A stretch of 53,504 nucleotides of DNA, from the IMG/VR virus record IMGVR_UViG_3300032883_000088; one strand, given 5' to 3'. This stretch comes from a virus. Within the stretch, counting starts at the first letter, position 1. Every line of letters starts with the position of its first letter. This document shows, piece by piece, positions 1-53,504 of the stretch. The translations under genes were made by a program, and so were the position numbers. Below the pieces are notes generated by a model that made no database searches, was not told the origin of the DNA, and saw only the letters and a list, made by a program, of their open reading frames with translations.

Positions 1-123
1 GTTAGGGTACTTACATCATCCAGGATTTTCCCGGCCTCAATAGCGGAGGCATCCGACAACGCGACCGCATCGGCCAGGGGTCTTCCTGCCGCAATGATTA
101 CCGTATCCAACAGGGCAACTGTA
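1..123. repeat. Terminal direct repeat, copy 1 of 2 (identical to 53382..53504); circular-closure overlap, unit genome length 53381 bp
   Basis: All 123 bases are identical in the two copies; a minus-strand ORF reads through the join in frame. Confidence 0.95.
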
Positions 124-935
124 TCAAAAAACCTGTGCCCCGCCTCAAAGGTTTCGGATAGGGTGATCGTTTCGGCCAAGAACTTCCCAACCGTAACGGT
201 TACCGTGTCCGACAAAGTAACCGCATCGGAAAGGTCTCTTCCCAATACAATGAGCGCGGCATCCGATAAGGTAACCGTTTCGGCCAGAGGTTTTCCAACC
301 GCAAGAACTTCTACATCCGACAGGGTTACCGCATCAGGAAGCCCCTGCCCCACCACGATAGTTACCGCATCCAATAGCGTAATTGGATCGGCAGGAACCT
401 TTCCCATGCCGACGATGAGGCCATCAGACAAGATGGCCGAATCATCAAGGTTCTTACCTATCTTAGCAACGGAGGTGTCTAACGGGGCAACTGAGTCACC
501 AAGGGCCTTTCCTGTCTCGACCGCCACTGCGTCAGACAGGGTAACCGAGTCGCCAAGGACGATTGTTGGGGACTCCTGATCGGCGTCTCCTAGCGTAACC
601 GTATCCGCCAGGACCTTCCCCACCGTAACGGCCAGAGTATCCGATAGGGTAACCGTATTAGCGAGTGCCTTTGCCGTCCCAACAACGGGGGCCTCTAACA
701 GGGTAATCGAGTCGGATAACCCCAGTAGACGGCCCTGGTTCTCCACGGAGGCGGAAGCTAAGGTAACCGCGTCAGCTAAGACCTTCCCTACCTTAATGGT
801 TACCATGTCGGACAGGGAAACCCCGTCCGGCACCGTGGTTCCTACGGTCAGGTAGAGAACATCGGACAGGGAAACTCCATCCGACGAATCGGACAGGGAG
901 ACCCCGTCCGTGCTTGTCTTAGTTAGAGCAGGCAT
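1..935 (-). CDS. Repeat-rich fibrous virion protein, 5' part (ATG 935..933; continues past base 1 into 53381..53084; 410 aa in total)
   Basis: Hand translation of the minus strand: MPALTKTSTDGVSLSDSSDGVSLSDVLYLTVGTTVPDGVSLSDMVTIKVGKVLADAVTL... No in-frame stop from 935 to 1. The frame matches ORF 53084..53491 after subtracting 53381. Degenerate 12-residue (36-bp) repeats of the type G-K-x-L-A-D-x-V-T-L-S-D. Confidence 0.75.
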   Translation of the reverse strand, partial: MPALTKTSTDGVSLSDSSDGVSLSDVLYLTVGTTVPDGVSLSDMVTIKVGKVLADAVTLASASVENQGRLLGLSDSITLLEAPVVGTAKALANTVTLSDTLAVTVGKVLADTVTLGDADQESPTIVLGDSVTLSDAVAVETGKALGDSVAPLDTSVAKIGKNLDDSAILSDGLIVGMGKVPADPITLLDAVTIVVGQGLPDAVTLSDVEVLAVGKPLAETVTLSDAALIVLGRDLSDAVTLSDTVTVTVGKFLAETITLSETFEAGHRFFDTVALLDTVIIAAGRPLADAVALSDASAIEAGKILDDVSTL

Positions 936-939
936 TGCC

Positions 940-1407
940 CTAGCTTACAGTGATGGTCCAGGTGATCTGGAGGGTATCGAGCGCGCCCACGTTGATCGCG
1001 GGGAAGTTCGTACCAGCCCACATATTGAGCGTGTCCGGGGTCACTACGTCGAAGAGACCCGCCTCGGTGATGACACCTTCGGCTTCGCCCGCACCCCAGT
1101 CCCCAACCATCGTGACAACCGCACCCGTCCGCGTCTTGGTTGTGAAAGCAATCCGGCCAAGCGTTGTCCCGCCGACAGGAAGCTCATCACCGAGCTTGTC
1201 CGTAAGCCCGAAGCCGGTCGGCACGCCCTCGCCAATCGCCATCCACCCCGGTACAACATAGAGGGACGGGGTATCGAGAAGCTGCTCAGCCGTCCCTTCC
1301 AACCCCGCCGCCCCCATCGTATTGTGGACGCTCGCGTGCTTGACCGTACCATCCGGTCCCCGAACCACAATCTGCACGTTGTCCTTGAGAGTCGTCTTTG
1401 CCTTCAT
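940..1407 (-). CDS. Hypothetical virion-module protein (155 aa)
   Basis: ORF track; ATG preceded by AGGAAAAGG; lies between two fibre-like genes in the minus-strand late operon; no domain recognised. Confidence 0.6.
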   Translation of the reverse strand: MKAKTTLKDNVQIVVRGPDGTVKHASVHNTMGAAGLEGTAEQLLDTPSLYVVPGWMAIGEGVPTGFGLTDKLGDELPVGGTTLGRIAFTTKTRTGAVVTMVGDWGAGEAEGVITEAGLFDVVTPDTLNMWAGTNFPAINVGALDTLQITWTITVS

Positions 1408-1434
1408 TACCTTTTCCTTGCGGCCATGCCGCCG

Positions 1435-2475
1435 TTAGACACCAATTCGCAATTTGAACACGTTACTCGCCGCCCCCGCTACCGATTGTACTGCCCCAAT
1501 GTCCATGCTCGCCCCCCCATCGAACCCCGCATCCCGCAAGGGACTATTTGTGGCTGGATGATAATCCGCCCCACCGCTCTCGTTCACAAACTGTGGAGCC
1601 GAGGTAACCTCCCCTGTGAACGTAGCGGCGTTGGTATATGCGGTTGTATTGGCGTTCACGAGGTTGTTTCGTGAACAAATAGACTCCCCCATGTTTGCAT
1701 CCCCCGCAACTCCGGTGTCACAATCGTAAAGAACATTGTTCACATATGCCAAAGCATCACACGGTCCCCAGGAAATACCGCTATCAGAGTTCTTGGCGTT
1801 CCCATCGAATGTGCAGTTGAGAACGGTAGATAATGTACCTCCTCCACCGCCCATGCGGATGTTATCTCCTCCATTATTAAAGAAAGTGCACCCAAATACG
1901 ACCAAGCCCAACCCCCCGGAGAGACCCCGTCCCGTATTTGAGTAAAATTTACATCCGATGAAAATTCCACCAACCCCACCGGCACTCGATGTAGTTACTC
2001 CATTTGTTCCATTAGAGGAGAATTCACATGCCTCACAAACCGTCGTTCGACATGACAGGCCGATCGTACCGTTGGTGTCAAACTTACAGTTCTTAAAGGT
2101 CAGACGACTGCAATCCGTGAGTAGTCCCGCCCCCGTCGCCGCCGTCATACTGAAGTTCTTGAAAACGTAATAAATGAGAGTATCCGCCGCAAGGCTATCT
2201 GTTACACAATTCGCACGAACACTACTGCCCGTTATAACTGCTCGACCTCCATCGCCCGGAGTTGTAGTATACCCTTCAAATATGATTGGAGCCGCAGCGG
2301 TTCCGGCAGTATCAATGGTTGCTAATTCAGCGTAGTTCCCATTCGCCTTAACGTACACCTTGTCCCCCGCGGCGACGGTGTTCATGGCGTGGTCGATAGT
2401 CGCCCAGGCCAAGAGTTCCGTAAGACCCGTAGCTAGGTCACTTCCCCCCTTTTTGACGTAGTATGTAAAAGCCAT
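1435..2475 (-). CDS. Tail fibre/spike protein with right-handed parallel beta-helix (pectin-lyase-like) turns, paralogue A (346 aa)
   Basis: Repeated Gly/Asn/Cys turns (NCKFDTNG, CEFSSNG, CKFYSNTG, CTFFNNGG, NCTFDGN). Collinear with residues 1-340 of 50968..52722 (AAGDKVYVK, GTAAAPxxFEGYT..PGDGG, SRNNLVNANTTxYTN..TFTGEVT). 23-bp exact DNA match 2351..2373 = 52589..52611. Confidence 0.75.
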   Translation of the reverse strand: MAFTYYVKKGGSDLATGLTELLAWATIDHAMNTVAAGDKVYVKANGNYAELATIDTAGTAAAPIIFEGYTTTPGDGGRAVITGSSVRANCVTDSLAADTLIYYVFKNFSMTAATGAGLLTDCSRLTFKNCKFDTNGTIGLSCRTTVCEACEFSSNGTNGVTTSSAGGVGGIFIGCKFYSNTGRGLSGGLGLVVFGCTFFNNGGDNIRMGGGGGTLSTVLNCTFDGNAKNSDSGISWGPCDALAYVNNVLYDCDTGVAGDANMGESICSRNNLVNANTTAYTNAATFTGEVTSAPQFVNESGGADYHPATNSPLRDAGFDGGASMDIGAVQSVAGAASNVFKLRIGV

Positions 2476-2479
2476 GCAA

Positions 2480-2872
2480 TTACCCCATCAACACGGGTAC
2501 ATTGGACCCGCTGCGCTTCTGTACCCACTCCTGAACCTCTTGGAACTCTTGCGCCTGCTGCGTCTCGAACTCCAACCCCTTCCGTTCCGCGGCAACCACA
2601 CTCCTCCGCAGGTCGTCCTTGGTCACGCCCTCGCGCGTACGCTCAAGCATCTTCACCAACTCACGGTTGGCAAGTTCCAGGTTCTCGCCGAGGTCATCAA
2701 TGTCCTGCGCTAACCCCTGGTCCTTGCGAACCCAGAGACCCAGGAACCACCGGCCGGTTTGCGTGTTGAACCCTGTAAACAGGTTCGGATCGCGCAAGTG
2801 GCGGCGTAGGAAGTCCGCAAACGGCGTCTCCCGCACCTGATGCTCTCCCGCGCGCACTCGAAAGATTCCCAT
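2480..2872 (-). CDS. Hypothetical protein (130 aa)
   Basis: ORF track 2480..2938; internal ATG 2872 preferred because GGAGGA lies 7 nt upstream; no domain recognised. Confidence 0.55.
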   Translation of the reverse strand: MGIFRVRAGEHQVRETPFADFLRRHLRDPNLFTGFNTQTGRWFLGLWVRKDQGLAQDIDDLGENLELANRELVKMLERTREGVTKDDLRRSVVAAERKGLEFETQQAQEFQEVQEWVQKRSGSNVPVLMG

Positions 2873-2954
2873 ATCGCACTCCTCCGTCTCTCCGTCCAAC
2901 AGACCGGCCGGGCCGGTCGCCCGGACCCGGCCGATCACGCGGGAGGAGAGTCCT

Positions 2955-3377
2955 TTATTCGAGGTCGGGTACGTGAAGTTTGCAATGGCAGTTTGCGCAC
3001 ATCACAACGCACCTTGCCGCCTCTTCCAGCGCCCTGCTCAAACTGCATACAAGGCGCGATACATTACACTCCTTTTGCTCCGGGTCCTGATGGTGAAACT
3101 GCAAACAACGCGGATCGCGTTCACCGCAGTGGATGCAACCCTTATCTGCTTTCAGTTGCCATAGAACCCGGCGGTTCTCGACATAGCGCGTGTTGAGCCG
3201 CTTGGCTTCCTTGCCCTTGTTGCGCTCGCCCCATTCTTTTCGGGCGAGCCGCATCCGTGCCTTTACCTCCGGCTTCTTGTAGCGTTCCTTACCATAGGCC
3301 AATCTTTCTTCTCTATTAGCCCGGTAGTATGCCCTTTGCCACGCGAGTTTCTTTTCACTCGTCACAACTCTCTCCAC
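2955..3377 (-). CDS. HNH endonuclease (free-standing, homing-type), immediately downstream of the capsid gene
   Basis: CIHCG ... LQFHHQDPEQK ... CANCHCKLH; same subfamily as 4930..5226 and 16860..17408. Confidence 0.8.
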   Translation of the reverse strand: MERVVTSEKKLAWQRAYYRANREERLAYGKERYKKPEVKARMRLARKEWGERNKGKEAKRLNTRYVENRRVLWQLKADKGCIHCGERDPRCLQFHHQDPEQKECNVSRLVCSLSRALEEAARCVVMCANCHCKLHVPDLE

Positions 3378-3389
3378 CCTAACAGAATC

Positions 3390-4907
3390 CTAAAAACCAG
3401 TCATTTCGGTTATGCCGGTTAATTCAAGAAAGTTTGGTTGACCGGGCATGACTACGGATTTACGCTCGGCGGGGCACTGGAGCATGTTCGTGAACCGATC
3501 GTTGTGATCGGCGCGCACGAAGATACTGTCATACGCGGACCCGCCGGTGCTACCAAGGAACTGAATCTCTTCGCCGATGCGCGAGTCCATCTTGCTGCCC
3601 GGTACCGGAGGCGGCACGAACCGCGTCAGGTCAAACAGGCCGCCGTACAACCGCCCCTTGGCCATGTAACGCGAGGTGTAGATGTCCAACTGGCGTCCGC
3701 CGAAGCGGTAGTTGAACGTGTCCCACCCGGCCTCAACGTCCAACGCCTTGCCTTGCCGTTCGTACTTGAACCGGCCAGGATAGGTCGTGTTCGTCGAACC
3801 GGAGGTAATACCGCCGGTGTTCACCGAGTCAATGTTGTCAATGAACCCCAGTAGGACGCCCATCGTGGTAATCGCGCGCTTGAGTTGCGCGTCGGGGAAA
3901 CTCTCGTAGAAGTACCCGACGTGTCGGTTAAGCAACGATTCGGTCAACGGCGCAGAGATTGCGCTTGGCCGCAGGCTCTTGAAGTCGCCATGATCGCGCA
4001 CGTCGATGTCGAAGAACGTAGTGATCGTCGAACCATCAGCGACCCAGGACTCCATCGTACCGGGCGTAAACCCAATTGAATCCTTGAGCACGACGATGTC
4101 GTCGTCACCACCGGCCCCGGCGTACGTTACACCACCGCCGAGGACCGTCGTAGTCTGGAGGTCCGAACCATCCAGCCGACGTAAGCGCACGACCTGGGCC
4201 AAGTAGTCCACGTTGTCTACGAACACCTGGAAGTTGGTGTTGCGCTTCACAGTCCCGGCCGCGTTGTACAGATCAATCAACTGCCCCTTGTGCAGTCGGT
4301 GAATACGCCCAACTGCCCCCGTTCCATTTAGGGCTACGTTGATCGCGGTCGTGTCCGCGGACGCATTCGTGACCGTCGCGCTGGTATCCCCAATCGCGGC
4401 AATCGCAACCGTGGTCGGCGCAGTACTATAGAACGTGCCGAGTTCCTGCATTAGCGCGAGGTTCGCCAACCCCTTGATGTAGAACGGCGTCACCGCCCCA
4501 ATCGAGGAGTTGAGTTGGTCGGACTGCATGATGTCGCGTGGGATGAACATATTGAGTTTGTGCTTGATGAGCGTCACGCGCGAGCGCAGGAACGTCGGCG
4601 CGGAGACCTCATCGAAGCCCGGCCATGTTTCCGGGTTTCCAAACGCGGAGAAGTTCCAGGCATCCGCGTTCAGCATGTTGCTGCCTAACGCGCTCCCGAA
4701 CGACCCACCTCCGGCCAACCCCAGCCCCCAGACCTTGTGGACCTGGTAGTTCCGCCCGATCCCCTGATCGCGCTTCACATTGGTCCAGCTTCTTTTCGCC
4801 ATGCTGTACACGGGGTCCTTTGGTCCCCCCAATTCATAAATTGAAGGGAGGATTTCTTCTCGTATGGTGCGGGAAAGCGTGCTTTCCATGATCGTAGTTG
4901 TTGCCAT
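3390..4907 (-). CDS. Putative major capsid protein (505 aa)
   Basis: Large ORF directly after the portal-scaffold block, GGAGA about 8 nt upstream of the ATG. Assignment rests on size and synteny only. Confidence 0.55.
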   Translation of the reverse strand: MATTTIMESTLSRTIREEILPSIYELGGPKDPVYSMAKRSWTNVKRDQGIGRNYQVHKVWGLGLAGGGSFGSALGSNMLNADAWNFSAFGNPETWPGFDEVSAPTFLRSRVTLIKHKLNMFIPRDIMQSDQLNSSIGAVTPFYIKGLANLALMQELGTFYSTAPTTVAIAAIGDTSATVTNASADTTAINVALNGTGAVGRIHRLHKGQLIDLYNAAGTVKRNTNFQVFVDNVDYLAQVVRLRRLDGSDLQTTTVLGGGVTYAGAGGDDDIVVLKDSIGFTPGTMESWVADGSTITTFFDIDVRDHGDFKSLRPSAISAPLTESLLNRHVGYFYESFPDAQLKRAITTMGVLLGFIDNIDSVNTGGITSGSTNTTYPGRFKYERQGKALDVEAGWDTFNYRFGGRQLDIYTSRYMAKGRLYGGLFDLTRFVPPPVPGSKMDSRIGEEIQFLGSTGGSAYDSIFVRADHNDRFTNMLQCPAERKSVVMPGQPNFLELTGITEMTGF

Positions 4908-4929
4908 GATCTACGATCTCCGACCCTGG

Positions 4930-5226
4930 TTAGCCCAGGAGTCCTGATTCTGGGACTGTGTAGTCCTCAAGGTTCCTGTGTAGCTTTGAGTGGCAGTTAG
5001 AGCACAAAAGGCTACATTTCTCTATTTCGGCCGTCAACGATTGACGAGTCCTTGCAAGTGAATCCATTACACAAAATCTCTTTGTCTTCGGGTCGCGGTG
5101 GTGGAACTCCAAACACCGCAAATCAGACTCCCCGCATACGACACATCGCCCCCCGCCGAGCCTTAGAACCCAAACCCGGCGTCCTATTCGCATACGCCGG
5201 TCTCTCTCCTTCCGGGATGCCCTCAT
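4930..5226 (-). CDS. HNH endonuclease (free-standing), immediately upstream of the capsid gene
   Basis: CVVCG ... LEFHHRDPKTK ... CSNCHSKLH. Confidence 0.8.
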   Translation of the reverse strand: MRASRKERDRRMRIGRRVWVLRLGGGRCVVCGESDLRCLEFHHRDPKTKRFCVMDSLARTRQSLTAEIEKCSLLCSNCHSKLHRNLEDYTVPESGLLG

Positions 5227-6053
5227 AACCCCGGCACCTGAGCTTCTCTTTCAGCCTTCTGCATCTCATATTGCAGTTTGTTCTCGATGTACGTCGCGTA
5301 ATCCTCAGCATCCGCATACGCCGGTACGCGCTTCGGCTCCTGCAACTCTCTACCCCCCAAGCTCGCCGTGCCCCCCGGCCCCATCCCCGCCCTTGGTGTC
5401 GGCCGGTCAAAGAACGGCGCGACAATCGGACCCGCCTTCGCCATCGCGGCCTGGGCCACGCGCGCCCAGTCGTAGTCGAACCGATCCCCTTCCTTGGCGA
5501 TCTCCTTCTCCATTTGGCCCTTGAGGATCGAGACCACCGAATTGCGCGCTTTGGGACCAATCACCGACATATTATAGGACAGCTCCTTGTCCGAGTCAAG
5601 CACCTGCGTAACCGCCTGCTCCATCATGTAGTTGTGGGTTGCGGCGACGGCCCTCTGCGTCCCCTGGTCCAATTCCGCGTACTTCACCGGCCCTTTACGC
5701 GATACAGACGAGTCGTCGATCTGGACCCCTTCCTCTTCTGCCGACTCGTTCCTAACGCGCTGAGTCCCCGTCTCCCGGTCGATTGCGTCCAAGAGCGCAT
5801 CCACCTGGCTCACCGGCAGGTTCTTCAACTGCTCCAACAGGGCATCTATCCCAGTAGGAGCAGGAGTTGTCCCAGTAGCCTTAGCCAGGTCGGCGGCGAG
5901 TTTGGGTTCCACAGGCGGGGGCGCATCCACCTTGTCCGCCCTCGCAGCGGAGGGGGTCTGCGGCCCATGAACCTGTGGGGTCAAATCCGGGGCATTCACC
6001 GGAACGTCCGGCGTACTAACCGCAGCCGGAGTCGTTGTAGTCACTTCTGGCAT
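5223..6053 (-). CDS. Putative scaffolding protein (276 aa)
   Basis: Ala/Pro/Glu-rich, helix-prone sequence, located between the portal and capsid genes; positional inference. Confidence 0.45.
   Translation of the reverse strand: MPEVTTTTPAAVSTPDVPVNAPDLTPQVHGPQTPSAARADKVDAPPPVEPKLAADLAKATGTTPAPTGIDALLEQLKNLPVSQVDALLDAIDRETGTQRVRNESAEEEGVQIDDSSVSRKGPVKYAELDQGTQRAVAATHNYMMEQAVTQVLDSDKELSYNMSVIGPKARNSVVSILKGQMEKEIAKEGDRFDYDWARVAQAAMAKAGPIVAPFFDRPTPRAGMGPGGTASLGGRELQEPKRVPAYADAEDYATYIENKLQYEMQKAEREAQVPGL
5571..5599 (-). promoter_or_regulatory. Sigma70-type promoter inside the scaffold gene: TTGACT-17 bp-TATAAT (GTCCTATAAT)
   Basis: Minus strand reads gcTTGACTcggacaaggagctgtccTATAATatg; -35 at 5599..5594, -10 at 5576..5571. 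Confidence 0.45.
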
Positions 6054-6370
6054 TTCTTAGTCTCCTCTTTCTTTAGCACCTTCAACAGTTGGCGAACCGT
6101 CGCCGGGTTATCCTTTACGAACGCGGTAAGTCCCCGGCCTATGACTCCCGCCACAATTTCGTCGATCGTATCCCCCATCGGAACTGAGCACATCAACAGA
6201 TGAACTACCTCATGGAGCAAGGTTTCAATTTCCTGGGACGCCGGCATCCCCCCGCGTAGGTGTATCTCATTCTGCGATATGTGCGCCTCCCCTGACGCAT
6301 CCTTATCCGCCAGGTCGAACACGATCACCTCAACCCGATGCGGCCCGATGATAAGGTCGTCCCACTTCAA
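6041..6370 (-). CDS. Small HExxH (zinc-metallopeptidase-like) protein (109 aa)
   Basis: LLHEVVHLLM motif; ATGA start/stop overlap with the portal gene; sits between portal and scaffold. Confidence 0.45.
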   Translation of the reverse strand: MKWDDLIIGPHRVEVIVFDLADKDASGEAHISQNEIHLRGGMPASQEIETLLHEVVHLLMCSVPMGDTIDEIVAGVIGRGLTAFVKDNPATVRQLLKVLKKEETKKCQK

Positions 6371-8487
6371 AACGCACCCGCCCCGCCCATCCGGGCCAAC
6401 TGCACTTGCTCCGGGGGCATTCCTCCCCCACCCCCCTGTTGCTGCATCGCCATGTTCTGCTCAATCCCCGGCATGGCCATCTGCGCCGCGTCCTCCGGCG
6501 GCGGCATCCCTTGCGGGAATACCCCCGTCATCCGCTCCAGTGCTTCCTTCCAAAGCTCGAACTCGCGCTGCACCTCATCAGACGCCAGCGAAAACTCGAT
6601 CTTGTTCATAAACCGTTGGAGAGCAAGGAGTTGAACTTGGGGATTCTGGGTGTGCTCACCAAACTCCACAGGTCCGGGAGTTTCACCGTCGTTAAACAAG
6701 AGTATAATCTGCCAGATGACTTTGCGCCAGGTCTCGAATACGTCTTTAGGACCACCAATGACATCCAGGTTCTCCTCGAACACCGTAATCCAGTATTGCA
6801 GGAACGCCTCCTCCGGCGTACTCCCCAGCAACCCCGCCGCATGGTGTTCCGCCAACTGCTGCTTCCGCAAGTCCGGGTCGCTTGGCGTTCGGTCCTTCAC
6901 GTCTACTGAGACTTCCCAAGGATTCGGGACAGGATTCTGTGCCAAAGAGGCACTACCTGTCTCAGGGTCAAAGACGACCCCGGCCAAGTTCTCATCAATT
7001 GTGGCGAGCTTAATTGTTTCACCTTCACGTAGGCTACTCCTTGAGCATTGCAGCACGCGAGCGTAAATAGCCGCTAGAGCATCGGCCAAGTTGTGGGAGG
7101 GAAGTCCAAGGCCAACATTCCCAGCGTTAAACAGAAAACCGTGGCCTGCTGCACTATCCATCCTCCCCGCGGCCTGCCCGTCATAGAACGGCCCCTGGCC
7201 CGCAATTCCCTCGGTTACGCCCTTCATAAACTCCGCGAACTTCACGGGCATCAACCCCATATTGCTCGGCGCTAACGTGATCGGCTGCGCATTCGGCGCA
7301 AGCGGGTCGATGTTGTATTTGTCCACCTTCGGCCGTGGCCCCGGCTTGTTCCAGGACTTGAGGTCAATCCCCATTCCCCCGCTGACGAACAGCGTCCCGA
7401 ACATATCCATCTCGCGCAGATTGCGCGCCACGGACGCAATCACCTTCTCGAATTGGTCATTAGCTGGGATGAGAGGAGCGACAAAGCCACGAGAAAAAAA
7501 TGAACCCGTGTCCGTGTACCGAGCGACCTGTAGGGGACAAATGACCCGAAGGTTAGTCTTTTCATAATCCTCCCGGAAGATGATCTTGCGACCAATCTTG
7601 AGAATGAGTCCCGCGGCGTACATGGCATCGTCCGCGTACGGGTAGATTTCCTCCATCTTCACGAAGTATCGTCCCTCGCGGTTAATGTCCTTATCAAACT
7701 CCGTCCGCGTCACCTTCCCAATCGTAGTCTCTAACGGCTCAATCTTGTTAGCGGGGTCCTGTAGGAAGCCCAAAGAAGGCCCGATCCCCTCATAGCCAAC
7801 GCTATTACCCGGCGGACTGTGCCCCCATGCAACTCTCCTACCACGAAGATCAGTTTCGATCTCGAAATCGTCAAGATTGACATTGTGCAAATCCTTTACC
7901 TTGGTCCGAATCCAATCGTACGGAACCCAACGTGCTCGCGCAATACCCTGTAGAGACTCGTAACCCTCAGTGAACGCTGGAATACCCCGGAGTTGACGAC
8001 TTGTAACGACCTCGATGTGATCGGGGTGAAGAGCGTCAGTGGTTTCATGGTGCGCGATCCCCACAATTCCGTACTTGATGTACGGGATGATAAGCTGCGT
8101 ACGCAGCCGGTTAATGTCAATCCCCTGCATCCGCGCTTGGAGGACCGCGGACGCGATCGCCGCCTTACGCATATCCCCCAGGGACTCCCCACGCCGCTTC
8201 ACAGACGGAGCCAAGTCAGAACGCAACCAGCGTCCCACCTCAATGAGGTATCGCCGAATTATATCTTCGTGACGATATAGAATATCCCCCCTCAAGTGCT
8301 CGTACCCAATCAGGACCCTTCCTTGGAATCTGTCTAGCACGTTAAATTTTCTTGCTCCCCTTAAATATCCATCAATAATCCGCCATGAAGTGAGATTTAA
8401 ATTCATTTCGGATTCTGACATAGTGAGTTCGCTGTCGAGACTCAATGCCAAGTGGTCTTCTACATCGGGAAGCTCAAGACGAGACAT
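6367..8487 (-). CDS. Putative portal protein (706 aa)
   Basis: Largest head-module ORF, between terminase/HNH and scaffold/capsid. ATG 8487 has AAGGAGG 9 nt upstream; the track start 8547 would overlap the HNH gene. Synteny and size only. Confidence 0.6.
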   Translation of the reverse strand: MSRLELPDVEDHLALSLDSELTMSESEMNLNLTSWRIIDGYLRGARKFNVLDRFQGRVLIGYEHLRGDILYRHEDIIRRYLIEVGRWLRSDLAPSVKRRGESLGDMRKAAIASAVLQARMQGIDINRLRTQLIIPYIKYGIVGIAHHETTDALHPDHIEVVTSRQLRGIPAFTEGYESLQGIARARWVPYDWIRTKVKDLHNVNLDDFEIETDLRGRRVAWGHSPPGNSVGYEGIGPSLGFLQDPANKIEPLETTIGKVTRTEFDKDINREGRYFVKMEEIYPYADDAMYAAGLILKIGRKIIFREDYEKTNLRVICPLQVARYTDTGSFFSRGFVAPLIPANDQFEKVIASVARNLREMDMFGTLFVSGGMGIDLKSWNKPGPRPKVDKYNIDPLAPNAQPITLAPSNMGLMPVKFAEFMKGVTEGIAGQGPFYDGQAAGRMDSAAGHGFLFNAGNVGLGLPSHNLADALAAIYARVLQCSRSSLREGETIKLATIDENLAGVVFDPETGSASLAQNPVPNPWEVSVDVKDRTPSDPDLRKQQLAEHHAAGLLGSTPEEAFLQYWITVFEENLDVIGGPKDVFETWRKVIWQIILLFNDGETPGPVEFGEHTQNPQVQLLALQRFMNKIEFSLASDEVQREFELWKEALERMTGVFPQGMPPPEDAAQMAMPGIEQNMAMQQQGGGGGMPPEQVQLARMGGAGAF

Positions 8488-8488
8488 G

Positions 8489-8959
8489 CTATACTGCCTC
8501 CTTACACAAGGCCAGTAGGGAGAACCGTGCGTGTGGGCAACTTCCATACTTCCCCTTGGCGAAGTTGCAGTTCATACACAGCAATTGGAAGTTGTCCTTC
8601 GGACACCCGTTACGCCTCAGCCATAAATCCACCCGTGCGTTGTACCCCCTCCCCCTACCACTGATCCTCCTCCGGTGTGTGGCCCCGTCATTGTTTATGT
8701 GGTCAATCGTCAGGAACTCCGGCGTGTCCTCCCCGCAGCAAACACAGTGTCCACCGTAAGCGGCAAGAAGTTCCTTTCGACATCGCGCGTGGTACGCATT
8801 GTTCTTAGCCCGAACTGCGTGGACGTTTTTTCCCCGTCTTGCGCGTACCGCCGTGTTCTCACAATCTCGGCAGATACAATCACCCCGTTGGAGTTTTGAT
8901 GGACGGCAATTGTCTAATGACAACACGAACTTGCAATGCCGACAAACCTTACTGTCCAT
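8489..8959 (-). CDS. HNH endonuclease next to terminase and portal (packaging-associated type)
   Basis: CRHC, CRDC, LTIDHINNDG ... QLLCMNCNFAKG core. Confidence 0.8.
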   Translation of the reverse strand: MDSKVCRHCKFVLSLDNCRPSKLQRGDCICRDCENTAVRARRGKNVHAVRAKNNAYHARCRKELLAAYGGHCVCCGEDTPEFLTIDHINNDGATHRRRISGRGRGYNARVDLWLRRNGCPKDNFQLLCMNCNFAKGKYGSCPHARFSLLALCKEAV

Positions 8960-9335
8960 ACGTTACCCCCTCCGGGGTCGGCTCATCCGACTCGGTCCAC
9001 TTCGTCGGCCCCTCCGCCTGCGCCACCTCGCGCTGCCGGCCGGTCAACCCAAACTGTTGCGCCAAGTCCGCGTTTCCCATTGCAACCAGAGTCAGTTCGT
9101 GGAACCGATCCAGCACCGGCAACCACTCGCGCACTCCACCTCCGGGATTGGTGGGGACCTCCTCCGCGCGCGCTAAGGCCCGCGTATCACGTACCAGTGC
9201 CTCCAGCCGGTCCAACCGCGTCTCTATGCGATCCAGCACCGCCAGCGCGTGTGGGTCCCAATGCGCTACGAAAGGTTCAGCTCGTGTTGACTTTTTGCAC
9301 CACATATTCATCTCTCCGCGCGGCGTATCCCGCAC
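8949..9335 (-). CDS. Hypothetical protein (128 aa; 118 aa if ATG 9305 is used)
   Basis: ORF track. If the CCTATAAT box at 9338..9345 is functional the start is ATG 9305 (GGAGAG 6 nt upstream). Contains copy 1 of the 26-bp exact repeat. Confidence 0.5.
   Translation of the reverse strand: MRDTPRGEMNMWCKKSTRAEPFVAHWDPHALAVLDRIETRLDRLEALVRDTRALARAEEVPTNPGGGVREWLPVLDRFHELTLVAMGNADLAQQFGLTGRQREVAQAEGPTKWTESDEPTPEGVTYGQ
9145..9170. repeat. 26-bp exact direct repeat, copy 1 (ggattggtggggacctcctccgcgcg), identical to 35217..35242
   Basis: Compared base by base; identity ends on both sides, with partial similarity (ctta) a few bases further. Confidence 0.9.
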
Positions 9336-9337
9336 TG

Positions 9338-9366
9338 ATTATAGGCCCACAACCTCCCGAAATCTA
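9338..9366 (-). promoter_or_regulatory. Weak promoter candidate: CCTATAAT -10 box with poor -35 (TAGATT)
   Basis: Minus strand gtgggCCTATAATcag in the 28-bp gap 9336..9363. Confidence 0.3.
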
Positions 9367-9609
9367 CCCGTGCCACCAGGTCGCCGTCCCGCCCCTCCAC
9401 CGATCCGTGACCCAGTACAGAAGCGTTATCGACCACCCATCCGCAGGATACCAACAGTACCCTCGTGCGAAAACAGGCGGACCCCCGTACGGCGGACGTA
9501 GGTTCGAGAGGTTCACCAGCGTTTTCCCGAACCGTACCACCGATCGCGCAACTCCCCTCCTGATCTGCGTACGCGATCTCCGTTCAATCAAAATCGGCCC
9601 AATCCTCAT
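9364..9609 (-). CDS. Hypothetical Trp-rich protein (81 aa)
   Basis: ORF starts 2 nt after the terminase stop; no domain recognised. Confidence 0.4.
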   Translation of the reverse strand: MRIGPILIERRSRTQIRRGVARSVVRFGKTLVNLSNLRPPYGGPPVFARGYCWYPADGWSITLLYWVTDRWRGGTATWWHG

Positions 9610-9610
9610 C

Positions 9611-11494
9611 TCAATACCCGTCCTCTCCCTGGTAGTCCCACTCCGCCTCTTCGTGCATTGCGTCCTCCATCGCCTCCTGCGCCGCGGTCCACACCTCGTC
9701 CGTCAACCGCCCGCACGCTGCGACCGCGTCCAGGTTGCTGAACCCATCGGGATCGTGTAGGTTCCCCTTTCTGAGTTCCGCCACAGGGTCGTAGTCTTGG
9801 GCCACGCTAATGGCCACTGGGGGCGCGCCCTTTGCAATTTGCTGGTGCATAGCAAGTGTATCAAGAATATCGTCATGTTCCAATAACCCCATGTCGTTCG
9901 TGAATAGGCTGATCTGGTTCCAAAGTTCGCGGTAGGCCATCTCGGTCCCCCGGTCGCTCGGAATCTTTACGCGGTACTGATCGAACCGCCAACTCATCCC
10001 CTTTATCTTCTCCGCCTTGCTCAGCGAGTGGGGGAACTTTATCGGAATCACTGCCGGCATCGTGTGCGTTTCGCCCCCGCCGCACGCGGCCCCAAGTACC
10101 GGAGTCAAATCTAAGTGGAACCTCTCGAATGCCTCCATCTGCAACGGGTAGGCTTCGATCCCGATAACGTACACCTGCCATTTGACTGCCATCTCCCCAA
10201 TTATTTTTACAACCTCCGACCTTTGGGCCTTGCCTAACCAGGCATCCAGGGAATACAATGTGTTAGGATGGTCGGACCCTGATTCGAGGCCTAGAACATG
10301 AACCGCGCTAAAGTCCGAAAGTTCATTGACGGTTGGCGCATAGTCAACCGTGATAAACCGATACATCCCTCGTACTACGTCAGCAAACGGACGGAGCAAC
10401 TTACGCAATTTTGGGGCTACGGATGTACTGCCGTCCACGTTCGTAGTTGTCTCAAGCGATGTTACCTGGTGGGTAACGATCTTCGCATTCGATGACAGGG
10501 GCTTTGTGACCGCGGCCTCGTCCCGGTCCTCCAGAAAGTAGGTAGTCAGTTGCGGGTGCATTCGCAAAAGAACCTCATCCTCGGTGGACGGCTTATTGAG
10601 GCATTGCGCCGAGAAAGCGGAGGCCCCAAGCCTCTTTTTCTCGGATTCTATCCACTCTGGCCCCATCGCGGCCCAGTTAAGGTCGTGGACATTCATCAGC
10701 GTGCGATGGAAGAACTCCTTCACCCGCGGGTCCTCGGTGGAGTATAACCAGTAGATGAACATTTGCCGCGAGTACAACGTCCCGATCACGCGCATCGGAA
10801 CTATAGACCCCGGACTCCGCGCCATCGGAAGTAACCCGTTGAAGAAGAAGCTATGAAACCCCTGCCTTTCATCGGCCGGATTAACCACCTGGTCTTTACT
10901 TTTTTCAACGTCGTCAAGGACGATCAAGCCCGACGGCCGTGTTCCGAGGCTCGCACCTTTGATCGGTTTCGCAGCCAACTTGCAGCCAGTGGTTGTCTCC
11001 AATACCGAACCCCGGTTCCACGTACCAGACCCTTTTTTGGGCTTCAAGCGGCCAAAATCATCAATGATGCGTGCGTTGTTTTCAATCTGCCCCGCAACTC
11101 GTCCTAGCCGATCAGTACAAAACTCCCTAGTCGCAAGGAAGAGAGCGCATTGCCAATTCCTCCGTGAAACAAGGTTACGGAGAATGTCCTCCAGATTGAT
11201 TGTGGTCTTACACGTCCCACGCGGGCAGGCTGTGATAAGCCGAGGATATGAATACCAGTCGCGCACCCAACCGGCATGTGCCGGCGGAGATTCAACGAAA
11301 CCATCGGCGTACCATCCACTTTCCGGCGGCGTCAGGTAGTAATTTCGGAAATACTCCCACGACGTTACCTCCAGGTCCGCGTCCCCGCCCAGGCTTACGG
11401 CATTGACGCGGGCCATCCGCTGGCCACTCAGGTCCAATTCGTAATAGTCCGCGGGAAGCGGAAAGATCGGGGAGTCACGAAATACGACGGGCAC
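9611..11494 (-). CDS. terL: Terminase large subunit
   Basis: 627 aa; Walker A-like CPRGTCKT, Walker B LIVLDDVE, C-terminal nuclease-sized half; GTG start with GGAGG 5 nt upstream. Confidence 0.85.
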   Translation of the reverse strand: MPVVFRDSPIFPLPADYYELDLSGQRMARVNAVSLGGDADLEVTSWEYFRNYYLTPPESGWYADGFVESPPAHAGWVRDWYSYPRLITACPRGTCKTTINLEDILRNLVSRRNWQCALFLATREFCTDRLGRVAGQIENNARIIDDFGRLKPKKGSGTWNRGSVLETTTGCKLAAKPIKGASLGTRPSGLIVLDDVEKSKDQVVNPADERQGFHSFFFNGLLPMARSPGSIVPMRVIGTLYSRQMFIYWLYSTEDPRVKEFFHRTLMNVHDLNWAAMGPEWIESEKKRLGASAFSAQCLNKPSTEDEVLLRMHPQLTTYFLEDRDEAAVTKPLSSNAKIVTHQVTSLETTTNVDGSTSVAPKLRKLLRPFADVVRGMYRFITVDYAPTVNELSDFSAVHVLGLESGSDHPNTLYSLDAWLGKAQRSEVVKIIGEMAVKWQVYVIGIEAYPLQMEAFERFHLDLTPVLGAACGGGETHTMPAVIPIKFPHSLSKAEKIKGMSWRFDQYRVKIPSDRGTEMAYRELWNQISLFTNDMGLLEHDDILDTLAMHQQIAKGAPPVAISVAQDYDPVAELRKGNLHDPDGFSNLDAVAACGRLTDEVWTAAQEAMEDAMHEEAEWDYQGEDGY

Positions 11495-12466
11495 TTAGAC
11501 CTCCGCCGTAATTATCGAATAAAGGGCGCACGAGCCGGCCAGCATAACCAGGGCCTTGTACTGTTGCTCCTCGCCCATACAGTTTCCGTTGTGGAACGTC
11601 AATACCGTGCGGCGCACCTGTGCGAGGAACTTCGGATGCAGGATGATCGTACGGAACAGTTCGGTAAACCGATCTTGCATCTCTATGGGCCACTCTTGGA
11701 ACGCCGCGCGTGGGCAGAGGCCCTGCCAGAACCGGCGGAAGTCCTTGAGCGGCGTCTTGCGTTGGATGAACGCCTGCATCCGCGCGAGGTTCGGGTCCCC
11801 CGGCTCAAATGGGTCGGGGGGCAGGACTTCGTCAACCCCGTCCCCCGCAAGGTCGTCGTCATCGTCGTCAGGAACGGACGCATCGGCCAGTGCAATCTCT
11901 TTGTCCGTCAGTTCGCAATCGAAGTTCTTTGTCTCGGCTAGCGCCGAACTGCTCTCCTCCTCCCGCGTTTCAACGGCGGCATCCCGCGCGGCCAGGAGTT
12001 CGACAAGTTTGTCCACCCCCTTCGCAAGTTGGGCCTGCCCGTCTTCCATCCGCGTAATCCGCGCCTCAAACGCGGTCTGGGTTTCGTAAATTTTGTCTAT
12101 GGCGGGGGCTATCCCGTCCTCGGCACTAGGTGCCGGGGGCGAGGTGGTCCGGCGTGCCCGTAACGGTTTCCCACTTGGCCGCGCGACGGCGGGGGCCTTT
12201 GGGGGGGACGCAGCTACCTTCTCCACAAGGTGATCCGCTAGGTCCTGATCGGCCAACTTCTGGTTCTTCGCGTGCCGTTCGGCTTCCGCATCCAGTTGGC
12301 GCTGGCGGAGGCTGGCCCTCTTGAACTCCTCGCGCGATAGGGTCGGTACACCCTCGTCCAACTGCCCCACCCGTACCGGGATCGGGGTTTCGGAATCGCC
12401 TAAGAACGCCTCGGTCGCTGACTGAAAGACCATTTGCGGGTTTTTCCCGGCTTGAAGATCGTCCAT
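11495..12466 (-). CDS. Hypothetical acidic/coiled-coil protein (323 aa); positional candidate for small terminase or packaging accessory
   Basis: Stop codon abuts the terL start; GCAGGAGGA 4 nt upstream of the ATG; function unproven. Confidence 0.55.
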   Translation of the reverse strand: MDDLQAGKNPQMVFQSATEAFLGDSETPIPVRVGQLDEGVPTLSREEFKRASLRQRQLDAEAERHAKNQKLADQDLADHLVEKVAASPPKAPAVARPSGKPLRARRTTSPPAPSAEDGIAPAIDKIYETQTAFEARITRMEDGQAQLAKGVDKLVELLAARDAAVETREEESSSALAETKNFDCELTDKEIALADASVPDDDDDDLAGDGVDEVLPPDPFEPGDPNLARMQAFIQRKTPLKDFRRFWQGLCPRAAFQEWPIEMQDRFTELFRTIILHPKFLAQVRRTVLTFHNGNCMGEEQQYKALVMLAGSCALYSIITAEV

Positions 12467-12553
12467 TTGTTCCTCCTGCGTTTGGATTCTCTAACACTGC
12501 ATCGATGGTCGATGCGGCGCACGTCCCGAACTTCCTTAACACCCCCAACGTCG

Positions 12554-12748
12554 TCACGACTTCATCGCATCCTTGGCCAAATTGCGTTTTGGCCTCGGCT
12601 TACCCCCGCGCGCCTTGCTCAACGCGGCGGCGACGGCCATCAGGTTCTTCTTTTTACGCGACTTGCCCTTGGCGAACGTCTCGGAGTGCATCATCTCACG
12701 GATGTTCTCGCTCACGACCTCTTTACCCTTGCCTTCGTGTAGTGGCAC
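12554..12748 (-). CDS. Small Lys-rich protein (64 aa)
   Basis: GTG 12748 with AAGGAG 7 nt upstream; HEGKGKEVVSENIREM..GKSRKKKNLMAVAAALSKARGG. Confidence 0.5.
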   Translation of the reverse strand: MPLHEGKGKEVVSENIREMMHSETFAKGKSRKKKNLMAVAAALSKARGGKPRPKRNLAKDAMKS

Positions 12749-12902
12749 GTTTACGCTCCTTTGGATGTGGCGAGGCTGGGGGCTTCGATTGACACCATAC
12801 ACACGCCGACTTCTTCAACTGTCTCTCCCTGGCCGTTACCCCATAGAATACGTACACTTGCCTACAGGTTGGGCACAGGATTGTCCGTTCATCCCAACCC
12901 AT
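12723..12902 (-). CDS. Zinc-ribbon protein (59 aa)
   Basis: CPTC ... CVWC; TGATG stop/start overlap with the upstream gene. Confidence 0.5.
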   Translation of the reverse strand: MGWDERTILCPTCRQVYVFYGVTARERQLKKSACVWCQSKPPASPHPKERKRATTRRQG

Positions 12903-13141
12903 CAATACCCCCCGGTCGTGGGTAGGTCCGTACCTTTACCCGCGGCCATACTGGTTCGGCGACCGCGTAGTTTCTTTAACCCCGCGACCAGCCGACCCAT
13001 CTTTCCGACCTTGCCCGCGGCGTTGTTCATGGGGCCTTCCCCGATGGGCATACTCTGCGCGCCCGGCTGCGGAATATTCTGTGCCCGTGCTTCCGGTTTA
13101 GAGCTACGCACCTTGGGCTTAGGTTTCCGGTATCCCGCCAT
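12902..13141 (-). CDS. Small basic protein (79 aa)
   Basis: ORF track; Lys/Arg/Gly/Pro-rich. Confidence 0.45.
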   Translation of the reverse strand: MAGYRKPKPKVRSSKPEARAQNIPQPGAQSMPIGEGPMNNAAGKVGKMGRLVAGLKKLRGRRTSMAAGKGTDLPTTGGY

Positions 13142-13144
13142 AGT

Positions 13145-13435
13145 TCACCATTGCCCCACCGCGCGGTGCGGTTTGCCGGCGTAATACATCCCCACCGTCG
13201 TCGAGCACCTGGGGCATTCGCTCTCTTCCAACTCGTACGTCAACAGGTCCCGCAACGGGAACATAGCCCCACACGCTACGCACTCCACAGTCTGCGAATC
13301 CGGCTCCGACAACTTGAACATGGTCGCTATGGGCGTAAACGGCAACGACGGCGGCAGCTGTTCCTCCATTTTCTTCTTCCACACCCTGCAAACTCTCCTT
13401 CTGTGCATCTGGTCTAGTGCTACGCACCTACGCAT
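13145..13435 (-). CDS. Zinc-ribbon protein (96 aa)
   Basis: ECVACG ... CPRC; AGGAG 4 nt upstream of ATG 13435. Confidence 0.5.
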   Translation of the reverse strand: MRRCVALDQMHRRRVCRVWKKKMEEQLPPSLPFTPIATMFKLSEPDSQTVECVACGAMFPLRDLLTYELEESECPRCSTTVGMYYAGKPHRAVGQW

Positions 13436-14045
13436 TCCGCTCCTGGGTGTAGTTCTCCCCCTCTAACTCCCTGCGGCGTCGGGCGTATCGCTGTTGCAGC
13501 CCTTCTCTCTTCCCGCTGGTTTTTCCCCACATATATTGCGCGTCCTGTAGGTTTACGTCAACCCCGGCAGATGCTTCGGGGGACATCTTCATCGCGGCAG
13601 TAGCAGCGGTCTCGTCGAGTTTCTGCCGCCGGTATTTATCCAAGGCGGTTCCAATGTCCAATCCCACAGAAGCCCCACCAAGTAAACCCCGGAGAGTACC
13701 GGAGAAGGAGGAGTTGGGTACCATCGCGGCTCCCTTAAGCAGCGCCTGTGAAATACTCTGTCCACGTTGCTCCTCCGGCGATACTTTCCCTAATTTGCCC
13801 CCGCCGGCCGAGGTATCAGGCTTTGGGGGTTTTGCGAACTGCGTGCGCTTGGCAGTCGTGGGTTGCGGAGTCGCTTCATCCTCCGGCTTAGTTGAGACGC
13901 CGCGCATTTTCTCGGCGGATCGCATCGCGCGTTCGACCATCGTACTGTTCTCGCCTGACGGCGAACTGTCGGCCGGGAAGTTCTTACGCTTGCGCGTGCG
14001 GCCCGCGGTAATTGAGTTCGGCGACTGCCCGTAGTTCTCGTCCAT
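13428..14045 (-). CDS. Hypothetical low-complexity protein (205 aa)
   Basis: ORF track; TAATG overlap with the upstream gene. Confidence 0.5.
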   Translation of the reverse strand: MDENYGQSPNSITAGRTRKRKNFPADSSPSGENSTMVERAMRSAEKMRGVSTKPEDEATPQPTTAKRTQFAKPPKPDTSAGGGKLGKVSPEEQRGQSISQALLKGAAMVPNSSFSGTLRGLLGGASVGLDIGTALDKYRRQKLDETAATAAMKMSPEASAGVDVNLQDAQYMWGKTSGKREGLQQRYARRRRELEGENYTQERNA

Positions 14046-14338
14046 TAGAGCCTCAAACTGTCTGCCCAGCTAAAAGCTGCTTGGCTCAACGCCATCTGGC
14101 CGGCCATCTTCTGCTCCCGGTACGCATTCAGGGCCTCCATCAATTGGCCCATGCGCCGGTGCCCACCAGGATACCGCTCCTCATTCTCGCGCTGTTGCTG
14201 CTTCTCCTGTTCCTTCTTCTTCTGCGAATCCGAAAGGAACCCCATCCCCCCGCCGATACCGGCTCCTATAGCGGTCCCCATCCCCGCCGACATCCCCCCA
14301 CCCGATACCGCACCCACCGCCAGCGGTGAAATGGCCAT
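14045..14338 (-). CDS. Glycine-zipper membrane protein (97 aa)
   Basis: N-terminus GAVSGGGMSAGMGTAIGAGIGGGMG, then a Lys/Glu/Gln-rich tail. Confidence 0.45.
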   Translation of the reverse strand: MAISPLAVGAVSGGGMSAGMGTAIGAGIGGGMGFLSDSQKKKEQEKQQQRENEERYPGGHRRMGQLMEALNAYREQKMAGQMALSQAAFSWADSLRL

Positions 14339-14339
14339 A

Positions 14340-14534
14340 CTACACCCGATCCCTTTCGATCGCGGGTTGAGTCATGCGCATCCCCTCTTTCAACTGCTCC
14401 ATCTGGATGAGCGCCTTCCAGCAATTAGACCCAATCAACCAACCCACGTAGTTTACGCACCGATCGCACGTGGATGGTAGGCATACCCCAACGGCCATTC
14501 CGATCACCAACCCCAGCGCAATCCACCTGCGCAT
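14340..14534 (-). CDS. Small membrane protein with an N-terminal TM helix (64 aa)
   Basis: WIALGLVIGMAVGVCL; ATG 14534 chosen (TAAGG 5 nt upstream); the track ORF extends to 14726, overlapping the previous gene. Confidence 0.4.
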   Translation of the reverse strand: MRRWIALGLVIGMAVGVCLPSTCDRCVNYVGWLIGSNCWKALIQMEQLKEGMRMTQPAIERDRV

Positions 14535-14541
14535 TTTCGCC

Positions 14542-14910
14542 TTACCGTGGGCCATAGAGTTTTTCCCAGGACTTCCATTGCGCCGACCCCGGCTCCCAAG
14601 GATTTGTTTTCCCAGTCCTCGGATTCGTACTTCCAACTTGGGTTTGTGGTTGAGATTGCCGCTGCGGCCTCTGCACCGGATTTTGTGCCTGCGACGCTGC
14701 TCGGTTCTGTCCGGCCGTTGCCCCAACCGGGGGGGCTACGTTCCCCATCGCGCCCGGCGGGGGTTTCCAGTTTGGATTCGCGGTCGGCATTCCACCCAGC
14801 CCCGTGAGCGCCCCGCTGTCCGCGCCCGCGGGCATTCCCCCCTTTAGGCTCGACTTCCTCTTGGCCAAGAGGTCAGTCAACGCGCTACCGAGATTGGGGT
14901 CAAGCGCCAT
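14542..14910 (-). CDS. Pro/Gln/Gly-rich protein (122 aa)
   Basis: ORF track. Confidence 0.45.
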   Translation of the reverse strand: MALDPNLGSALTDLLAKRKSSLKGGMPAGADSGALTGLGGMPTANPNWKPPPGAMGNVAPPVGATAGQNRAASQAQNPVQRPQRQSQPQTQVGSTNPRTGKTNPWEPGSAQWKSWEKLYGPR

Positions 14911-15184
14911 TATGCTTACTATTCCTCTTCTCGGCTAGCGCCGAACTGCTTTCGCTCATTATCCTCCGCGGTCTCAGGACATGCTGGTAGATCATAGCCC
15001 CGGCAAGGGAGGCTATTGGGAGCAGGACCAACCCCGCTATCGCCAACCACAGGGCCACTGAATCCCCACCCCCTCCAATGTCCCCTGTCGTTGTCTCCTT
15101 CCAAACCGCCTTCGTTGTTGGGTTGACATGGCATCCGCTCACCAGCGGCAAGTACAAACTCAGAAGCAGCAACAAACGCATCAT
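14900..15184 (-). CDS. Lipoprotein with a C-terminal transmembrane helix (94 aa)
   Basis: MMRLLLLLSLYLPLVSGC (signal + lipobox) and VALWLAIAGLVLLPIASLAGAMIY. Confidence 0.6.
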   Translation of the reverse strand: MMRLLLLLSLYLPLVSGCHVNPTTKAVWKETTTGDIGGGGDSVALWLAIAGLVLLPIASLAGAMIYQHVLRPRRIMSESSSALAEKRNSKHNGA

Positions 15185-15193
15185 TTGATCGGC

Positions 15194-15424
15194 TCACGAC
15201 GGTTTTCTCTTTCCCAGCGCCTCTGTCAATCGGTCCCTTAGTTTCTTGAGGCGCGCCTTTTTTACCGCATCCGGTTCGTCTGGAACATCGTTGGGGTCCT
15301 CATCCGGCTCCTCGGTTGGTTCCTCATCTTCCTCTTCGTCAGGCATATCGCCCTCCCCCGTAGGATCAGGCGTGTACTCCATCACACCGGGAAAATACCA
15401 CCACGGGAATGCTTTATTCGGCAT
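15194..15424 (-). CDS. Highly acidic small protein (76 aa)
   Basis: DMPDEEEDEEPTEEPDEDPNDVPDEPD run followed by a basic tail. Confidence 0.5.
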   Translation of the reverse strand: MPNKAFPWWYFPGVMEYTPDPTGEGDMPDEEEDEEPTEEPDEDPNDVPDEPDAVKKARLKKLRDRLTEALGKRKPS

Positions 15425-15548
15425 TGGGCAATCCTATGGTTGATGCCAAAACCGCGAGGGGAAGTTCGGATACGCGGGGTTACACCTGCAACCGATTCCC
15501 CAAACCACGCACGCAATTACCCATAGGATTACGTACGCCAGGAACACC

Positions 15549-16046
15549 TTAGTTCGGAGCCTTAACCGCATCGCTATTCCCGCCTGCGACAGGCTGCGGA
15601 ACAACAACCGCCGGCCGCACGATCGGGACCCCCAACGCGGCCCCGGCTACTTGTCCCAGTGCACCGACGAGGTTGTTCACCATGCCCGTCGTCATCTGGG
15701 TCTGCGCCGTAAGCGCGGCCATCTGCATCGCGTAGAACGCCTCCATCGTGCGTGCGCGCTCAGTCTCCGCGGCAATGACCGGCGACGGACTGGAGTTGAC
15801 TTCCGCGTCAATGTCCAACGCGCCCGTGGCGGGGTCATACTTGGCCTTGACCTTCCCACTCATCTCGGTGCCGGCCTCTAGTACGACGTTGCTCCCGTGC
15901 TTCTCAATCCGCAGGCGCGGGTTGCTCAACTTGGCCGCGTTCTGCGGCGAGGACATGAACGCACACCCCGCTATCGGACACCCCTGCAACGCGGTTAGCA
16001 GGCTGATGATGAGAGTCAGGTCGATCACCTTCAATGTTCGCTTCAT
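15549..16046 (-). CDS. Lipoprotein (165 aa)
   Basis: ATG 16046 with AAGGAG 8 nt upstream; signal + lipobox LLTALQGC; the track start 16178 is an upstream extension. Confidence 0.6.
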   Translation of the reverse strand: MKRTLKVIDLTLIISLLTALQGCPIAGCAFMSSPQNAAKLSNPRLRIEKHGSNVVLEAGTEMSGKVKAKYDPATGALDIDAEVNSSPSPVIAAETERARTMEAFYAMQMAALTAQTQMTTGMVNNLVGALGQVAGAALGVPIVRPAVVVPQPVAGGNSDAVKAPN

Positions 16047-16092
16047 ACGCACTTCTCCTTCTGTATATTGTAGGCACGCACTGTGCCGAAGT

Positions 16093-16863
16093 CTACCCAG
16101 CGTCCGATAACTGCGCGGGTTTTTTGACCCCATAATAGTCCAGCACGGCCTGCTCCTCACGGGCCAAGCGGTCATCATCCTCCCGGCGAGCCTCCTGTTC
16201 TGCGCGTAACGCGGCTTCGGCCTCCGGGCCTTCCCCTAGTTGCCGCACCCTCTTCTTTCGGGGCTTGCGTTCCCGCGTGTACTTGTGCTTTTCTTCCTTG
16301 CCGTCCTTTTCCATCTTGCTGAGCCAGTTTTTCATGCGCTTCGGGTCGTTTCTGGCCTTTGCCAGCCCCACGAGCGCTTTTGCCCGTAGGCGTGTGTGGG
16401 CAAGGGTGAACGCCTCCGCAGAATTGTTTCCCTCCTGAACCGCCAACTCGTACTCACGCTCCCAGGCCGGCCCTCCCGCCGGAGCACCGGGGGATTCTGA
16501 TTTGACTCTACGGAGGCAGCGGGGGTGGTAGAGAGAATGCCCTCGCGTACCAGCCCCGTACTCGGCCAGGATTTCGTCGGGGGACCGAGGATTAGCTACG
16601 AAGTCATGCGTTGTGGGGTTGTACTCCAACTCACGTCCAAAGGCCCAGCGGGCCAGCGATAACCCATTCTGCCACTTGGCCGTTATCCAACAGGCGTACA
16701 TGGGGTCCATTGGTTCACCACACGCCCCGCACCGCCCCTCTTGTATGTCATACTGTGCTACTTTACACCGGTAAAGGGCTTCCACCTGGTCACGCTTCGT
16801 GTACCCGTTCCTTCCCCCTCGACGTACCGCACCGACGCCGTTGTTCCACAGGGCCTTTGTCAT
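16093..16863 (-). CDS. Hypothetical protein, Cys/His-rich N-terminal half, Lys/Arg/Glu-rich C-terminal half (256 aa)
   Basis: ATGA overlap with the HNH stop fixes ATG 16863; CGACGEP, HSLYHPRC. Confidence 0.55.
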   Translation of the reverse strand: MTKALWNNGVGAVRRGGRNGYTKRDQVEALYRCKVAQYDIQEGRCGACGEPMDPMYACWITAKWQNGLSLARWAFGRELEYNPTTHDFVANPRSPDEILAEYGAGTRGHSLYHPRCLRRVKSESPGAPAGGPAWEREYELAVQEGNNSAEAFTLAHTRLRAKALVGLAKARNDPKRMKNWLSKMEKDGKEEKHKYTRERKPRKKRVRQLGEGPEAEAALRAEQEARREDDDRLAREEQAVLDYYGVKKPAQLSDAG

Positions 16864-17408
16864 CTTCGTAGTCCCTTTCTCCATTGCTTCCGGGTGTGAA
16901 CACGATGGCAATAAGCGCACAGTACGTCGCACTTGGCGATCTCAACCACGAGTTCGTCCCAAGGAAGATCATAATTATCACAAATCTGGAAGCACTTGGT
17001 CGCTGGATCGCGGTGGTGGAGGTCTAGGCCATCGGGATCATTGTGCCCAACGCAGCCCGGCCATTGGCACCCCATGTACGCCTTGTAGGCTTGCACCCTC
17101 CTATAGTTCTCGTTTGGATGATCTACCGGAGGCTTTGGGTGCATCAAAGCCCGTCTGGCTGCTCTCTGGGCCTCTTTCTTGGCTTCCTTGCACTCAAGCC
17201 TTTCCACCTCACGGTAGTAATCCTGGACGCTTGATAGGTGATCGAACCGGCCGTCATGGTCAGTGGCGCGCTTCTTGGGGCTTTCTATCCAACGACGGGC
17301 CAGCGCTTCAATCGGGAGTTCGATCAGGTCCGTTACCCTGCTCAGGGTTTGTTCCGTTTCCATACCCGTTCTAGGCCCCGAAAAGGGCATAGTCAAGCCG
17401 GGACGCAT
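16860..17408 (-). CDS. HNH endonuclease (third member of the HH-DP subfamily)
   Basis: CQWPGC ... LDLHHRDPATK ... LCAYCHRVH. Confidence 0.75.
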   Translation of the reverse strand: MRPGLTMPFSGPRTGMETEQTLSRVTDLIELPIEALARRWIESPKKRATDHDGRFDHLSSVQDYYREVERLECKEAKKEAQRAARRALMHPKPPVDHPNENYRRVQAYKAYMGCQWPGCVGHNDPDGLDLHHRDPATKCFQICDNYDLPWDELVVEIAKCDVLCAYCHRVHTRKQWRKGLRR

Positions 17409-17595
17409 AAAAAACTTGCGATCCGATCAAGGCACCCCCCTAAAGACTTTGGAAGGTGCAGCCTGCTGTGATGGGGTTCGAGGCGGTAAGTCGTCGCGGA
17501 AGAGGAAAGAACAGGCCGGGCAGCGCATGAACAACCCGAACGCGACCGGGCTGGGGCAATCGCACTTCATCCACTCAACCTGCGCCCCGCGGGGT

Positions 17596-18072
17596 TTACG
17601 CTTCGTTTTCATTGCACACCTTCTCCAAGCGCAGGAAGTACCGCCCACGCACTCGGTCTGTCCGCACAATCCGCAGACCCAGCCGCTGCGCTACCGCAAT
17701 CGACCGCGCATTCTGTGGTGCGATCCACGCAGAGATCACGTCCGCGCCCAGTTCCGTTTCCGCGATCCGCATCGCTATTCCCGCCCACGCGCGCCCGTAG
17801 CCCCATCCGCGGTATTCCGGCTGCACGATCTCCCGGCACACCCACACATTCTTTCCCCTCTCCGCGCGGGACGCTTGGAGTTCGCAGTACCCAGACACCC
17901 CAGTAACGCCCGAAAACACGATCGCCCGCGTGCGGTGCGCCGCCCACGAGACAACCTGCTCGGCTGTCAAGGGAAACTTGGCCACGGGGTCCAGCAGGCT
18001 GAGTTCGGCCGGCGTGCGGACCCAGCTTGCGATGGTCGCAGCGTCGTCAGGTTGGAAACGGCGGTAGGTCAT
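17596..18072 (-). CDS. GNAT-family N-acetyltransferase (158 aa)
   Basis: QPEYRGWGYGRAW acetyl-CoA-binding motif, GNAT-sized; ATG 18072 coincides with +1 of promoter 18079..18107. Confidence 0.8.
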   Translation of the reverse strand: MTYRRFQPDDAATIASWVRTPAELSLLDPVAKFPLTAEQVVSWAAHRTRAIVFSGVTGVSGYCELQASRAERGKNVWVCREIVQPEYRGWGYGRAWAGIAMRIAETELGADVISAWIAPQNARSIAVAQRLGLRIVRTDRVRGRYFLRLEKVCNENEA

Positions 18073-18078
18073 ACCCCC

Positions 18079-18107
18079 AGCATACCACATTCCGAGTGCA
18101 CTGTCAA
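18079..18107 (-). promoter_or_regulatory. Sigma70-type promoter TTGACA-17 bp-(TGg)TATGCT; ATG 18072 is 6 nt after the -10 (leaderless GNAT mRNA)
   Basis: Minus strand ggcTTGACAgtgcactcggaatgtggTATGCTgggggtATG. Confidence 0.6.
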
Positions 18108-18324
18108 GCCGGCCGAGAAGGGATTCCGCGTGAAGTACTAGTGCGCGTATTGAAGTTGCGAGAGGAGCAAGGGGTAGTAAATGCTATTTAACATTCTAAA
18201 GCACGCGCGGAAGGTGGGGGCGGGGTTGGGAACAACGCGAGGGGCTATTGCTCTTCTTCGGTCCGATAACTGGGGCCGATGGGGGGTCCGCTAATCTCGC
18301 CCTGCGCACGCTTGAATATTGCGT

Positions 18325-18352
18325 ATTATACGAACGTTAGCTAACATGCGAA
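18325..18352 (-). promoter_or_regulatory. Promoter candidate TTCGCA-16 bp-TATAAT
   Basis: Minus strand TTCGCAtgttagctaacgttcgTATAAT in the AT-richer core of the 18091..18596 gap. Confidence 0.35.
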
Positions 18353-18420
18353 CACTATGCGATCTGTGCGCGCGCGACACTATCGTACTTTGCGCGCCCC
18401 GGGCGGCACAGATGTCCGAT

Positions 18421-18439
18421 AAAAATTAGGCTAGCCTAA
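18421..18439 (-). terminator. Second intrinsic-terminator-like hairpin: 14-bp perfect palindrome ttaggctagcctaa followed by T5 on the minus strand
   Basis: Palindrome 18426..18439; A5 at 18421..18425 on the plus strand. Confidence 0.45.
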
Positions 18440-18440
18440 C

Positions 18441-18470
18441 AAAAAAGGCAGGGACCGCTAAGTCCCTACC
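18441..18470 (-). terminator. Rho-independent terminator ending the leftward early operon: GGUAGGGAC-UUAGCG-GUCCCUGCC-UUUUUU
   Basis: 9-bp stem (one U-G wobble, only on the minus strand), 6-nt loop, T6 tract; lies 127 nt downstream of the stop of 18597..18854. Confidence 0.7.
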
Positions 18471-18490
18471 TACGTAAGTCCCTACCTACG
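18459..18490. repeat. Tandem direct repeat 2 x 16 bp (taagtccctacctacg) plus partial third copy; duplicates the 5' arm of the terminator
   Basis: 18459..18474 = 18475..18490 exactly. Confidence 0.9.
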
Positions 18491-18596
18491 TAAGCCCCCA
18501 CTTATCGAACCCTAGATCGTCTTGAACCCCATCCCATTGCACCGACCCCTCTTGCCGCGTTCGGCTCCGCTTAGAGTAGCACGGACCTAGATCGCG

Positions 18597-18854
18597 TTAT
18601 CGACCATAAACCTTGCGATTGCACCCCGTACATCGGTACGTCTGAGTACACTCGCTTGACCACCGTACGCCCTTTGCGTTTTCGTCGGTCGCTTCCGTTC
18701 GGCTCGCAAGGCATTGTGGGCATAGCAGCTTCCCAAGGTAACTAAATGCCGCATATTCATGGGCTAGGATCGTTCCCCGCACCGCTGCCACTTGTGCTGC
18801 GGACAACGAACCTCCCACGTGCGTTCTGGGTCGTTTGTTCTCTGCAATCTTCAT
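18597..18854 (-). CDS. Zinc-ribbon protein (85 aa)
   Basis: CPQC ... CTGC. Confidence 0.5.
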   Translation of the reverse strand: MKIAENKRPRTHVGGSLSAAQVAAVRGTILAHEYAAFSYLGKLLCPQCLASRTEATDENAKGVRWSSECTQTYRCTGCNRKVYGR

Positions 18855-19019
18855 CGTTTAGTTCCCTTTGTAAAGATGAGGGGCGGGTTGCGGTTCGTCA
18901 CTCCGCTTCCCGCCCCCGGGGGGGTAGCCGCCCGCGTTCTCGCGTTGCGTAAGGGGGGTCGCATCGCGTCCGCCGAGCGGCTAGTGTCGCGGGTGGGAGT
19001 CGTCACCCGCGTTGCAGCC

Positions 19020-19247
19020 CTACCTTTGCGACCTATAGTCTCCCCCTGATTCGGGTCCGCTTTGGATCAAGTGCAATGTCCCATCCGGTTCGATAACCCC
19101 CCGCACCCCCATCACTTCAACGGATTTCCCCTTACTACGTTGCTGCACGGTCAACGTAAATCCCCCATTCTTCGCTTGTGGTCCGCCCGCGAGCTTAGTC
19201 TTCCGCCCGTCGATTGTCGCTTCAATCCACCAATTACGCATTGCCAT
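19020..19247 (-). CDS. Hypothetical protein (about 75 aa)
   Basis: The track ORF 19020..19496 overlaps the upstream gene; AAGGGGG precedes the ATG cluster 19250/19247/19241. Confidence 0.45.
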   Translation of the reverse strand: MAMRNWWIEATIDGRKTKLAGGPQAKNGGFTLTVQQRSKGKSVEVMGVRGVIEPDGTLHLIQSGPESGGDYRSQR

Positions 19248-19578
19248 CATTTCCCCCTTCCGCCCCCATCGGTTCAATCCGATACACCCTCCACCATTGC
19301 CGACCGATAACCCACCCAACGTGTCTACATCCGTGGATGTAGTTTCCGTGGCCGACCCCGTGGGGACAAGTGTACTCACCGCGGTAACCGGGACCGACCC
19401 AGAACGATACACCTCGCCCCCTACATATTCTACAAGTCGGACCTCCGGTCGGCACAAGGTCAACGAATATCCGTTGAGCGTGTTGTCGGCCCGCACGTTC
19501 CAACAATGCCTTACGCGGGTATGGCCCTAGATTTTGGGCACAATTCCCATACTGGTCGAATGCTATGTGGTTACTCAT
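19234..19578 (-). CDS. Cys/His-rich protein carrying the FWVGPGYRGEY-CPHG-HGN-IHGC module (114 aa)
   Basis: CRICRGRG, FWVGPGYRGEYTCPHGVGHGNYIHGC; ATGA overlap with the upstream stop fixes ATG 19578; paralogous module in 30403..30876. Confidence 0.55.
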   Translation of the reverse strand: MSNHIAFDQYGNCAQNLGPYPRKALLERAGRQHAQRIFVDLVPTGGPTCRICRGRGVSFWVGPGYRGEYTCPHGVGHGNYIHGCRHVGWVIGRQWWRVYRIEPMGAEGGNDGNA

Positions 19579-19769
19579 TGTTCTCCCTTTCCCGGCAGCG
19601 GGCAAACCACGCCGCACACTATACACACCATTTCGACCACCACAGACCCGTTCGACCCTATCTGCCACTTCCACGGTGTCATCGGTCGCAAGTCGTCGAT
19701 GGTCAAGTCGTGCCGCTGCGAGCATAACGGACACGTTGTCAAACACGTCAATTCGGGCGTGGTACGCAT
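19575..19769 (-). CDS. Zinc-ribbon protein (64 aa)
   Basis: CPLC ... CIVCG. Confidence 0.5.
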   Translation of the reverse strand: MRTTPELTCLTTCPLCSQRHDLTIDDLRPMTPWKWQIGSNGSVVVEMVCIVCGVVCPLPGKGEQ

Positions 19770-19773
19770 AGCC

Positions 19774-19998
19774 TCACCGCGGTTCTAACCAAACTCGCCA
19801 TTGTTGCGGCACGTCCCGGAGGGGGATTCGCTTGCACATTGCAAGGTACTTTCGGCTTATCCCTTGCGTGCAACACGACTCCGGGTGTCCGGGAACGCAC
19901 GCGGCCCGCCCCTCATAATCCGAACCGCCCCTGTGCGACCCGGGACCCCAAACGACTAAGTATCCGATCGGTGGGTCGTGATAATATCGCGTGTTCAT
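19774..19998 (-). CDS. Hypothetical protein (74 aa)
   Basis: ATGA overlap with the upstream stop fixes ATG 19998. Confidence 0.45.
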   Translation of the reverse strand: MNTRYYHDPPIGYLVVWGPGSHRGGSDYEGRAACVPGHPESCCTQGISRKYLAMCKRIPLRDVPQQWRVWLEPR

Positions 19999-20477
19999 CG
20001 GGGATATCGCTCCACTAATGTCTTGCCCAACGCACGGCAAGTGTGGCAACGATCATCGTCCATGCCAGCCGTAGACTTACCACACCCAATGCACCGATCA
20101 TGTAGTAGGATCGTATCCGGTCCCACAAACCGAGCCTCCCCTCCGTCGAACATCCGATAATACACAGTGTGTTGGTTCCCCTCTCTCCGCACGTAAACTG
20201 CGAGATTATCGAACCATCGCTGCGTGATTCGCCTTTTGCGGTTAAAGCCATCTATAGAGGGCGTGTCAATAACCGACTCGCATTCGACGCCGAGAATCGC
20301 AACCGGCTCCGCCCACACACCACGGGTGATACCATCGGTGTCGGTGGGTCGCTGCCAGTATCCACTAGCATCGGTGACTGTGCAACCCCCCCACCGCTCG
20401 ACACACCGGGCGACGCACGTGTCGATAAGCTGCTCCAATTCGGGTGTTTCCCTTGGAATCGTGAATTGTACGAACAT
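19995..20477 (-). CDS. Hypothetical protein with a C-terminal zinc ribbon (160 aa)
   Basis: CIGCG ... CHTC; AGGGGAAAAACG-ATG start region. Confidence 0.55.
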   Translation of the reverse strand: MFVQFTIPRETPELEQLIDTCVARCVERWGGCTVTDASGYWQRPTDTDGITRGVWAEPVAILGVECESVIDTPSIDGFNRKRRITQRWFDNLAVYVRREGNQHTVYYRMFDGGEARFVGPDTILLHDRCIGCGKSTAGMDDDRCHTCRALGKTLVERYPR

Positions 20478-20545
20478 CGTTTTTCCCCTAACCGCGAACT
20501 TAGGTGCATACGCACACCCAAACGTACACGGTCCACAATGCGATC

Positions 20546-21034
20546 TTAACGTACTCCCGAACCATCGTCAACTCCCGTCGCAAGTCGAGACGGCAACTTG
20601 CGAAACTCGGTGACACGTACTTGGAATTGCCCTTCCCCTGTAATCCCATACGCGAATCCCGGTCGCAATTCCGCCTTGAGTTGTTCGATCGTCAACGCCG
20701 ATTCACCCGGCTGTCCAAGTCCCGACGAATCACAGAACAGTTCCCGCACGACTTCCCATCCATCGGCAAGCGGATAATTCCCCGGCCCACCAGACGTATC
20801 GTACTCCCCCACCTTGGGGAAGGGAAACGGTGGATAGCCGTCAATTTCCGCCTGCGTCTCGATAAGGTATGGTTCGGTCGTCGTATCTGCATCCATCGCC
20901 TCCGCCTCTGCCAGCAACGCCTTTGCGTGCCGCTCCGCTTCCTTCTCACATGCGTAGCACACTTCGCACCTCCACTTCCCATTCGGTAACACCCGAACGT
21001 CTAAACACCCACATTTTTCGCAACGGCCAAACAT
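20546..21034 (-). CDS. Hypothetical protein with an N-terminal zinc ribbon (162 aa)
   Basis: CEKCGC ... CEVCYAC; ATG 21034 lies 2 nt after the upstream stop; the track start 21361 runs through the non-coding gap. Confidence 0.55.
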   Translation of the reverse strand: MFGRCEKCGCLDVRVLPNGKWRCEVCYACEKEAERHAKALLAEAEAMDADTTTEPYLIETQAEIDGYPPFPFPKVGEYDTSGGPGNYPLADGWEVVRELFCDSSGLGQPGESALTIEQLKAELRPGFAYGITGEGQFQVRVTEFRKLPSRLATGVDDGSGVR

Positions 21035-21036
21035 CG

Positions 21037-21222
21037 TCAACCCCCCGTTGTTAGCTTCTCTGCCGAGTACTGCCCGCAGTTCGGGCATATACCCCATACC
21101 CAGTTCCAACCGAGCACGCTGCACTCTCGGCAGTAATGCGTACAGTCTACCGCCTCCCCGCGTAAGATCGCGGCGTCCACTTCCGTAACCGATACGAATG
21201 TAGGCACATTCTCGACCTTCAT
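21037..21222 (-). CDS. Zinc-ribbon protein (61 aa)
   Basis: CRECS ... CPNCG; ATG 21222 preceded by AAGGGGGAAGCG. Confidence 0.5.
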   Translation of the reverse strand: MKVENVPTFVSVTEVDAAILRGEAVDCTHYCRECSVLGWNWVWGICPNCGQYSAEKLTTGG

Positions 21223-21567
21223 CGCTTCCCCCTTTCCATCTATCAGACCTCCCACCGCACGCCCGGTACGGAAGCAGCCGTATGGTAGGCCAACCCGCTT
21301 TCGCCGTAGCTTGTTCTAGAATTACTACGGCAATAGAATGGTTCGCTGTTACCGGACGCACGGTGGGAGGTCCGAGAACGGTTGCCTGTGCAACCCCCTA
21401 CAATCTAGCGGGTATATTCTCGGACGCCCAAAGGGGGAATAGCCGTCGGCATTTTTACGCCTATGTTATCGACTCTTTCGCACGGTTGGCGATTCTTGGA
21501 AACTTCCCATCCGTGTCTCCGTTTTTCCCCACTACGTACGGGGTTGTCGGTCCCACCGCCTCCCCGC
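21223..21567 (-). ncRNA. Structured untranslated RNA region (long 5' leader or stand-alone ncRNA) downstream of promoter 21574..21602
   Basis: No convincing ORF; own promoter; 23-bp helix and several local hairpins (see findings). Confidence 0.4.
21246..21372 (-). other. 23-bp RNA helix (arms 21350..21372 and 21246..21268) closing an 81-nt insert
   Basis: 20 Watson-Crick pairs plus 3 pairs that are G-U on the minus-strand RNA but C-A on the plus strand. Confidence 0.6.
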
Positions 21568-21573
21568 ACCACA

Positions 21574-21602
21574 AGCATACCACACGCAGCCCGCGTTGTC
21601 AA
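21574..21602 (-). promoter_or_regulatory. Sigma70-type promoter TTGACA-17 bp-(TGg)TATGCT overlapping the stop codon of 21599..21802
   Basis: Minus strand tTTGACAacgcgggctgcgtgtggTATGCT. Confidence 0.55.
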
Positions 21603-21802
21603 ACTAAATCTCCGTAAATTCCCTCCCATCCGCAATCGTCGTCCTGACAATGTGCGGAATCATAGTCCGCCGGTTGAAAATCCCCAATCGGCTCCCAGCC
21701 TAAGTCGCCGACAATTCCAATCTGAGTTTGTTTCGCGGGAGTAAACGTGCATAGCGAATCCACGTTGACCGACCCGCGACATTCTGGACACTTAGTTCCC
21801 AT
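21599..21802 (-). CDS. Zinc-ribbon protein (67 aa)
   Basis: CPEC ... ; AGGGGG 9 nt upstream of the ATG; promoter 21828..21856. Confidence 0.5.
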   Translation of the reverse strand: MGTKCPECRGSVNVDSLCTFTPAKQTQIGIVGDLGWEPIGDFQPADYDSAHCQDDDCGWEGIYGDLV

Positions 21803-21827
21803 CGTTCATTACCCCCTAACTACCCCT

Positions 21828-21856
21828 AGTCTACGCTGTGGATTCCCGGTTGTCAA
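21828..21856 (-). promoter_or_regulatory. Sigma70-type promoter TTGACA-17 bp-TAGACT
   Basis: Minus strand cgcTTGACAaccgggaatccacagcgTAGACTagg. Confidence 0.55.
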
Positions 21857-21883
21857 GCGGTCGGAGAGGATTTTTTTTGTGCG

Positions 21884-21913
21884 TTGACCGACCCCCACTA
21901 CGCGGCATATAAT
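21884..21913 (+). promoter_or_regulatory. Plus-strand (antisense-oriented) promoter TTGACC-18 bp-TATAAT, back to back with 21828..21856
   Basis: Plus strand gcgTTGACCgacccccactacgcggcaTATAATtgc; T8 tract 21871..21878 between the two -35 boxes. Confidence 0.45.
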
Positions 21914-21958
21914 TGCCGACCGTAGGGGGCGGCTTGATCGGACTAGACCTGTTCGCAG

Positions 21959-21992
21959 GTTATAGGACTATCGCCGCCCCGCGTTATAGGAC
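21959..21992. repeat. Two 10-bp direct repeats gttataggac (21959..21968, 21983..21992); minus strand GTCCTATAAC
   Basis: Exact copies 24 bp apart; related to the CCTATAAT -10 boxes at 5571, 9338, 26321 and 46186. Confidence 0.8.
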
Positions 21993-22045
21993 GACCCCCG
22001 CCCCATCCCGCTCCGCCTTTTGTGCAATTTAACATTCCCCCTCTT

Positions 22046-22063
22046 CTCGCCTTGCGGCGACCT
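22046..22063 (-). other. Conserved hairpin motif copy: (minus strand) AGGTCGCC-GCAA-GGCGAG
   Basis: 18-mer ctcgccttgcggcgacct identical to 25304..25321; 5-bp stem, GCAA tetraloop on the minus strand. Confidence 0.7.
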
Positions 22064-22106
22064 GCCTGTTGTTCATCATCCCGCGAAGCGGGCATAGGCA
22101 AAGGTC

Positions 22107-22146
22107 GGCCCCCCGGCCCACGGAGGAAGCCGCGAACCGGGGGGCC
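22107..22146. other. GC-rich stem-loop (10-bp stem ggccccccgg/ccggggggcc, 20-nt loop) 20 nt downstream of the stop at 22167
   Basis: Perfect inverted repeat; no U tract on either strand, so terminator function is uncertain. Confidence 0.5.
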
Positions 22147-22166
22147 TTGGAGGGGGAAGGAAGCTC

Positions 22167-22952
22167 TTAGTCCGCGGCCCGTCGCAGGTCGTCGGCGTAC
22201 TGTCGCTGATAGTGGATCGCGTACTGCCCCGGCGGAAACGTCACGTCCTGGTGTTCCGGGTGCGTCATCGTCCAGGGGTTATCCGCAACCACGATCGGCC
22301 CATCAAGCACGCCGGCGTTCGGCGGCGTAAGGACTCGTACCTCCGAGGTCAAAACGAGGTGTCGAGCACCGATTCCCGACCCGACCGCGATCTGGATGTG
22401 GCTCTCTCCGCCCCCGACCGTGTGCATTGGTCCCATCGCCTTGAATGCGGCATCGGACAACAGGACTACGCCCACGTCGCCTTGCCATAGGATGTCTGTA
22501 TCCGGCGTCATTGCCCCTGCCTTCCGCGGCTCGCGTCCGGGCTTGTCGTCCGCCTTGAACTCATTCGCCCGCATCCGCATGGCGGCGTACACGTTGCCGG
22601 CACCGTTCGCGTTCTCAAACGCAGCATCCGTCTCCTCCCGCGTCATCGGAGGTTCGGCAGACCGGGTAGGGCGACGTTTGGTCCCCGTCAACAATGGCAT
22701 CTCGGTTTTCAATTCGCTCATCTTTTGGTCCTTTCCCGCGGTATCGCGGCTGGGTCTTTTTTCCCGCTGCGTAGCGGGGTAAACAAAATCTCTCCAAATC
22801 CTGTGTGCTCCGGGTCGAAAGGAAATAGAGGTAGCCCATCTTCCCCATGGAATACCGGTGCAAGGATATGTACCGAAACACGCCTCTGCTATCTTTTTCC
22901 TTACCCCAACAACACGTAATCTACAATCCGTATTCAAACTCATCCTTACCAT
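22167..22952 (-). CDS. Hypothetical protein (261 aa; 184 aa if ATG 22721 is the true start)
   Basis: GGAGGGAGG just upstream of ATG 22952, with promoter 22969..22996. But the first 77 codons are AT-richer, rich in AGA/AGG/ATA/TTA and contain two hairpins. ATG 22721 has AAGGA upstream. Confidence 0.5.
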   Translation of the reverse strand: MVRMSLNTDCRLRVVGVRKKIAEACFGTYPCTGIPWGRWATSISFRPGAHRIWRDFVYPATQREKRPSRDTAGKDQKMSELKTEMPLLTGTKRRPTRSAEPPMTREETDAAFENANGAGNVYAAMRMRANEFKADDKPGREPRKAGAMTPDTDILWQGDVGVVLLSDAAFKAMGPMHTVGGGESHIQIAVGSGIGARHLVLTSEVRVLTPPNAGVLDGPIVVADNPWTMTHPEHQDVTFPPGQYAIHYQRQYADDLRRAAD

Positions 22953-22968
22953 GTCCTCCCTCCGTTCG

Positions 22969-22996
22969 ATTATATCCGCTCATCGCGGCGAGTCAA
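22969..22996 (-). promoter_or_regulatory. Sigma70-type promoter TTGACT-16 bp-TATAAT overlapping the stop of 22970..23179
   Basis: Minus strand agTTGACTcgccgcgatgagcggaTATAATcga. Confidence 0.55.
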
Positions 22997-23179
22997 CTTA
23001 TCCCGCCGTTTTTGCTCTCGTCTCCTGCCCATCCAGTGTATGAATCCCTGAATCACCTGCGGCAGGGTCGCATCGTACCACGTACGCCGACACGTTGAAC
23101 AGTACCAGAATCCGCATCCCGTCGTCGGGTCGTAACCCTCCCGGTAGAGTCTGTGAGATAACCAGCACCAAAGTATCAT
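22970..23179 (-). CDS. Hypothetical Cys/Trp-rich protein (69 aa)
   Basis: ATGA overlap with the upstream stop. Confidence 0.45.
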   Translation of the reverse strand: MILWCWLSHRLYREGYDPTTGCGFWYCSTCRRTWYDATLPQVIQGFIHWMGRRREQKRRDKLTRRDERI

Positions 23180-24123
23180 GTTCGCCCGATCTCTTGCAAC
23201 TTCGGGTTCCCTACCAGGTAAGTCTTCGCATCAGAGCAGGTAGCCGTAGTGGGTGGGACCAGTAGGTTAAAGACCCGCCCAGTAGGACAAGTACAAAGCA
23301 GGACTCTGGCCTCCAGGTCGGGTACATCGCATAGGGCTTCATAGCACCCTCCGTCTACATCGTTCCGCCGCTTGTCGATCACCTTCGCCTTACTCGCGGC
23401 TAGGTACTTCTCCCATCCATATCGCTCGATGCGAATGCGGCGACGTTCGAGATTATCTTCGTCGTGAATCTGCTCCATCGTCTGCGTCTCAGGTCGCATG
23501 ATGAGTTGCTCGTCCACAAAGTGACCTTCAATCGCGTAAATCTTCTCGCCATCCGGCCACTCCAGTACAGCCCCGTCCGCATTATGCCATTGCAACACGG
23601 ACGCCTGATCGCGGTACACGATCTTGCATGGTCGCTCGATTACGAACGCGACCTTCTCGAACGTTGCCAACGCGAACGCATTCCGTGCGAACTCCTTAAG
23701 GAACTGAATCGGGTGCGGCTTCCCCGCTTCCCCGGGCTTGGCGACGTACTTGCAGTAGTAATCATCCGCGGCGAGCCAATTCCCATCGGACCACGGCGTA
23801 CTCAGTGCGGCCTGGGCTTCCCGCTTTGTGAACTTCGCTGCGGCCGCATCCGTGCTCTTGATCTTGTCCGCGAACTCGGCGGCCTTGCGATAGTAGTTTT
23901 GCAACCCCTCGCAGAACACAATCTCCGGCCCCACATCTCGTTCGGCCGGCAACCTTGCATCCATCGGTCGCTTCAATTCCGCGGATTCATAGAGGGCCAG
24001 TACCGCTCGCCCCGCGGCCTCCCGCACCATCGGTGCCGTTTCCAGCAATACCTTGGTCCAGTCCTCCACGACCTCCGCGATCTGCCGTTCTTCTTGCTTC
24101 GGATCAACCTTCGTCTCAGCCAC
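23176..24123 (-). CDS. Hypothetical protein; C-terminal half resembles the family I recall as DUF6745 (about 315 aa)
   Basis: GTG 24123 with GGAGGA 7 nt upstream (track start 24225 overlaps the previous gene by about 110 nt); WHNADGAVLEWPDGEKIYAIEGHFV ... EDNLERRRIRIERYGWEKYL. Confidence 0.5.
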   Translation of the reverse strand: MAETKVDPKQEERQIAEVVEDWTKVLLETAPMVREAAGRAVLALYESAELKRPMDARLPAERDVGPEIVFCEGLQNYYRKAAEFADKIKSTDAAAAKFTKREAQAALSTPWSDGNWLAADDYYCKYVAKPGEAGKPHPIQFLKEFARNAFALATFEKVAFVIERPCKIVYRDQASVLQWHNADGAVLEWPDGEKIYAIEGHFVDEQLIMRPETQTMEQIHDEDNLERRRIRIERYGWEKYLAASKAKVIDKRRNDVDGGCYEALCDVPDLEARVLLCTCPTGRVFNLLVPPTTATCSDAKTYLVGNPKLQEIGRT

Positions 24124-24391
24124 GTTCGTTTCCTCCCGCGTTTGCATATTCCCGAATGGTATTCTTGATCTGCTCCAATGGCGTATCCGAGTACCACATT
24201 TCGGACAGTTTGAACAGTTGCTCACCAGTCAAACCTGTGTAGCCATCTGGAATCCCCCCAAGGTCCACGGAAAACGTCATCGACCCCCCACGTTCTTTAT
24301 AGGCTCGACAAGCAACCCGTTCTTGCCTACTTTCCTCTTCGGTCATTTGATTGGCCCACTCAAGACAGTTCCTTTTCTGTTCTGCATTCAT
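24116..24391 (-). CDS. Hypothetical protein (91 aa), leaderless start
   Basis: ATG 24391 lies 6 nt after the -10 of promoter 24398..24426; MNAEQKRNCLEWANQMTEEE... Confidence 0.5.
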   Translation of the reverse strand: MNAEQKRNCLEWANQMTEEESRQERVACRAYKERGGSMTFSVDLGGIPDGYTGLTGEQLFKLSEMWYSDTPLEQIKNTIREYANAGGNERG

Positions 24392-24397
24392 ACCAAC

Positions 24398-24426
24398 AGC
24401 ATACCCCCAGATCGCGGTCGAGTCAA
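24398..24426 (-). promoter_or_regulatory. Sigma70-type promoter TTGACT-17 bp-TATGCT, then 6 nt, then ATG 24391
   Basis: Minus strand cTTGACTcgaccgcgatctgggggTATGCTgttggtATG. Confidence 0.55.
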
Positions 24427-24638
24427 GTCTTTTTCCGAGAATTAGACCGTGCACGGCAATTTTGGCACTCACATGAACCGAGGGTCACAACCTCAGTAAG
24501 GCGAAGGTGATCGACAAGTCGCCACTGCATTAGAGAGTGGAGTAGTAATCGGTGGGACCAAAAGATCGGGTGCTCTACCAGTTGCTGGAACGACTTCCTG
24601 CGCGCTTTTTCGTAGTCAGACAAATACAACGTCTTCAT
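24423..24638 (-). CDS. Hypothetical protein (71 aa), leaderless start
   Basis: ATG 24638 lies 6 nt after the -10 of promoter 24645..24673; the track start 24860 overlaps the upstream gene. Confidence 0.5.
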   Translation of the reverse strand: MKTLYLSDYEKARRKSFQQLVEHPIFWSHRLLLHSLMQWRLVDHLRLTEVVTLGSCECQNCRARSNSRKKT

Positions 24639-24644
24639 GCCGAT

Positions 24645-24673
24645 ACTATATCCTCGAACTACGGCTGAGGCAA
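24645..24673 (-). promoter_or_regulatory. Sigma70-type promoter TTGCCT-17 bp-TATAGT, then 6 nt, then ATG 24638
   Basis: Minus strand cTTGCCTcagccgtagttcgaggaTATAGTatcggcATG. Confidence 0.5.
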
Positions 24674-24689
24674 GCCGTTTGCAAAGAAA

Positions 24690-24733
24690 ATCTCCCCCAT
24701 TGTCGCCTGGCGGCGAACTGCAACAGGGGAGAT
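24690..24733 (-). other. Nested stem-loop: outer 8-bp stem (atctcccc/ggggagat) enclosing a variant of the conserved hairpin (tcgcc-tggc-ggcga, 24703..24716)
   Basis: Inverted repeats read directly from the sequence in the 116-bp gap 24639..24754. Confidence 0.55.
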
Positions 24734-24754
24734 CGTTCTTACCGGACCTTCGGA

Positions 24755-25297
24755 TTAGTTGGTCGGCAATAGGGTTAGGAACACGTCCCACTCGGTCGTA
24801 CCCGTGGTCGTGCTTCCACTTACGGCAAGCTGAGACCGCAATGTGCAGCCCGTAGTCCACACCGCGTACGCCGGCACGATGATGCGAACCACGTCTGTAT
24901 CCTGCGTATCGCCATCCGTGTCCACGCTCGCCACAACGCTGTTGAACGACTCGCTCGCGGCCCCGTCGCCGAGTTCGAGTTTGAAGTCGTGGTCCGGTGC
25001 GCCCCCCGTACGTAGAGACCGCATTACGGTCTTGATCTGGACAATCCGGTACTTCTGACTCAGCACCGGCTTGCTGCCGGCCACGTTCACGATCGCCGCG
25101 GCGCTGTCGTACGCCTGATCCGCGACCGCCTTATGCTTGAGGACTACCATAATCGGCGAACCGTAGATTTTGTCCTCGTCGGCGCTGTACGCGACCGTGC
25201 TCTTCGTGCTCACCGCATCTTGCACCATGACTCCCAATGTGGCCTCCTGGTCTACATGAACTGCGATGTGTGCTACGCTTTCATAGTCTCTTGCCAT
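24755..25297 (-). CDS. Hypothetical acidic, beta-rich protein (180 aa), probably highly expressed
   Basis: ATG preceded by GAGGAAAGT and by the conserved GCAA hairpin; no domain recognised. Confidence 0.6.
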   Translation of the reverse strand: MARDYESVAHIAVHVDQEATLGVMVQDAVSTKSTVAYSADEDKIYGSPIMVVLKHKAVADQAYDSAAAIVNVAGSKPVLSQKYRIVQIKTVMRSLRTGGAPDHDFKLELGDGAASESFNSVVASVDTDGDTQDTDVVRIIVPAYAVWTTGCTLRSQLAVSGSTTTGTTEWDVFLTLLPTN

Positions 25298-25303
25298 ACT
25301 TTC

Positions 25304-25339
25304 CTCGCCTTGCGGCGACCTCCTTTGCGGCTTCGCCGC
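25304..25339 (-). other. Two consecutive hairpins in the 49-bp gap: conserved AGGTCGCC-GCAA-GGCGAG (25304..25321) and GCGGC-GAA-GCCGC (25327..25339)
   Basis: Stems read directly; the first ends 7 nt before ATG 25297. Confidence 0.65.
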
Positions 25340-25346
25340 GGTTTAT

Positions 25347-25562
25347 TTACTGCTTAGCTTCCAACTTCGCCACGGCTACAGTTAAGGACGCAACAGTTGC
25401 GTCCAGTTTATCCACCTGCGTCGTCAATCGGGTTATCACGTCCTTCAATCCGTCCACCCGAATTGCTTCCGTCAAGTTTCGACTCGTTACGGCCATAGCC
25501 ACGCTTGTAACGGCCACACCGATCAGTGACCCTACTACAGCCCCGGTCCAGTTTGTCTTCAC
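25347..25562 (-). CDS. Small membrane protein: N-terminal TM helix plus coiled-coil tail (71 aa)
   Basis: GAVVGSLIGVAVTSVAMAV, then a heptad-like LKDVITRLTTQVDKLDATVASLTVAVAKLEAKQ; GTG start. Confidence 0.5.
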   Translation of the reverse strand: MKTNWTGAVVGSLIGVAVTSVAMAVTSRNLTEAIRVDGLKDVITRLTTQVDKLDATVASLTVAVAKLEAKQ

Positions 25563-25571
25563 GACTCATTC

Positions 25572-26285
25572 CTACGGAAGGGGAACCAAGGTCAGGTACG
25601 TCACGCGAACCTTGAGGCTTTCCCCGGCCCCGCCGATTGTCCCGTGGGCAACCCCGCTCTCACCGCACGCCCATACCCGAATGTCCTCCGGGATAGTGAG
25701 TACCTTCCAATTCGGAATCTTGTCGATGGTCAACCCACTCGCAAGGCCCGTGGTCATCCCGTACTTGCTGGCAAGTGCGGCGGTCCCTACCCCTATGTTT
25801 GTACCCCCATTGGCCCCCGTCACCGTGGTTATCAGCCTGAGTTGCACTCCGAGGATCACGGCCCCAATCGGAACTACGTCCGACAAGTTGAACGACGCCG
25901 CGGCCGGGTCAAGGCTCACTGTGTCGTCAAGAATCTCCATCTCCTGCGTTAGCGTCGCCAATTCGTCCAGGTTGACATCTTCCAACTTGGTGTCGGTGTA
26001 CGCCTCCGCCGCCGCCTCGGCTGCATCGGCCTTGGCAGTCGCATCTAGTGCTGCCGCCGCCTCTGCTGCTGCCTGCGCTGCGGCTGCCTTGCTCGTGGCG
26101 TCATCCGCTGCCGCGCCCGCTACCGCTTGTCCAACTTCGTAAAGCATTTCAGGGTCCTCCAATACTTCGATTACGCCGGTTCTGATCGCGGCATGAACAT
26201 CGCCGCTGTGTTCGTACGGCAGATATGCCTGTCGTACGTCCTTGTGTGCAATGTCTGCCGAGTGAATAGCCACATCTAAAGTCAC
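25572..26285 (-). CDS. Hypothetical protein with an Ala-rich central helix and a beta-rich C-terminus (237 aa)
   Basis: First gene downstream of the leftward promoter 26321..26349; GTG start, exact start uncertain. Confidence 0.55.
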   Translation of the reverse strand: MTLDVAIHSADIAHKDVRQAYLPYEHSGDVHAAIRTGVIEVLEDPEMLYEVGQAVAGAAADDATSKAAAAQAAAEAAAALDATAKADAAEAAAEAYTDTKLEDVNLDELATLTQEMEILDDTVSLDPAAASFNLSDVVPIGAVILGVQLRLITTVTGANGGTNIGVGTAALASKYGMTTGLASGLTIDKIPNWKVLTIPEDIRVWACGESGVAHGTIGGAGESLKVRVTYLTLVPLP

Positions 26286-26320
26286 CCTTTACGTGGGTTC
26301 GGACTTCAATTCGCCAACCT

Positions 26321-26349
26321 ATTATAGGTCCGTTTGTGGATAGAATCAA
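26321..26349 (-). promoter_or_regulatory. Leftward promoter TTGATT-17 bp-TATAAT (GACCTATAAT)
   Basis: Minus strand gcTTGATTctatccacaaacggaccTATAATagg; back to back with 26355..26382. Confidence 0.6.
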
Positions 26350-26354
26350 GCCCC

Positions 26355-26382
26355 TTGACTTCCCTCCGCGTTTGGGTATAGT
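26355..26382 (+). promoter_or_regulatory. Rightward promoter TTGACT-16 bp-TATAGT, then 6 nt, then ATG 26389 (leaderless polymerase mRNA)
   Basis: Plus strand ccTTGACTtccctccgcgtttgggTATAGTctgttgATG. Confidence 0.6.
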
Positions 26383-26388
26383 CTGTTG

Positions 26389-28926
26389 ATGGGGGTTGAA
26401 CATGCAACAGAACCTTTGGCTCCCGGATACTCTACGCGGTTGGTGCCGATGGTACGATACGGAAGCGGGAAGCACGATACGGCCTTGCTCGTGGTAGGAG
26501 AAGCCCCCGGAAAAGACGAGGACGAAAAGGGGGAACCATTCGTAGGTAAATCGGGAAAGCTATTACGGGGAGCGTATCTCGATCATTGGGAGTTTGGAAA
26601 CTATGCGTCCTTGTATCTTACCAATTCGGTACGATGCCGTCCCCCGGACAATCGCACTCCTCGGCCATCGGAGATTAAGGCCCATCATCAATTGTTGGAG
26701 TTGGATATCCGTGGGTTGGCAGAGAAGTATTCGAGTATTGTTGTGCTTGCCGTAGGAGCAACAGCGTGCAAAGCGTTTGGGATGAAATCCTTATCCGCTG
26801 CGTTCAAGCAACAAGGTGGGGAAGTCCTCTTCGGGAATGTCATAGTCCGCTTTTTCGCCACGTGGCACCCTGCTTTCGTCTTACGCGATCCGTCAGTTGG
26901 AACGTCCTTAGAGTCGCATTTGGCCTGTCTGATGCGGCATTTGCGTGGTTCAACGGAGCAACCCGTCGTTACCTCAAAAAGCAATTGGCTCGTCGCGCCC
27001 GCGCACGTGCCGCACAAAGGAGTAGTGTGTCTTGACATCGAAACCTATGGGTGCATTTCTGGGGTGGAGCAAAGCCAGTTTCACCCTGCGAAAGCAGTTT
27101 ATTGGGACGGCGTCCGGCCGGCTAACGCAATTATATCGTGCGCCCTCTCCTGGGATGGCGGCTCCGCTTTCTACAATCTGGGACTACAACATCATCGGCG
27201 CGCGTTGTGCGCGGTCTTGAGGCAGGTACAGCATGAACAATGTGTTCTCCTACTCCAAAATGCAACATTTGATCTCACGTTCCTACGGGCATTCCTCCCT
27301 GCTTGCCGTCCATATCTGGAGCTACCACTTCGCCTGGCGGACCTTATGGTATCCAGCTACCTTGTTGATGAGGCTCGCCCAGAGCGGTCACTCAAAGCCC
27401 TCGCCCCCCTTCTGATGGGACAGCAAGGATTGTACAAAGACGAATGGCGGTCGTTGAACTTTACCGGCCCGGACGACCCGGAACTTGCACGTTACAACAT
27501 AGCAGATACGGAGCGTACGTATGGATGCAATAAGATTTGTCGTGAGTCCTACCCCAGCATGTACGGAATTGAAACGGGCAAAGGATCGGAGTATTCAGAT
27601 CGTTGGTATTCCGATCTCCTGCACCTCGTCACATGGATGTCTGAGGCCGGTGTACTTTTGGATGTACCGGCACTCACGCTTTTGGACCGACACCTTTCCG
27701 TTCGTAAGTCTCGCATCGAACGATTGGCGAAGTCCACCCTCGATCTAACGCTTGAGGGCAAAGGCTCAGACAAATCCAAACGCGGCGCGGTCTCCGCTGC
27801 GGTTAAAAGCATTCCGTGCGCCGATGACGGAGAACTCGTGAGCGATCGTATCAAACTCACCAAAACGGGAAAGATGCCTTACGATGAAGAAACTCGTAAT
27901 CTGCTCGTACCATTACTCCGAACGAATGGCGATCGTCGCACTCTTCGCGCGTTACATGTTATTGGGTTGCACCAAAATGTGGCTAAGGTATTGTCCACCT
28001 ACACTGGCCCGATGCTTCGCGGTCGCAAGCGCGGGGCGACCTGGGACAACTCGCCCCGCGTGATTGACGGCCGGGTGTACCCAACGTGGTATCCGGTCCC
28101 CCGCGAGTTCGGGGCGGGTGAATCAGGCGGCACCAAGCAAGGTCGCCTCTCCGCCAAGTCCCCATCCGTCCCCACATTCCCGCCAGCGCTCAAGAAACTC
28201 ATCCAGGTGGACGCTTGGGTCGATTACTCCGGTATCGAACTCCGTACAGCAGCATTGATGAGCGGGGACCCGGTGATGATGTCCGAGCTTTCCGGCCCGG
28301 ACGGCGACCTGCACGCGCGGACGGCCCGGCTGATCTTCGGCGACGATATCGTGAACCACCCCCTGTTCCGCGCGGTATACCGCCAAGCTGGAAAAAAAAC
28401 CAACTTTCTCATGCTCTACTTAGGTGGCGCGGAGAAACTGCGGCACACGCTTTTAACCAAGGTCGGACTTGACTATCCGATCGAGAAGTGCTATGCTGCC
28501 ATAGATGGATTCTGGTCAACGTACCACGTACTGCGCGCGTTTATCGACTCCGCGGTCGCCTCCGTGCGCAAAAAGGGCTTCTATGAACTTCCGCTCACCG
28601 GCCAATCGCGCCTTTTCGCTCGCGCGAACCCACCGATCAATGAGGTTGCATCCTTTCTCTTCCAGCCTATTGCCGCTAACATTACTCTTTCTGCCCAGTA
28701 TCATCTTTGGGCAACCGCGAAACGAGAGAACGTGGCGATGACCTGCCCCGTGAACATCTACGACGCCATCGGCATCGTGCTCCACCCCCAAGAACGCCGT
28801 CGGTACAGTATGAAGCGCGCATCGAAGCTCATGGTGGACATCCTTCCGAACCCCCCGTATTACCGCGATCTGTGCGCCCACCTCGGCCGCACGCTACCAT
28901 TGGCTTACGAGGTAACGAATGGATAG
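26389..28926 (+). CDS. Family-A DNA polymerase with N-terminal UDG-family-4-like domain and 3'-5' exonuclease domain (845 aa)
   Basis: UDG-like: GEAPGKDEDEKGEPFVGKSGKLL ... HPAFVLRDPS. Exo: VCLDIETYG, QNATFDLTFL. Pol motif A VDYSGIELR, motif B RQAGKKTNFLMLYLGG, motif C region VNIYDAI. Confidence 0.9.
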   Translation: MGVEHATEPLAPGYSTRLVPMVRYGSGKHDTALLVVGEAPGKDEDEKGEPFVGKSGKLLRGAYLDHWEFGNYASLYLTNSVRCRPPDNRTPRPSEIKAHHQLLELDIRGLAEKYSSIVVLAVGATACKAFGMKSLSAAFKQQGGEVLFGNVIVRFFATWHPAFVLRDPSVGTSLESHLACLMRHLRGSTEQPVVTSKSNWLVAPAHVPHKGVVCLDIETYGCISGVEQSQFHPAKAVYWDGVRPANAIISCALSWDGGSAFYNLGLQHHRRALCAVLRQVQHEQCVLLLQNATFDLTFLRAFLPACRPYLELPLRLADLMVSSYLVDEARPERSLKALAPLLMGQQGLYKDEWRSLNFTGPDDPELARYNIADTERTYGCNKICRESYPSMYGIETGKGSEYSDRWYSDLLHLVTWMSEAGVLLDVPALTLLDRHLSVRKSRIERLAKSTLDLTLEGKGSDKSKRGAVSAAVKSIPCADDGELVSDRIKLTKTGKMPYDEETRNLLVPLLRTNGDRRTLRALHVIGLHQNVAKVLSTYTGPMLRGRKRGATWDNSPRVIDGRVYPTWYPVPREFGAGESGGTKQGRLSAKSPSVPTFPPALKKLIQVDAWVDYSGIELRTAALMSGDPVMMSELSGPDGDLHARTARLIFGDDIVNHPLFRAVYRQAGKKTNFLMLYLGGAEKLRHTLLTKVGLDYPIEKCYAAIDGFWSTYHVLRAFIDSAVASVRKKGFYELPLTGQSRLFARANPPINEVASFLFQPIAANITLSAQYHLWATAKRENVAMTCPVNIYDAIGIVLHPQERRRYSMKRASKLMVDILPNPPYYRDLCAHLGRTLPLAYEVTNG
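28469..28497 (+). promoter_or_regulatory. Promoter-like element inside the polymerase gene: TTGACT-17 bp-(TGc)TATGCT
   Basis: Plus strand acTTGACTatccgatcgagaagtgcTATGCTgccatagATG. Confidence 0.35.
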
Positions 28927-30097
28927 CAATGTACAACGTACGCTGGATATGCTCCGTGTACACCTACGAAACCCGGTCGGTGATTTACGGAAAAAGGTCG
29001 CCGCTGAACTTGGATTGTCTCTTCATGCGGCTCGGCAAACCCTTGCTATGGCTCGTGTTCTCGACTCATCTCCAGTTGTAGTACCTATAGACCCCAAGGA
29101 CCCGTTGTTCCGCTCGCGGTTGGTACGCGAGTTGCGTCGGCCGATCACGCCTGCCAAGCTCGCCGCCAAGTTGGGCGTTCTCGTTTCTGATGTGGGGAAC
29201 ACACTTGAGGACCTTGAAGGTAGTGGCTACATCATACTTCGCGTTGGTAATAGCGTATCGATTGGGACTTCCGTACAACAGAGTTGCGACCACGTAGTAC
29301 AGGCAAATCACTTTATCGGAAAGCCCCTATCATTCGGCGTGGTCGCGGATATGCACCTATGTTCTACCTCCGAGCGCCTAGATGTACTTGAAGCCGCATA
29401 CGACGAGTTCGCGCACCGCAAGATCAACACGGTCCTCTGCCCCGGTAACTACGTAGACGGCGAGTGTCGGTACAACGCACACGAGCTCAAGGCCCATGGG
29501 GTCGCGGACCAGTGCTATTACGCACTAGACCATTGGCCCCAGCGGAAGGGAATCAAGACCTACTATGTCGATGGTGACGATCACGAGGGTTGGTTCCAGC
29601 AACGCGAGGGCATCGAGTTTGGTCGATTTTTACATCTTGAAGCTCTGGCCCGCGGCCGCAAGGACCTCACGTATCTGGGTTACATGGAGGCAGACTTTGA
29701 ACTCAAGGCTCCCGGCGGGTCATCTGTTGTTAAACTGATCCACGCCGGCGGAGGTTCCAGTTATGCGTATAGTTACTCTTCCCAGAAGTTGGCTGAATCT
29801 TTTCAGGGGGGAGAGAAGCCGGCTGTGGCTATTATCGGACACTACCACAAGCAGGAATACTGTTTTCCGCGGAACGTGCATTGCATTCAGTCAGGCTGCT
29901 GTCAAGATCAGACTCGGTTTATGAGGAAGCGTAAACTCGCCGCGCACGTCGGGTTCGCGGTCATTACCTTGCAACAGGACACCAAGGGCAGCATCTCGCG
30001 GTTCGGGGTCGAGTTCTTCCCCTTCTGGGACCGTGGATATTACCTATCACGTGATGGACAAGCCCTCGCCACGCGGCTACAATCCCGTGATAGGTAA
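28919..30097 (+). CDS. Calcineurin-like metallophosphoesterase (Mre11/SbcD-like) with an N-terminal winged-helix domain (392 aa)
   Basis: VVADMHLCS, GNYVDGE, GDDHEGW, IHAGGG, IGHYH; N-terminus PITPAKLAAKLGVLVSDVGNTLEDLEGSGYIIL. Confidence 0.75.
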   Translation: MDSNVQRTLDMLRVHLRNPVGDLRKKVAAELGLSLHAARQTLAMARVLDSSPVVVPIDPKDPLFRSRLVRELRRPITPAKLAAKLGVLVSDVGNTLEDLEGSGYIILRVGNSVSIGTSVQQSCDHVVQANHFIGKPLSFGVVADMHLCSTSERLDVLEAAYDEFAHRKINTVLCPGNYVDGECRYNAHELKAHGVADQCYYALDHWPQRKGIKTYYVDGDDHEGWFQQREGIEFGRFLHLEALARGRKDLTYLGYMEADFELKAPGGSSVVKLIHAGGGSSYAYSYSSQKLAESFQGGEKPAVAIIGHYHKQEYCFPRNVHCIQSGCCQDQTRFMRKRKLAAHVGFAVITLQQDTKGSISRFGVEFFPFWDRGYYLSRDGQALATRLQSRDR

Positions 30098-30100
30098 TGT

Positions 30101-30301
30101 ATGCCGATGAGGTGGTTAGAGGATGACCTTGATGACGCGGACGGCACCCAGCCGTACCATGAGGACGGTACGTACATCTGCCGCAACTGTGCGGCGGAAC
30201 TTCCCGGCCGCGGTTCCCTCTGCCGCGCTTGCAAAGCCCGGAAGGAGTGGCGAATCAGGAGAGAGGACGCACAGGAGAAAGAGTATGGTACCCGAGAATG
30301 A
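30101..30301 (+). CDS. Zinc-ribbon protein (66 aa)
   Basis: CRNC ... CRAC. Confidence 0.55.
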   Translation: MPMRWLEDDLDDADGTQPYHEDGTYICRNCAAELPGRGSLCRACKARKEWRIRREDAQEKEYGTRE

Positions 30302-30419
30302 CGTGGTTCCTCTATGGGAACTCTGCCTATTTGCTATTGTAATGCTGGCCATGATCGGCACCTACCTACGTAGTCTCGTAAGGGACAAAGGGGAGGATAA
30401 GCATGAGCAAGGGGTCTAA
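30285..30419 (+). CDS. Possible small membrane protein (44 aa)
   Basis: AGGAGA 6 nt upstream of ATG 30285; LWELCLFAIVMLAMIGTYL helix; below the ORF-track size cut-off as an independent gene. Confidence 0.3.
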   Translation: MVPENDVVPLWELCLFAIVMLAMIGTYLRSLVRDKGEDKHEQGV

Positions 30420-30876
30420 CCGCCGGCCGTGCCAATTGACGCGGGCGGAAGAAGAGCAGCGATGGATTGACGCCTTCGGCCCCCGCCCCATCCCAAACGT
30501 GATGTCCGATGAGGACCGAATGGAGTTGGTTATCGGCCCCCTGGGAGTAGAGGAAATCCAGGAACGAATGATCCATGACCGAGATCGAGAAGCTGGTGGA
30601 AACGTATCTGCGGACAAGCATGACGGCGGAGGTCTTCATGCGGAAGGCCAAGACCCTGAGATGCAAGGCCCGTTTTGGGTTGGCCCCGGCTACCGCGGAG
30701 AGTATATCTGCCCTCACGGATGCCGCCACGGAAACCACATCCACGGCTGCGACGGCTGCTGCTCGCGGGATGACTTCCCCGGACGATCCGCGATGAGGAT
30801 TACCAATGTCCCAAACGACATGAAAACAGGGGATGAACCTCAATATCCTGTCGAGGACTTTTGGAGTTCGATGTAA
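30403..30876 (+). CDS. Cys/His-rich protein, second copy of the FWVGPGYRGEY-CPHG-HGN-IHGC module (157 aa)
   Basis: GGGGAGGA 5 nt upstream; FWVGPGYRGEYICPHGCRHGNHIHGCDGCC. Confidence 0.55.
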   Translation: MSKGSNRRPCQLTRAEEEQRWIDAFGPRPIPNVMSDEDRMELVIGPLGVEEIQERMIHDRDREAGGNVSADKHDGGGLHAEGQDPEMQGPFWVGPGYRGEYICPHGCRHGNHIHGCDGCCSRDDFPGRSAMRITNVPNDMKTGDEPQYPVEDFWSSM

Positions 30877-31064
30877 TGAATAGGCAGAACAAGTTAGTAA
30901 CACGAAGTCGGTCCAACGCCCTAACGCGCAAGATGCAACTCCGCGATGCGCAGTCCCAGAACAACGCTAAACTCGCGGACGAGGTCGCCAAGCGTCTCGA
31001 ACCCTTTATTAGGGCCGAGATCGCACGCCAACTCGCCGAACTTGATAGCCTGGACGGAAGTTAA
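30876..31064 (+). CDS. Small basic helical protein (62 aa)
   Basis: TAATG overlap with the upstream stop. Confidence 0.45.
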   Translation: MNRQNKLVTRSRSNALTRKMQLRDAQSQNNAKLADEVAKRLEPFIRAEIARQLAELDSLDGS

Positions 31065-31065
31065 G

Positions 31066-31611
31066 ATGTATAACCTCACGGTCATCCAGGACTCGCGGGA
31101 ACAAACGCCACTCGTGTTCCCGGACCACATCAAAGTCCATTTGCGGCGGTCCAAGACTCCGACACTCATAAAAATCACGACGGAGGTTGACACTCTTCCC
31201 GCGGGTGACTATACTATTAAAGGATTCGACAATGTGGTGTTGGTCGAAACCAAACGGTCAGCCCGTGAGTTGCACGACAACCTGCTGACCGCGGACTTTC
31301 GGAGAACTTCCCATGCGTTTGAGCGTTTGTCCTTGGCAAAGCACCCCCTCTTGGTATGCGAGTTTGGACAGAGCGAGCTACTTAACGAGACACGGGGCAT
31401 GGCGGGCGGCGGTCAAGCCGTTGCAGACGCATTGGCGTACATTGTTGCGGAATACGGCCTCTCGGTTTGGTTTGCCGGGCCACGTTCCGGGGCATACGCA
31501 CGGCGGCGGACGGCGGAATGCATTCTCCGCCTAATGATCGCCTGCGTGGAACTTGAATACCCAAACTTCCTGCATGGAGTAAAGGACGGCGCTGAGGAGG
31601 AGAGAACATGA
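31066..31611 (+). CDS. ERCC4 (XPF/Mus81)-type nuclease, candidate junction resolvase (181 aa)
   Basis: VIQDSREQTP ... AGDYTI ... VLVETKRSARELHDNL (D-x-RE ... GDY ... E-x-K pattern). Confidence 0.65.
   Translation: MYNLTVIQDSREQTPLVFPDHIKVHLRRSKTPTLIKITTEVDTLPAGDYTIKGFDNVVLVETKRSARELHDNLLTADFRRTSHAFERLSLAKHPLLVCEFGQSELLNETRGMAGGGQAVADALAYIVAEYGLSVWFAGPRSGAYARRRTAECILRLMIACVELEYPNFLHGVKDGAEEERT
31547..31580. repeat. 34-bp direct repeat, copy 1 (32/34 identical to 31820..31853)
   Basis: tggaacttgaatacccaaacttcctgcatggagt versus tggaacttgaatatccaaacttcctacatggagt. Confidence 0.9.
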
Positions 31612-31808
31612 GTGGGATATTCCACCACAGATTGGGAATCATCATAGCCTACTGCCTTTGCCCGGCCTCCGAGCTTCCCGTTGCGGTCAGGAAGGCGGAG
31701 ACCGTCGGCGAGTTCTGTGTCGCCTTGGGCCTACCGGCGGTGGAGCCGGTCGATCTCGCCGCGTTGAAGGAGCGCTTCGCGCGCCTCGGCGACGCGGCGA
31801 ATGGGTAA
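31608..31808 (+). CDS. Hypothetical protein (66 aa) bracketed by the 34-bp repeats
   Basis: ATGA overlap with the nuclease stop. Confidence 0.45.
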   Translation: MSGIFHHRLGIIIAYCLCPASELPVAVRKAETVGEFCVALGLPAVEPVDLAALKERFARLGDAANG

Positions 31809-31819
31809 GTGGACACGCA

Positions 31820-31853
31820 TGGAACTTGAATATCCAAACTTCCTACATGGAGT
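31820..31853. repeat. 34-bp direct repeat, copy 2
   Basis: See 31547..31580; ends in the ATG (31847) of the next gene. Confidence 0.9.
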
Positions 31854-32506
31854 TTCAGATGATGAGTTGCGAGCAGGACCCCAACCTACCGAGGTGGACC
31901 GAAGTAAAAGACAGCGGCGAGCGCGAGCGGAAGGACACAAATCCGAAGGATCGAGTAGCAACAAGTCGCCTGGACCTAAGTTTGTTCCCCGACACTGCTG
32001 TTGCGTACGGCGCACTCGCCATGTCAGAGGGAGATGCCAAGTACGGCGGATATAATTATCGCATCGCAGGAGTACGCGCGTCTGTCTACTACGCCGCGTG
32101 TAGGCGTCATCTTGGACGATGGTTTAATGGGCAATGGGTAGATAAGAAAACAGGGATTCCGAATCTTGCCAGTGCGTTGGCCTGTATTGCTATCCTGATC
32201 GACGCGGTAGAGTGCAACAAGTTGAATGACGACCGGCCACCTCCTGTTGATTTTGACGCCTTATTGGCCAAAACAGAATCCCTGATACGGAAACTCTACA
32301 ACATGTTCCCTAACGGCCCCCCACGTTATACTGCCTTAGTCTCGCTGGGGGATAAGCCGCAGTCAACCGCGAAAGGCACATTGCATCGTCGCGGTTTCTC
32401 CTCAACCCGCCGTGCCTTCGGAGTTGGGAACCCTATTGGAGGACGGCGGACGTATTGGGGCCGTCGTGTGGGCGATCTCAAACTCCATTGTCCCGGAGCG
32501 ATATAG
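31847..32506 (+). CDS. Protein with a dATP/dGTP-diphosphohydrolase N-terminal-like domain (family recalled as DUF5664) (219 aa)
   Basis: KDRVATSRLDLSLFPDTAVAYGALAMSEGDAKYGGYNYR ... YYAACRRHLGRWFNGQWVDKKTGIPNLASALACIAILID; the Arg-rich C-terminal 50 aa look less protein-like. Confidence 0.55.
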   Translation: MEFQMMSCEQDPNLPRWTEVKDSGERERKDTNPKDRVATSRLDLSLFPDTAVAYGALAMSEGDAKYGGYNYRIAGVRASVYYAACRRHLGRWFNGQWVDKKTGIPNLASALACIAILIDAVECNKLNDDRPPPVDFDALLAKTESLIRKLYNMFPNGPPRYTALVSLGDKPQSTAKGTLHRRGFSSTRRAFGVGNPIGGRRTYWGRRVGDLKLHCPGAI

Positions 32507-33501
32507 TGGACCTAAGTAATATCACCGAGGTCCGCAAGGTTGCGTTGCGTTCAACTGGGATGAGTGACCATGAAAAGTGTCCGCGGTATTTCTTATTTCG
32601 ACACCGGGCCGGGTTGGTCCCCAAGGGTGCGACCGCCCCCGCCCTTCAACGTGGTAACACATTCCACCGCATTGTGGCGGACCTTCTCCGTGGTAAATCA
32701 ATGCCCGCCGCCGAGTCTACCGCTTTCTCGGTAATGAACTCTGCCATCATGGACCTTGTTACCCAGGTCGGCCCAGCCGGTTATCTCCCCAGCGGCCAGA
32801 CGCTAGAGGAGGCAACCAAGGCAATCGAGGCCAACACGCGCGTTGCAATCGCCATGTCCCGTGCCTACGCCCGTTTCTTTCAGGTAGGCCCCGGCACGAT
32901 TTCCGGCCTCCGCGTCCTTGACAACGCAATCGAAGTTGACATATCATCCGACGACGGTGCGGTTGGTACTTTGGACGCCATCGCCGCCGACGATGCCCAC
33001 GGGGAAACGTGGGTTATAGACCACAAAACCTGTGGATGGGACTTGGTGCAATATGCACGCACTCTACCTTTGTCAGCCCAGTCTCTCTTGTATCCGCCGT
33101 TGGCCCGAAGCGTGGCTTCCGTTGCAGGCATCTGTTATAACATTATCAAGACTCCTACGATCCGTTGTTGCAAGACTGACGGCTTCGACTTGACCCGCTA
33201 TGCCGCGCGCGTAGAGAAATGGTACGAGGAGAATGAGAATGAAACCATGCTCCGTACTTTCATTCGCCCCTCGCCCGAATTGGTCGGCCTTTCTCAGCCT
33301 CGCCTTGACAATGCACGACGGGCGTGTATATCATTACCCGTGCTGTCCAACTTTCCAGCAACTGGTGGATCGGCTTGCCAGAGCTACAATACACTTTGCC
33401 CGTATATGGGACTCTGTACCCGTGACACTGCCGGTTGGCCCGGAGAACTGAAACGCTATGACCGCGATTGGAGAGACGACAATGACCCAGCAAGTGATTG
33501 A
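32506..33501 (+). CDS. PD-(D/E)XK nuclease of the Cas4/RecB type with Fe-S cysteines (about 331 aa)
   Basis: N-terminal EKCPRYF; GTLDAIAADD; WVIDHKT (D-x-K); SAQSLLYPPL (QxxxY); C-terminal CQSYNTLCPYMGLC. GTG 32506 start is tentative. Confidence 0.8.
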   Translation: MDLSNITEVRKVALRSTGMSDHEKCPRYFLFRHRAGLVPKGATAPALQRGNTFHRIVADLLRGKSMPAAESTAFSVMNSAIMDLVTQVGPAGYLPSGQTLEEATKAIEANTRVAIAMSRAYARFFQVGPGTISGLRVLDNAIEVDISSDDGAVGTLDAIAADDAHGETWVIDHKTCGWDLVQYARTLPLSAQSLLYPPLARSVASVAGICYNIIKTPTIRCCKTDGFDLTRYAARVEKWYEENENETMLRTFIRPSPELVGLSQPRLDNARRACISLPVLSNFPATGGSACQSYNTLCPYMGLCTRDTAGWPGELKRYDRDWRDDNDPASD

Positions 33502-34384
33502 GAATGTAGTAACGCACAAGCCGGTCAAGCTCCCGGCCGCACTCTCGAACGTGATGGAGGTCTCCCAGGGCTTCGAGTCCCCGGACCCCGACTCCCTTCG
33601 CATCGTAGTCATCGGCCGCGGCGGCTCCGGCAAGACCAGCTTCGTCGCTTCCAACCCGCAGTGTCTTCTGTTCGACCTGGAACGCCAACCCCGCACACTC
33701 ATCGACCCCCAGGCGACCTTCGTACGGATTAAGACTGCATCCACCAACGCCGCCGATGACTTCCGCAAGGGCATCGACGCCTTTCTCGCTGCGTACCGCA
33801 CCGACTCTACCCTCCGCGAGTCCATCAAGACTGTCGGCATCGACTCCTTCGACGCCTGGGTCGAGATGTTCCTTCGGGACCTCTGCACCAAGTTCGATCT
33901 TGAGGACGCCGGCGACTACAAGGGCGGGCACGGTAAGGGTTACTTCAAGGTCCGCGATGAGGTGTTCGACATTTTGGACCGCATCCACCGCGCGGGCCTC
34001 GGATGGGTCTTGGTCGCCCATATCTCCCTCAAGGAAGTCGGCGATGTTCAGGTTCCCGCGCTCGGCGTGAGTAAGTCCTTCCGCGACGTGTTAGTCCGCT
34101 CCCGTGATCTTATGTTTAAGGTCGACTGTGTTCCCGGCATGGTTCCACAAAAGACCAAGACCGGCCTGACCATCAACATCCCCAGCAAGAACCCCAAGGA
34201 CCGCCGTTATGTTCTCATTACAGATATGTCTACCACAGCCGAGGATTTCGACTCGCCCAAGTGTAATGTACCTGTTGAGTCAGGATTGGTTATCCCTGCC
34301 CGCGGGGGTTGGTCGGCTTTTCGGGTGGCTTATGCAAAGGCAGTAGACATCCGCCGCAAGGAACTCAGTACCCGCGTCGATTAA
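33482..34384 (+). CDS. AAA_24 / Sak4-like recombination ATPase (300 aa)
   Basis: RIVVIGRGGSGKTSF (Walker A), CLLFDLE, GWVLVAH; GGAGA 7 nt upstream of ATG 33482. Confidence 0.75.
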   Translation: MTQQVIENVVTHKPVKLPAALSNVMEVSQGFESPDPDSLRIVVIGRGGSGKTSFVASNPQCLLFDLERQPRTLIDPQATFVRIKTASTNAADDFRKGIDAFLAAYRTDSTLRESIKTVGIDSFDAWVEMFLRDLCTKFDLEDAGDYKGGHGKGYFKVRDEVFDILDRIHRAGLGWVLVAHISLKEVGDVQVPALGVSKSFRDVLVRSRDLMFKVDCVPGMVPQKTKTGLTINIPSKNPKDRRYVLITDMSTTAEDFDSPKCNVPVESGLVIPARGGWSAFRVAYAKAVDIRRKELSTRVD

Positions 34385-34452
34385 CTCTGCGCGGATGTGA
34401 TTGAACCGGCCGAATGAGAGCCGGAAGGTGTACACTTTCAGGAGAGAGTAGT

Positions 34453-34917
34453 ATGGGAAAAGACTTTGCAAGTGTGTTGGCGGGTTTCTGTGACGCCGCC
34501 AAGAAGACGACCATCCAGGAACGTGATCGCTCCGGCCCCCCGAACGGCGAGTATCACCTCCAGATGGTCAAGAAACTCAGTGAGGCCAAGACCAACCAGT
34601 ACGGCGCGTACGTCCAGACCAACCTCGGCTTCAAGATTCTGGACCCCAACGAGCAGCAGGACCGCGAGTTTACGGTCGTGTGGCTCATCAACACCACCAA
34701 AGAGGGCGACCTGAACTTTGGTGGGCAGAACTTCGTGCAGTTGGCCGGCATCCTCGCGGGTGAACCAATCGCGGACAACAACCCCGTGACCGCCGACTTG
34801 GTCATCACGGCCGCGTGCGACAAGGGCGACGTAATTCGCGCCCGCGTGTTCACCCGCAAGAACGGCTACACCGGCATCGAGGCGTTGTCCTTGGAAACCC
34901 CCGTGGACGTTGCCTAA
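34453..34917 (+). CDS. DUF669-like protein (putative ssDNA-binding partner of the AAA_24 ATPase) (154 aa)
   Basis: AGGAGA 7 nt upstream; PPNGEYHLQMVK ... LGFKILDP pattern, plus the conserved nuclease-ATPase-DUF669 gene order. Confidence 0.55.
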   Translation: MGKDFASVLAGFCDAAKKTTIQERDRSGPPNGEYHLQMVKKLSEAKTNQYGAYVQTNLGFKILDPNEQQDREFTVVWLINTTKEGDLNFGGQNFVQLAGILAGEPIADNNPVTADLVITAACDKGDVIRARVFTRKNGYTGIEALSLETPVDVA

Positions 34918-34960
34918 CGGCAACCTGTTTTGCGGCTCCGCCGCAGTTAGGAAAATCGAA

Positions 34961-35182
34961 ATGAGCACGTTGTTGACCTTCGAGGACGTGGCGGCCGAAT
35001 TGGGTACTACCCCGTCGCGTCTAAATTACGTCCTTAACCGAGACGGCATTACCGCTGCGGAACGCTCCGGGCGTGGTCGTGGCGGCGGTCGCATGTTCCT
35101 CCGTACCCAGTTGGCGACCATCAAGAAGAGCCTCGCGGTTACCCGCCAGTACATCCCGGGGGGCGTGGGCTGGATCCGGTAA
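34961..35182 (+). CDS. Small helix-turn-helix DNA-binding protein (73 aa)
   Basis: LTFEDVAAELGTTPSRLNYVLNRDGI (excisionase/MerR-like HTH). Confidence 0.5.
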   Translation: MSTLLTFEDVAAELGTTPSRLNYVLNRDGITAAERSGRGRGGGRMFLRTQLATIKKSLAVTRQYIPGGVGWIR

Positions 35183-35216
35183 TCTTTGTACGGCGACACC
35201 TGCCGGGACTCCGTGC

Positions 35217-35242
35217 GGATTGGTGGGGACCTCCTCCGCGCG
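35217..35242. repeat. 26-bp exact direct repeat, copy 2 (identical to 9145..9170)
   Basis: Lies 35 nt downstream of the HTH gene stop, in a region without a convincing ORF. Confidence 0.9.
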
Positions 35243-35388
35243 GCGTAAGTGGTGCGGCTACCGGGAGAGTCCGGTTATTTATCTATGGAACGAGTGCTTA
35301 GAGAGGTGTGGAATCCGTACTGCGGAAACTGGCGCGGTGTGATTGCCTCCCGCAGTTATTCCCTCTTTTTTGCCCTAGGTGTTGGTAA

Positions 35389-35934
35389 GTGGTGGATGTC
35401 CGTAGAGTGGTACTTGGGGCTATTCCCGACACAATGAGACGCGCGACGATCAACTTGAACGTATCCCGCCATCACCGCGCGCGGGGGCAACTGTATGGAA
35501 CCAAGATTGAAATTGGCGCGGGAGATTTACCAATGTCGCTCTTGCATGTCGTCCGCAATCTTCCCCTTCAATGGCGCGTATTTTGGCCTGGTATACATGC
35601 AGCAACACCTCCAATTCTGCGCGCATTGTGGGGGTGGGCGAGTGCCGATGGTTGGACCGCTGGCTACGCTTATGTCCGCCATGAGACAACAGGGGCTACG
35701 CGCGTGAAGTGGACCTGCTCACGTACCGCAATCCGCTTGCACACCGGCCAGGACCTGATCCCCCCGGGTAAGTGGACCGGCGAGTTGACCTGTGAGCCGG
35801 ACGAAGAGCAGCCCCTCCAGATCGCCTTGATCGCGCGCCCGTGCGTGTATGTTCCCCTTGAAGTCCCCGTGCTCCGCGGGGCGTTGACGGTCCCACTACC
35901 GGGAACTCTCCTCCCGCGTTTGGAGTTACCTTGA
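35389..35934 (+). CDS. Hypothetical protein (181 aa), coding status uncertain
   Basis: Longest ORF in 35183..36073, but several frames on both strands are open here; an alternative 70-aa zinc-ribbon ORF 35495..35707 overlaps. Confidence 0.3.
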   Translation: MVDVRRVVLGAIPDTMRRATINLNVSRHHRARGQLYGTKIEIGAGDLPMSLLHVVRNLPLQWRVFWPGIHAATPPILRALWGWASADGWTAGYAYVRHETTGATRVKWTCSRTAIRLHTGQDLIPPGKWTGELTCEPDEEQPLQIALIARPCVYVPLEVPVLRGALTVPLPGTLLPRLELP

Positions 35935-36073
35935 TCCCTTTGCATTGTTGGATGCCGGTTATCCGCCACAAAATAATTCGTCTATGGGTGCATACGCCTT
36001 GGAGGGTTATGGACAACGGATTTATCAAAGGTTATTGTAACTACGTTTTTTGCATTTTTGAATCAGGAGTTCA

Positions 36074-37234
36074 GTGAACCAGCTTGATGAACTCTACCGG
36101 GAGGCTTTCGCATGGGACCAAGTAAAGCTGGACGCTGTTCACCTTGCGATCGGGTGCTATCTGTGTCCCCGTTGGCCTGGAAAGCCCTCGCCGGCATGGG
36201 CCGCTCTTATTGGCTCTCCTTCTTGTGGGAAATCCACCATCCTGGGAATGTTCGAGGGTTTCCCCTTTACAGTGGACGTGGACCACATAACCCGTAACGC
36301 GCTGGCGTCGTGTTACTCCAGCGAGGACAACCCGACCGAGGACCATTCGTTTTTCCACCGGCTCTCGTACTCGACCAAGCCGGAGGGCGAAAAGGTGTGG
36401 GTCATCCAGGAACTCTCATCGTTCCTCGCCACGGACCCGATGATATTGGAGAAACAACTTGCGGACTTACGCGCTGCACACGTTGGCAAGCATTCGTCCC
36501 ACGGGGGGATGGGTGGGACTAGGGTGCGGGAGATCGGTCAATTTGGCATGGTTGTGGGCACAACCGAGGCGTTTGAGGTTATTCGGACGCGCATGAGTAC
36601 GTTCGGGGACCGCTTCCTGTCCATTCGTATGGCGTTGGAGGCGGATACCCCCGATGCGATGCTGACGGATGCGGCGACCGCCTGGCGCGCCGACTCCTCG
36701 CGCATGTTGGAGTTCAAGAAAAGGATCAAAGATGAAACCCATTCGGTCCTTTCACGGGGCATTGCATTCATTAGGGAGTTGAATGTTTCTGACATTCCCC
36801 GATCTGCGGAGTTTGAGCACAGATTGGCAACCTGGAGCAGTGTTCATTCCACGTTCGCTACGTTACCTGTCACCAGCGCAATCCTGGTTACGCGCGCGGG
36901 ACGCCCTTTTCGGATCGTAGAGCAGGTGAAGTCGTGGGGCAACACGCACGCGGTCTTGTGCGGACGAAAGGAGTGGGGCAAAGATGAGATGCGCATTGCG
37001 CGCCGCCTGTTACAAGACAGTATGGCGCGAACCAACTTTGATCTGCTACGTGCTTTGTGGCCGACAGGAGTTCGCTCTACGTCCGGGAACATGGACGTAT
37101 ACCGCCAGTGGGCCGCTTTGGGAGCAGTGGAAACGACGGACGGTCGAGGCATAGAATACGGCAGGGATCGCGGGGTGCGCCTCACCGAAGCGTACCGCCG
37201 CATGATAGAAGAAAGTGGGTATTTTGATGTTTAG
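36074..37234 (+). CDS. P-loop NTPase, candidate replicative helicase (386 aa)
   Basis: Walker A GSPSCGKST, Walker B-like VWVIQELS; CAGGAG 4 nt upstream of the GTG; no primase domain seen. Confidence 0.6.
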   Translation: MNQLDELYREAFAWDQVKLDAVHLAIGCYLCPRWPGKPSPAWAALIGSPSCGKSTILGMFEGFPFTVDVDHITRNALASCYSSEDNPTEDHSFFHRLSYSTKPEGEKVWVIQELSSFLATDPMILEKQLADLRAAHVGKHSSHGGMGGTRVREIGQFGMVVGTTEAFEVIRTRMSTFGDRFLSIRMALEADTPDAMLTDAATAWRADSSRMLEFKKRIKDETHSVLSRGIAFIRELNVSDIPRSAEFEHRLATWSSVHSTFATLPVTSAILVTRAGRPFRIVEQVKSWGNTHAVLCGRKEWGKDEMRIARRLLQDSMARTNFDLLRALWPTGVRSTSGNMDVYRQWAALGAVETTDGRGIEYGRDRGVRLTEAYRRMIEESGYFDV

Positions 37235-37769
37235 CAAAACGGTTGACGGGATTGAGATGAATCTGTGGGACCTGGACCCTGCGATCGTGACGGTGCCGCA
37301 TATTGCCAACTCACTCGCGCGGATCAATCGGTATGCCGGCCATTGGATCAACCCAATCTCCGTCGCGCGGCACTGCCTCTCGCTAGTCGATATACTCAAG
37401 AAGCAACACTGTCCTGTGGGGGTTCAGTTGCAGGGGTTGTTCCATGACGCATCCGAAGCCTATACCCAAGATATCCCCGCCCCTCTCAAGGATCGCCTAA
37501 GTATCCACGACGAGCGAGTTGGCTTAACGGTTTCCTACCGCGGATTTGAGGAGCGTTTGCTGGAACGCATCTACTATCGGTTGAGCATCCCGTGGCCAAT
37601 CGCCCCTGAAGTGCTATTCGTGGATGGCGACATATACGAAAAGGAGCTTCCCATCATTCGCGGGCAGGTGCGACCGCCGTACGGAAATGATCCAGAGACC
37701 GCGGCACTCGTGTTCATCAATCGCGCGAAGGTACTCATGCACGAGTGCGGAATCCTGTGGAGGGATTAG
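37227..37769 (+). CDS. HD-domain metal-dependent phosphohydrolase (180 aa)
   Basis: SVARHCL ... LFHDASEAYTQDIPAPLK ... VDGD. Confidence 0.65.
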   Translation: MFSKTVDGIEMNLWDLDPAIVTVPHIANSLARINRYAGHWINPISVARHCLSLVDILKKQHCPVGVQLQGLFHDASEAYTQDIPAPLKDRLSIHDERVGLTVSYRGFEERLLERIYYRLSIPWPIAPEVLFVDGDIYEKELPIIRGQVRPPYGNDPETAALVFINRAKVLMHECGILWRD

Positions 37770-40700
37770 TCGGTCGGGAAACTTTGCGGGATGTTGCGGT
37801 AGCGGGAGATTGCGTATGGGTCCAGGGTGTCCAACAAGCCCATATCATTGGTGTAGTTCGGCGCGGGACCAGTCATTGGCTTACGTAATCCACTGGAGAC
37901 TGCGCCCGCTACACCTGTTTGGGCAATTGCGGCTTGGTATTGTGGACGTGCCTCCCGTGGTAATGCGGCAAGTTCGCGCTCCACGCGCGTTAGGTTCCGG
38001 CGCTCTTGCATCAAGCCGATCTGTTGGGGAGTGATTGCAATTTTATGGCCAAATCGCCTCTCATATTCAGTCTCGATCCCCGCTGCCTTCCGTGGATCGT
38101 TAGCGAAGAGGGCATCCGTGTAATTGCGACGGGTCTCCCGCATCAATTCGGCATCCTTCGTCAGGCGTTGCGCAATTTGGGCCTCCTGGTCGATATCGCC
38201 GCCGTGGATTCCTAATGCGTACTTTGTTATTTCCCAGGGCGAGTAGTACCCAGTCAGGCTTCCCTGCCCGGTGTATACCGGGATACGGCCCGTTAAAGCA
38301 TTGGCACCTGCATAGTCCGCGTATTTACGCCCTAGCCATCTCGCTGTGGTTTGAGGTATGTTCGCAGGTCCAGGGATCATTCCAATTGCGCGCGACAACC
38401 CCACCCCACCGGGAATGAGCAATGGTAATTGTCGATGTAGTGTATCCCAGTCGCCGCTCAACGTACTTGCTACCCCTGCCCCAAGTGCAATTACCGGAGG
38501 AACTATGGGGAGGGGTGCTAGTATATTTCCTTTTTCGTTGATAGGCGTGAACATGGGGGAGATACCGCCCATGAGCGCATCGCCCAGGTTCAGGCCGAGA
38601 ACGTCGCCAACTTCCTTCGTGATATAGATGCCCGCGATCTGGCGCATCAACCGACCGGGGTTGCCGGTCAATGCGTCCTGTACGCCTTCGGTCGTGAACT
38701 CCAACGTACGCACAGGGAATTGCGCCAACTGCCGCAGCAGCGGGTTGGAGAATACGCCTGCGGATTGGAATGCCATAGGAGTTGTGGACAATCCGCTTAC
38801 AAGTTGGGACCGTACGACCACTTGCCGCGCGAACTTAACCGCCTCCGCACTTGATCTTTCCATTCCCCCATCTACAGCGTGTAGCAATCCACCATAGAAC
38901 GCGCCGAGGCGGTTGTTAGTCTCGGTTGCGGTGAACATGGCCATTGACGCACGTTGTATCTTTTGCCACAGGCTGATACTGGAGGGTGCAGTCTTTTGGA
39001 TTCGATACGCGGCGTCCATAGCCCGCCCTAACACCTCGCCTGTCACCGGATCGTCGATTAACCCCGCCGCTGCGAACTCCGGGAACGCCTTGCTTAACGC
39101 ATTGGCATGAGATAGGTCATCCTCGAACCGACTGCGAAAGTAGGTACCGTAACCTTTTGCAGCCTCTAGTTGCCCCCTAAACATGTTCTTGAACCCCACC
39201 ATCGCCCCGGTCGAGAACACCGGCTGGAATCCGTTCTTGAACGCCGCACTAGGGTTCAGTCCGAGCGTGTTCATGTAGAAGTAACTCGACGCGGTCATTG
39301 TCAACCCGCGTAGAGAGAATGCGCCGAGGCTGTTCAGTTGGGCGTCCTTCATCCAATCAACGAATTTGTCTCCCGCCAATTCCCGCACGGACGGCCGATC
39401 CAACCACGCAACGATTTGTCCCATGCGCTGATCCCAGAGGTTCGCATTGATGACCTGTCGCGGCGTCGGCTTCCCCAGCGCACTAGGGATAACAGTATTC
39501 TCCAATACGTGTACCCGCCAAGCGGCTCGTGCATCCCCGCCTGCTGCCAATGCCTTTGCGCGATTGAGTTCGCCCATCATGCGCTCACCGTTACCCATGA
39601 TAGTCCAGGCGAAGGTATTCTTGACGGAGTGGTAATACTGCGCGAGGACGGGGTTCAGGCGCATACTGTATTGCTTAGGCATGTTATCCGCTAGCGCAGT
39701 AGCGAACAGCGGTCGCTCTCCTTCGTCGATCAAATCCGCCCCGCGAGATAGAATGTCGTCCAGGGGTCTACGCTCTAGGGCGGCAACGGAGCGCTCACTC
39801 ATCCCGGCCTCGCGGAATCCGTCAACCAAACCATCTTTGACCTTATTGGTAATGCGCATGTAGACATTTTTGTCCACTGCGTCCCCCATGACCATGAGGT
39901 CCTGGAGGTTAGGGATCATTCCTCCCTTACGTTGATAGAACTCCCGGCCGAGGAAGTTCATCATTTTATACTGCGACGTGCGTTTGAATTTTATGTCACT
40001 CGCGGTTGCAAGAGCCGCGTCGCGTAGCATCTTGATGTCCAACTCCGTCCGCACTGCCCGCAGTGGTACATAGTTGGGAAGACCCTGGTAAGTTCCATCC
40101 CCCTTACCCAACATGGATACTATCTGCTCTAGCCCTTCATCGGGATAGCCGGTATCCCGCATTCGCTTAGCCCCGGCCCGCAGGGACGCCATGTATTCCG
40201 GGTTCTGGAATATAGTCTCCTTTGTATCATTCAATGCCCCCCGTACCGCATCCCGGTACTCAAGAAGTTCCGGGGTCATTCTACCCTTTACACCGGGGAA
40301 GAGTATACCTTCATCCTTAAACCCCGGAATCCCCTCATTGTGCCAGTTAGCTGCATGGGCAAAGGCGTCCATCTGCTCCTGCGCCGTCATCGTGTGCCCA
40401 GTGGTCTTTTCAAATTTGGCGAGCGCGGGAGCCAACCGCTTAGACATGGACTCGCCCCAAATCCATTCCTGCGCCGCCTGAGTATTGTCAAGGATTTCGG
40501 GAACCACGGTGTCCTTGAATGCCACACGCGCGCCGGCAAAGCTCCGCATCCACGGAACCTTGGACATCATTCCTTCCACGCCCTCCCGCACCTTGAACAT
40601 ATTGCGGGCGGTGGGAATGGGGAATATGAACGTGCCAACTACTGCGGCGAGTACGGCGGGGTTTGTGATGGCCGATAGAACGCGGCCCTTAAAGGAATCC

Positions 40701-40870
40701 CTGGGGATGCCCCACTTATTCAGGAGCGTATCTCGTTCCGCTGGGCCAAGGTCCTCCGGTGTGAGCATGGCGCGCCATGTACCATCTACATCACCGCTGA
40801 GTAGATTCTGGATTGCTTGCCCCGGCCGATCGAGGGCGGTTACAGGCTGATCGCTGAACTGGAACGGCAC
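37766..40870 (-). CDS. Very large virion protein (1034 aa), candidate internal/ejection protein
   Basis: Last gene of the late operon; size and position only. Confidence 0.5.
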   Translation of the reverse strand: MPFQFSDQPVTALDRPGQAIQNLLSGDVDGTWRAMLTPEDLGPAERDTLLNKWGIPRDSFKGRVLSAITNPAVLAAVVGTFIFPIPTARNMFKVREGVEGMMSKVPWMRSFAGARVAFKDTVVPEILDNTQAAQEWIWGESMSKRLAPALAKFEKTTGHTMTAQEQMDAFAHAANWHNEGIPGFKDEGILFPGVKGRMTPELLEYRDAVRGALNDTKETIFQNPEYMASLRAGAKRMRDTGYPDEGLEQIVSMLGKGDGTYQGLPNYVPLRAVRTELDIKMLRDAALATASDIKFKRTSQYKMMNFLGREFYQRKGGMIPNLQDLMVMGDAVDKNVYMRITNKVKDGLVDGFREAGMSERSVAALERRPLDDILSRGADLIDEGERPLFATALADNMPKQYSMRLNPVLAQYYHSVKNTFAWTIMGNGERMMGELNRAKALAAGGDARAAWRVHVLENTVIPSALGKPTPRQVINANLWDQRMGQIVAWLDRPSVRELAGDKFVDWMKDAQLNSLGAFSLRGLTMTASSYFYMNTLGLNPSAAFKNGFQPVFSTGAMVGFKNMFRGQLEAAKGYGTYFRSRFEDDLSHANALSKAFPEFAAAGLIDDPVTGEVLGRAMDAAYRIQKTAPSSISLWQKIQRASMAMFTATETNNRLGAFYGGLLHAVDGGMERSSAEAVKFARQVVVRSQLVSGLSTTPMAFQSAGVFSNPLLRQLAQFPVRTLEFTTEGVQDALTGNPGRLMRQIAGIYITKEVGDVLGLNLGDALMGGISPMFTPINEKGNILAPLPIVPPVIALGAGVASTLSGDWDTLHRQLPLLIPGGVGLSRAIGMIPGPANIPQTTARWLGRKYADYAGANALTGRIPVYTGQGSLTGYYSPWEITKYALGIHGGDIDQEAQIAQRLTKDAELMRETRRNYTDALFANDPRKAAGIETEYERRFGHKIAITPQQIGLMQERRNLTRVERELAALPREARPQYQAAIAQTGVAGAVSSGLRKPMTGPAPNYTNDMGLLDTLDPYAISRYRNIPQSFPTD

Positions 40871-40871
40871 A

Positions 40872-42005
40872 CTACTCTCCTCCCACGACTTCGCCGGCCG
40901 TAGCCTGGCGCAAGAACGAATCGAACTGCTTCATCACCTGATCCACCGGCGGTTGTTGTGCCTGCGCCGGCCGCGCGGACCCAAGTTGCATCCGTTGCAC
41001 CGCGCGTTGCTCCTGGTCGGGTCCCCCGGACAGGTAGGACATGATTTTCCGGGTTAGGTCGCCCTCTTGCGTAGCAGCATTGAATCGCGCGGCCTTGAGT
41101 TGGTCCTGGCGCTCCTGGATCATCTGGAGGAACTGACCGGACGAGATTGGCTCCCCCTTCGCGCCGTGCGCGGGGATGTAGTTGCCCCCCAGAACGTCCG
41201 GGATGATCCCCGTCTTGGCCATGTCCGCCGCGCTCTTCCGCTCGGCCATTGGGTCGGTAATCGCGTGCCCGATGGTGTACAGGTCTATTGCGCCGAAGAT
41301 TGCCGGGATAGCGCCCCTACCGAGGACTCCCATGATCCTCCCCCGCAACCCTCCCTTGGCTACCGCGGCAATGGCCCCCCCGGCGGCGGGGGCAAGGGAC
41401 TCCGCAGCGGGGGCAGCAACCTCCGCGGCCGACGCGGCGGCGGGAACAGCTGCGCGCGGTTCTAGGCCCGCGCCGAATGCTTCGTCCTTCAAGCGTCCGA
41501 GCAACCCTTTCATTTCGGGGGATTTTTGGGCGACCTTCATAGAGGTAAATGCGAAGCCCGGCCCCATTGCCGCGACAAGTGCGGTCGGACCCAACTTGCG
41601 TAGGTAGCCCACCTTGTCGGCCGGTACTCCCTCTTGTTCCATGTTATCTAGGGCGGCGTCGAATACGGCCCCGGTTTCCTTCTGGGGGGCCTTGCCGGTA
41701 AGGACGACGTACGCGGAATTGAGTTCATTGGCGAACCCCTGTTGTGCCTCCGGCCCGCCGAGCATCTGCTTCAACTCATCAGGTAACTTGGACGGATCGC
41801 CGGACTTACCTACGGAAAGGATGAGTTTTTCCGACAGGAACTTCTTAGACGCGCTAGGGGTATCCGCGGTCTCATGCAGATAGTCCCGCAACCGCGCGCG
41901 AATCGCTTGGAACCGTTTTTTCCCAGCAGGTACGGCGAGGACATTGGCCCACTCCAGAGCCCTATCCATATCATCTGCTTGTGGAGGTTGTATCGACTCA
42001 GCCAT
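40872..42005 (-). CDS. Virion-module protein (377 aa), Ala/Gly-rich
   Basis: ORF track; tightly packed in the late operon. Confidence 0.5.
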   Translation of the reverse strand: MAESIQPPQADDMDRALEWANVLAVPAGKKRFQAIRARLRDYLHETADTPSASKKFLSEKLILSVGKSGDPSKLPDELKQMLGGPEAQQGFANELNSAYVVLTGKAPQKETGAVFDAALDNMEQEGVPADKVGYLRKLGPTALVAAMGPGFAFTSMKVAQKSPEMKGLLGRLKDEAFGAGLEPRAAVPAAASAAEVAAPAAESLAPAAGGAIAAVAKGGLRGRIMGVLGRGAIPAIFGAIDLYTIGHAITDPMAERKSAADMAKTGIIPDVLGGNYIPAHGAKGEPISSGQFLQMIQERQDQLKAARFNAATQEGDLTRKIMSYLSGGPDQEQRAVQRMQLGSARPAQAQQPPVDQVMKQFDSFLRQATAGEVVGGE

Positions 42006-42010
42006 GTTTG

Positions 42011-42535
42011 TTATTCGCCAAAACCTCTTAGGGGGTTCATCTGTGCCGGCCCCACCTGCGTCGGCCTCATGATTTGTGTTTCCGGCTTGGGCAACAGCGA
42101 CGCTAGCGGCCGCGGGGGAACCTCGCCTCGCTTATCTATCGGAATGTACATACCGGATCGAGCGGGGTCAAATCGAGCCACGAGTTCTTGTGGGTCCATA
42201 CCCAGATTTGCGGCCATGAGGCGTACCATTGGCAAGTCACGCGCGGAAACCCCCCCGCCTACAATCCCCCTCTCCGCCGGGCTGATCCAACCCTCGTCAA
42301 GGCCCTGTTTAGTTTTAACGATGTCCTCCCACCCGGCGCGGTTGGCCTGTTGGAACCGCTCGTGCGTCTGTTCCGCGTAGAACAATTTATTCGATGCCCG
42401 GTCCACCGCCTCCTTTTGTGCGGCGCGTAGGGTTTTGGCCATATCTTGATCGGGATGATTCCTCATCTCATTGTAGACCATTGCTATGGCGGCAAGAGTC
42501 GCAGTAACCCCGTAGTAAATCCCAAACGGCCCCAT
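42011..42535 (-). CDS. Virion-module protein with an N-terminal TM helix (174 aa)
   Basis: ATG 42535 lies 1 nt after the upstream stop; GIYYGVTATLAAIAMVY. Confidence 0.5.
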   Translation of the reverse strand: MGPFGIYYGVTATLAAIAMVYNEMRNHPDQDMAKTLRAAQKEAVDRASNKLFYAEQTHERFQQANRAGWEDIVKTKQGLDEGWISPAERGIVGGGVSARDLPMVRLMAANLGMDPQELVARFDPARSGMYIPIDKRGEVPPRPLASLLPKPETQIMRPTQVGPAQMNPLRGFGE

Positions 42536-42536
42536 G

Positions 42537-44825
42537 CTATTCCCCCGGACCCGCTTGCGGTTGTGGCGCAAGTTGGTCAGGACCAACCGTGATGTCCTGG
42601 CTGGTCTGATCGTTCACGTTCGACGGCATCCCAAGTGTCTCCATTCCCTTTTGTCCAACTCCCCATTGCATCGCCCGGTTCGCCAAACCCATAGCAGCCT
42701 TCCCCGCCCGGAGGGGGTTTTCTATGAGTCGTTTTCCCGCCTCTTTCGCAATTCCCGGAATCTCTCCCGCGACTCCATATCCGCCGCCGGTCTCCTGGGG
42801 GGATGGTTGCGCCATTGCGGCCTTGGCTCGCGCGCGATCCGCGTGGAGGCGTTCTACGACGCCCATATACAGGTTGGGCTTTGGTTGCCCATTGGGGTCT
42901 TTCTGTTCCATCGCCTTGGCCTCATAGTAGGCCACGACCTTGTTGTACTCCGGGTCCGAAAGAACCTTGGCATCCTCCGGGTCAAACCCCCCACGCAAGA
43001 CTTCATTCAACCCCTTACGCGAACCGGGTCTCCGGAACAACTCAACCACTCCGCGCATGATGTTGGGGTCGGTGATAGACACGCCCGGCCGACCACCCCC
43101 CTTAAACGACTCCTCCAACACCGCCGGCAATGTCCCTGTTTTCTGCATCTCGTGGACTTCGTCGGGAGTCATGTGCAAGGCGTACGTGGTAGCTAAGGCG
43201 TCCTGCATCAACTCCGCGTGGTGATTGTCATTGCGCCAGGTAGTCATTACGGTGTTATTATCAACAGGTATGCCCACCTGTTCGTAATTCACTTCGCTCC
43301 ACTTGGAGATTACCTGTGACACTGCCCGCCGGGCAATATCGGGGGGAATGGTCATACTACGCCTTTTGGTCTCGGCCACCGCACTGGCCACGTCGTCGGT
43401 CATTCCCACCTGGTGTACTTGGGCTTCCGTTAGGCCGTTAAGCCATTGCTCTACGTTGCCCCGGACCACCGAGTCCCCCTGCGCCTGTTCCAAATGCCGA
43501 GCAATTACGTCTTTCGCAGCTTGAATTTGTTGCGCGGCATAGAAGTCCTGGATTGCCTCGTCCTTGGTCTCGTCCTTCTTCTGCCCCGGCACCCACTTCT
43601 CCGGGTCTCCATCCGGCAACCCCAATCGCATAGCCTTATCCGCGAGGTCTGGATTGGCGCGGAGCACGGATTTGTACACGTTTCCCAGAACGGACATCGG
43701 GTCTGCCCCCGCGGGGGCCTGTGCCCCCAACTGCCCCGGATGCAAAGTGGCCGGTGTCAGGACCCCGTTAATCGCATCAGGAACCGTACCCTCAAATTGT
43801 TCCGTTAATTTTGTTTGGGCCTCTTCCAGTGGCTTTGCCCACTCCTGCCGCGCCATTTGCGCCTTGCCCAGGCCCATGATGTACTCCATTCGGGCTTCGC
43901 GGGACTGCGTCATGGCCAGGAACGTGTCCTCCTGCCGTGCTTGCAGGAGTACGGAAAAACTCACCGGATTTACAAGAAGCAACTTGGGGTCATCCGTTTT
44001 CATGGCCCACACGCCGCCCTTGGGATAACCGTTGCGGTTCTTCCACTCATTCGCTTCCTTCTGCGACAGGATCGGCAGTTTGAGTTTGAGTGATTCCACC
44101 ATTGACGCGGGCACGGGAATCATCGGCGGGGGCGGTTCTACCCCAATGTAACTCTGGTACTCCGGTTTGCCCTCGCTAAGGTCTTGCAGTGTCTTCGCAA
44201 TGCCCGCGTGCAAGCGGTCATCATAGGGGCTATCTAGGTAGTCCGATGACACCATGCGAGCCATTTGGTTCAGGTCATACAATTCCTTCCGACGCTCCGG
44301 GCCATCGGGGAACACATCCCACGCATTCTGGGCGTCCCAAAGCAAAAGTTGCTTATACGCAGGCTCTCGCGCATTGTTGATAGTAGCGACATTGCGCTCC
44401 CGTGTTTCCAGGACCCGTTGCGCTGCTGCCGCTTGCTCTTTCATCAACAACGCCACGGTTCGGGCGTCCTTCTCCACGTTCCGTTGTAGCGCATCCTGGT
44501 AGTCGGCCAGCTTCAATTGGTAGGCCCGCGCGTTCTCCGTCGCCGCGTCCTGCCGTGCCTCCTGGTGTTGCTGCTCCGCCTGCCGTTGGGCTTGGTTGTA
44601 CGTTTGTTCGGCCACGTTGGCGATGTTCGCCATGTGCTGCTGTGACTCTTGGGCCAATTGTTCGTGGGACTGCTGGATGCCCTTGGTCATCTTGTTCATG
44701 GCTTGCCCAAAGGTCGCCATGAACTGCTGCATTGCGGCGGCGATCCCGCCGGCCGCGTTCCCCCCGCTGCCCCCGCGACCCATCGCGGCCTGCGCCAACG
44801 CATTTGTTCTACGTTGTTGCGCCAT
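42537..44825 (-). CDS. Large virion protein (762 aa), Gln/Ala-rich coiled-coil N-terminus
   Basis: ORF track; start overlaps the upstream stop by 1 nt. Confidence 0.5.
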   Translation of the reverse strand: MAQQRRTNALAQAAMGRGGSGGNAAGGIAAAMQQFMATFGQAMNKMTKGIQQSHEQLAQESQQHMANIANVAEQTYNQAQRQAEQQHQEARQDAATENARAYQLKLADYQDALQRNVEKDARTVALLMKEQAAAAQRVLETRERNVATINNAREPAYKQLLLWDAQNAWDVFPDGPERRKELYDLNQMARMVSSDYLDSPYDDRLHAGIAKTLQDLSEGKPEYQSYIGVEPPPPMIPVPASMVESLKLKLPILSQKEANEWKNRNGYPKGGVWAMKTDDPKLLLVNPVSFSVLLQARQEDTFLAMTQSREARMEYIMGLGKAQMARQEWAKPLEEAQTKLTEQFEGTVPDAINGVLTPATLHPGQLGAQAPAGADPMSVLGNVYKSVLRANPDLADKAMRLGLPDGDPEKWVPGQKKDETKDEAIQDFYAAQQIQAAKDVIARHLEQAQGDSVVRGNVEQWLNGLTEAQVHQVGMTDDVASAVAETKRRSMTIPPDIARRAVSQVISKWSEVNYEQVGIPVDNNTVMTTWRNDNHHAELMQDALATTYALHMTPDEVHEMQKTGTLPAVLEESFKGGGRPGVSITDPNIMRGVVELFRRPGSRKGLNEVLRGGFDPEDAKVLSDPEYNKVVAYYEAKAMEQKDPNGQPKPNLYMGVVERLHADRARAKAAMAQPSPQETGGGYGVAGEIPGIAKEAGKRLIENPLRAGKAAMGLANRAMQWGVGQKGMETLGMPSNVNDQTSQDITVGPDQLAPQPQAGPGE

Positions 44826-46171
44826 TACTTACCTCCTCCACCCAATGAGCCGCTGGCCCCGCCCATTCCAAGCATTCCGGGAACAAACGAAAGGGCCGCA
44901 GCCGACGGGCCGCTCATCATGGGGGCAAGCATCTGGTAGAACATCATCTGCTGCGCTTGGGAGTTCCCCGCCGCAATAGCCTCCTGCATAGTCTTGAAGC
45001 CGGCGTTTTGCAACATCATCGAAAAGTCGGTGCCCATCATGTCGCGCGTGAGTTGCAGGTTAGTTGTCTTAAAGTCCACGGGCATCCCGCCGACGTAAAA
45101 TTCCTGCCCCAAGAGTTGCATGTCGGTTTCGTTGTTCGTCTGTCGGGAGACCTCGCGTAGGTTGTTATACTGAAACCGCAACTGTTCTGCACTCTGCACC
45201 GCATTCGCGGCCATGTCATCGTAGCCCTTCATTAACCCCGCGGCCGCTTCGTGCGCACTCGAAACGGCATTGATCTCCGCCCCACCTAACTGCCCGATGA
45301 TCGCATCGCGCGACTGCATCGCGGACCCAACGGACTGCATGGTCGCCGTCATTGCGCCGGTCTGCATCGCGGTAAAGTCCTTGATGTTCGTGCCGATTGT
45401 GGAGGCAATGGCCATAGAGGACTGCGCTTGGATTTGCGCAATCATCGCCGTCTTGCGCGACGGTGGAATACTCGGATCGGCATTGATCTGCGCAATCGCG
45501 TTGCGCGTAGTTCCCTGTTGTGCCTCTATCGCGGCCTGAGCAGCAGAGTTTTTTCCATCCAGCGCCATCCCCACCGCCTCGCGGCCGAGGGATTCGATCT
45601 TGCCGATGTCAACGTCGGACGTTTTCTTGAACTCGTCGGCAATCCCCTCAATGTCCGCCTTGACCTGCCCCGGTAACTTTGCAGTTTCTACCTTCCCCGC
45701 TTCGGCGATCCCGTGAATCTCTGTCTCAGCCGTATCTGCCTTCGATATGCCACGGGTTATATCATGTTCGGTTTGCACCTCGCGGTTGAGGACTGCCTGC
45801 TCCGTTTTGTCCAATTCCCCCTGCGCCCGGACTGTCTCGGCCTCCTCCGCTTTCTTCAAATCAGGAATAGCCTCGTTCGCCAACCCCCTCACATCCGGGG
45901 TAATGATGTTCCCTTCCGAGTCGATGCTCCCCATATAGGACCCCGGCGGCCGGGCACCCCTTGTTGCCGGCGTAGAGGGACCCCGCGGGCCGGGGGGCGT
46001 ATCCTTGGACGGGTAGTCCAACCCCGGACGGACGTTCTCGGCTGGATTGCGGTAGACCGGAGCTTTTGGCCGAGGCTCGCCCGTGGGTTGCCCCGACTTG
46101 ATACCCACGCGGTTCTTGTCCGTGATGAAGTTCTGAATGCGTTGCCAGAAGTTGGGCGTTTGTGTAGGCAT
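44825..46171 (-). CDS. Virion-module protein (448 aa), Ala/Gln/Met-rich
   Basis: ORF track; promoter 46186..46214 upstream. Confidence 0.5.
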   Translation of the reverse strand: MPTQTPNFWQRIQNFITDKNRVGIKSGQPTGEPRPKAPVYRNPAENVRPGLDYPSKDTPPGPRGPSTPATRGARPPGSYMGSIDSEGNIITPDVRGLANEAIPDLKKAEEAETVRAQGELDKTEQAVLNREVQTEHDITRGISKADTAETEIHGIAEAGKVETAKLPGQVKADIEGIADEFKKTSDVDIGKIESLGREAVGMALDGKNSAAQAAIEAQQGTTRNAIAQINADPSIPPSRKTAMIAQIQAQSSMAIASTIGTNIKDFTAMQTGAMTATMQSVGSAMQSRDAIIGQLGGAEINAVSSAHEAAAGLMKGYDDMAANAVQSAEQLRFQYNNLREVSRQTNNETDMQLLGQEFYVGGMPVDFKTTNLQLTRDMMGTDFSMMLQNAGFKTMQEAIAAGNSQAQQMMFYQMLAPMMSGPSAAALSFVPGMLGMGGASGSLGGGGK

Positions 46172-46185
46172 AGCGATCCCGATGT

Positions 46186-46214
46186 ATTATAGGCCCCAAA
46201 GGGGCCTATTTCAA
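46186..46214 (-). promoter_or_regulatory. Sigma70-type promoter TTGAAA-17 bp-TATAAT; its spacer and -10 overlap a perfect 21-bp palindrome (46189..46209)
   Basis: Minus strand cTTGAAAtaggcccctttggggccTATAATaca; palindrome ataggccccaaaggggcctat. Confidence 0.55.
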
Positions 46215-46217
46215 GCC

Positions 46218-48764
46218 CTACCCCTGACGCGACTCCGCCTCTGAGGCCGACAACTGGCCCTGGACCAGGATCGCATCCACTTTGTAGTCCATATTGGACC
46301 CATAGGACGCCAGGAAGGGGAATATCTTGTTCTTGGCACGCGCCGCCTGGACGACCACCTTGTCCGGGATGACGCTTACCCGCACGGGCGACGACACAAG
46401 CTCCTGGGACCCGGAGTGCAACCCCATATAGACGTAGGCATTCACATCACTGGACGTAACCTCTCCCTGTAGGTCGCTAAGTGAGGCTGTAATGTTGGAC
46501 GCGATCTTCCGTACGAATGGATCATCTGCCCCCAGCCCGGACAGCCGGGGGAAGCGGAGGTTCACGACGACGGGGGCGACAGAGTAACGGTCTCCGATTG
46601 TGAGGGTCCCGGAGAGGCCGGAGACGGTGAGATCGGTCCCGGAGTTGCGGACGGTGATGGTTGCCGTCTCGCCACTGCGAGCGCCAGAGAGGATATAAAC
46701 CTTGAAACCGACGCAACCAACTGGGAAAGCAGCGGCAGTATTGATGATATGAGTTGCAGAACCCGTAGTAACTTGTCCATTCACAGTCTCCGATGCGGAC
46801 GCTCCGCACATGGTCGCCTTGCCCGCCTCGCGGAAGGCATCCACCGTGTGGGTTTTCCCCGCCGAGTCAACCAGGTACGCCCGCTGCGCTCCATTGTTGG
46901 TCTTTACATCCGGCCCGCTCGCAATGAAAGACCAGGGTGCATCCACAATTCGTGTGACCGCCCCGGTGGATTCCCAAAGAAGAACGAGTTCGTGGAGAGA
47001 AGTGTTGAGAAATACGATAGCTCCCGCAAACCCATCGTAGCCCACTTGAACGGAGGATAGAGTTCCAGCCCAGCGCTTGTCATCGAACACGAGCCGATTG
47101 AGTAAGCGTACATTTCGGACCTCCCCGGTCGCGCCGTCGATCTCTTTTACGCCCGTGCGCGTGACGACGTACAACACATCGCCCACGCAGCACGCGGCAA
47201 AGCGCCCAACGCACCCCAGCGGGTACGCAATGCGCGTGATGGACAGCGACGTGCCCGCGCGCAGGATGCGGTAGATGCCCATGTTGGTCACGGCGAATGC
47301 AGCCGTGGACCCGGCAAACAATCCTAGCACCCGCTCGGACGGATCGTCAAGTTCCTCGTAGTTCAAAACCGGAAAATTCTCGACCTCTCCCTGCGAGATA
47401 GCGGACCAACAGATGGCTTCCGGCAGTTGCTCGACGTGCTTCCAGTCCTGATCGGGCGTCACCGGCTCCCGCGGGTCCGTCACGCCAATCAGCATACCGT
47501 CGAACCCCACCATCCGCTTCATGCGCGGGGCCGCGCCGACTTCATTGGCGACCGCATCGTACTGTAGTTGCGTCATTAGCCCGTCATCGGTCATGCTCTG
47601 TATGTTACGCACGTTTGGCGGGGATACGGACACGGTATCGTTTGTGTAGTTAAATTGCCACAGTTGGACGCCACTGCCGCTATTGTAGAGGTCCTTTTCC
47701 TCATACTCCCGTACAAGGTAGAGATGCTGAGTGGCCTGGTACTTTCCTGAAACCAAGACGGCTCCCTGGTCATTACGCGGAGAGCGCCATAACCGAAACC
47801 CATCAACATGCCCAATCCCCCAATGAACGGGTGCGGTTAAGGCATTTGCGTTGCCCATGATCTGATTCGTACTTCCTCCTCCGCTATCCGGCAACCTACA
47901 TCTTGCTATGGCCCACCGTAGGGCGGAGAGGGGAGTACCGAGCGCCTTGACTGTAGCCCAACGGAGGTAGGAACGCAACCCATGCTTCCGACTGATAAGC
48001 TCACAGGCGTAAGTATACTCGCCGCTAAGAATAACGGGGTCCCCAATTCCAATGGTTTCGGCATCAAATGCGTAGTCTCCGGGGTTCAGGCCCGGTCCCC
48101 CAATACCATTAAGGTCCGTAGCAAGTGTACGTACGGGTAGCGCGCCCATTATGCGCCCCTGCATTCCCCCAACGTACTTGTCCCAATCGTTGATCTTGAA
48201 GTCATAGAAGTACGCCTTATTATACGGTGCGGCCTTGTCTACGAGTCTCGTCAGGAACGTACCGTTTGCGTAGGTATCCCCGGAGTTCACGAGGTAGGCA
48301 TAGCGCCCAAGGTAGGTAATGTCGTAGTCCTCGAACGTAGTCGGCCGAAAGTCATCCCAGGACCGGAAATCCTCCAACATTACGACATCGGACGCCCCGG
48401 TTTCCGAATCGCGGTAGGCGAAGTACAACGCGCTGCCGGTCCCCGCCTGGTTGTCCCCGAACATCATCAACCCACGAATGGCGTGCGGGGAAATTCCCTT
48501 ACGCAGTGAGATGTACTTGACAAGGGAGATATTAGCAATCGCCGGTATGGTGGTAACGCCGGACTGTGGAGACGGAACCCCGTGGACGGATTGCGCACCA
48601 AAGCCGGGGAACGTACGCACAGACCCCTCAAACCGCCCATCCACCCCCACGGCATCGACGAGCATCCGCGGATCGGTCGCAGTGTCGTCCATACGCAGGT
48701 CCATACCGGGGAACCGCGCTTCATAGTACCACTTAGCTTGCGGGTCATGCCTTCTTTCGGGCAC
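46218..48764 (-). CDS. Large tail protein (848 aa), candidate nozzle/tail-tubular-B-like
   Basis: Size, beta-rich sequence and position after a small (158 aa) tail gene; no motif proof. Confidence 0.45.
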   Translation of the reverse strand: MPERRHDPQAKWYYEARFPGMDLRMDDTATDPRMLVDAVGVDGRFEGSVRTFPGFGAQSVHGVPSPQSGVTTIPAIANISLVKYISLRKGISPHAIRGLMMFGDNQAGTGSALYFAYRDSETGASDVVMLEDFRSWDDFRPTTFEDYDITYLGRYAYLVNSGDTYANGTFLTRLVDKAAPYNKAYFYDFKINDWDKYVGGMQGRIMGALPVRTLATDLNGIGGPGLNPGDYAFDAETIGIGDPVILSGEYTYACELISRKHGLRSYLRWATVKALGTPLSALRWAIARCRLPDSGGGSTNQIMGNANALTAPVHWGIGHVDGFRLWRSPRNDQGAVLVSGKYQATQHLYLVREYEEKDLYNSGSGVQLWQFNYTNDTVSVSPPNVRNIQSMTDDGLMTQLQYDAVANEVGAAPRMKRMVGFDGMLIGVTDPREPVTPDQDWKHVEQLPEAICWSAISQGEVENFPVLNYEELDDPSERVLGLFAGSTAAFAVTNMGIYRILRAGTSLSITRIAYPLGCVGRFAACCVGDVLYVVTRTGVKEIDGATGEVRNVRLLNRLVFDDKRWAGTLSSVQVGYDGFAGAIVFLNTSLHELVLLWESTGAVTRIVDAPWSFIASGPDVKTNNGAQRAYLVDSAGKTHTVDAFREAGKATMCGASASETVNGQVTTGSATHIINTAAAFPVGCVGFKVYILSGARSGETATITVRNSGTDLTVSGLSGTLTIGDRYSVAPVVVNLRFPRLSGLGADDPFVRKIASNITASLSDLQGEVTSSDVNAYVYMGLHSGSQELVSSPVRVSVIPDKVVVQAARAKNKIFPFLASYGSNMDYKVDAILVQGQLSASEAESRQG

Positions 48765-48765
48765 A

Positions 48766-49242
48766 TTACACCTTGTTTACAATCCCGCGGGATCGCAGGT
48801 CCAACAGTAGTCCATTCAATACCTGCGCGCAATTCGCGGCAGTCGGCGCGGCAACGTTCAGCGCCCTGCTAACCGTAGTACCCGTAACCGTGTACCTCCC
48901 CGCCGCCGCAATACTACTTACATCCGGCCGATCCGCACCGCCAACGCGCACATCCATCGGATGATTCTCCGGCGGTCGTGTATCGGGCATTGCCGGAAGC
49001 GGCTCCGGCAAGTCCCACTCCGCGGCTTCCTGCCCCCGCGGCCGGAGCGGCGTATCCACAACCTCCCCATCATCGCCGACTGTGCGCAGGTTGGGGAACT
49101 TGTCCCCCAGCGGGGCCTGCTCGAACATCTTCGCGTTGTCCATCGGCACGAACAGGCGCGACCGCACATGACGGCCAAGCAACGCGGGGCGTTTGTTCCC
49201 CGCGAAGTCGCTTCCCTGGGATGGTGTGTTCCTGAATCGCAT
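48766..49242 (-). CDS. Virion-module protein (158 aa)
   Basis: ORF track. Confidence 0.5.
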   Translation of the reverse strand: MRFRNTPSQGSDFAGNKRPALLGRHVRSRLFVPMDNAKMFEQAPLGDKFPNLRTVGDDGEVVDTPLRPRGQEAAEWDLPEPLPAMPDTRPPENHPMDVRVGGADRPDVSSIAAAGRYTVTGTTVSRALNVAAPTAANCAQVLNGLLLDLRSRGIVNKV

Positions 49243-49267
49243 GTGCGTAGTTCTAAACCGGAAGCAC

Positions 49268-50968
49268 TTACGGGATCAACGGCCACAGGTCCTGGTTGTC
49301 GATCGTGTCCACACCCGGCCCACGCGAGCCGAACCGATTGACTTTCTTGCTTAGTGTATTCCGAAGCGCGGTCATCTTGCGCTGGATGCGTTTCTCAATC
49401 TCCCCGCGCCGAGCACTCTTAGCTTCATTACTCAATACATCCAGCGCGGCGTAGTCTACCACAATATGCTTGATGAGCCGACTGTACTGCGGCAGGACCT
49501 CGTACACCATAGTCCCGGTGGGAGTAGTCGTCCACACCGGCCTTACCGTCGCCGTCCTGGTCGTTGCATCGTAGGTATCCACTACGCGGTCTTGCCCCGC
49601 CCCCGTCGTACCGCTCAGTACGCGCACCACGTATCCCGCATACCCGTTCGGCCGGATGTCCAGTGACCCAGCCGTTGGGACCGCCGCGAACACGATCGTC
49701 GAGGCCGTCGCTGAGGCTGCCGTGCCCAGGTGAATGGAGACTTCGCTGTTCGGCATATAGAGAAGCTGGAGCGTTTGCGTTACTACCTGCGGGGTGCCGA
49801 AACGCAGAATGTTGTCCTCGATCGTGAACCCGTACCCGGCGAACGTGTACTCATTCGACGGCCAGAGTTCCCACACGGGTAGCTGCGTAGTTGTGTCAAT
49901 TTTGGCCAACCGCCAGATTTCGCCTACACTGCACGGCAGAATGTACTCCTGTGTTCCGTTCACTACGGATATGTTGTGGCGCACAAGGATCGGGTGGTCA
50001 GTGTCGATGTTGACCGCGGCGAGCACCTGATCGAACGCACTGTGGATGTATTCGATGATATCTGCATCCGTGTACTTCGGCGTGATCGACGGCTCATCCG
50101 TCGCTCGCCGAACCAGAGATACACACTCCGCCAGGAAGCCAACGCTTCCGGCGCTACTGGCAGTAACCACGGGCGCGAGCAAGGTATCGATCGCGTCCCG
50201 AATCGCGGCCAGACTGTCCGTCCCGGTAGAGAACCCCGCCCCGGTCATCAGGTCCAACCGTTCCCGGAGCACTTCCAATGTATCCGTCGCCGGGTCGTAC
50301 GTTCCCATACCGGTCGGAACCACCGCCGCCTTGCTCATCATGGCCTTAAGGTAACTTTGCAGGTTGTTCGGCACAGTCGGCGAGAATCCCGTTGTCAGGG
50401 AACTCATATCGTGGGCCGTCCGCAGCGCCCGCCCGGTCGTGTCCACTGTGCCGGGATTCGGGACCGCCTGCCCCATGTTAATGTCAATACCCGTTGCTAC
50501 GGCCAGGGCTGCTTCTAGTCGATCCGCGGCCGTCGTACTCGTACTAACTGCCGTCGCATCCACGTTTAGCCGCGCGGCATTGACGATCAGATCACCTTCC
50601 GCATTACCGAATTGGAACTCCCGCATTTGATCCGGCGGGGAGGCCCCTGCGTTGTTGACCCCGGCAAGGTAGATGGACCCAACAGTGAACCCCGTTAGGG
50701 TTGTCAGGGCGACTGTCCAAAAACCAGTATCGAACGTAGAGTTATCCCCCGGCCGGTGAAGCATAGCGGACGCGGGTGTAGTGAGAGCCGTCGCCTTGAA
50801 GGTGTCATCAGAGAAGTCGTAGGATTTGAGGGACCCTCCCGGTTGCAATTCATAAAGCCGAAGTTCGGTCGGCCCGGCCGTAACCTTAACCCCCGCGCTA
50901 TCCAGGAGGAAAGCGCGGAACAGGAGTCGGTCTGCCGTTGCTCTTACGTCAATACCCTGGAACGACAT
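49268..50968 (-). CDS. Virion-module protein (566 aa)
   Basis: ORF track; start overlaps the upstream stop. Confidence 0.5.
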   Translation of the reverse strand: MSFQGIDVRATADRLLFRAFLLDSAGVKVTAGPTELRLYELQPGGSLKSYDFSDDTFKATALTTPASAMLHRPGDNSTFDTGFWTVALTTLTGFTVGSIYLAGVNNAGASPPDQMREFQFGNAEGDLIVNAARLNVDATAVSTSTTAADRLEAALAVATGIDINMGQAVPNPGTVDTTGRALRTAHDMSSLTTGFSPTVPNNLQSYLKAMMSKAAVVPTGMGTYDPATDTLEVLRERLDLMTGAGFSTGTDSLAAIRDAIDTLLAPVVTASSAGSVGFLAECVSLVRRATDEPSITPKYTDADIIEYIHSAFDQVLAAVNIDTDHPILVRHNISVVNGTQEYILPCSVGEIWRLAKIDTTTQLPVWELWPSNEYTFAGYGFTIEDNILRFGTPQVVTQTLQLLYMPNSEVSIHLGTAASATASTIVFAAVPTAGSLDIRPNGYAGYVVRVLSGTTGAGQDRVVDTYDATTRTATVRPVWTTTPTGTMVYEVLPQYSRLIKHIVVDYAALDVLSNEAKSARRGEIEKRIQRKMTALRNTLSKKVNRFGSRGPGVDTIDNQDLWPLIP

Positions 50969-52722
50969 CAGAGATTACCTCCACTCTTGAGGCCGACCCC
51001 ACTCGCCCCGCCTCCAGCAACCAGCGTCCCCACGACAATCCCGTCATCGTAGAACACCCCCGCCCGAACATTCGCCGGAACCGGGAGGATCAACGTCCCG
51101 TGTATTGCCGGCGTGTCTACATCCGTACCCAACCGTACATCGACTACCGCAGGGACGATCAGCGTACCATGCGTTGCCGCCGTGTCCACATCCACGCCGA
51201 GTCGGACATCCCCTACGGCAGGGACAATCAGAGTACCGTGCGTTGCAGGAGTATCCACATCCACACCTAACCGCACGTCGGTAACGGCGGGGACAATCAA
51301 ACTTCCAGTACCGGCGTCCACCGGGACCGTATCCCGCACGTCCGTTGCCGCCGGGACCTTGCACAGTCCCGTGGTCGCATCTACATCGACCCCGAACCGC
51401 ACATCCGTTGCAACCGGAACATAGCAAAGTCCTGTAGCGGCGTCAACGTCAACTCCGAACCGTACATCCCCAACCGCGGGAACATGACACGAACCTACCG
51501 TGGCATCTGTGCCTATCCCATCCCGTACATCGGTAGGACCTGGGACTATTAGGGTTCCATGCGTTGCGGGGGTGTCTACATCCACGCCCAACCGTACGTC
51601 GGTAACGACGGGGACAATGAGTTCCCCGGTCTGTGTCCCGAAGTTATAGTCCACCAAGTCCCGCACGTCTGTCTCAACAGGGTAATCCGTAGGTCCCCCA
51701 CCCCCAACTTCGTCCATCGCCCCAATATCGGACGCATCCCCGGTCTGCGTAATCCAGGCGTTCGTTTCCAGTCCGAACCCCGCCCCAATGAGCGGCGACC
51801 CGACATCCGGGGTGTAGTCCTGGGTTGCCTCGCTTACGAACGCCGGGGCCGCGGTGACTTCGCCGGTAAAGGTCTGGAAATTGGTGTACGGCGTAGTGTT
51901 CGCATTCACCAGGTTGTTTCGGGAGATGCTCCGTTCCGTGTTCAGACTGGCGTTACTCACAAACCCTGCCGTACAGTCGTATGCTACACAGTTGACAACC
52001 ACCAGTTGTGCAGAGGTATAGGCAACGGAAAGGTCATACCCCTCATTCGTATCCTTCGCGTCTCCGTCCGCCACGCAATCAATGAAAATATGATACGTAT
52101 TTAGCTGCGTGTAAAAACCGACCCCTCCGTTACTAAACGCCATGCACTTGTAGAAAGTCCCCCCCTCCGAGCCGAATCCGTTAGCGGTGTTGGCGTTGGA
52201 AATACAGCAAATGAAGGCGGTGGTATGCCCCACATCGAACCCGTCCCCCCCGTTATTGTGGGCGTAGCAACCCTCGAACAGGCAACTCTGATCCGCGTTG
52301 AGTCCATCTCCCCCGTTGTTGTCGAACCGGCACTTCTTATAGGTGAAGTAGTCCCCCGATAGGTTCCCCGCCCCGACCCCAGTATGGTCCGTGAACCGGA
52401 AGTTCTTGAAAACGTGGAAGTTGGACCCCGCGGCCGGGGTCAACCCGGTCGCACGGGCAGCGGCCCCGTTCACCGTCGCCATCCCCCCGTCCCCCGGTGA
52501 TCCAGTATAACCCTCAAACACAACGGGGGCCGCGGCGGTTCCAACAACGGCAATGGTCAGGGTTTCGGTGTAGTCCGCGGACCCCTTGACGTACACCTTG
52601 TCCCCCGCGGCAATCGGGGCGGTCTGCGTTTTGCCGAGGGTTTTCCAGGCGTTCCCGGCCCCTTCCGAGGTTCCAAGGTTCCCGTCATTCCCAACGGCCA
52701 TGTCAACATAGTAGGTTGGCAT
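50968..52722 (-). CDS. Tail fibre/spike protein, beta-helix paralogue B with a C-terminal tandem-repeat shaft (584 aa)
   Basis: N-terminal 340 aa collinear with 1435..2475; C-terminal part made of about ten 20-residue repeats (VPAVxDVRxGVDVDxxxxGTLI). Confidence 0.75.
   Translation of the reverse strand: MPTYYVDMAVGNDGNLGTSEGAGNAWKTLGKTQTAPIAAGDKVYVKGSADYTETLTIAVVGTAAAPVVFEGYTGSPGDGGMATVNGAAARATGLTPAAGSNFHVFKNFRFTDHTGVGAGNLSGDYFTYKKCRFDNNGGDGLNADQSCLFEGCYAHNNGGDGFDVGHTTAFICCISNANTANGFGSEGGTFYKCMAFSNGGVGFYTQLNTYHIFIDCVADGDAKDTNEGYDLSVAYTSAQLVVVNCVAYDCTAGFVSNASLNTERSISRNNLVNANTTPYTNFQTFTGEVTAAPAFVSEATQDYTPDVGSPLIGAGFGLETNAWITQTGDASDIGAMDEVGGGGPTDYPVETDVRDLVDYNFGTQTGELIVPVVTDVRLGVDVDTPATHGTLIVPGPTDVRDGIGTDATVGSCHVPAVGDVRFGVDVDAATGLCYVPVATDVRFGVDVDATTGLCKVPAATDVRDTVPVDAGTGSLIVPAVTDVRLGVDVDTPATHGTLIVPAVGDVRLGVDVDTAATHGTLIVPAVVDVRLGTDVDTPAIHGTLILPVPANVRAGVFYDDGIVVGTLVAGGGASGVGLKSGGNL
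51040..51690. repeat. About ten degenerate 60-bp tandem repeats (coding, in frame) within 50968..52722
   Basis: Period visible in both DNA and protein; boundaries approximate. Confidence 0.8.
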
Positions 52723-52732
52723 GAGCTACCCC

Positions 52733-53071
52733 CTACGCATACCAGCCGCGAACCTGAGCCTTGGTGTAGGCGGCAGAGACGAAGTACAGACTCACGCTGC
52801 TAATGGCGACTTGGGACTCAATCGACAGGTCCACCGCCTGACCGGGCATGAGTTTGACCATGAAGTTCGTGGCCGAGCAATCCACATCGTTCGGGAGCAC
52901 GTATAGGATGTCTCCCCCAACCACTTCCAGGTTCGTCACCACGCACGGGCGCGCGTATCGCGGCCGACCGGTATCTTGGAACTCCCGTACCTGATCCGAC
53001 GCACCAGGCGTCCCTGTGGTCGTAATCGTCGGCGTCGCTGCTGTCCCAACACGTACTGCATCTCTACTCAT
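52733..53071 (-). CDS. Virion-module protein (112 aa)
   Basis: ORF track. Confidence 0.5.
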   Translation of the reverse strand: MSRDAVRVGTAATPTITTTGTPGASDQVREFQDTGRPRYARPCVVTNLEVVGGDILYVLPNDVDCSATNFMVKLMPGQAVDLSIESQVAISSVSLYFVSAAYTKAQVRGWYA

Positions 53072-53083
53072 ACTGAATCTCCG

Positions 53084-53504
53084 TTAAACGTCCGTGAGGC
53101 CGTAGGTAACCGGCTCGTACAGATCAAGAAGGGGGTCGAACTCCTCCCCCGAACTTTCGTAATCAGTTAAGGTGATCGAGTCCCCGAAGTTCTTCCTCGG
53201 AGTCTTTCGATCGGCGCTCACCAACGTAACTGTATCGGCAAACCACTTCCTTACCACAGAGGCCGGAGTATCCGCGGGGGTAACCGTATCGGCGAATGCT
53301 TTCCCTACCTTGATGGTAAGGGCATCGGCTAGGGATGTTGAATCGGCCAGATTTCCCCCAACTACAATGACCACCGCGTCCGTTAGGGTACTTACATCAT
53401 CCAGGATTTTCCCGGCCTCAATAGCGGAGGCATCCGACAACGCGACCGCATCGGCCAGGGGTCTTCCTGCCGCAATGATTACCGTATCCAACAGGGCAAC
53501 TGTA
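53084..53504 (-). CDS. Repeat-rich fibrous virion protein, 3' part (same gene as 1..935; 53382..53504 duplicates 1..123)
   Basis: ORF track 53084..53491 begins at a TTG only because the window ends; the frame continues from 935..1. Confidence 0.75.
   Translation of the reverse strand, partial: TVALLDTVIIAAGRPLADAVALSDASAIEAGKILDDVSTLTDAVVIVVGGNLADSTSLADALTIKVGKAFADTVTPADTPASVVRKWFADTVTLVSADRKTPRKNFGDSITLTDYESSGEEFDPLLDLYEPVTYGLTDV
53382..53504. repeat. Terminal direct repeat, copy 2 of 2
   Basis: Identical to 1..123. Confidence 0.95.

Follow-up and report, generated by a model that had tools for sequence, protein, structure and literature searches.

Start codons placed six nucleotides after sigma70-type promoters suggest leaderless expression of the DNA polymerase, GNAT and other first genes in a phage

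Introduction

In a stretch of DNA of 53,504 nucleotides from an uncultivated phage, analysed here as a whole and referred to as the window, four ATG codons stand exactly six nucleotides downstream of a sigma70-like -10 hexamer, and two of them open the genes for a DNA polymerase and a GNAT acetyltransferase. This raises the question of whether these genes are expressed from mRNAs that begin with the start codon itself, and whether such expression is the rule for promoter-proximal genes of this phage.

Results

Four promoter-ATG junctions and their frequency

The four junctions are formed by the following elements:
26355-26382, plus strand: polymerase promoter; -35 TTGACT at 26355-26360, 16-nt spacer, -10 TATAGT at 26377-26382
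26389-28926, plus strand: gene for a fusion of a family 4 UDG and a family A DNA polymerase, 845 aa (Pfam UDG, DNA_pol_A)
24645-24673, minus strand: promoter P2 of gene #2; TTGCCT at 24673-24668, 17 nt, TATAGT at 24650-24645
24423-24638, minus strand: gene #2, a 71-aa ORFan whose TGA stop falls within the P3 -35
24398-24426, minus strand: promoter P3 of gene #3; TTGACT at 24426-24421, 17 nt, TATGCT at 24403-24398
24116-24391, minus strand: gene #3, 91 aa, MNAEQ...YANAGGNERG
18079-18107, minus strand: GNAT promoter; TTGACA at 18107-18102, 17 nt, TATGCT at 18084-18079
17596-18072, minus strand: gene for a GNAT (RimJ/RimL-type) acetyltransferase, 158 aa, with Pfam Acetyltransf_3 aligning from residue 2

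Direct reading confirmed all four arrangements described in the earlier note. The distance d between the -10 and the ATG is 6 nt in each, filled by ctgttg before ATG 26389 (plus strand) and, on the minus strand, by atcggc before ATG 24638, gttggt before ATG 24391 and gggggt before ATG 18072. The -35 hexamers match TTGACA at 4-6 of 6 positions at all four sites, and the GNAT promoter also has an extended -10, (TG)g, before TATGCT. The spacers of the four sites are mutually unrelated, and therefore the sites are not copies of one cassette.

The frequency of this geometry was evaluated by scoring hexamer pairs with 9 of 12 matches, a loose criterion, as sigma70-like sites on both strands of the 53.5-kb window. 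This gave 37 promoter-like sites, compared with 24.1 ± 5.3 in dinucleotide shuffles. At 4 of the 37 an ATG was located at exactly d=6, each time beginning an ORF 60 aa long or longer; the corresponding means in 300 shuffles were 0.28 for an ATG and 0.053 for an ATG with an ORF, with a maximum of 2. Every other distance from 0 to 40 had at most two ATGs at the head of an ORF of this minimum length, counting both strands of the window. Thus, the enrichment at 6 nt that the earlier note had suggested looking for in silico was indeed present (4 seen versus 0.05-0.28 expected). In the pooled close relatives (80.5 kb) we counted 97 promoter-like sites versus 31.8 in shuffles, with 6, 11 and 5 ATGs at d=5, 6 and 7, respectively, and an expectation of 0.31 at d=6; these pooled counts include orthologous sites and do not represent independent events. 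A second peak in the relatives, at d=19, corresponds to short leaders with a Shine-Dalgarno (SD) sequence.

Conservation of the junctions in related phages

In relatives recovered from metagenomes, with 61-89% protein identity, the -35, the -10 and the distance of 5-6 nt are kept, whereas the bases of the spacer and of the 6-nt stretch have changed. The geometry is retained in four relatives at the polymerase (and in one more with a different first gene), in three at GNAT and in four at gene #3.

At the polymerase, the ATG in L014, L050 and L006 follows TTGACT-16/17-TATAGT/CATAAT at d=6, and in L017 the order is TTGACT-16-TATGAT-5 nt-GTG; the spacers and 6-mers of these promoters all differ. 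In L015 the ATG at d=6 belongs to another gene, and the polymerase comes next by overlap. Close homologues of the fusion protein are 842-846 aa long, and the N-terminus M-[GE]-VE[HY]A.EPLA is kept among the relatives. The polymerase promoter is situated within a 103-bp divergent region that has no space for a longer leader and also contains a second, back-to-back promoter:
26321-26349, minus strand: divergent promoter TTGATT-17-TATAAT, driving the leftward gene 25572-26273/26285

The ATTATAGG and TCAA blocks of this promoter are invariant in six relatives. The leftward gene is not leaderless, since it has a leader of about 30-40 nt and an AAGGGTG SD-like site. The pattern is absent from L001-L004, which are more distantly related (polymerase identity of 53-64%) and whose polymerase has a different, non-leaderless context.

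The GNAT promoter is the most conserved upstream block (CTTGACA...GGAATGTGGTA..CT) in L046, L048 and L049, in which the geometry is TTGACA-17-TATGCT/TAGACT-6 nt-ATG. The neighbourhood of this gene includes two further elements:
18446-18471, minus strand: strong intrinsic terminator, an 11-bp stem followed by TTTTTTGTT, which ends the unit located before the noncoding region that precedes GNAT and is kept in L048 and L049
17361-17396, minus strand: possible, imperfect fifth case, TTGACT-17-TAGAAC-gggt-ATG 17363

In this fifth case the distance is just 4 nt and the -10 lacks its final T. The same gene is preceded by TTGACT-17-TAGAAT-4 nt-ATG in L048 and L049 and by an SD-led leader in L046, and in L015 a homologue of it is the first gene, at d=6, in front of the polymerase.

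Promoters P2 and P3 belong to a region with two additional features:
24684-24740, minus strand: intrinsic terminator, a long GC-rich hairpin with UUUUCUUU after it, situated beyond the stop of gene 24755-25297, directly upstream of P2
23176-24123, minus strand: DUF6745 gene, 315 aa, GTG start, Pfam PF20530; second cistron of the P3 unit

The terminator upstream of P2 folds at -35.1 kcal/mol (z = -3.98; none of 200 shuffles folds as well), and a hairpin with a T-run corresponds to it in L014, L049, L015, L052, L053 and L054. Near-identical copies of P3 followed by gtt[ag]gt-ATG were found in L049, L015, L052 and L053, and analogous arrangements with d=5-6 precede DUF6745 in L051, L017 and L054. 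Gene #3 lies in the best coding frame (+11.5), and its orthologue in L049 has 77 aa with identical N- and C-termini; it is shortened to 44 aa in L052 and to 36 aa in L053. Its 3' end bears the SD of the DUF6745 gene (GGGAGG at 24137-24132), and the DUF6745 start overlaps the gene #3 stop (GTGGCTGA), a junction common to six relatives. The length of 315 aa for the DUF6745 protein is also that of the JGI call, and the possible extension 24124-24225 is not coding in frame. There is no terminator between gene #2 and gene #3, so that gene #3 could also be translated from transcripts reading through from P2. A G-rich run lies 12-14 nt upstream of the gene #3 ATG (GGGGG; GGAGGAGAG in L049).

A search of 1.84 billion representative proteins and of the related loci gave no homologue of gene #2, and its codon log-likelihood was -1.3, which is still the best of the six frames. 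Because it lacks a homologue and has a weak coding signal, gene #2 (ATG 24638) is the weakest of the four candidate cases.

Start codons, Shine-Dalgarno sequences and leadered genes

The ORF list sets the starts of gene #2, gene #3 and GNAT further upstream, at 24860, 24472 and 18090, as the earlier note had said, and its three proposed corrections fared differently. Start 18090 is excluded by an in-frame TAG inside the -10 (TAGACT), 12 nt upstream of the GNAT ATG, in L048 and L049, and the JGI call is likewise 158 aa. Start 24472 is disfavoured by comparison with L049, in which 303 nt upstream of the gene #3 orthologue contain no in-frame start and the N-terminus MNAEQ is conserved. As gene #2 is an ORFan with a weak coding signal, its correction from 24860 is only plausible. 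At the polymerase, an in-frame TGA within the -35 shuts the upstream frame in the window. In L014 and L050 there is no other in-frame polymerase start upstream, with an in-frame stop at -33, and an in-frame stop is located at -9 before the polymerase start of L017. Where the in-frame stop lies inside the promoter, as in several relatives, the adjacent ATG is the sole possible start.

None of the four sites has a GGAG, GAGG or AGGA core 4-11 nt upstream of the ATG, in agreement with the earlier claim that they lack an SD; of 48 other genes in the window, 19-32 carry such a core. The GAGGA of gene #2, at 12-13 nt from the ATG, is just beyond the usual SD range. A weakly structured 5' end, another trait of leaderless mRNAs, did not stand out: the minimum free energies predicted for the first 24, 36 and 48 nt fell inside the distribution seen for 46 other genes, with folding no weaker than theirs. 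The claim that internal genes of the same operons use SD sites or stop-start overlaps was borne out at the DUF6745 gene and at the metallophosphatase-like gene at 28919, the cistron downstream of the polymerase, which follows it via an ordinary SD or a stop-start overlap.

However, the systematic use of leaderless initiation that had been proposed was not found, as leaders precede at least five further promoter-proximal genes. SD motifs are present at four of these (26273/26285, 22952, 16046 and 36074), and the gene at 46171 has a leader of about 7 nt with at most a weak SD. Leaderless initiation would be one of two expression formats in the clade, beside SD-led short leaders, and it is no general rule. 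The pattern also says little about the host, contrary to what had been expected of it: L001-L004 do not have it, and a host search gave no identification.

Discussion

Leaderless transcripts and alternative explanations

We consider it likely that the four sites are real promoters for a host sigma factor that give leaderless, SD-free mRNAs, and in silico this reading is well supported for the polymerase, GNAT and gene #3. According to it, the host housekeeping sigma factor (sigma70/sigmaA type) would recognise the four promoters, and the first transcribed base would be the A of the start codon or lie no more than about 1 nt from it. The mRNAs would thus have neither a 5' UTR nor an SD, and a ribosome carrying the initiator tRNA would bind the 5'-terminal AUG directly, by the known leaderless pathway. 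Later cistrons would be translated via ordinary SD sites or via overlaps of stop and start codons. From sequence features we infer where transcription starts, that host RNA polymerase is used and how translation begins. The terminators or the divergent promoter region directly upstream make read-through from upstream unlikely.

An alternative, which we regard as unlikely, is that the promoters are real and translation proceeds mainly from longer or slightly leadered transcripts, arising by read-through or from starts a few nucleotides upstream, with the help of a weak G-rich pseudo-SD or translational coupling; the coincidence of +1 and ATG would then be secondary. The G-rich runs just 5' of the -10s (GAGGA at gene #2, GGGGG at gene #3 and its L049 counterpart), the missing terminator between genes #2 and #3, and the relatives with d=4 or d=5, which indicate that the distance is not absolutely fixed, all speak for it. 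However, L014, L050 and L006 are examples in which the polymerase promoter has not kept the G-rich runs, and their spacings of 12-14 nt or 1 nt fall outside the working SD range. Moreover, P2, the GNAT region and the polymerase promoter each have a terminator or the divergent region directly before them, and the sharp mode at d=6 would be left without explanation.

It is less probable still that the hexamers merely resemble TTGACA and TATAAT and are bound by a regulator of phage or host origin, or serve as promoters for a different polymerase or sigma factor. The part GGAATGTGG of the GNAT spacer is invariant in four phages, beyond what a promoter needs, and most proteins of the window have no known function, so that a phage-encoded transcription factor is conceivable. 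Nevertheless, both consensus hexamers are matched at a spacing of 16-17 bp, the spacers vary at the polymerase promoter, P2 and P3, and like sites precede SD-led genes at normal leader distances; in addition, promoter-like sites are 1.5 to 3 times as frequent as in shuffles. The remaining explanation, four fortuitous hexamer pairs beside ATGs, has hardly any likelihood. The matching criterion of 9 of 12 was loose and 24 sites are expected at this size and composition, yet four junctions were observed when far fewer than one was expected, no shuffle exceeded two, and the geometry is kept in relatives despite diverged flanks. Chance is therefore effectively refuted by the shuffles and the comparative data.

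Comparison with known systems

The mechanism that we favour, initiation on a leaderless mRNA, is already known from lambda cI, phiYS40, Actinobacteria and Deinococcus, and the phage is a new example of it. In TA-led bacterial genes (Actinobacteria, Deinococcus-Thermus and others) the -10 adjoins the ORF (PMC3160421, PMC4007540, PMC4633059, PMC12340547). At all four sites the first T of the -10 is 12 nt upstream of the start codon, which agrees with the TA-led definition of PMC3160421. The phage shares with these genes a TANNNT whose first T is about 12 nt from the start, the missing SD, an AUG (occasionally GUG) expected at the 5' end of the transcript, and the coexistence of leaderless and SD-led genes. 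It differs in being a phage, with about 57% GC, in having this arrangement at only a minority of its promoters, and in the strong TTGACA-like -35 and E. coli-like -10 (TATAGT/TATGCT) of the four sites.

The leaderless promoters of Thermus thermophilus phage phiYS40 reportedly have only a -10 and no -35. PMC3594737 describes most middle and late transcripts of phiYS40 as leaderless (Sevostyanova et al. 2007, via PMC3594737) and a shift in the host IF2/IF3 balance caused by this phage. The present phage resembles it in being of the lytic type and in its predicted use of leaderless mRNAs for several genes, not just for a single regulator. Unlike in phiYS40, a -35 is present at all four sites, only 4-5 units of a replication or early-type region are involved, and there is no known link to initiation factors; as at least five promoter-proximal genes are leadered as well, we did not assign the phage to this class. 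No sequence relationship to cultured phages was detected.

The lambda cI transcript from PRM is also leaderless (PMC10491246), and other single leaderless regulator genes of phages are known. The start at the A of the AUG, predicted for the present phage, is common to both cases, and the polymerase promoter stands back-to-back with a divergent one, as PRM does with PR. However, none of the genes concerned is a repressor: they encode a replicase and an acetyltransferase or are small ORFs, and the sites are several instead of one. No repressor or integrase was identified among the proteins examined, nor was an operator or lysogeny module identified, and the lambda type, in which the leaderless gene encodes the immunity repressor of a divergent, operator-controlled switch, was rejected.

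SD-containing E. coli mRNAs can carry 5'-terminal AUGs (5'-uAUG) (PMC4965119). The DUF6745 unit is similar in L015, L051, L052, L053 and L017, where it begins with a 5'-terminal AUG whose short first ORF, of 17-44 codons, runs into the SD-led main gene. In the window, by contrast, the first ORF encodes a 91-aa protein with conserved ends and is no mini-ORF, and any regulatory role is putative.

What the phage adds to these systems is a constant junction of promoter and ATG behind which the first cistron varies, being exchanged, shortened or lost. At the polymerase promoter, such an exchange is seen in L015. The first ORFs of the DUF6745 unit have 91, 77, 44, 43, 39, 36, 25 or 17 codons, depending on the phage. 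This variable ORF always ends on the SD-led DUF6745 start, which suggests that ribosomes loaded at the AUG could couple the expression of DUF6745. We tentatively propose, as a possibility that has less in its favour than leaderless initiation itself, that the junction may be a fixed 'expression socket' with the AUG 5-6 nt after the -10, and that the first ORF of the DUF6745 unit may act as a leaderless 'loading cistron'. If this is true, it would be something beyond a mere leaderless gene, with expression of the second gene, DUF6745, coupled to a 5'-terminal AUG. Unrelated first ORFs also occupy the position after the terminator: at the place of P2, L014 has TTGACG-17-TATAGT-cgggc-ATG, followed by a 61-aa ORF unrelated to gene #2 with an in-frame stop at -9.

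A fixed distance between promoter and start codon

Re-reading of the sequence at four genes, for which the earlier note had described a -10 hexamer exactly 6 nt from the ATG and hence leaderless mRNAs (without a 5' UTR), recovered the arrangement at every one of them.

Promoter-start junctions of the four genes, read directly (ATG position, strand, gene, junction)
26389, plus strand, polymerase: TTGACT-16-TATAGT-ctgttg-ATG
24638, minus strand, gene #2: TTGCCT-17-TATAGT-atcggc-ATG
24391, minus strand, gene #3: TTGACT-17-TATGCT-gttggt-ATG
18072, minus strand, GNAT: TTGACA-17-TATGCT-gggggt-ATG

We enumerated sigma70-like pairs on both strands of the whole window (at least 4/6 matches per hexamer and at least 9/12 in total, a 16-18-nt spacer, and a -10 with A as its second and T as its sixth base) and used 300 dinucleotide-preserving shuffles as the control. 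The window holds 37 such sites, compared with 24.1 ± 5.3 in the shuffles, and at four of them an ATG stands at a distance (d) of 6 nt from the -10 hexamer, each opening an ORF of 71-845 aa. The enrichment at 6 nt over shuffled sequence was thereby borne out: four ATGs were observed where the shuffle mean was 0.28 (0.053 for ATGs with an ORF of at least 60 aa, and never more than two), and any other single distance between 0 and 40 nt had at most two ATGs with an ORF of at least 60 aa. Since the four spacers are unrelated in sequence, the sites are not copies of one element. A chance origin of the four is effectively excluded.

The four ATGs had also been said to lack a Shine-Dalgarno (SD) sequence, and indeed no GGAG, GAGG or AGGA core was present 4-11 nt upstream of any of them; gene #2 has a GAGGA 12-13 nt upstream of its ATG, and a canonical core in range was found at 19-32 of the 48 other predicted genes of the window. 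We consider it probable, for the four sites overall, that the host sigma70/sigmaA holoenzyme transcribes these units starting at the A of the ATG and that the first cistron is translated by leaderless initiation, the downstream cistrons presumably relying on SD sites or coupling. The four sites fit the published signature of bacterial leaderless genes, a TANNNT that begins about 12 nt ahead of the start codon (PMC3160421). Our confidence in the leaderless reading is higher than this for the polymerase, GNAT and gene #3; for gene #2 it is lower. The predicted folding of the 5' ends revealed no clear difference between the four putative leaderless mRNAs and other genes. As the chief alternative, translation could proceed mainly from read-through or slightly leadered transcripts by means of G-rich pseudo-SD elements, which we regard as unlikely. 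Still less probable is that the hexamers serve something other than housekeeping-sigma promoter function. Among phages, leaderless transcripts are known from lambda cI (PMC10491246) and, according to the summary in PMC3594737, on a large scale from the Thermus phage phiYS40.

Conservation of the junctions in related phages

Relatives (loci and phages from metagenome assemblies, numbered L001-L054) were drawn from IMG/VR, JGI, ENA and Logan assemblies.

Junctions in relatives (identities are those of the named protein)
L014, polymerase, 82%: TTGACT-16-TATAGT-cttgcg-ATG
L050, polymerase, 82%: TTGACT-16-CATAAT-cccacg-ATG
L006, polymerase, 75%: TTGACT-17-TATAGT-gccata-ATG
L017, polymerase, 74%: TTGACT-16-TATGAT-acgtt-GTG
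L015/L016, polymerase, 83%: TTGACT-17-TATGAT-ccatca-ATG, then a different 148-aa gene
L046, GNAT, 79%: TTGACA-17-TATGCT-ggtggt-ATG
L048, GNAT, 68%: TTGACA-17-TAGACT-gagggt-ATG
L049, GNAT, 61%: TTGACA-17-TAGACT-gggggt-ATG
L051, ahead of DUF6745: TTGACG-17-TATACT-cctggc-ATG, 25 codons
L017 and L054, ahead of DUF6745: TTGACC-17-TATGGT-atgac-ATG, 43 and 39 codons

The polymerase promoter lies within a 103-bp divergent region, its -35 being 5 bp from that of a leftward promoter (TTGATT-17-TATAAT, 26349-26321, minus strand), and the TGA within its TTGACT hexamer terminates the polymerase reading frame upstream. In L015/L016 the polymerase start overlaps the 148-aa gene and its N-terminus differs. 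At the polymerase junction, then, the hexamers and the 5-6-nt distance are conserved; spacer and 6-mer differ between phages, and in L015/L016 so does the first gene itself. Inside the polymerase gene, about 420 nt ahead of the next gene (28919), another promoter-like sequence, TTGACT-17-(TG)-TATGCT (28469-28497, plus strand), is kept in L014, L015, L017 and L051; it may serve the downstream replication genes as an internal promoter, or may be conserved merely as coding sequence. The ATG at d = 7 after it was judged incidental, its out-of-frame ORF not being kept in L014 or L017.

The GNAT promoter stands at the end of a gene-free region of about 500 nt that starts with a strong terminator (18471-18446), and the promoter block is the best-conserved part of this region in the window, L046, L048 and L049. 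In L048 and L049 the -10 itself supplies an in-frame TAG, which rules out initiation at the counterpart of 18090. The correction from 18090 to 18072 made in the earlier note therefore holds; JGI's GNAT call is likewise 158 aa. The gene-free region itself is conserved (window 18108-18570, minus strand; L046 240-1058, L048 970-1420, L049 7215-7715). In addition to the terminator it holds another promoter-like site at 18352-18325 (TTCGCA-16-TATAAT), TTATCGGAC / TTAGCGGAC motifs that recur and a GAATGTTAAAT box that does not vary. It had no Rfam match and its consensus fold was unconvincing (-6.1 kcal/mol, 12 pairs); possible identities are an origin, an iteron region or a regulatory region.

Exchangeable first cistrons

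Gene #3 overlaps the GTG start of DUF6745 at 24123, which is led by the SD GGGAGG (junction GTGGCTGA). Codon statistics assign the coding frame in 24124-24391 to gene #3 and not to an upstream extension of DUF6745, for which JGI's own call is 315 aa. In L049 the promoter of gene #3 (P3) is identical in type, with an identical gttggt, and is followed by an orthologous 77-aa protein that has the MNAEQ and IKxxIRxYANAG ends in common with gene #3. The P3 junction is also kept in L052 and L053, followed by a conserved ORF of 44 and 36 aa, respectively, and in L015, followed by a 17-codon ORF. L017 and L054 differ by a deletion that spans exactly the interval from the first ATG to the ATG of the next gene and leaves the geometry unchanged. 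The putatively leaderless first ORF of the DUF6745 unit is hypervariable (17-91 codons) and always ends on the SD-led start of DUF6745, which fits a putative ribosome-loading or coupling role of the 5'-terminal AUG.

The promoter of gene #2 (P2) is preceded by a strong terminator (-35.1 kcal/mol, z = -3.98, then UUUUCUUU) lying immediately 3' of the stop of gene 24755-25297, and the -35 of P3 contains the stop codon of gene #2. Of the four leaderless cases gene #2 is the weakest, because it had no homologue among 1.84 billion representative proteins and its codon score was -1.3, nevertheless the best of six frames. Among the loci compared it was found in the window alone. At the matching position after the terminator L014 has TTGACG-17-TATAGT-cgggc-ATG; the 61-aa ORF that this ATG opens is unrelated to gene #2, and a TAG in its frame lies 9 nt ahead of the ATG.

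Extent of leaderless use

The close relatives, when pooled (80.5 kb), contained 97 promoter-like sites (31.8 in shuffles), with 6 ATGs at d = 5, 11 at d = 6 (where 0.31 would be expected) and 5 at d = 7, counts that take in orthologous sites and are descriptive, not of independent events. A second ATG peak, at d = 19, corresponds to an SD-led short-leader class. At least five other promoter-proximal genes of the window have leaders.

Promoter-proximal genes with leaders
ATG 22952: TATAAT-cgaacGGAGGGAggac-ATG
ATG 16046: SD GAAGGAG
GTG 36074: SD AGGAG
26273/26285, minus strand: leftward gene, leader of about 30-40 nt
ATG 46171, minus strand: 448-aa structural-region gene, TTGAAA-17-TATAAT (46186-46214), ATG 14 nt after the -10

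ATG 46171 is predicted to have a leader of just some 7 nt and, at best, a weak SD (GGGAT), an arrangement intermediate between the leaderless and SD-led formats. The distant relatives L001-L004 (53-64% polymerase identity) had no d = 6 peak and no leaderless geometry at the polymerase gene; their strong promoters, of which there are many, are followed by leaders of about 20 nt with an SD. Systematic leaderless use at promoter-proximal genes, as the earlier note had it, is therefore not borne out: the leaderless format is a trait of one subclade, in which a minority of units carry it.

A possible fifth site is TTGACT-17-TAGAAC-gggt-ATG (17363), with a d of only 4 nt and an imperfect -10; the arrangement is common to L048 and L049, and the same gene is SD-led in L046. 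TTGACG-17-TAAGAT-6-GTG (20536) was rejected, as the conserved gene there (19995-20477) is in another frame. Inside a 276-aa gene (5223-6053), just upstream of a large 505-aa structural-region gene, the near-consensus promoter TTGACT-17-TATAAT (11/12 matches; 5564-5599, minus strand) is followed exactly 6 nt later by a GTG in frame with the 276-aa gene, which could mark a leaderless nested 113-aa C-terminal protein in the manner of scaffold/protease nested genes, or be chance. Downstream of another strong promoter, TTGACA-17-TGg-TATGCT (21574-21602, minus strand), there is no convincing gene for some 200 nt, just an ORF of 14 codons that has a GGAGA site, and the next gene begins at 21361. This stretch could represent a small RNA or a long 5' UTR.

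Annotation and evolution of leaderless units

The leaderless mechanism is well established, and what we report is a useful annotation and a modest evolutionary observation, not a surprise. The start codons of four genes, the replicase included, now appear settled in a phage lineage without cultured relatives. Gene callers mis-start promoter-adjacent genes: in the relatives they chose ATGs within the -10 hexamer or further upstream, and such mis-starts around leaderless promoters are a systematic annotation artefact. Automatic mis-starts were seen at L015 2316, L048 2182 and L049 8450, where the mis-called ATG lay within the -10 or was made up from it (tATGct, or the AT of TAGAAT followed by g). 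In L015 this produced a 'DUF6745' fusion of 391 aa; in L048 and L049 the called genes were 2 codons too long. The sole non-routine aspect is evolutionary, in that the promoter-AUG junction seems to stay fixed as the first cistron is exchanged, truncated or deleted. Such a conserved junction offers a compact model for the evolution of leaderless units and for the way in which a first ORF without a leader might drive the expression of a gene coupled to it downstream.

Genome setting and host

The window is a phage-like genome of about 57% GC, in which no tRNA genes or Rfam families were found.

Main regions of the window
Both ends, minus strand: structural and packaging genes
9611-11494, minus strand: terminase large subunit
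26285 down to about 13000: leftward early-type region
From 26389: rightward replication region

The products of the replication region include a UDG-PolA fusion, a metallophosphatase-like protein, an ERCC4 nuclease, a dATP/dGTP pyrophosphohydrolase-like protein, a PD-(D/E)XK exonuclease and a Sak4-like protein. Comparison with cultured phages gave neither a cultured relative nor a host clue: there was no nucleotide match (megablast, 13 kb) and no match to the terminase (tblastn), and the only matches to the polymerase (tblastn) had at most 28% identity and came from phages of many hosts. A scan of genome contigs with the polymerase alignment returned one distant full-length relative, in a 'Clostridiales' MAG (33% identity), and no host assignment; the remaining matches were unrelated UDG genes. 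A DUF6745 scan of viral contigs gave no match.

The window brings in an environmental phage clade whose promoter-proximal genes are partly leaderless and partly SD-led, and its host must therefore translate 5'-terminal AUGs reasonably well. This hint does not pinpoint the host, because leaderless genes are known in many phyla: they are abundant in Actinobacteria and Deinococcus-Thermus (PMC4007540, PMC4633059, PMC12340547) and are estimated at 13-16% in Acidobacteria and Deltaproteobacteria (PMC3160421).

The pyrophosphohydrolase-like gene (31658-32506, plus strand; phrog_801/phrog_2252, with the L051 relative matching PF18909) adjoins the UDG-family-4/PolA fusion replicase (26389-28926, plus strand), a pairing that may reflect non-canonical nucleotide metabolism or modified DNA in the clade.

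Follow-up and report, generated by a model that had tools for sequence, protein, structure and literature searches.

Early transcripts of the phages T7 and T3 contain hairpins (R0.3, R1.1 and others) that lie after a host-type early promoter and ahead of an early gene and at which the host RNase III matures the mRNA; in T7, such sites lie between every early gene, and internal loops direct single cuts. RNase III also acts on the hairpin transcripts of Correia (CREE) elements, which are multi-copy, mobile units of about 100-150 nt with inverted ends of about 26 bp and with TA duplications. In the processing stems of rRNA operons, G·U pairs make the DNA repeat imperfect. These stems are described as long-range helices that form around a large insert and serve as RNase III substrates (PMC3074117). 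RNase III sites have been reported in the leader of the lambda N gene as well as in the early RNAs of T7 and T3, and in adhE and lambda cIII, the enzyme frees an occluded ribosome-binding site (PMC5371410). The ideal substrate of bacterial RNase III is 22 bp long, and rules on antideterminant base pairs at the proximal box have been defined for the E. coli enzyme (PMC3867540).

Here we analyse an intergenic gap in the genome of an uncultured phage (IMG/VR record IMGVR_UViG_3300032883_000088; the entire 53,504-nt stretch is hereafter referred to as the window). The gap is best read not as an independent RNA gene but as a promoter followed by a 5' leader, long and structured, for an early zinc-ribbon gene that is conserved. 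The arrangement resembles that of the E. coli adhE, lambda cIII and lambda N leaders: a long leader lies behind a strong promoter, the Shine-Dalgarno (SD) sequence is predicted to pair with an upstream segment, and a duplex of at least 20 bp, here denoted H1, is located directly 5' of the SD, such that a cut would free the ribosome-binding site; as in lambda, the gene concerned is an early phage gene. Unlike those leaders, to which it shows no sequence or Rfam relation, the element contains an unusually long and perfect helix with an expendable insert; also in contrast to adhE and lambda, occlusion of the SD varies among the copies of the element, and cleavage is, in this case, a prediction. 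The T7 sites differ in their number and architecture, given that here there is one site per genome and the duplex is continuous. With the rRNA stems, the element shares flanking sequences that pair around an insert, G·U pairs included; here, however, the insert is short, not conserved and apparently functionless. Correia elements are similar in dimensions, but the element in this phage is single-copy, syntenic and free of duplication. The element is best placed with the phage hairpins involved in early-leader processing or translational control and is itself previously undescribed.

Gene context and related phages

The phage-like genome (about 53.4 kb, 57% GC) is a circle by assembly, with 123 nt identical at both ends of the window. 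It encodes a UDG-family-A polymerase fusion (26386..28926) and the large terminase (9611..11494) along with nuclease, exonuclease and Sak4-like genes. Comparison with GenBank phages yielded no match to the region at the DNA level and none to the terminase at the protein level, and the matches to the polymerase are only about 23% identical. The gap is located within a block of short early genes on the minus strand and is flanked by two zinc-ribbon genes (Table 1). The proteins encoded on either side of the gap contain no recognised RNA-binding domain.

Relatives were reached through protein searches with the flanking genes. The 67-aa gene led to L095, a 509-nt ENA contig that ends within the 5' arm of H1, and a 162-aa gene led to L096, L097, L098 and L099, the last being identical to L100. 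L096 and L097 are syntenic phage contigs from Logan; L096 ends at the 5' hairpin and C-run block, that is, at the start of the element. Altogether, four further versions of the element were found in related uncultured phages, three complete (L097, L098 and L099/L100) and one partial (L095), and the clade that carries it was seen in at least 8 samples. Both BLAST and a covariance model (R1) detect one copy per locus, on the gene strand, with scores of 150-185 bits for the sense versus 24-38 bits for the antisense strand.

All copies sit between the conserved promoter and the same zinc-ribbon gene family, and a homologue of the 61-aa zinc-ribbon gene follows each of the four complete ones (the proteins of the window and L099 are 72% identical, and L097 and L098 encode a longer variant). 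Classification of this gene as an ORFan was rejected because homologues exist that were either not called or missed by the word filter. The order of the surrounding genes differs: the 138-aa gene follows the element in the window and L097 but precedes it in L095, L096 and L098, and in L096 one additional gene separates the promoter from the leader; nevertheless, the leader stays with the zinc-ribbon gene throughout.

Beyond these relatives, neither R1 nor BLAST detected copies of the element in L008, L009 or unrelated control loci. L008 and L009, IMG/VR contigs with a polymerase 57% identical to that of the window, show no detectable similarity to it in the early region and lack a comparable helix. 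Probes derived from the arms of H1 produced only chance matches in GC-rich coding DNA among viral contigs, and probes for the invariant core found no copies in 2.9 M viral contigs. The sole match in 185,579 genomes, a REP-like palindrome from a Quadrisphaera MAG of >70% GC, has about 15 nt in common with the element and was judged coincidental. A metagenome scan with the polymerase alignment retrieved 80 unrelated loci through a generic UDG motif. As far as the databases reach, the element appears to be limited to a small clade of uncultured phages.

A candidate genome terminus in the gap turned out to be spurious. In JGI sample 3300038952, two contigs that match the window with 100% identity terminate inside the gap and overlap by 126 nt; one of them begins with CCGATCT, the reverse complement of the start of the Illumina adapter, abutting base 21588. 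The metaSPAdes assembler disconnects weak edges by removing one k-mer, which leaves an overlap of K-1 (PMC5411777), and K-1 = 126 matches the overlap of these contigs. The same combination of the adapter and a 126-nt overlap is found at window positions 1505/1380, and the adapter also caps a contig at 47223. Because the pattern recurs elsewhere, it was dismissed as a generic artefact of an adapter-contaminated assembly.

Table 1. Features of the gap and its flanking genes (coordinates in the window)
Feature	Position	Strand	Description
Upstream 67-aa zinc-ribbon gene	21599..21802	-	stop codon inside the -35 hexamer; homologues in L095 (68% identical), L096 and L097
Sigma-70-type promoter	21574..21602	-	-35 TTGACA 21602..21597; 17-nt spacer; TG 21582..21581; -10 TATGCT 21579..21574
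Untranslated 5' leader of the zinc-ribbon gene	21223..21567	-	predicted, about 345 nt; no coding signal; large indels and no called genes in relatives
HP1, 5'-terminal hairpin	21540..21565	-	minimum free energy fold; GGGG..CCCC around GGCGGUGGGACCGACAA
Window-specific leader segment	21440..21539	-	missing from relatives in alignments
Anti-SD segment	21430..21439	-	UUCCCCCUUU; pairs with 21235..21226, probability 0.63-1.0
H2, 5' strand	21417..21425	-	GUCCGAGAA; inside the conserved block GGGCGUCCGAGAA at 21429..21417
H2, 3' strand	21370..21378	-	UUCUCGGAC; last six bases shared with the start of the H1 5' arm
H1, 5' arm	21350..21375	-	UCGGACCUCCCACCGUGCGUCCGGUA; identical in L097 and the partial L095; one transition in L099, three in L098
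Apical insert of H1	21269..21349	-	81 nt; hypervariable; own local hairpins
H1, 3' arm	21243..21268	-	UACCGGGCGUGCGGUGGGAGGUCUGA; first 18 nt invariant in the four complete copies
SD region of the zinc-ribbon gene	21226..21235	-	AAAGGGGGAA; third most sequestered of 59 genes in the same folding geometry
61-aa zinc-ribbon gene behind the leader	21037..21222	-	ATG 21222; homologues after the element in L097, L098 and L099

Predicted promoter and untranslated leader

An earlier note on this DNA, made from the sequence alone, described the gap as ORF-poor, and we likewise find no credible ORF in it. Coding potential was assessed by codon-usage log-odds, a scale on which wrong-frame ORFs average -0.13 ± 0.13 and no called gene falls below +0.05. 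The ORFs that cross the gap, namely, one of 81 aa at 21405..21650, its 57-aa version starting from ATG 21578, and one of 111 aa on the plus strand, score between -0.05 and -0.11 per codon, and none of the three has a Pfam match. The ORF at 21461..21583 (31-40 aa) has a borderline score of +0.07 and starts either inside the promoter or just 2 nt past an SD; it is not conserved because most of it falls within the window-specific segment of the leader. The mini-ORF MERGKR (AUG 21239, with a stop overlapping AUG 21222) was dropped as not conserved given that the relatives have GAUAACG in its place. A conserved translated ORF spanning the gap, which the earlier note had named among the observations that would speak against its RNA interpretation, was not found in the comparison with the relatives.

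The promoter that had been proposed to overlap the upstream stop codon and to point into the gap (TTGACA-17-TATGCT) is present, with an upstream TG in addition, and the TGA within it is the stop codon of the 67-aa gene. This promoter is real-looking: both hexamers and their spacing are kept in L095, L096, L097 and L098, with variation in the bases of the spacer. Such sites number 24 across the window versus 11.1 ± 2.5 in shuffled sequences, an approximately twofold excess. Three promoters are located exactly N6 before the ATGs of independently called genes (24426→24391, 18107→18072 and, for the polymerase, 26355→26389), and the transcripts from these are leaderless mRNAs. The three identical spacings imply that the start is fixed at the seventh base after the -10 hexamer. 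When this rule is applied to the gap promoter, which has TGTGGTATGCT in common with the one at 18107, the predicted start is near 21567 and the leader is 345 nt long. A leader of this length is an outlier because the phage otherwise has leaderless transcripts or leaders of about 20 nt. The region is presumably transcribed. Two intrinsic terminators on the same strand, at about 18440-18470 and 24689-24734, were judged genuine, and both are unlike H1.

Predicted helices of the leader RNA

The earlier note reported a 23-bp inverted repeat (21372..21350 with 21268..21246) with three G·U pairs on the minus strand. This description is correct, and the repeat extends to 26 uninterrupted pairs (H1; 21375..21350 with 21268..21243), including four G·U pairs in all. 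H1 is the longest inverted repeat in the window. For comparison, when the whole window was shuffled 40 times with its dinucleotides preserved, the longest helix of Watson-Crick and G·U pairs (loops of up to 200 nt allowed) comprised 15-18 bp, and the best helix on the plus strand of the real window is 15 bp long. Folding of the minus strand, which had been put forward as a check, produces more negative scores than folding of the plus strand for the whole leader (z = -5.1 versus -2.7) as well as for the 133-nt element (-8.2 versus -4.2); for the 81-nt insert alone, the values are -2.2 and +0.27, respectively. The previously noticed insert hairpin, GCCGUAG..CUACGGC, is present and consists of 10 bp, including two G·U pairs, and the element in the window has three-way-junction geometry. 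H1 contributes roughly -50 kcal/mol, and its probability of formation is 0.93-1.0 in the ensemble of each copy.

Searches for known RNAs were negative. There was no match to Rfam 15 at the gathering score in the whole window; for 21100..21900, with E values of up to 10, the one hit was a PrrB/RsmZ fragment of 11.7 bits, which lies outside the element and is attributed to chance; and no tRNA or tmRNA was found. H1 does not qualify as an intrinsic terminator or attenuator: its 3' arm is followed by GAUAGAUGGAAAGG, and the terminator scan does not list it. The insert has no antisense match elsewhere in the window beyond chance 8-14-mers.

The arms of H1 are conserved to a far greater extent than the synonymous sites around them. 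In the three complete relatives, 51, 48 and 49 of the 52 arm bases (98%, 92% and 94%) are the same as in the window, compared with 52-62% identity between the window and each relative at the four-fold synonymous sites of the flanking genes (P = 1e-13, 2e-9 and 1e-7). Towards the end of the 3' arm, one or two transitions occur. Across the four complete copies, 103 of the 104 pair cells are paired, the single exception being a C·A at pair 7 of L099. As many as 22 pairs never vary; each of the other four changes in a single partner (pairs 7 and 13, from C-G to U·G; pair 8, from U-A to U·G; pair 16, from U·G to C-G). All changes in the arms are transitions, and four of the five retain pairing through G·U, which is possible on the transcribed strand only; the complementary strand would have 4-6 A·C mismatches per copy. 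Three G·U pairs, at positions 3, 17 and 20, are retained in every copy. The inserts are 81, 43, 30 and 75 nt long and cannot be aligned, and in L097 and L098, H1 is longer by 3 bp at the apical end, reaching 29 bp.

Given that the arms are conserved and the insert is unconstrained, the selected object is most likely the duplex and not the sequence it encloses. The proposal that selection acts on an RNA helix in the minus-strand transcript is supported by the conservation of the arms, the freedom of the insert, the wobble-keeping changes and the conserved promoter. The search for compensatory changes among the relatives, suggested in the earlier note, gave a split outcome: such changes are found in another helix of the leader, H2 (see below), but not in H1. 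With no double-sided compensatory change and four one-sided wobble changes (over 26 pairs in four sequences only), formal covariation is absent from H1, and such tight conservation could also reflect sequence-specific recognition. Taken together, the sequence comparisons make it likely that the element is a real, selected RNA.

The SD of the zinc-ribbon gene is predicted to be sequestered by an upstream C-rich segment. The anti-SD segment is perfectly complementary to the SD region, and the G-run of the latter is paired with a probability of about 1.0. The mean P(unpaired) of the SD in the window is 0.09, compared with a mean of 0.57 and a minimum of 0.19 when the upstream 192 nt were shuffled 200 times and the helix was left intact. 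For the SD G-run, the predicted P(unpaired) is 0.00 in the window, 0.18 in L099, 0.26 in L098 and 0.72 in L097, that is, occlusion by the upstream C-run is predicted in three of the four copies and is weak in L097. In L098, the C-run and G-run are CCCCCUC/GAGGGGG, with a U-A to C-G change. In silico, the SD becomes exposed (0.65-0.82) when the RNA of the window starts inside the 3' arm, as it would after a cut in H1. Deletion of H1 in silico leaves the SD occluded by the anti-SD segment (0.06), and the anti-SD:SD duplex, at -19.4 kcal/mol in trans, could persist after the cut. A role of H1 as a mere clamp does not account for these predictions, in which neither the occlusion nor the stability of the trans duplex depends on it.

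Two further structures precede H1. The 5'-terminal hairpin HP1 contains the motif GGGACC(G)ACAA, flanked by a G-run and a C-run, which is found in L095-L099; in the relatives, the C-run of HP1 doubles as the anti-SD C-run. The earlier note had suggested that an upstream CGGTGGGA could pair with the 5' arm in place of the 3' arm. The sequence is indeed there, at 21558..21551 in the loop of HP1, but the equilibrium fold pairs it locally, without competition with H1. By visual inspection, L095 and L099 retain the pairing of the loop sequence CGGUGGGA with the 5' arm, L098 has a shortened version of 6 bp that includes one compensatory change, and L097 lacks it, a pattern that weakly suggests such an interaction.

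The 3' strand of the second structure, H2, runs into the H1 5' arm by 6 nt, so that H2 excludes H1 pairs 1-6. In L095, the strands of H2 are GUCCGAAAC and GUUUCGGAC, with double-sided compensatory changes in 2-3 pairs; in L099, there is one mismatch. The covariation score of H2 was equalled in 18 of 500 shuffles, with few sequences in the alignment. The unguided RNAalifold consensus contains H2 stacked on H1 pairs 7-27; in the single-sequence ensembles, H1 pairs 1-6 have a probability of 0.81-0.96 versus 0.03-0.23 for H2, and the full 26-bp H1 dominates. According to these predictions, the segment at the base of H1 can pair in either of two conserved ways, each of which excludes the other, and H2 may form first during transcription.

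Proposed processing of the leader and alternative explanations

The interpretation that we favour, and to which we give about an even chance, is that the element is a cis-acting leader in which H1 would function as an RNase III-type processing site that tunes the translation or stability of the early mRNA. Under this model, the host RNA polymerase would start near 21567, and the RNA would fold in order, HP1 being followed by the C-rich anti-SD segment, H2, and H1 with its dispensable, fast-evolving insert. The H1 duplex, two-and-a-half turns long, would be cut by the host double-strand-specific RNase III, and the cut would part the anti-SD-bearing leader from the coding part of the mRNA, with altered translation and/or mRNA stability as the consequence; in this phage, the predicted outcome is exposure of the ribosome-binding site. 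Both the cutting of H1 by RNase III and the direction of the effect are what we infer from the features of the leader. At 26-29 bp, H1 exceeds the 22-bp benchmark (PMC3867540), which may differ from that of the host enzyme. Among the candidate roles listed in the earlier note, an RNase III site or a translational leader fits best, whereas a riboswitch is at odds with the excessive stability of the helix and its unconserved core, and a small RNA (sRNA) with the hypervariable insert and the lack of an antisense target.

The main alternatives invoke recognition of the sequence itself or a function at the DNA level. H1 might be a sequence-specific operator, an RNA or DNA hairpin bound by a phage protein, for example, the neighbouring zinc-ribbon protein, in autoregulation of the early operon. 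We consider this rather unlikely, even though the arms are almost invariant with synonymous sites near saturation, three G·U pairs keep their positions in every copy, and the element always travels with small zinc-ribbon genes despite the changes in gene order: the flanking proteins have no recognised RNA-binding domain, the substitutions are exactly those expected for selection on pairing only, via wobble intermediates, and a footprint of 26-29 bp is very large for a 60-aa protein. More generally, H1 could be a sequence-specific dsRNA signal, for example, an operator read by the neighbouring zinc-ribbon proteins, or an element that diverts or activates a host factor for dsRNA sensing or defence, as a decoy or trigger. 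The combination of near-invariant arms, fixed G·U pairs and a free insert would fit a recognition module that tolerates cargo, and this possibility, too, is accorded a small but appreciable probability. That the inverted repeat acts as DNA, in the form of a single-stranded hairpin or a cruciform involved in replication priming, packaging or recombination, would be compatible with the conservation of sequence in both arms, with G·T being the best-tolerated DNA mismatch, and with a variable spacer, which would be immaterial. We nevertheless deem it unlikely because pairing is favoured on the strand that is transcribed and because the element is invariably placed after the conserved promoter and ahead of the SD; furthermore, the covarying H2 and the anti-SD pairing are sensible only as RNA, the GC skew has no inflection here, the apparent terminus is the assembly artefact described above, and the terminase gene is about 10 kb away.

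The remaining explanations attribute significance to the insert or to mobility of the whole unit. If the stem were cleaved on both sides, a hairpin RNA of about 100 nt (the insert plus half of the stem) would be set free, and the insert of the window is moderately structured on the minus strand; a stable sRNA released in this manner and acting in trans on host or phage transcripts is, however, quite improbable, considering that the insert is the least conserved part of the element (30-81 nt, unalignable), that no phage antisense target stands out from chance matches, and that Rfam has no match. A riboswitch or another ligand- or temperature-sensing switch, with H1 as the switching helix, could be imagined from the three-way-junction geometry in the window and the competition between H2 and H1 pairs 1-6 at the base of H1. 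This is highly improbable: H1 is far too stable to toggle, P1 would have to be 26-29 bp long, the enclosed region, where the ligand pocket would be expected, is conserved in neither length nor sequence, and there is no Rfam family match even at E = 10. Finally, a miniature inverted-repeat mobile element (Correia- or MITE-like) inserted in the intergenic region would have the right dimensions, with a 133-nt unit and 26-bp terminal inverted repeats, but is barely credible for an element that is present in one copy per genome at the same syntenic place, has no target-site duplication or flanking direct repeat, and is represented by no copies in the viral contigs and only by the unrelated Quadrisphaera palindrome in the genomes searched.

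As a processed leader, the motif would be an undescribed cis-regulatory RNA, absent from Rfam, in a clade of uncultured phages with a UDG-PolA fusion polymerase and no cultured relatives. The argument from strand-asymmetric wobble pairs, which was made on a single sequence, could be checked against homologues and held up in this case. With its 26-29-bp duplex, expendable loop, covarying competing helix and anti-SD segment, the element is a compact test case, and it bears on the question of how phages that rely on the host RNA polymerase and mostly on leaderless mRNAs may time or tune one early gene via RNA processing.

Genome completeness and contig ends

The first and last 123 nt of the window (1..123 and 53382..53504) are identical over their entire length, so the window is a complete, circularly assembled genome of ~53,381 bp. 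In the public assembly of JGI sample 3300038952, contigs (L010, L011, L093, and L094) carry 7-22 nt of Illumina adapter sequence at their start or end, and neighboring contigs share an overlap of exactly 126 nt (K-1). Such adapter caps and K-1 overlaps can be mistaken for phage termini.

Small early proteins and elements in other genomes

Three consecutive small early proteins (21599..21802, 21037..21222, and 20546..21034) all contain CxxC...CxxC zinc-ribbon motifs, and additional paralogues are encoded in relatives, namely, a protein of 101 aa in L096 and proteins of 85-86 aa in L097 and L098. These tiny proteins have no assignment in Pfam or PHROG and look like an expanding family.

The early region of the distant relative L009 contains a perfect 25-bp palindrome with a 26-nt center (6253..6328), symmetric on both strands, each arm of which holds a TTGACA-like -35 element and a TAGTCT -10 element; this looks like a DNA-level operator or a face-to-face promoter pair. 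In another distant relative, L008, the minus strand of 4100..4145 carries GGGACCGAUAAC, which is similar to GGGACCGACAAC, the loop motif of HP1 (the 5'-terminal hairpin of the leader RNA). Downstream of it come a terminator-like hairpin and, beyond this, a separate promoter. This segment may be left over from the 5' hairpin module or may represent another use of that module.

Clustered direct and inverted copies of GACCGGGGACCTCCCACCG lie downstream of a transporter gene in a Quadrisphaera MAG (JARICT010000036.1; L092 7719..7920) and make a ~23-bp perfect hairpin. The cluster has 15 nt in common with an arm of the phage leader helix, a likeness that we judged coincidental.

Hairpins, promoters, and leaderless transcripts

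The two intrinsic terminators of textbook form (see the table) end the early transcription units; two copies of the direct repeat CUUACGUAGGUAGGGA lie upstream of the one at ~18440..18510. The ORF-poor minus-strand region 740..940 contains three spaced tandem copies of the hairpin motif CGGAYGGrGUyUCCCUGUCCGA and folds with z = -3.7.

Terminators and promoters in the window
Feature	Coordinates	Strand	Description
Intrinsic terminator	~18440..18510	minus	GC stem and U-tract, textbook form
Intrinsic terminator	24689..24734	minus	GC stem and U-tract, textbook form
Sigma-70-like promoter	24426..24389		-10 hexamer exactly 6 nt upstream of ATG, 91-aa gene
Sigma-70-like promoter	18107..18070		-10 hexamer exactly 6 nt upstream of ATG, GNAT acetyltransferase gene
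Sigma-70-like promoter	26355..26391		-10 hexamer exactly 6 nt upstream of ATG, UDG-PolA polymerase gene

The neighboring gap, upstream of the 67-aa zinc-ribbon gene (21828..21913), contains the promoter of this gene, TTGACA-17-TAGACT, preceded by an A8 tract. It also contains, in divergent orientation on the plus strand, a promoter-like site close to consensus, TTGACC-18-TATAAT (21884..21913), which would yield RNA antisense to the 184-aa gene. For 21830..21990, the fold of the plus strand has z = -3.2. A near-perfect palindrome of 15-17 bp, ATTACCTATCACG..CGTGATAGGTAAT (30037..30100), lies where the metallophosphatase gene ends; it overlaps a site at 30055 that resembles a promoter (TGGACA-17-TACAAT) and is a candidate operator.

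Given the spacing of the -10 hexamers, the mRNAs from all three tabulated promoters are apparently leaderless, which hints at a host lineage in which leaderless translation is common.

Follow-up and report, generated by a model that had tools for sequence, protein, structure and literature searches.

What is the function of a 364-bp non-coding gap (positions 21803-22166) that lies within a block of minus-strand phage genes and carries a sigma-70-type promoter firing against all of them? The window, by which we mean the whole stretch of 53,504 nucleotides analyzed here, could be assembled into a circle (overlap of 123 bp) and belongs to an uncultured, probably lytic phage; it has no DNA match in INPHARED, its PolA is at most ca. 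28% identical to those of known phages, and its large terminase gave no tblastn match to them. A sequence check of the 364-bp gap found all features that an earlier note on this DNA had listed, each where it had been placed, and most of them are also kept in around ten related metagenomic phages with a 58-80% identical flanking protein. In gene direction, i.e., along the minus strand, the gap consists of a terminator, a lineage-variable filler with small hairpins, a 13-nt site, a 31-nt spacer, a set of boxes, and a pair of promoters. We believe, at a little under even probability, that this arrangement represents a free-standing non-coding control module between two early transcription units, and on the best reading of the compared sequences it would be an inter-operon control module from which a short, non-coding antisense RNA is made across boxes that bind a protein.

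Both genes flanking the gap encode small proteins of unknown function and lie on the same strand. The upstream gene (22167-22646, minus strand; called in the identical contig L001), found ahead of the module in all relatives, encodes a 159-aa protein with 13 homologues at 58-80% identity. Its AF2 model is a beta-sandwich (pLDDT 80) without a Foldseek match below E = 0.1, no PDB sequence matches it, and PDB and Foldseek give no evidence either way on whether this protein binds the boxes. The 67-aa gene downstream (21599-21802, minus strand; also called in L001) is a dispensable cassette, and in lineage L011 both this gene and its promoter are absent so that the module adjoins a homologue of the window's promoter at 21602-21574, which there constitutes the sense promoter. 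The module thus sits where small genes come and go among relatives and is kept intact while the genes on either side of it get swapped; the idea that these variable cassettes are Lar-like genes was rejected, with just one sub-threshold match in L007. A module that is bounded by a terminator and promoters at a site of small-gene turnover resembles the boundaries of phage "morons", though here the module itself is conserved and its 13-nt site, boxes, and antisense promoter exceed a plain terminator-promoter junction. Scanning IMG/VR and GTDB genomes for the 13-nt site together with the box pattern gave 7 matches, all by chance and without tblastx similarity, and hence no hint of a host, the exact twin boxes were not found in IMG/VR, and a literature search on the module's motifs returned unrelated primers only. 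Contigs L005, L006, L037, and L001 end at the boxes, which raised the idea of a genome terminus; it was rejected since such ends are more simply explained by assembly graphs that branch where co-occurring strains diverge.

The back-to-back promoter pair described in the earlier note is borne out and both of its members are kept in every related phage covering the region. The leftward sense promoter for the downstream genes, TTGACA-17-TAGACT (21828-21856, minus strand; -35 element at 21856-21851, -10 element at 21833-21828), is seen as TTGAC(A/T)-17-TAnnCT in complete relatives. Its antisense counterpart, TTGACC-18-TATAAT (21884-21913, plus strand; -35 element at 21884-21889, -10 element at 21908-21913), scores 11/12, where scores give the match to 12 positions of a sigma-70-type consensus. 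The space between the promoters (21857-21883) holds nothing but an A/T tract, the previously noted A8/T8 run (21871-21878) between the two -35 elements, which recurs as an A-rich tract (AAAATC) in all lineages and may serve as an UP element. Antisense transcription is predicted to start at ca. 21919-21920, inside a conserved block (TGCCGACCGTAGGGGG; 21914-21929, plus strand) that reads CGACCGT(A/G)nGGGG in six lineages.

Across the window, 7 promoter matches reach at least 11/12 as compared to 0.17 in 100 dinucleotide shuffles, and 14 reach at least 10/12 (3.05 in shuffles); 13 of these 14 run in the direction of the local genes, the sole exception being the plus-strand match at 21884. A promoter of at least 9/12 is found at the same place in 9/9 complete copies of the module, 7 of which score at least 10/12. 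Its -10 element is TATAAT in six lineages, TATGAT in two, and TACAAT in one, varying only at positions 3-4, which are the least critical ones. The -35 elements are positionally non-homologous, being located in an inserted segment (window, L011), beyond the A-tract (L010, L002, L035, L030), or overlapping the sense promoter (L031), yet a spacing of 16-18 nt is held throughout. As a negative control, 18 distant homologue loci showed no match of at least 10/12 on either strand within 700 nt downstream. Because the antisense promoter is kept in all nine complete copies with non-homologous -35 elements, there is a strong comparative case that this promoter firing against the whole gene block is functional, and conservation alone strongly supports this view. 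A few model phages and recent transcriptomics have provided examples of antisense promoters in early regions, and to our knowledge such promoters of uncultured phages have rarely been backed by comparative evidence.

As the earlier note had it, no credible plus-strand ORF follows the antisense promoter, and we indeed found no conserved ORF on this strand, which makes a non-coding transcript its natural product. While the non-coding nature of the previously proposed ca. 230-nt RNA is thus supported, the length is an upper bound only. A consensus scan detected no plus-direction intrinsic terminator in 21920-22170 (the tail after 22146 is UUGGAGGGGG), and the 3' end and size of the antisense RNA are therefore guesses; to reach the upstream coding region (22167-22646), the transcript would need to exceed ca. 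247 nt.

This RNA would be transcribed across three boxes of the pattern GTCCNRTAAC that are 24-25 bp apart and lie at +15 to +73 relative to the predicted antisense start (21934-21992). Two of them had already been noted as exact 10-bp direct repeats, gttataggac at 21959 and 21983, which are confirmed here, extend to a 22-nt repeat of 86% identity, and are joined by a third, degenerate copy. On the minus strand, box 1 (GTCCTATAAC, extended form CGTCCNRTAACGCG; 21983-21992) is the best conserved across lineages, box 2 (GTCCTATAAC; 21959-21968) follows at a distance of 24 bp, and box 3 (GTCCGATCAA, or TTGATCGGAC on the plus strand; 21934-21943) lies 25 bp from box 2, being kept as GTCCGATCA in L011, L034, and L002 and inverted in L010. 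Close direct repeats of at least 10 nt arose in 43/2000 shuffles of the gap, and the window contains 15 copies of GTCCKATAAC with at most one mismatch (4.9 expected). Of the full-length copies, most (18261, 21348/21370) fall into early-block non-coding gaps and one lies near the promoter at 16095, and copies outside the module occur in both orientations and at no consistent position relative to promoters. The boxes are kept whatever the reading frame, falling in different frames in different lineages, and are therefore constrained as DNA sequence. They show no consistent dyad symmetry across lineages, their orientation flips in L004 and in the third box of L010, and in distant relatives their spacing ranges from 15 to 44 bp. 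They partly resemble the FliA -10 element (GCCGATAA). No DNA-binding protein for them was identified, and the scanned ORFs of the early block yielded no HTH protein.

The most constrained element of the gap is one that the earlier note had not listed, the 13-nt site AATGTTAAATTGC (22024-22036, minus strand). Its consensus, AATGT(T/G)A(A/G)AT(T/A/G)(G/T)C, occurs in all ten lineages, on the downstream side of the 159-aa gene, and is invariant save for tolerated substitutions at positions 6, 8, 11, and 12. The spacer that separates it from box 1 (21993-22023) is 31 nt long in the window, L011, L034, L010, and L002 though the sequences diverge. There are two copies of the site per genome, the second of which (18183-18195, minus strand) lies upstream of a GNAT gene, is also present in L002, L045-47, and L048, and varies freely at position 11 (T, A, or G); in L002, both copies share one A-to-G change. 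Among known motifs, the rrn boxA (GCTCTTTAACAAT) is identical to the antisense motif GCAATTTAACATT at 10/13 positions but differs in its GCUCUU core, a sigma-54 -24/-12 element would require a spacing one base shorter and a GG that is kept neither in L010 nor in copy 2, and the IHF, DnaA-box, and CtrA motifs do not fit.

On the far side of the 13-nt site, the features previously grouped as a stack of hairpins turned out to be of different kinds. The long GC hairpin (22107-22146, minus strand) is present as claimed, with 17 bp paired by ViennaRNA instead of the proposed 10-bp stem, and is the Rho-independent terminator of the upstream 159-aa gene in the sense direction. Relatives, among them L002, L004, L005, L010, L031, L035, L007, and L030, have a hairpin with U-rich tail at the corresponding place, with sense-direction U-tails in ten lineages and inner stem sequences that differ from lineage to lineage. 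Compared to tails such as GCUGUUUUUU (L004), CUUUUUUU (L030), and GCGGUUUU (L002), that of the window is weak (GACCUUUGCC; GACCUUUG), and our terminator scan did not list 22107-22146 because this tail has fewer than five U. Directly before the stem lies a C/T-rich block (CTTCCTTCCCCCTCCAAGG; 22140-22163, minus strand) that is identical to L004 at 24/24 positions and also occurs in L005, L010, and L002.

Neither of the two smaller hairpins, which do exist, is part of a stack with the terminator. Relatives whose gap was read lack the hairpin CCCGC-TTC-GCGGG (22080-22092, minus strand; CCCGC-GAA-GCGGG on the plus strand) at this position, and the filler in relatives carries other small GC hairpins elsewhere. 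The GCAA hairpin (TCGCC-GCAA-GGCGA, followed by a purine-rich stretch; 22047-22060, minus strand) is a recurrent element that also precedes the 13-nt site in L004, L005/6, and L035 and occurs 5 times in the window with at most two mismatches (0.84 expected). Further copies include 24703-24716 (one mismatch) and an exact one (25305-25318) that directly precedes the SD and ATG of the gene at 24755-25297. At gathering thresholds, Rfam yielded no hit to the module, its hits at E of ca. 1 being at chance level only, and a scan for tRNA and tmRNA found none. L011 and L034 show compensatory changes in a 55-nt hairpin (21925-21980) that is confined to the three closest lineages; as a conserved RNA structure it was rejected, being lost in L010, L002, L035, L004, L031, L007, and L030. 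With RNAalifold reporting -9.2 kcal/mol, a covariation term of +1.7, and 2/17 compensatory pairs, sequence and comparison indicate no convincingly conserved RNA fold on either strand.

How might these elements work together? In an inter-operon control module, host RNA polymerase would start at ca. 21919-21920 on the plus strand and cross the three boxes and the 13-nt site, producing an antisense non-coding RNA of ca. 115 nt, should its end lie near the 13-nt site, or of ca. 230 nt or more if the terminator hairpin is reached or passed. The boxes would be putative sites of a sequence-specific DNA-binding protein of phage or host origin that, when bound, may block or modulate antisense transcription as well as read-through from upstream. 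Antisense transcription would act chiefly in cis by colliding or pairing with transcripts that leak past the weak terminator, which would insulate the two units from each other and possibly dampen the 3' end of the upstream message, similar to the action of lambda oop RNA on cII. Lambda oop (from promoter pO) and P22 sar are short cis-antisense RNAs whose promoters are directed against the early operon; they are ca. 70-77 nt long, have a clear intrinsic terminator, and overlap the 3' end or RBS of their target gene. Our module shares with them a host-type promoter in an intergenic stretch of an early operon that points against this operon, a predicted non-coding product, and a location just downstream of a gene that it could oppose. 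Unlike oop and sar, it is without an antisense-direction terminator, would need the mentioned length of more than ca. 247 nt to reach the upstream coding region, and carries repeated boxes and an invariant 13-nt site in its transcribed region that have no counterpart in these systems. A purely cis role on a particular neighbor is not obvious because the module sits between variable cassettes. The 13-nt site is left unexplained by the inter-operon antisense model. If the module is only an inter-operon insulator, it would be a tidy but ordinary example.

It is unlikely that the module is instead an autonomous phage element of a new type, either a promoter-equipped non-coding RNA gene or a unit for replication or countertranscript control. 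This reading is motivated by the module remaining intact amid gene swaps, by the occurrence of the 13-nt site twice per genome, and by the shared A-to-G change in L002. As a non-coding RNA gene, its 13-nt 3' segment GCAAUUUAACAUU would act in trans and recognize the second copy in the GNAT operon leader; as a control unit, the 13-nt site and the phased boxes would be read by a dedicated phage protein. Should the module be an sRNA gene or an origin, a feature that recurs in this clade would be annotated.

For the more specific proposal that the plus strand encodes a trans-acting small RNA of ca. 115 nt from the promoter at 21884-21913, we see a rather small probability. The invariant 3' GCAAUUUAACAUU would be its seed for pairing with AAUGUUAAAUAGC (18195-18183) in the long GNAT operon leader, in agreement with a module that is autonomous, with its own promoter and conserved transcribed blocks between variable cassettes, with a 13-nt site that occurs exactly twice per genome and in its second copy has sense orientation inside a transcribed leader, and with the same A-to-G change in both L002 copies. 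In several relatives, the antisense RNA has a GC hairpin immediately 5' of the site (e.g., GGGGCCGGCCCC in L010 and CGGCCGGCCG in L002), which would also suit an sRNA. However, the duplex with the GNAT leader never extends past the motif and has an energy no better than with shuffled targets, and the T, A, or G found at position 11 of copy 2 is not matched by changes in copy 1. Moreover, the RNA has neither a conserved fold nor a U-tail terminator, and the inversion of the boxes in L004 argues that they are read as DNA.

Alternatively, the 13-nt site could be a sense extended -10 promoter (TG-T-TAAATT) that forms a convergent pair with the antisense promoter at a distance of ca. 100 bp, the boxes lying in the overlap, a reading that we also consider fairly unlikely. 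The resulting device would work through a countertranscript or transcriptional interference like coliphage 186 pR/pL or ColE1 RNAII/RNAI. TGnTAnnnT is found in all ten copy-1 sequences save for a G at -12 in L031, a GC hairpin 3-8 nt after the site in several relatives would fit a stabilizing 5' hairpin, and the coordinates predict starts at ca. 22019 and ca. 21920 with an overlap of ca. 100 nt. No lineage has a -35 element, however, and copy 2 has T, A, or G at the putative -7 position, one of those at which -10 elements are most conserved (as T). In addition, the flanking AA and GC, neither of which a -10 element needs, are as invariant as the putative hexamer. The module would thus share facing starts ca. 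100 nt apart with 186 pR/pL, ColE1 RNAII/RNAI, and R1 CopA/CopT if the 13-nt site is a sense promoter, but it differs from these systems in that this promoter is putative and lacks a -35 element, that no conserved kissing-complex stem-loops were found, and that no specific downstream target is conserved next to a variable downstream gene.

A phage replication origin, with the boxes as iterons for an initiator and the promoters providing transcriptional activation or a primer, appears improbable to us. The module does have three direct repeats with 24-25-bp spacing that adjoin an A-tract and two promoters, it is independent of neighboring genes, and its conserved position in the early region is ca. 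4 kb from the replication module; phased direct repeats by an A/T tract and promoters are also what it shares with iteron origins such as lambda ori, P1 oriR, and plasmid oriV. Yet these repeats are few and, at 10 bp, short, with a spacing that in distant relatives goes from 15 to 44 bp, an orientation that is reversed in L004 and L010, and further boxes scattered over other gaps. Beyond the A8 tract there is no extended AT-rich region for unwinding, neither a recognizable initiator gene nor a DnaA-box-like sequence adjoins the module, and the cumulative GC skew has no inflection at 22 kb.

It is very improbable that the plus-strand promoter match arose by chance or is a non-functional side effect of other constraints. 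In the window, a local hairpin has ATTATA as its loop, but this hairpin is weak or absent in relatives, only 0.17 matches of 11/12 are expected in the whole window, and the match is kept in nine lineages with correctly spaced, relocated -35 elements.

We further see hardly any chance that a small protein gene was missed in the gap, be it the minus-strand 30-aa ORF at 22035-21943 (MLNC...) or a plus-strand ORF. An SD-like purine run precedes the ATG of the MLNC ORF in 7/10 lineages, the same combination of hairpin and SD is found before the real gene at 25297, and the plus-strand frame, whose stop is the TAA within the 13-nt site, stays open in the window, L011, and L034. Against this, the length of the MLNC ORF ranges from one codon (ATG TGA in L031) to more than 60, and a manual count between window and L034 gave 10 codons with amino-acid changes but only 2 with purely synonymous ones. 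The plus-strand frame is broken in L010, L002, L035, L004, L007, and L030, and the boxes fall in different frames across lineages. Small ORFs on both strands were thus rejected based on length, frame, and substitution pattern.

A lambda-like lysis/lysogeny switch, whose classic architecture the earlier note had seen in the divergent promoters and repeated boxes, is scarcely credible because the boxes lie outside the promoter pair, at +15 to +73 of the antisense start, and are direct repeats instead of palindromes (with orientation flips in relatives), and because neither a repressor nor an integrase was detected. Like lambda OR (PR/PRM, OR1-3), the module combines back-to-back sigma-70 promoters and three repeated boxes within ca. 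200 bp; operators of lambda-type switches are (pseudo)palindromic and lie between or over the divergent promoters, whereas the boxes studied here are non-palindromic 10-mers outside the inter-promoter space, between two small same-strand genes and without a repressor/Cro pair. The previously noted absence of an evident repressor or integrase stands, given that no CI/Cro-like HTH protein, integrase, or excisionase was significant among ca. 70 ORFs compared to Pfam and PHROGs, a scan that could miss a very divergent repressor or integrase.

The 13-nt site and the 10-bp boxes provide testable handles for a regulator in a clade without any cultured relative.

The non-coding gap at 21803-22166 separates a 159-aa gene (22167-22646, minus strand, as called on the identical contig L001) from a 67-aa gene downstream (21599-21802, minus strand) and is a regulatory gap of the phage early region in which one promoter runs antisense to the genes. 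Every feature that the earlier note had listed for this gap was found in the sequence, at the coordinates given there. The two exact 10-mers among them are part of a 22-nt repeat of 86% identity with a third, degenerate copy 25 bp on (21934-21943), and when the gap is shuffled, close repeats of at least 10 nt arise in 2% of cases; the long hairpin (22107-22146) has 17 bp paired. Absent from that list is the most constrained element of the gap, a 13-nt site at 22024-22036 (minus strand).

Thirteen homologues of the 159-aa protein were found (58-80% identity), and the region downstream of its gene is covered in ten lineages, i.e., the window and contigs L011, L034, L010, L002, L035, L004, L031-33, L007, and L030 of related metagenomic phages, with L005/6 as a truncated eleventh. 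All share a module of identical element order: an intrinsic terminator with U-rich tail in gene direction; filler of 0 to ~500 nt, with extra small genes in several phages; the 13-nt site AATGT(T/G)A(A/G)AT(T/A/G)(G/T)C; a spacer of exactly 31 nt in five lineages with unrelated sequences; two or three boxes GTCCNRTAAC (box 1 at 21983-21992, box 2 at 21959-21968, degenerate box 3 at 21934-21943); a block ACGGTCG...ATTATA; an A-rich tract; and the sense promoter TTGAC(A/T)-17-TAnnCT (21828-21856, minus strand). Eight lineages share an unchanged outer terminator stem (GGCCCC/GGGGCC), with lineage-specific inner stems, and L007 and L030 have another stem in its position. L011 lacks both the 67-aa gene and its promoter, and its module adjoins a homologue of the promoter that comes next in the window (21602-21574); the module is therefore kept despite turnover of the flanking genes on either side.

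On the antisense strand, a sigma-70 match occupies the same place in 9 of 9 complete module copies. It scores 11 in the window (TTGACC-18-TATAAT, 21884-21913, plus strand), L011 (TTGACC-17-TATAAT), L010 (TTGACT-17-TATAAT), L035 (TTGACG-17-TATAAT), and L031 (TTGACA-17-TATGAT), 10 in L002 (TTGATT-16-TATAAT) and L030 (TTGACT-17-TATGAT), and 9 in L007 (TGGACT-17-TACAAT) and L004 (weak -35, TATAAT). Variation in the -10 is confined to positions 3 and 4, which are the least constrained ones of sigma-70 -10 elements; every copy has A at position 2 and T at 6. The -35 elements lack positional homology among lineages: that of the window and L011 lies within an inserted segment before the A-tract, that of L010, L002, L035, and L030 is found past the A-tract, where it makes up a palindrome (GTCAA-N4-5-TTGAC) together with the sense -35, and in L031 the two promoters interdigitate. 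That a 16-18-nt spacing survived these rearrangements agrees with the expectation for a promoter under selection. Eighteen loci that carry distant homologues of the 159-aa gene served as control and had no match of at least 10/12 on either strand within 700 nt downstream. Because it is retained in nine copies with its spacing kept and control loci lack a match of at least 10/12, we accept this promoter as very probably functional.

The explanation that we tentatively put first is an inter-operon control module in which the antisense promoter would transcribe over putative protein-binding boxes, acting mainly in cis against read-through from a weakly terminated upstream unit. What makes the finding valuable is the clear comparative record, together with two sequence elements of striking conservation. 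The predicted antisense RNA would start at ~21919-21920 with 15 nt (CGACCGTAnGGGG) kept in six lineages, then run through boxes 3, 2, and 1 in that order, and continue over the spacer into the 13-nt site. That this RNA is a trans-acting sRNA with the constrained 13-nt segment as seed seems unlikely. No RNA family matched the gap, and the RNAalifold consensus of six lineages is weak (-9.2 kcal/mol, covariation term +1.7, 2 of 17 pairs compensatory). A 55-nt hairpin predicted at 21925-21980 does have compensatory changes in its central stem (CCUG/CAGG in the window, CCCG/CGGG in L011, CCCAC/GUGGG in L034), and this region folds differently in more distant relatives. No intrinsic terminator was found in plus direction, where the tail past the long hairpin reads UUGGAGGGGG.

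The 13-nt site varies only at positions 6, 8, 11, and 12 and has exactly two copies in the window, the second of which (AATGTTAAATAGC, 18195-18183, minus strand) lies in a ~500-bp non-coding gap upstream of a GNAT gene and recurs in L002, L045-47, and L048. A convergent promoter pair with this site as the sense promoter seems as unlikely as the trans-acting sRNA: copy 1 fits an extended -10 (TGnTAAATT), the would-be -7 varies in copy 2, and there is no -35. Sigma-54 spacing presumably does not fit either; on the antisense strand, the site (GCAATTTAACATT) resembles what we take to be rrn boxA (10/13 identical) with a different core. The GNAT-upstream gap (18091-18596, minus strand; acetyltransferase gene 17596-18090) has counterparts of mostly conserved content in L002 (7214-7750), L045 (338-1096), and L048 (970-1455). 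It holds a strong terminator (18471-18446) preceded by the tandem repeat CGTAGGTAGGGACTTA x2, a palindrome GTTAGGCTAGCCTAA, two boxes (TTTATCGGAC, GTTATCGGAC), and promoters at 18352 and 18107.

Conservation of the boxes at nucleotide level is independent of reading frame; L004 has them inverted, as does L010 for the third box alone. Other full-length copies in the window (16102 and 18261, plus strand; 18414, one mismatch; an inverted pair at 21348/21370) belong to the early block, where they mostly occupy non-coding gaps and occur in both orientations. Over the whole window, boxes are enriched (15 observed vs 4.9 expected). For these reasons, a putative site in double-stranded DNA that a sequence-specific protein would bind fits better than an RNA motif. 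An iteron-type replication origin could likewise use the direct repeats of the gap and appears improbable beside copies scattered in both orientations. No box-binding protein was identified, and the 159-aa protein next to the module is modeled as a beta-sandwich without structural or sequence match.

The inverted pair at 21348/21370 lies in the ~340-nt leader (21256-21598) between promoter 21602-21574 and a 61-aa zinc-ribbon gene (start ~21222), as GTTCTCGGAC-N12-GTCCGGTAAC at 21348-21379 within a segment that L002 shares at 31/31 positions, with a further box TCGATAAC at 21465-21472; this looks like a putative operator-like site for the same factor. Full-length boxes left of ~21360 (16102, 18261, 18414, 21370) are on the plus strand and those right of it (21348, 21959, 21983) on the minus strand, so that all point toward ~21360, though sites are few and the L004 module breaks the pattern. 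Four contigs from independent assemblies end at or a few bases from a box: L005, L006, and L037 at box 1, ~30 nt past the 13-nt site, and L001 at window 21463, 2 nt beyond box 21465-21472. The probable cause is branching of the assembly graph at points of divergence between co-occurring strains, but these ends may also mark a physical DNA end or modification.

A chance or non-functional match at the antisense promoter is slightly more improbable than an iteron-type origin. The window genome is a heavy user of sigma-70-type promoters, with 7 matches of at least 11/12 (0.17 in shuffles) and 14 of at least 10/12 (3.05 in shuffles), of which 13 are co-oriented with local genes; the sole exception is the plus-strand promoter in the gap.

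As the module contains no ORF conserved across lineages, the product of the antisense promoter is predicted to be a non-coding RNA, and the earlier note's idea to this effect was reasonable and is now backed by conservation. We hold a missed small ORF to be very improbable. A plus-strand candidate ending at TAA within the 13-nt site is open solely in the three closest lineages, and a minus-strand MLNC candidate ranges from ATG-TGA (L031) to >60 codons, with amino-acid changes in 10 codons and purely synonymous ones in 2 between window and L034. Upstream of the 159-aa gene and in frame with it, an ORF at 22647-22952 (minus strand; MVRMSLNTDCRLRVVGVRKK...) is conserved at protein level in the entries P0007 and P0008, so that a long form of 261 aa may exist for this gene, with its start at 22952 directly after promoter 22996-22969.

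Least credible of all is a lysogeny switch. The phage genetic switch suggested previously from the back-to-back promoters and repeated boxes does not match lambda in where the operators lie, in their symmetry, or in the genes present; a scan of ~70 window ORFs detected no integrase or HTH repressor. The GCAA hairpin (22047-22060) we read as a recurrent inter-cistronic RNA hairpin and not as a switch component: TCGCC-GCAA-GGCGA recurs at 24703-24716 and at 25305-25318, the latter copy immediately preceding the SD and ATG of gene 24755-25297, and stands ahead of the 13-nt site in several relatives. The CCCGC hairpin (22080-22092) is not conserved at its position in relatives. A perfect 9-nt complement (22035-22043 / 22150-22158; TTCCCCCTC / GAGGGGGAA) joins the purine run before the 13-nt site to a conserved C/T-rich block before the terminator and could allow long-range pairing within read-through sense RNA.

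Bases 1-123 of the window are exactly repeated at 53382-53504, and it is therefore a complete circularized assembly of ~53.4 kb. The large terminase (9611-11494, minus strand; phrog_38) and an early block of small uncharacterized genes (~26.3 kb down to ~12.5 kb, minus strand) accompany a plus-strand replication block (26386-37769) encoding a UDG-PolA fusion, an ERCC4 nuclease, a PD-(D/E)XK nuclease, an AAA_24 protein, and a dATP/dGTP diphosphohydrolase domain. We found no cultured relative (no DNA match, no terminase match), and PolA is at most ~28% identical to that of known phages. Between the divergent early and replication blocks, 26286-26385 holds a further back-to-back promoter pair (TTGATT-17-TATAAT leftward, TTGACT-16-TATAGT rightward) and is the main divergent control region of the genome. 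Near the UDG-PolA fusion (26386-28926, plus strand), gene 31658-32506 (plus strand) encodes the dATP/dGTP diphosphohydrolase N-terminal domain (PF18909, E = 1e-16), an enzyme type found alongside non-canonical base use in some phages.
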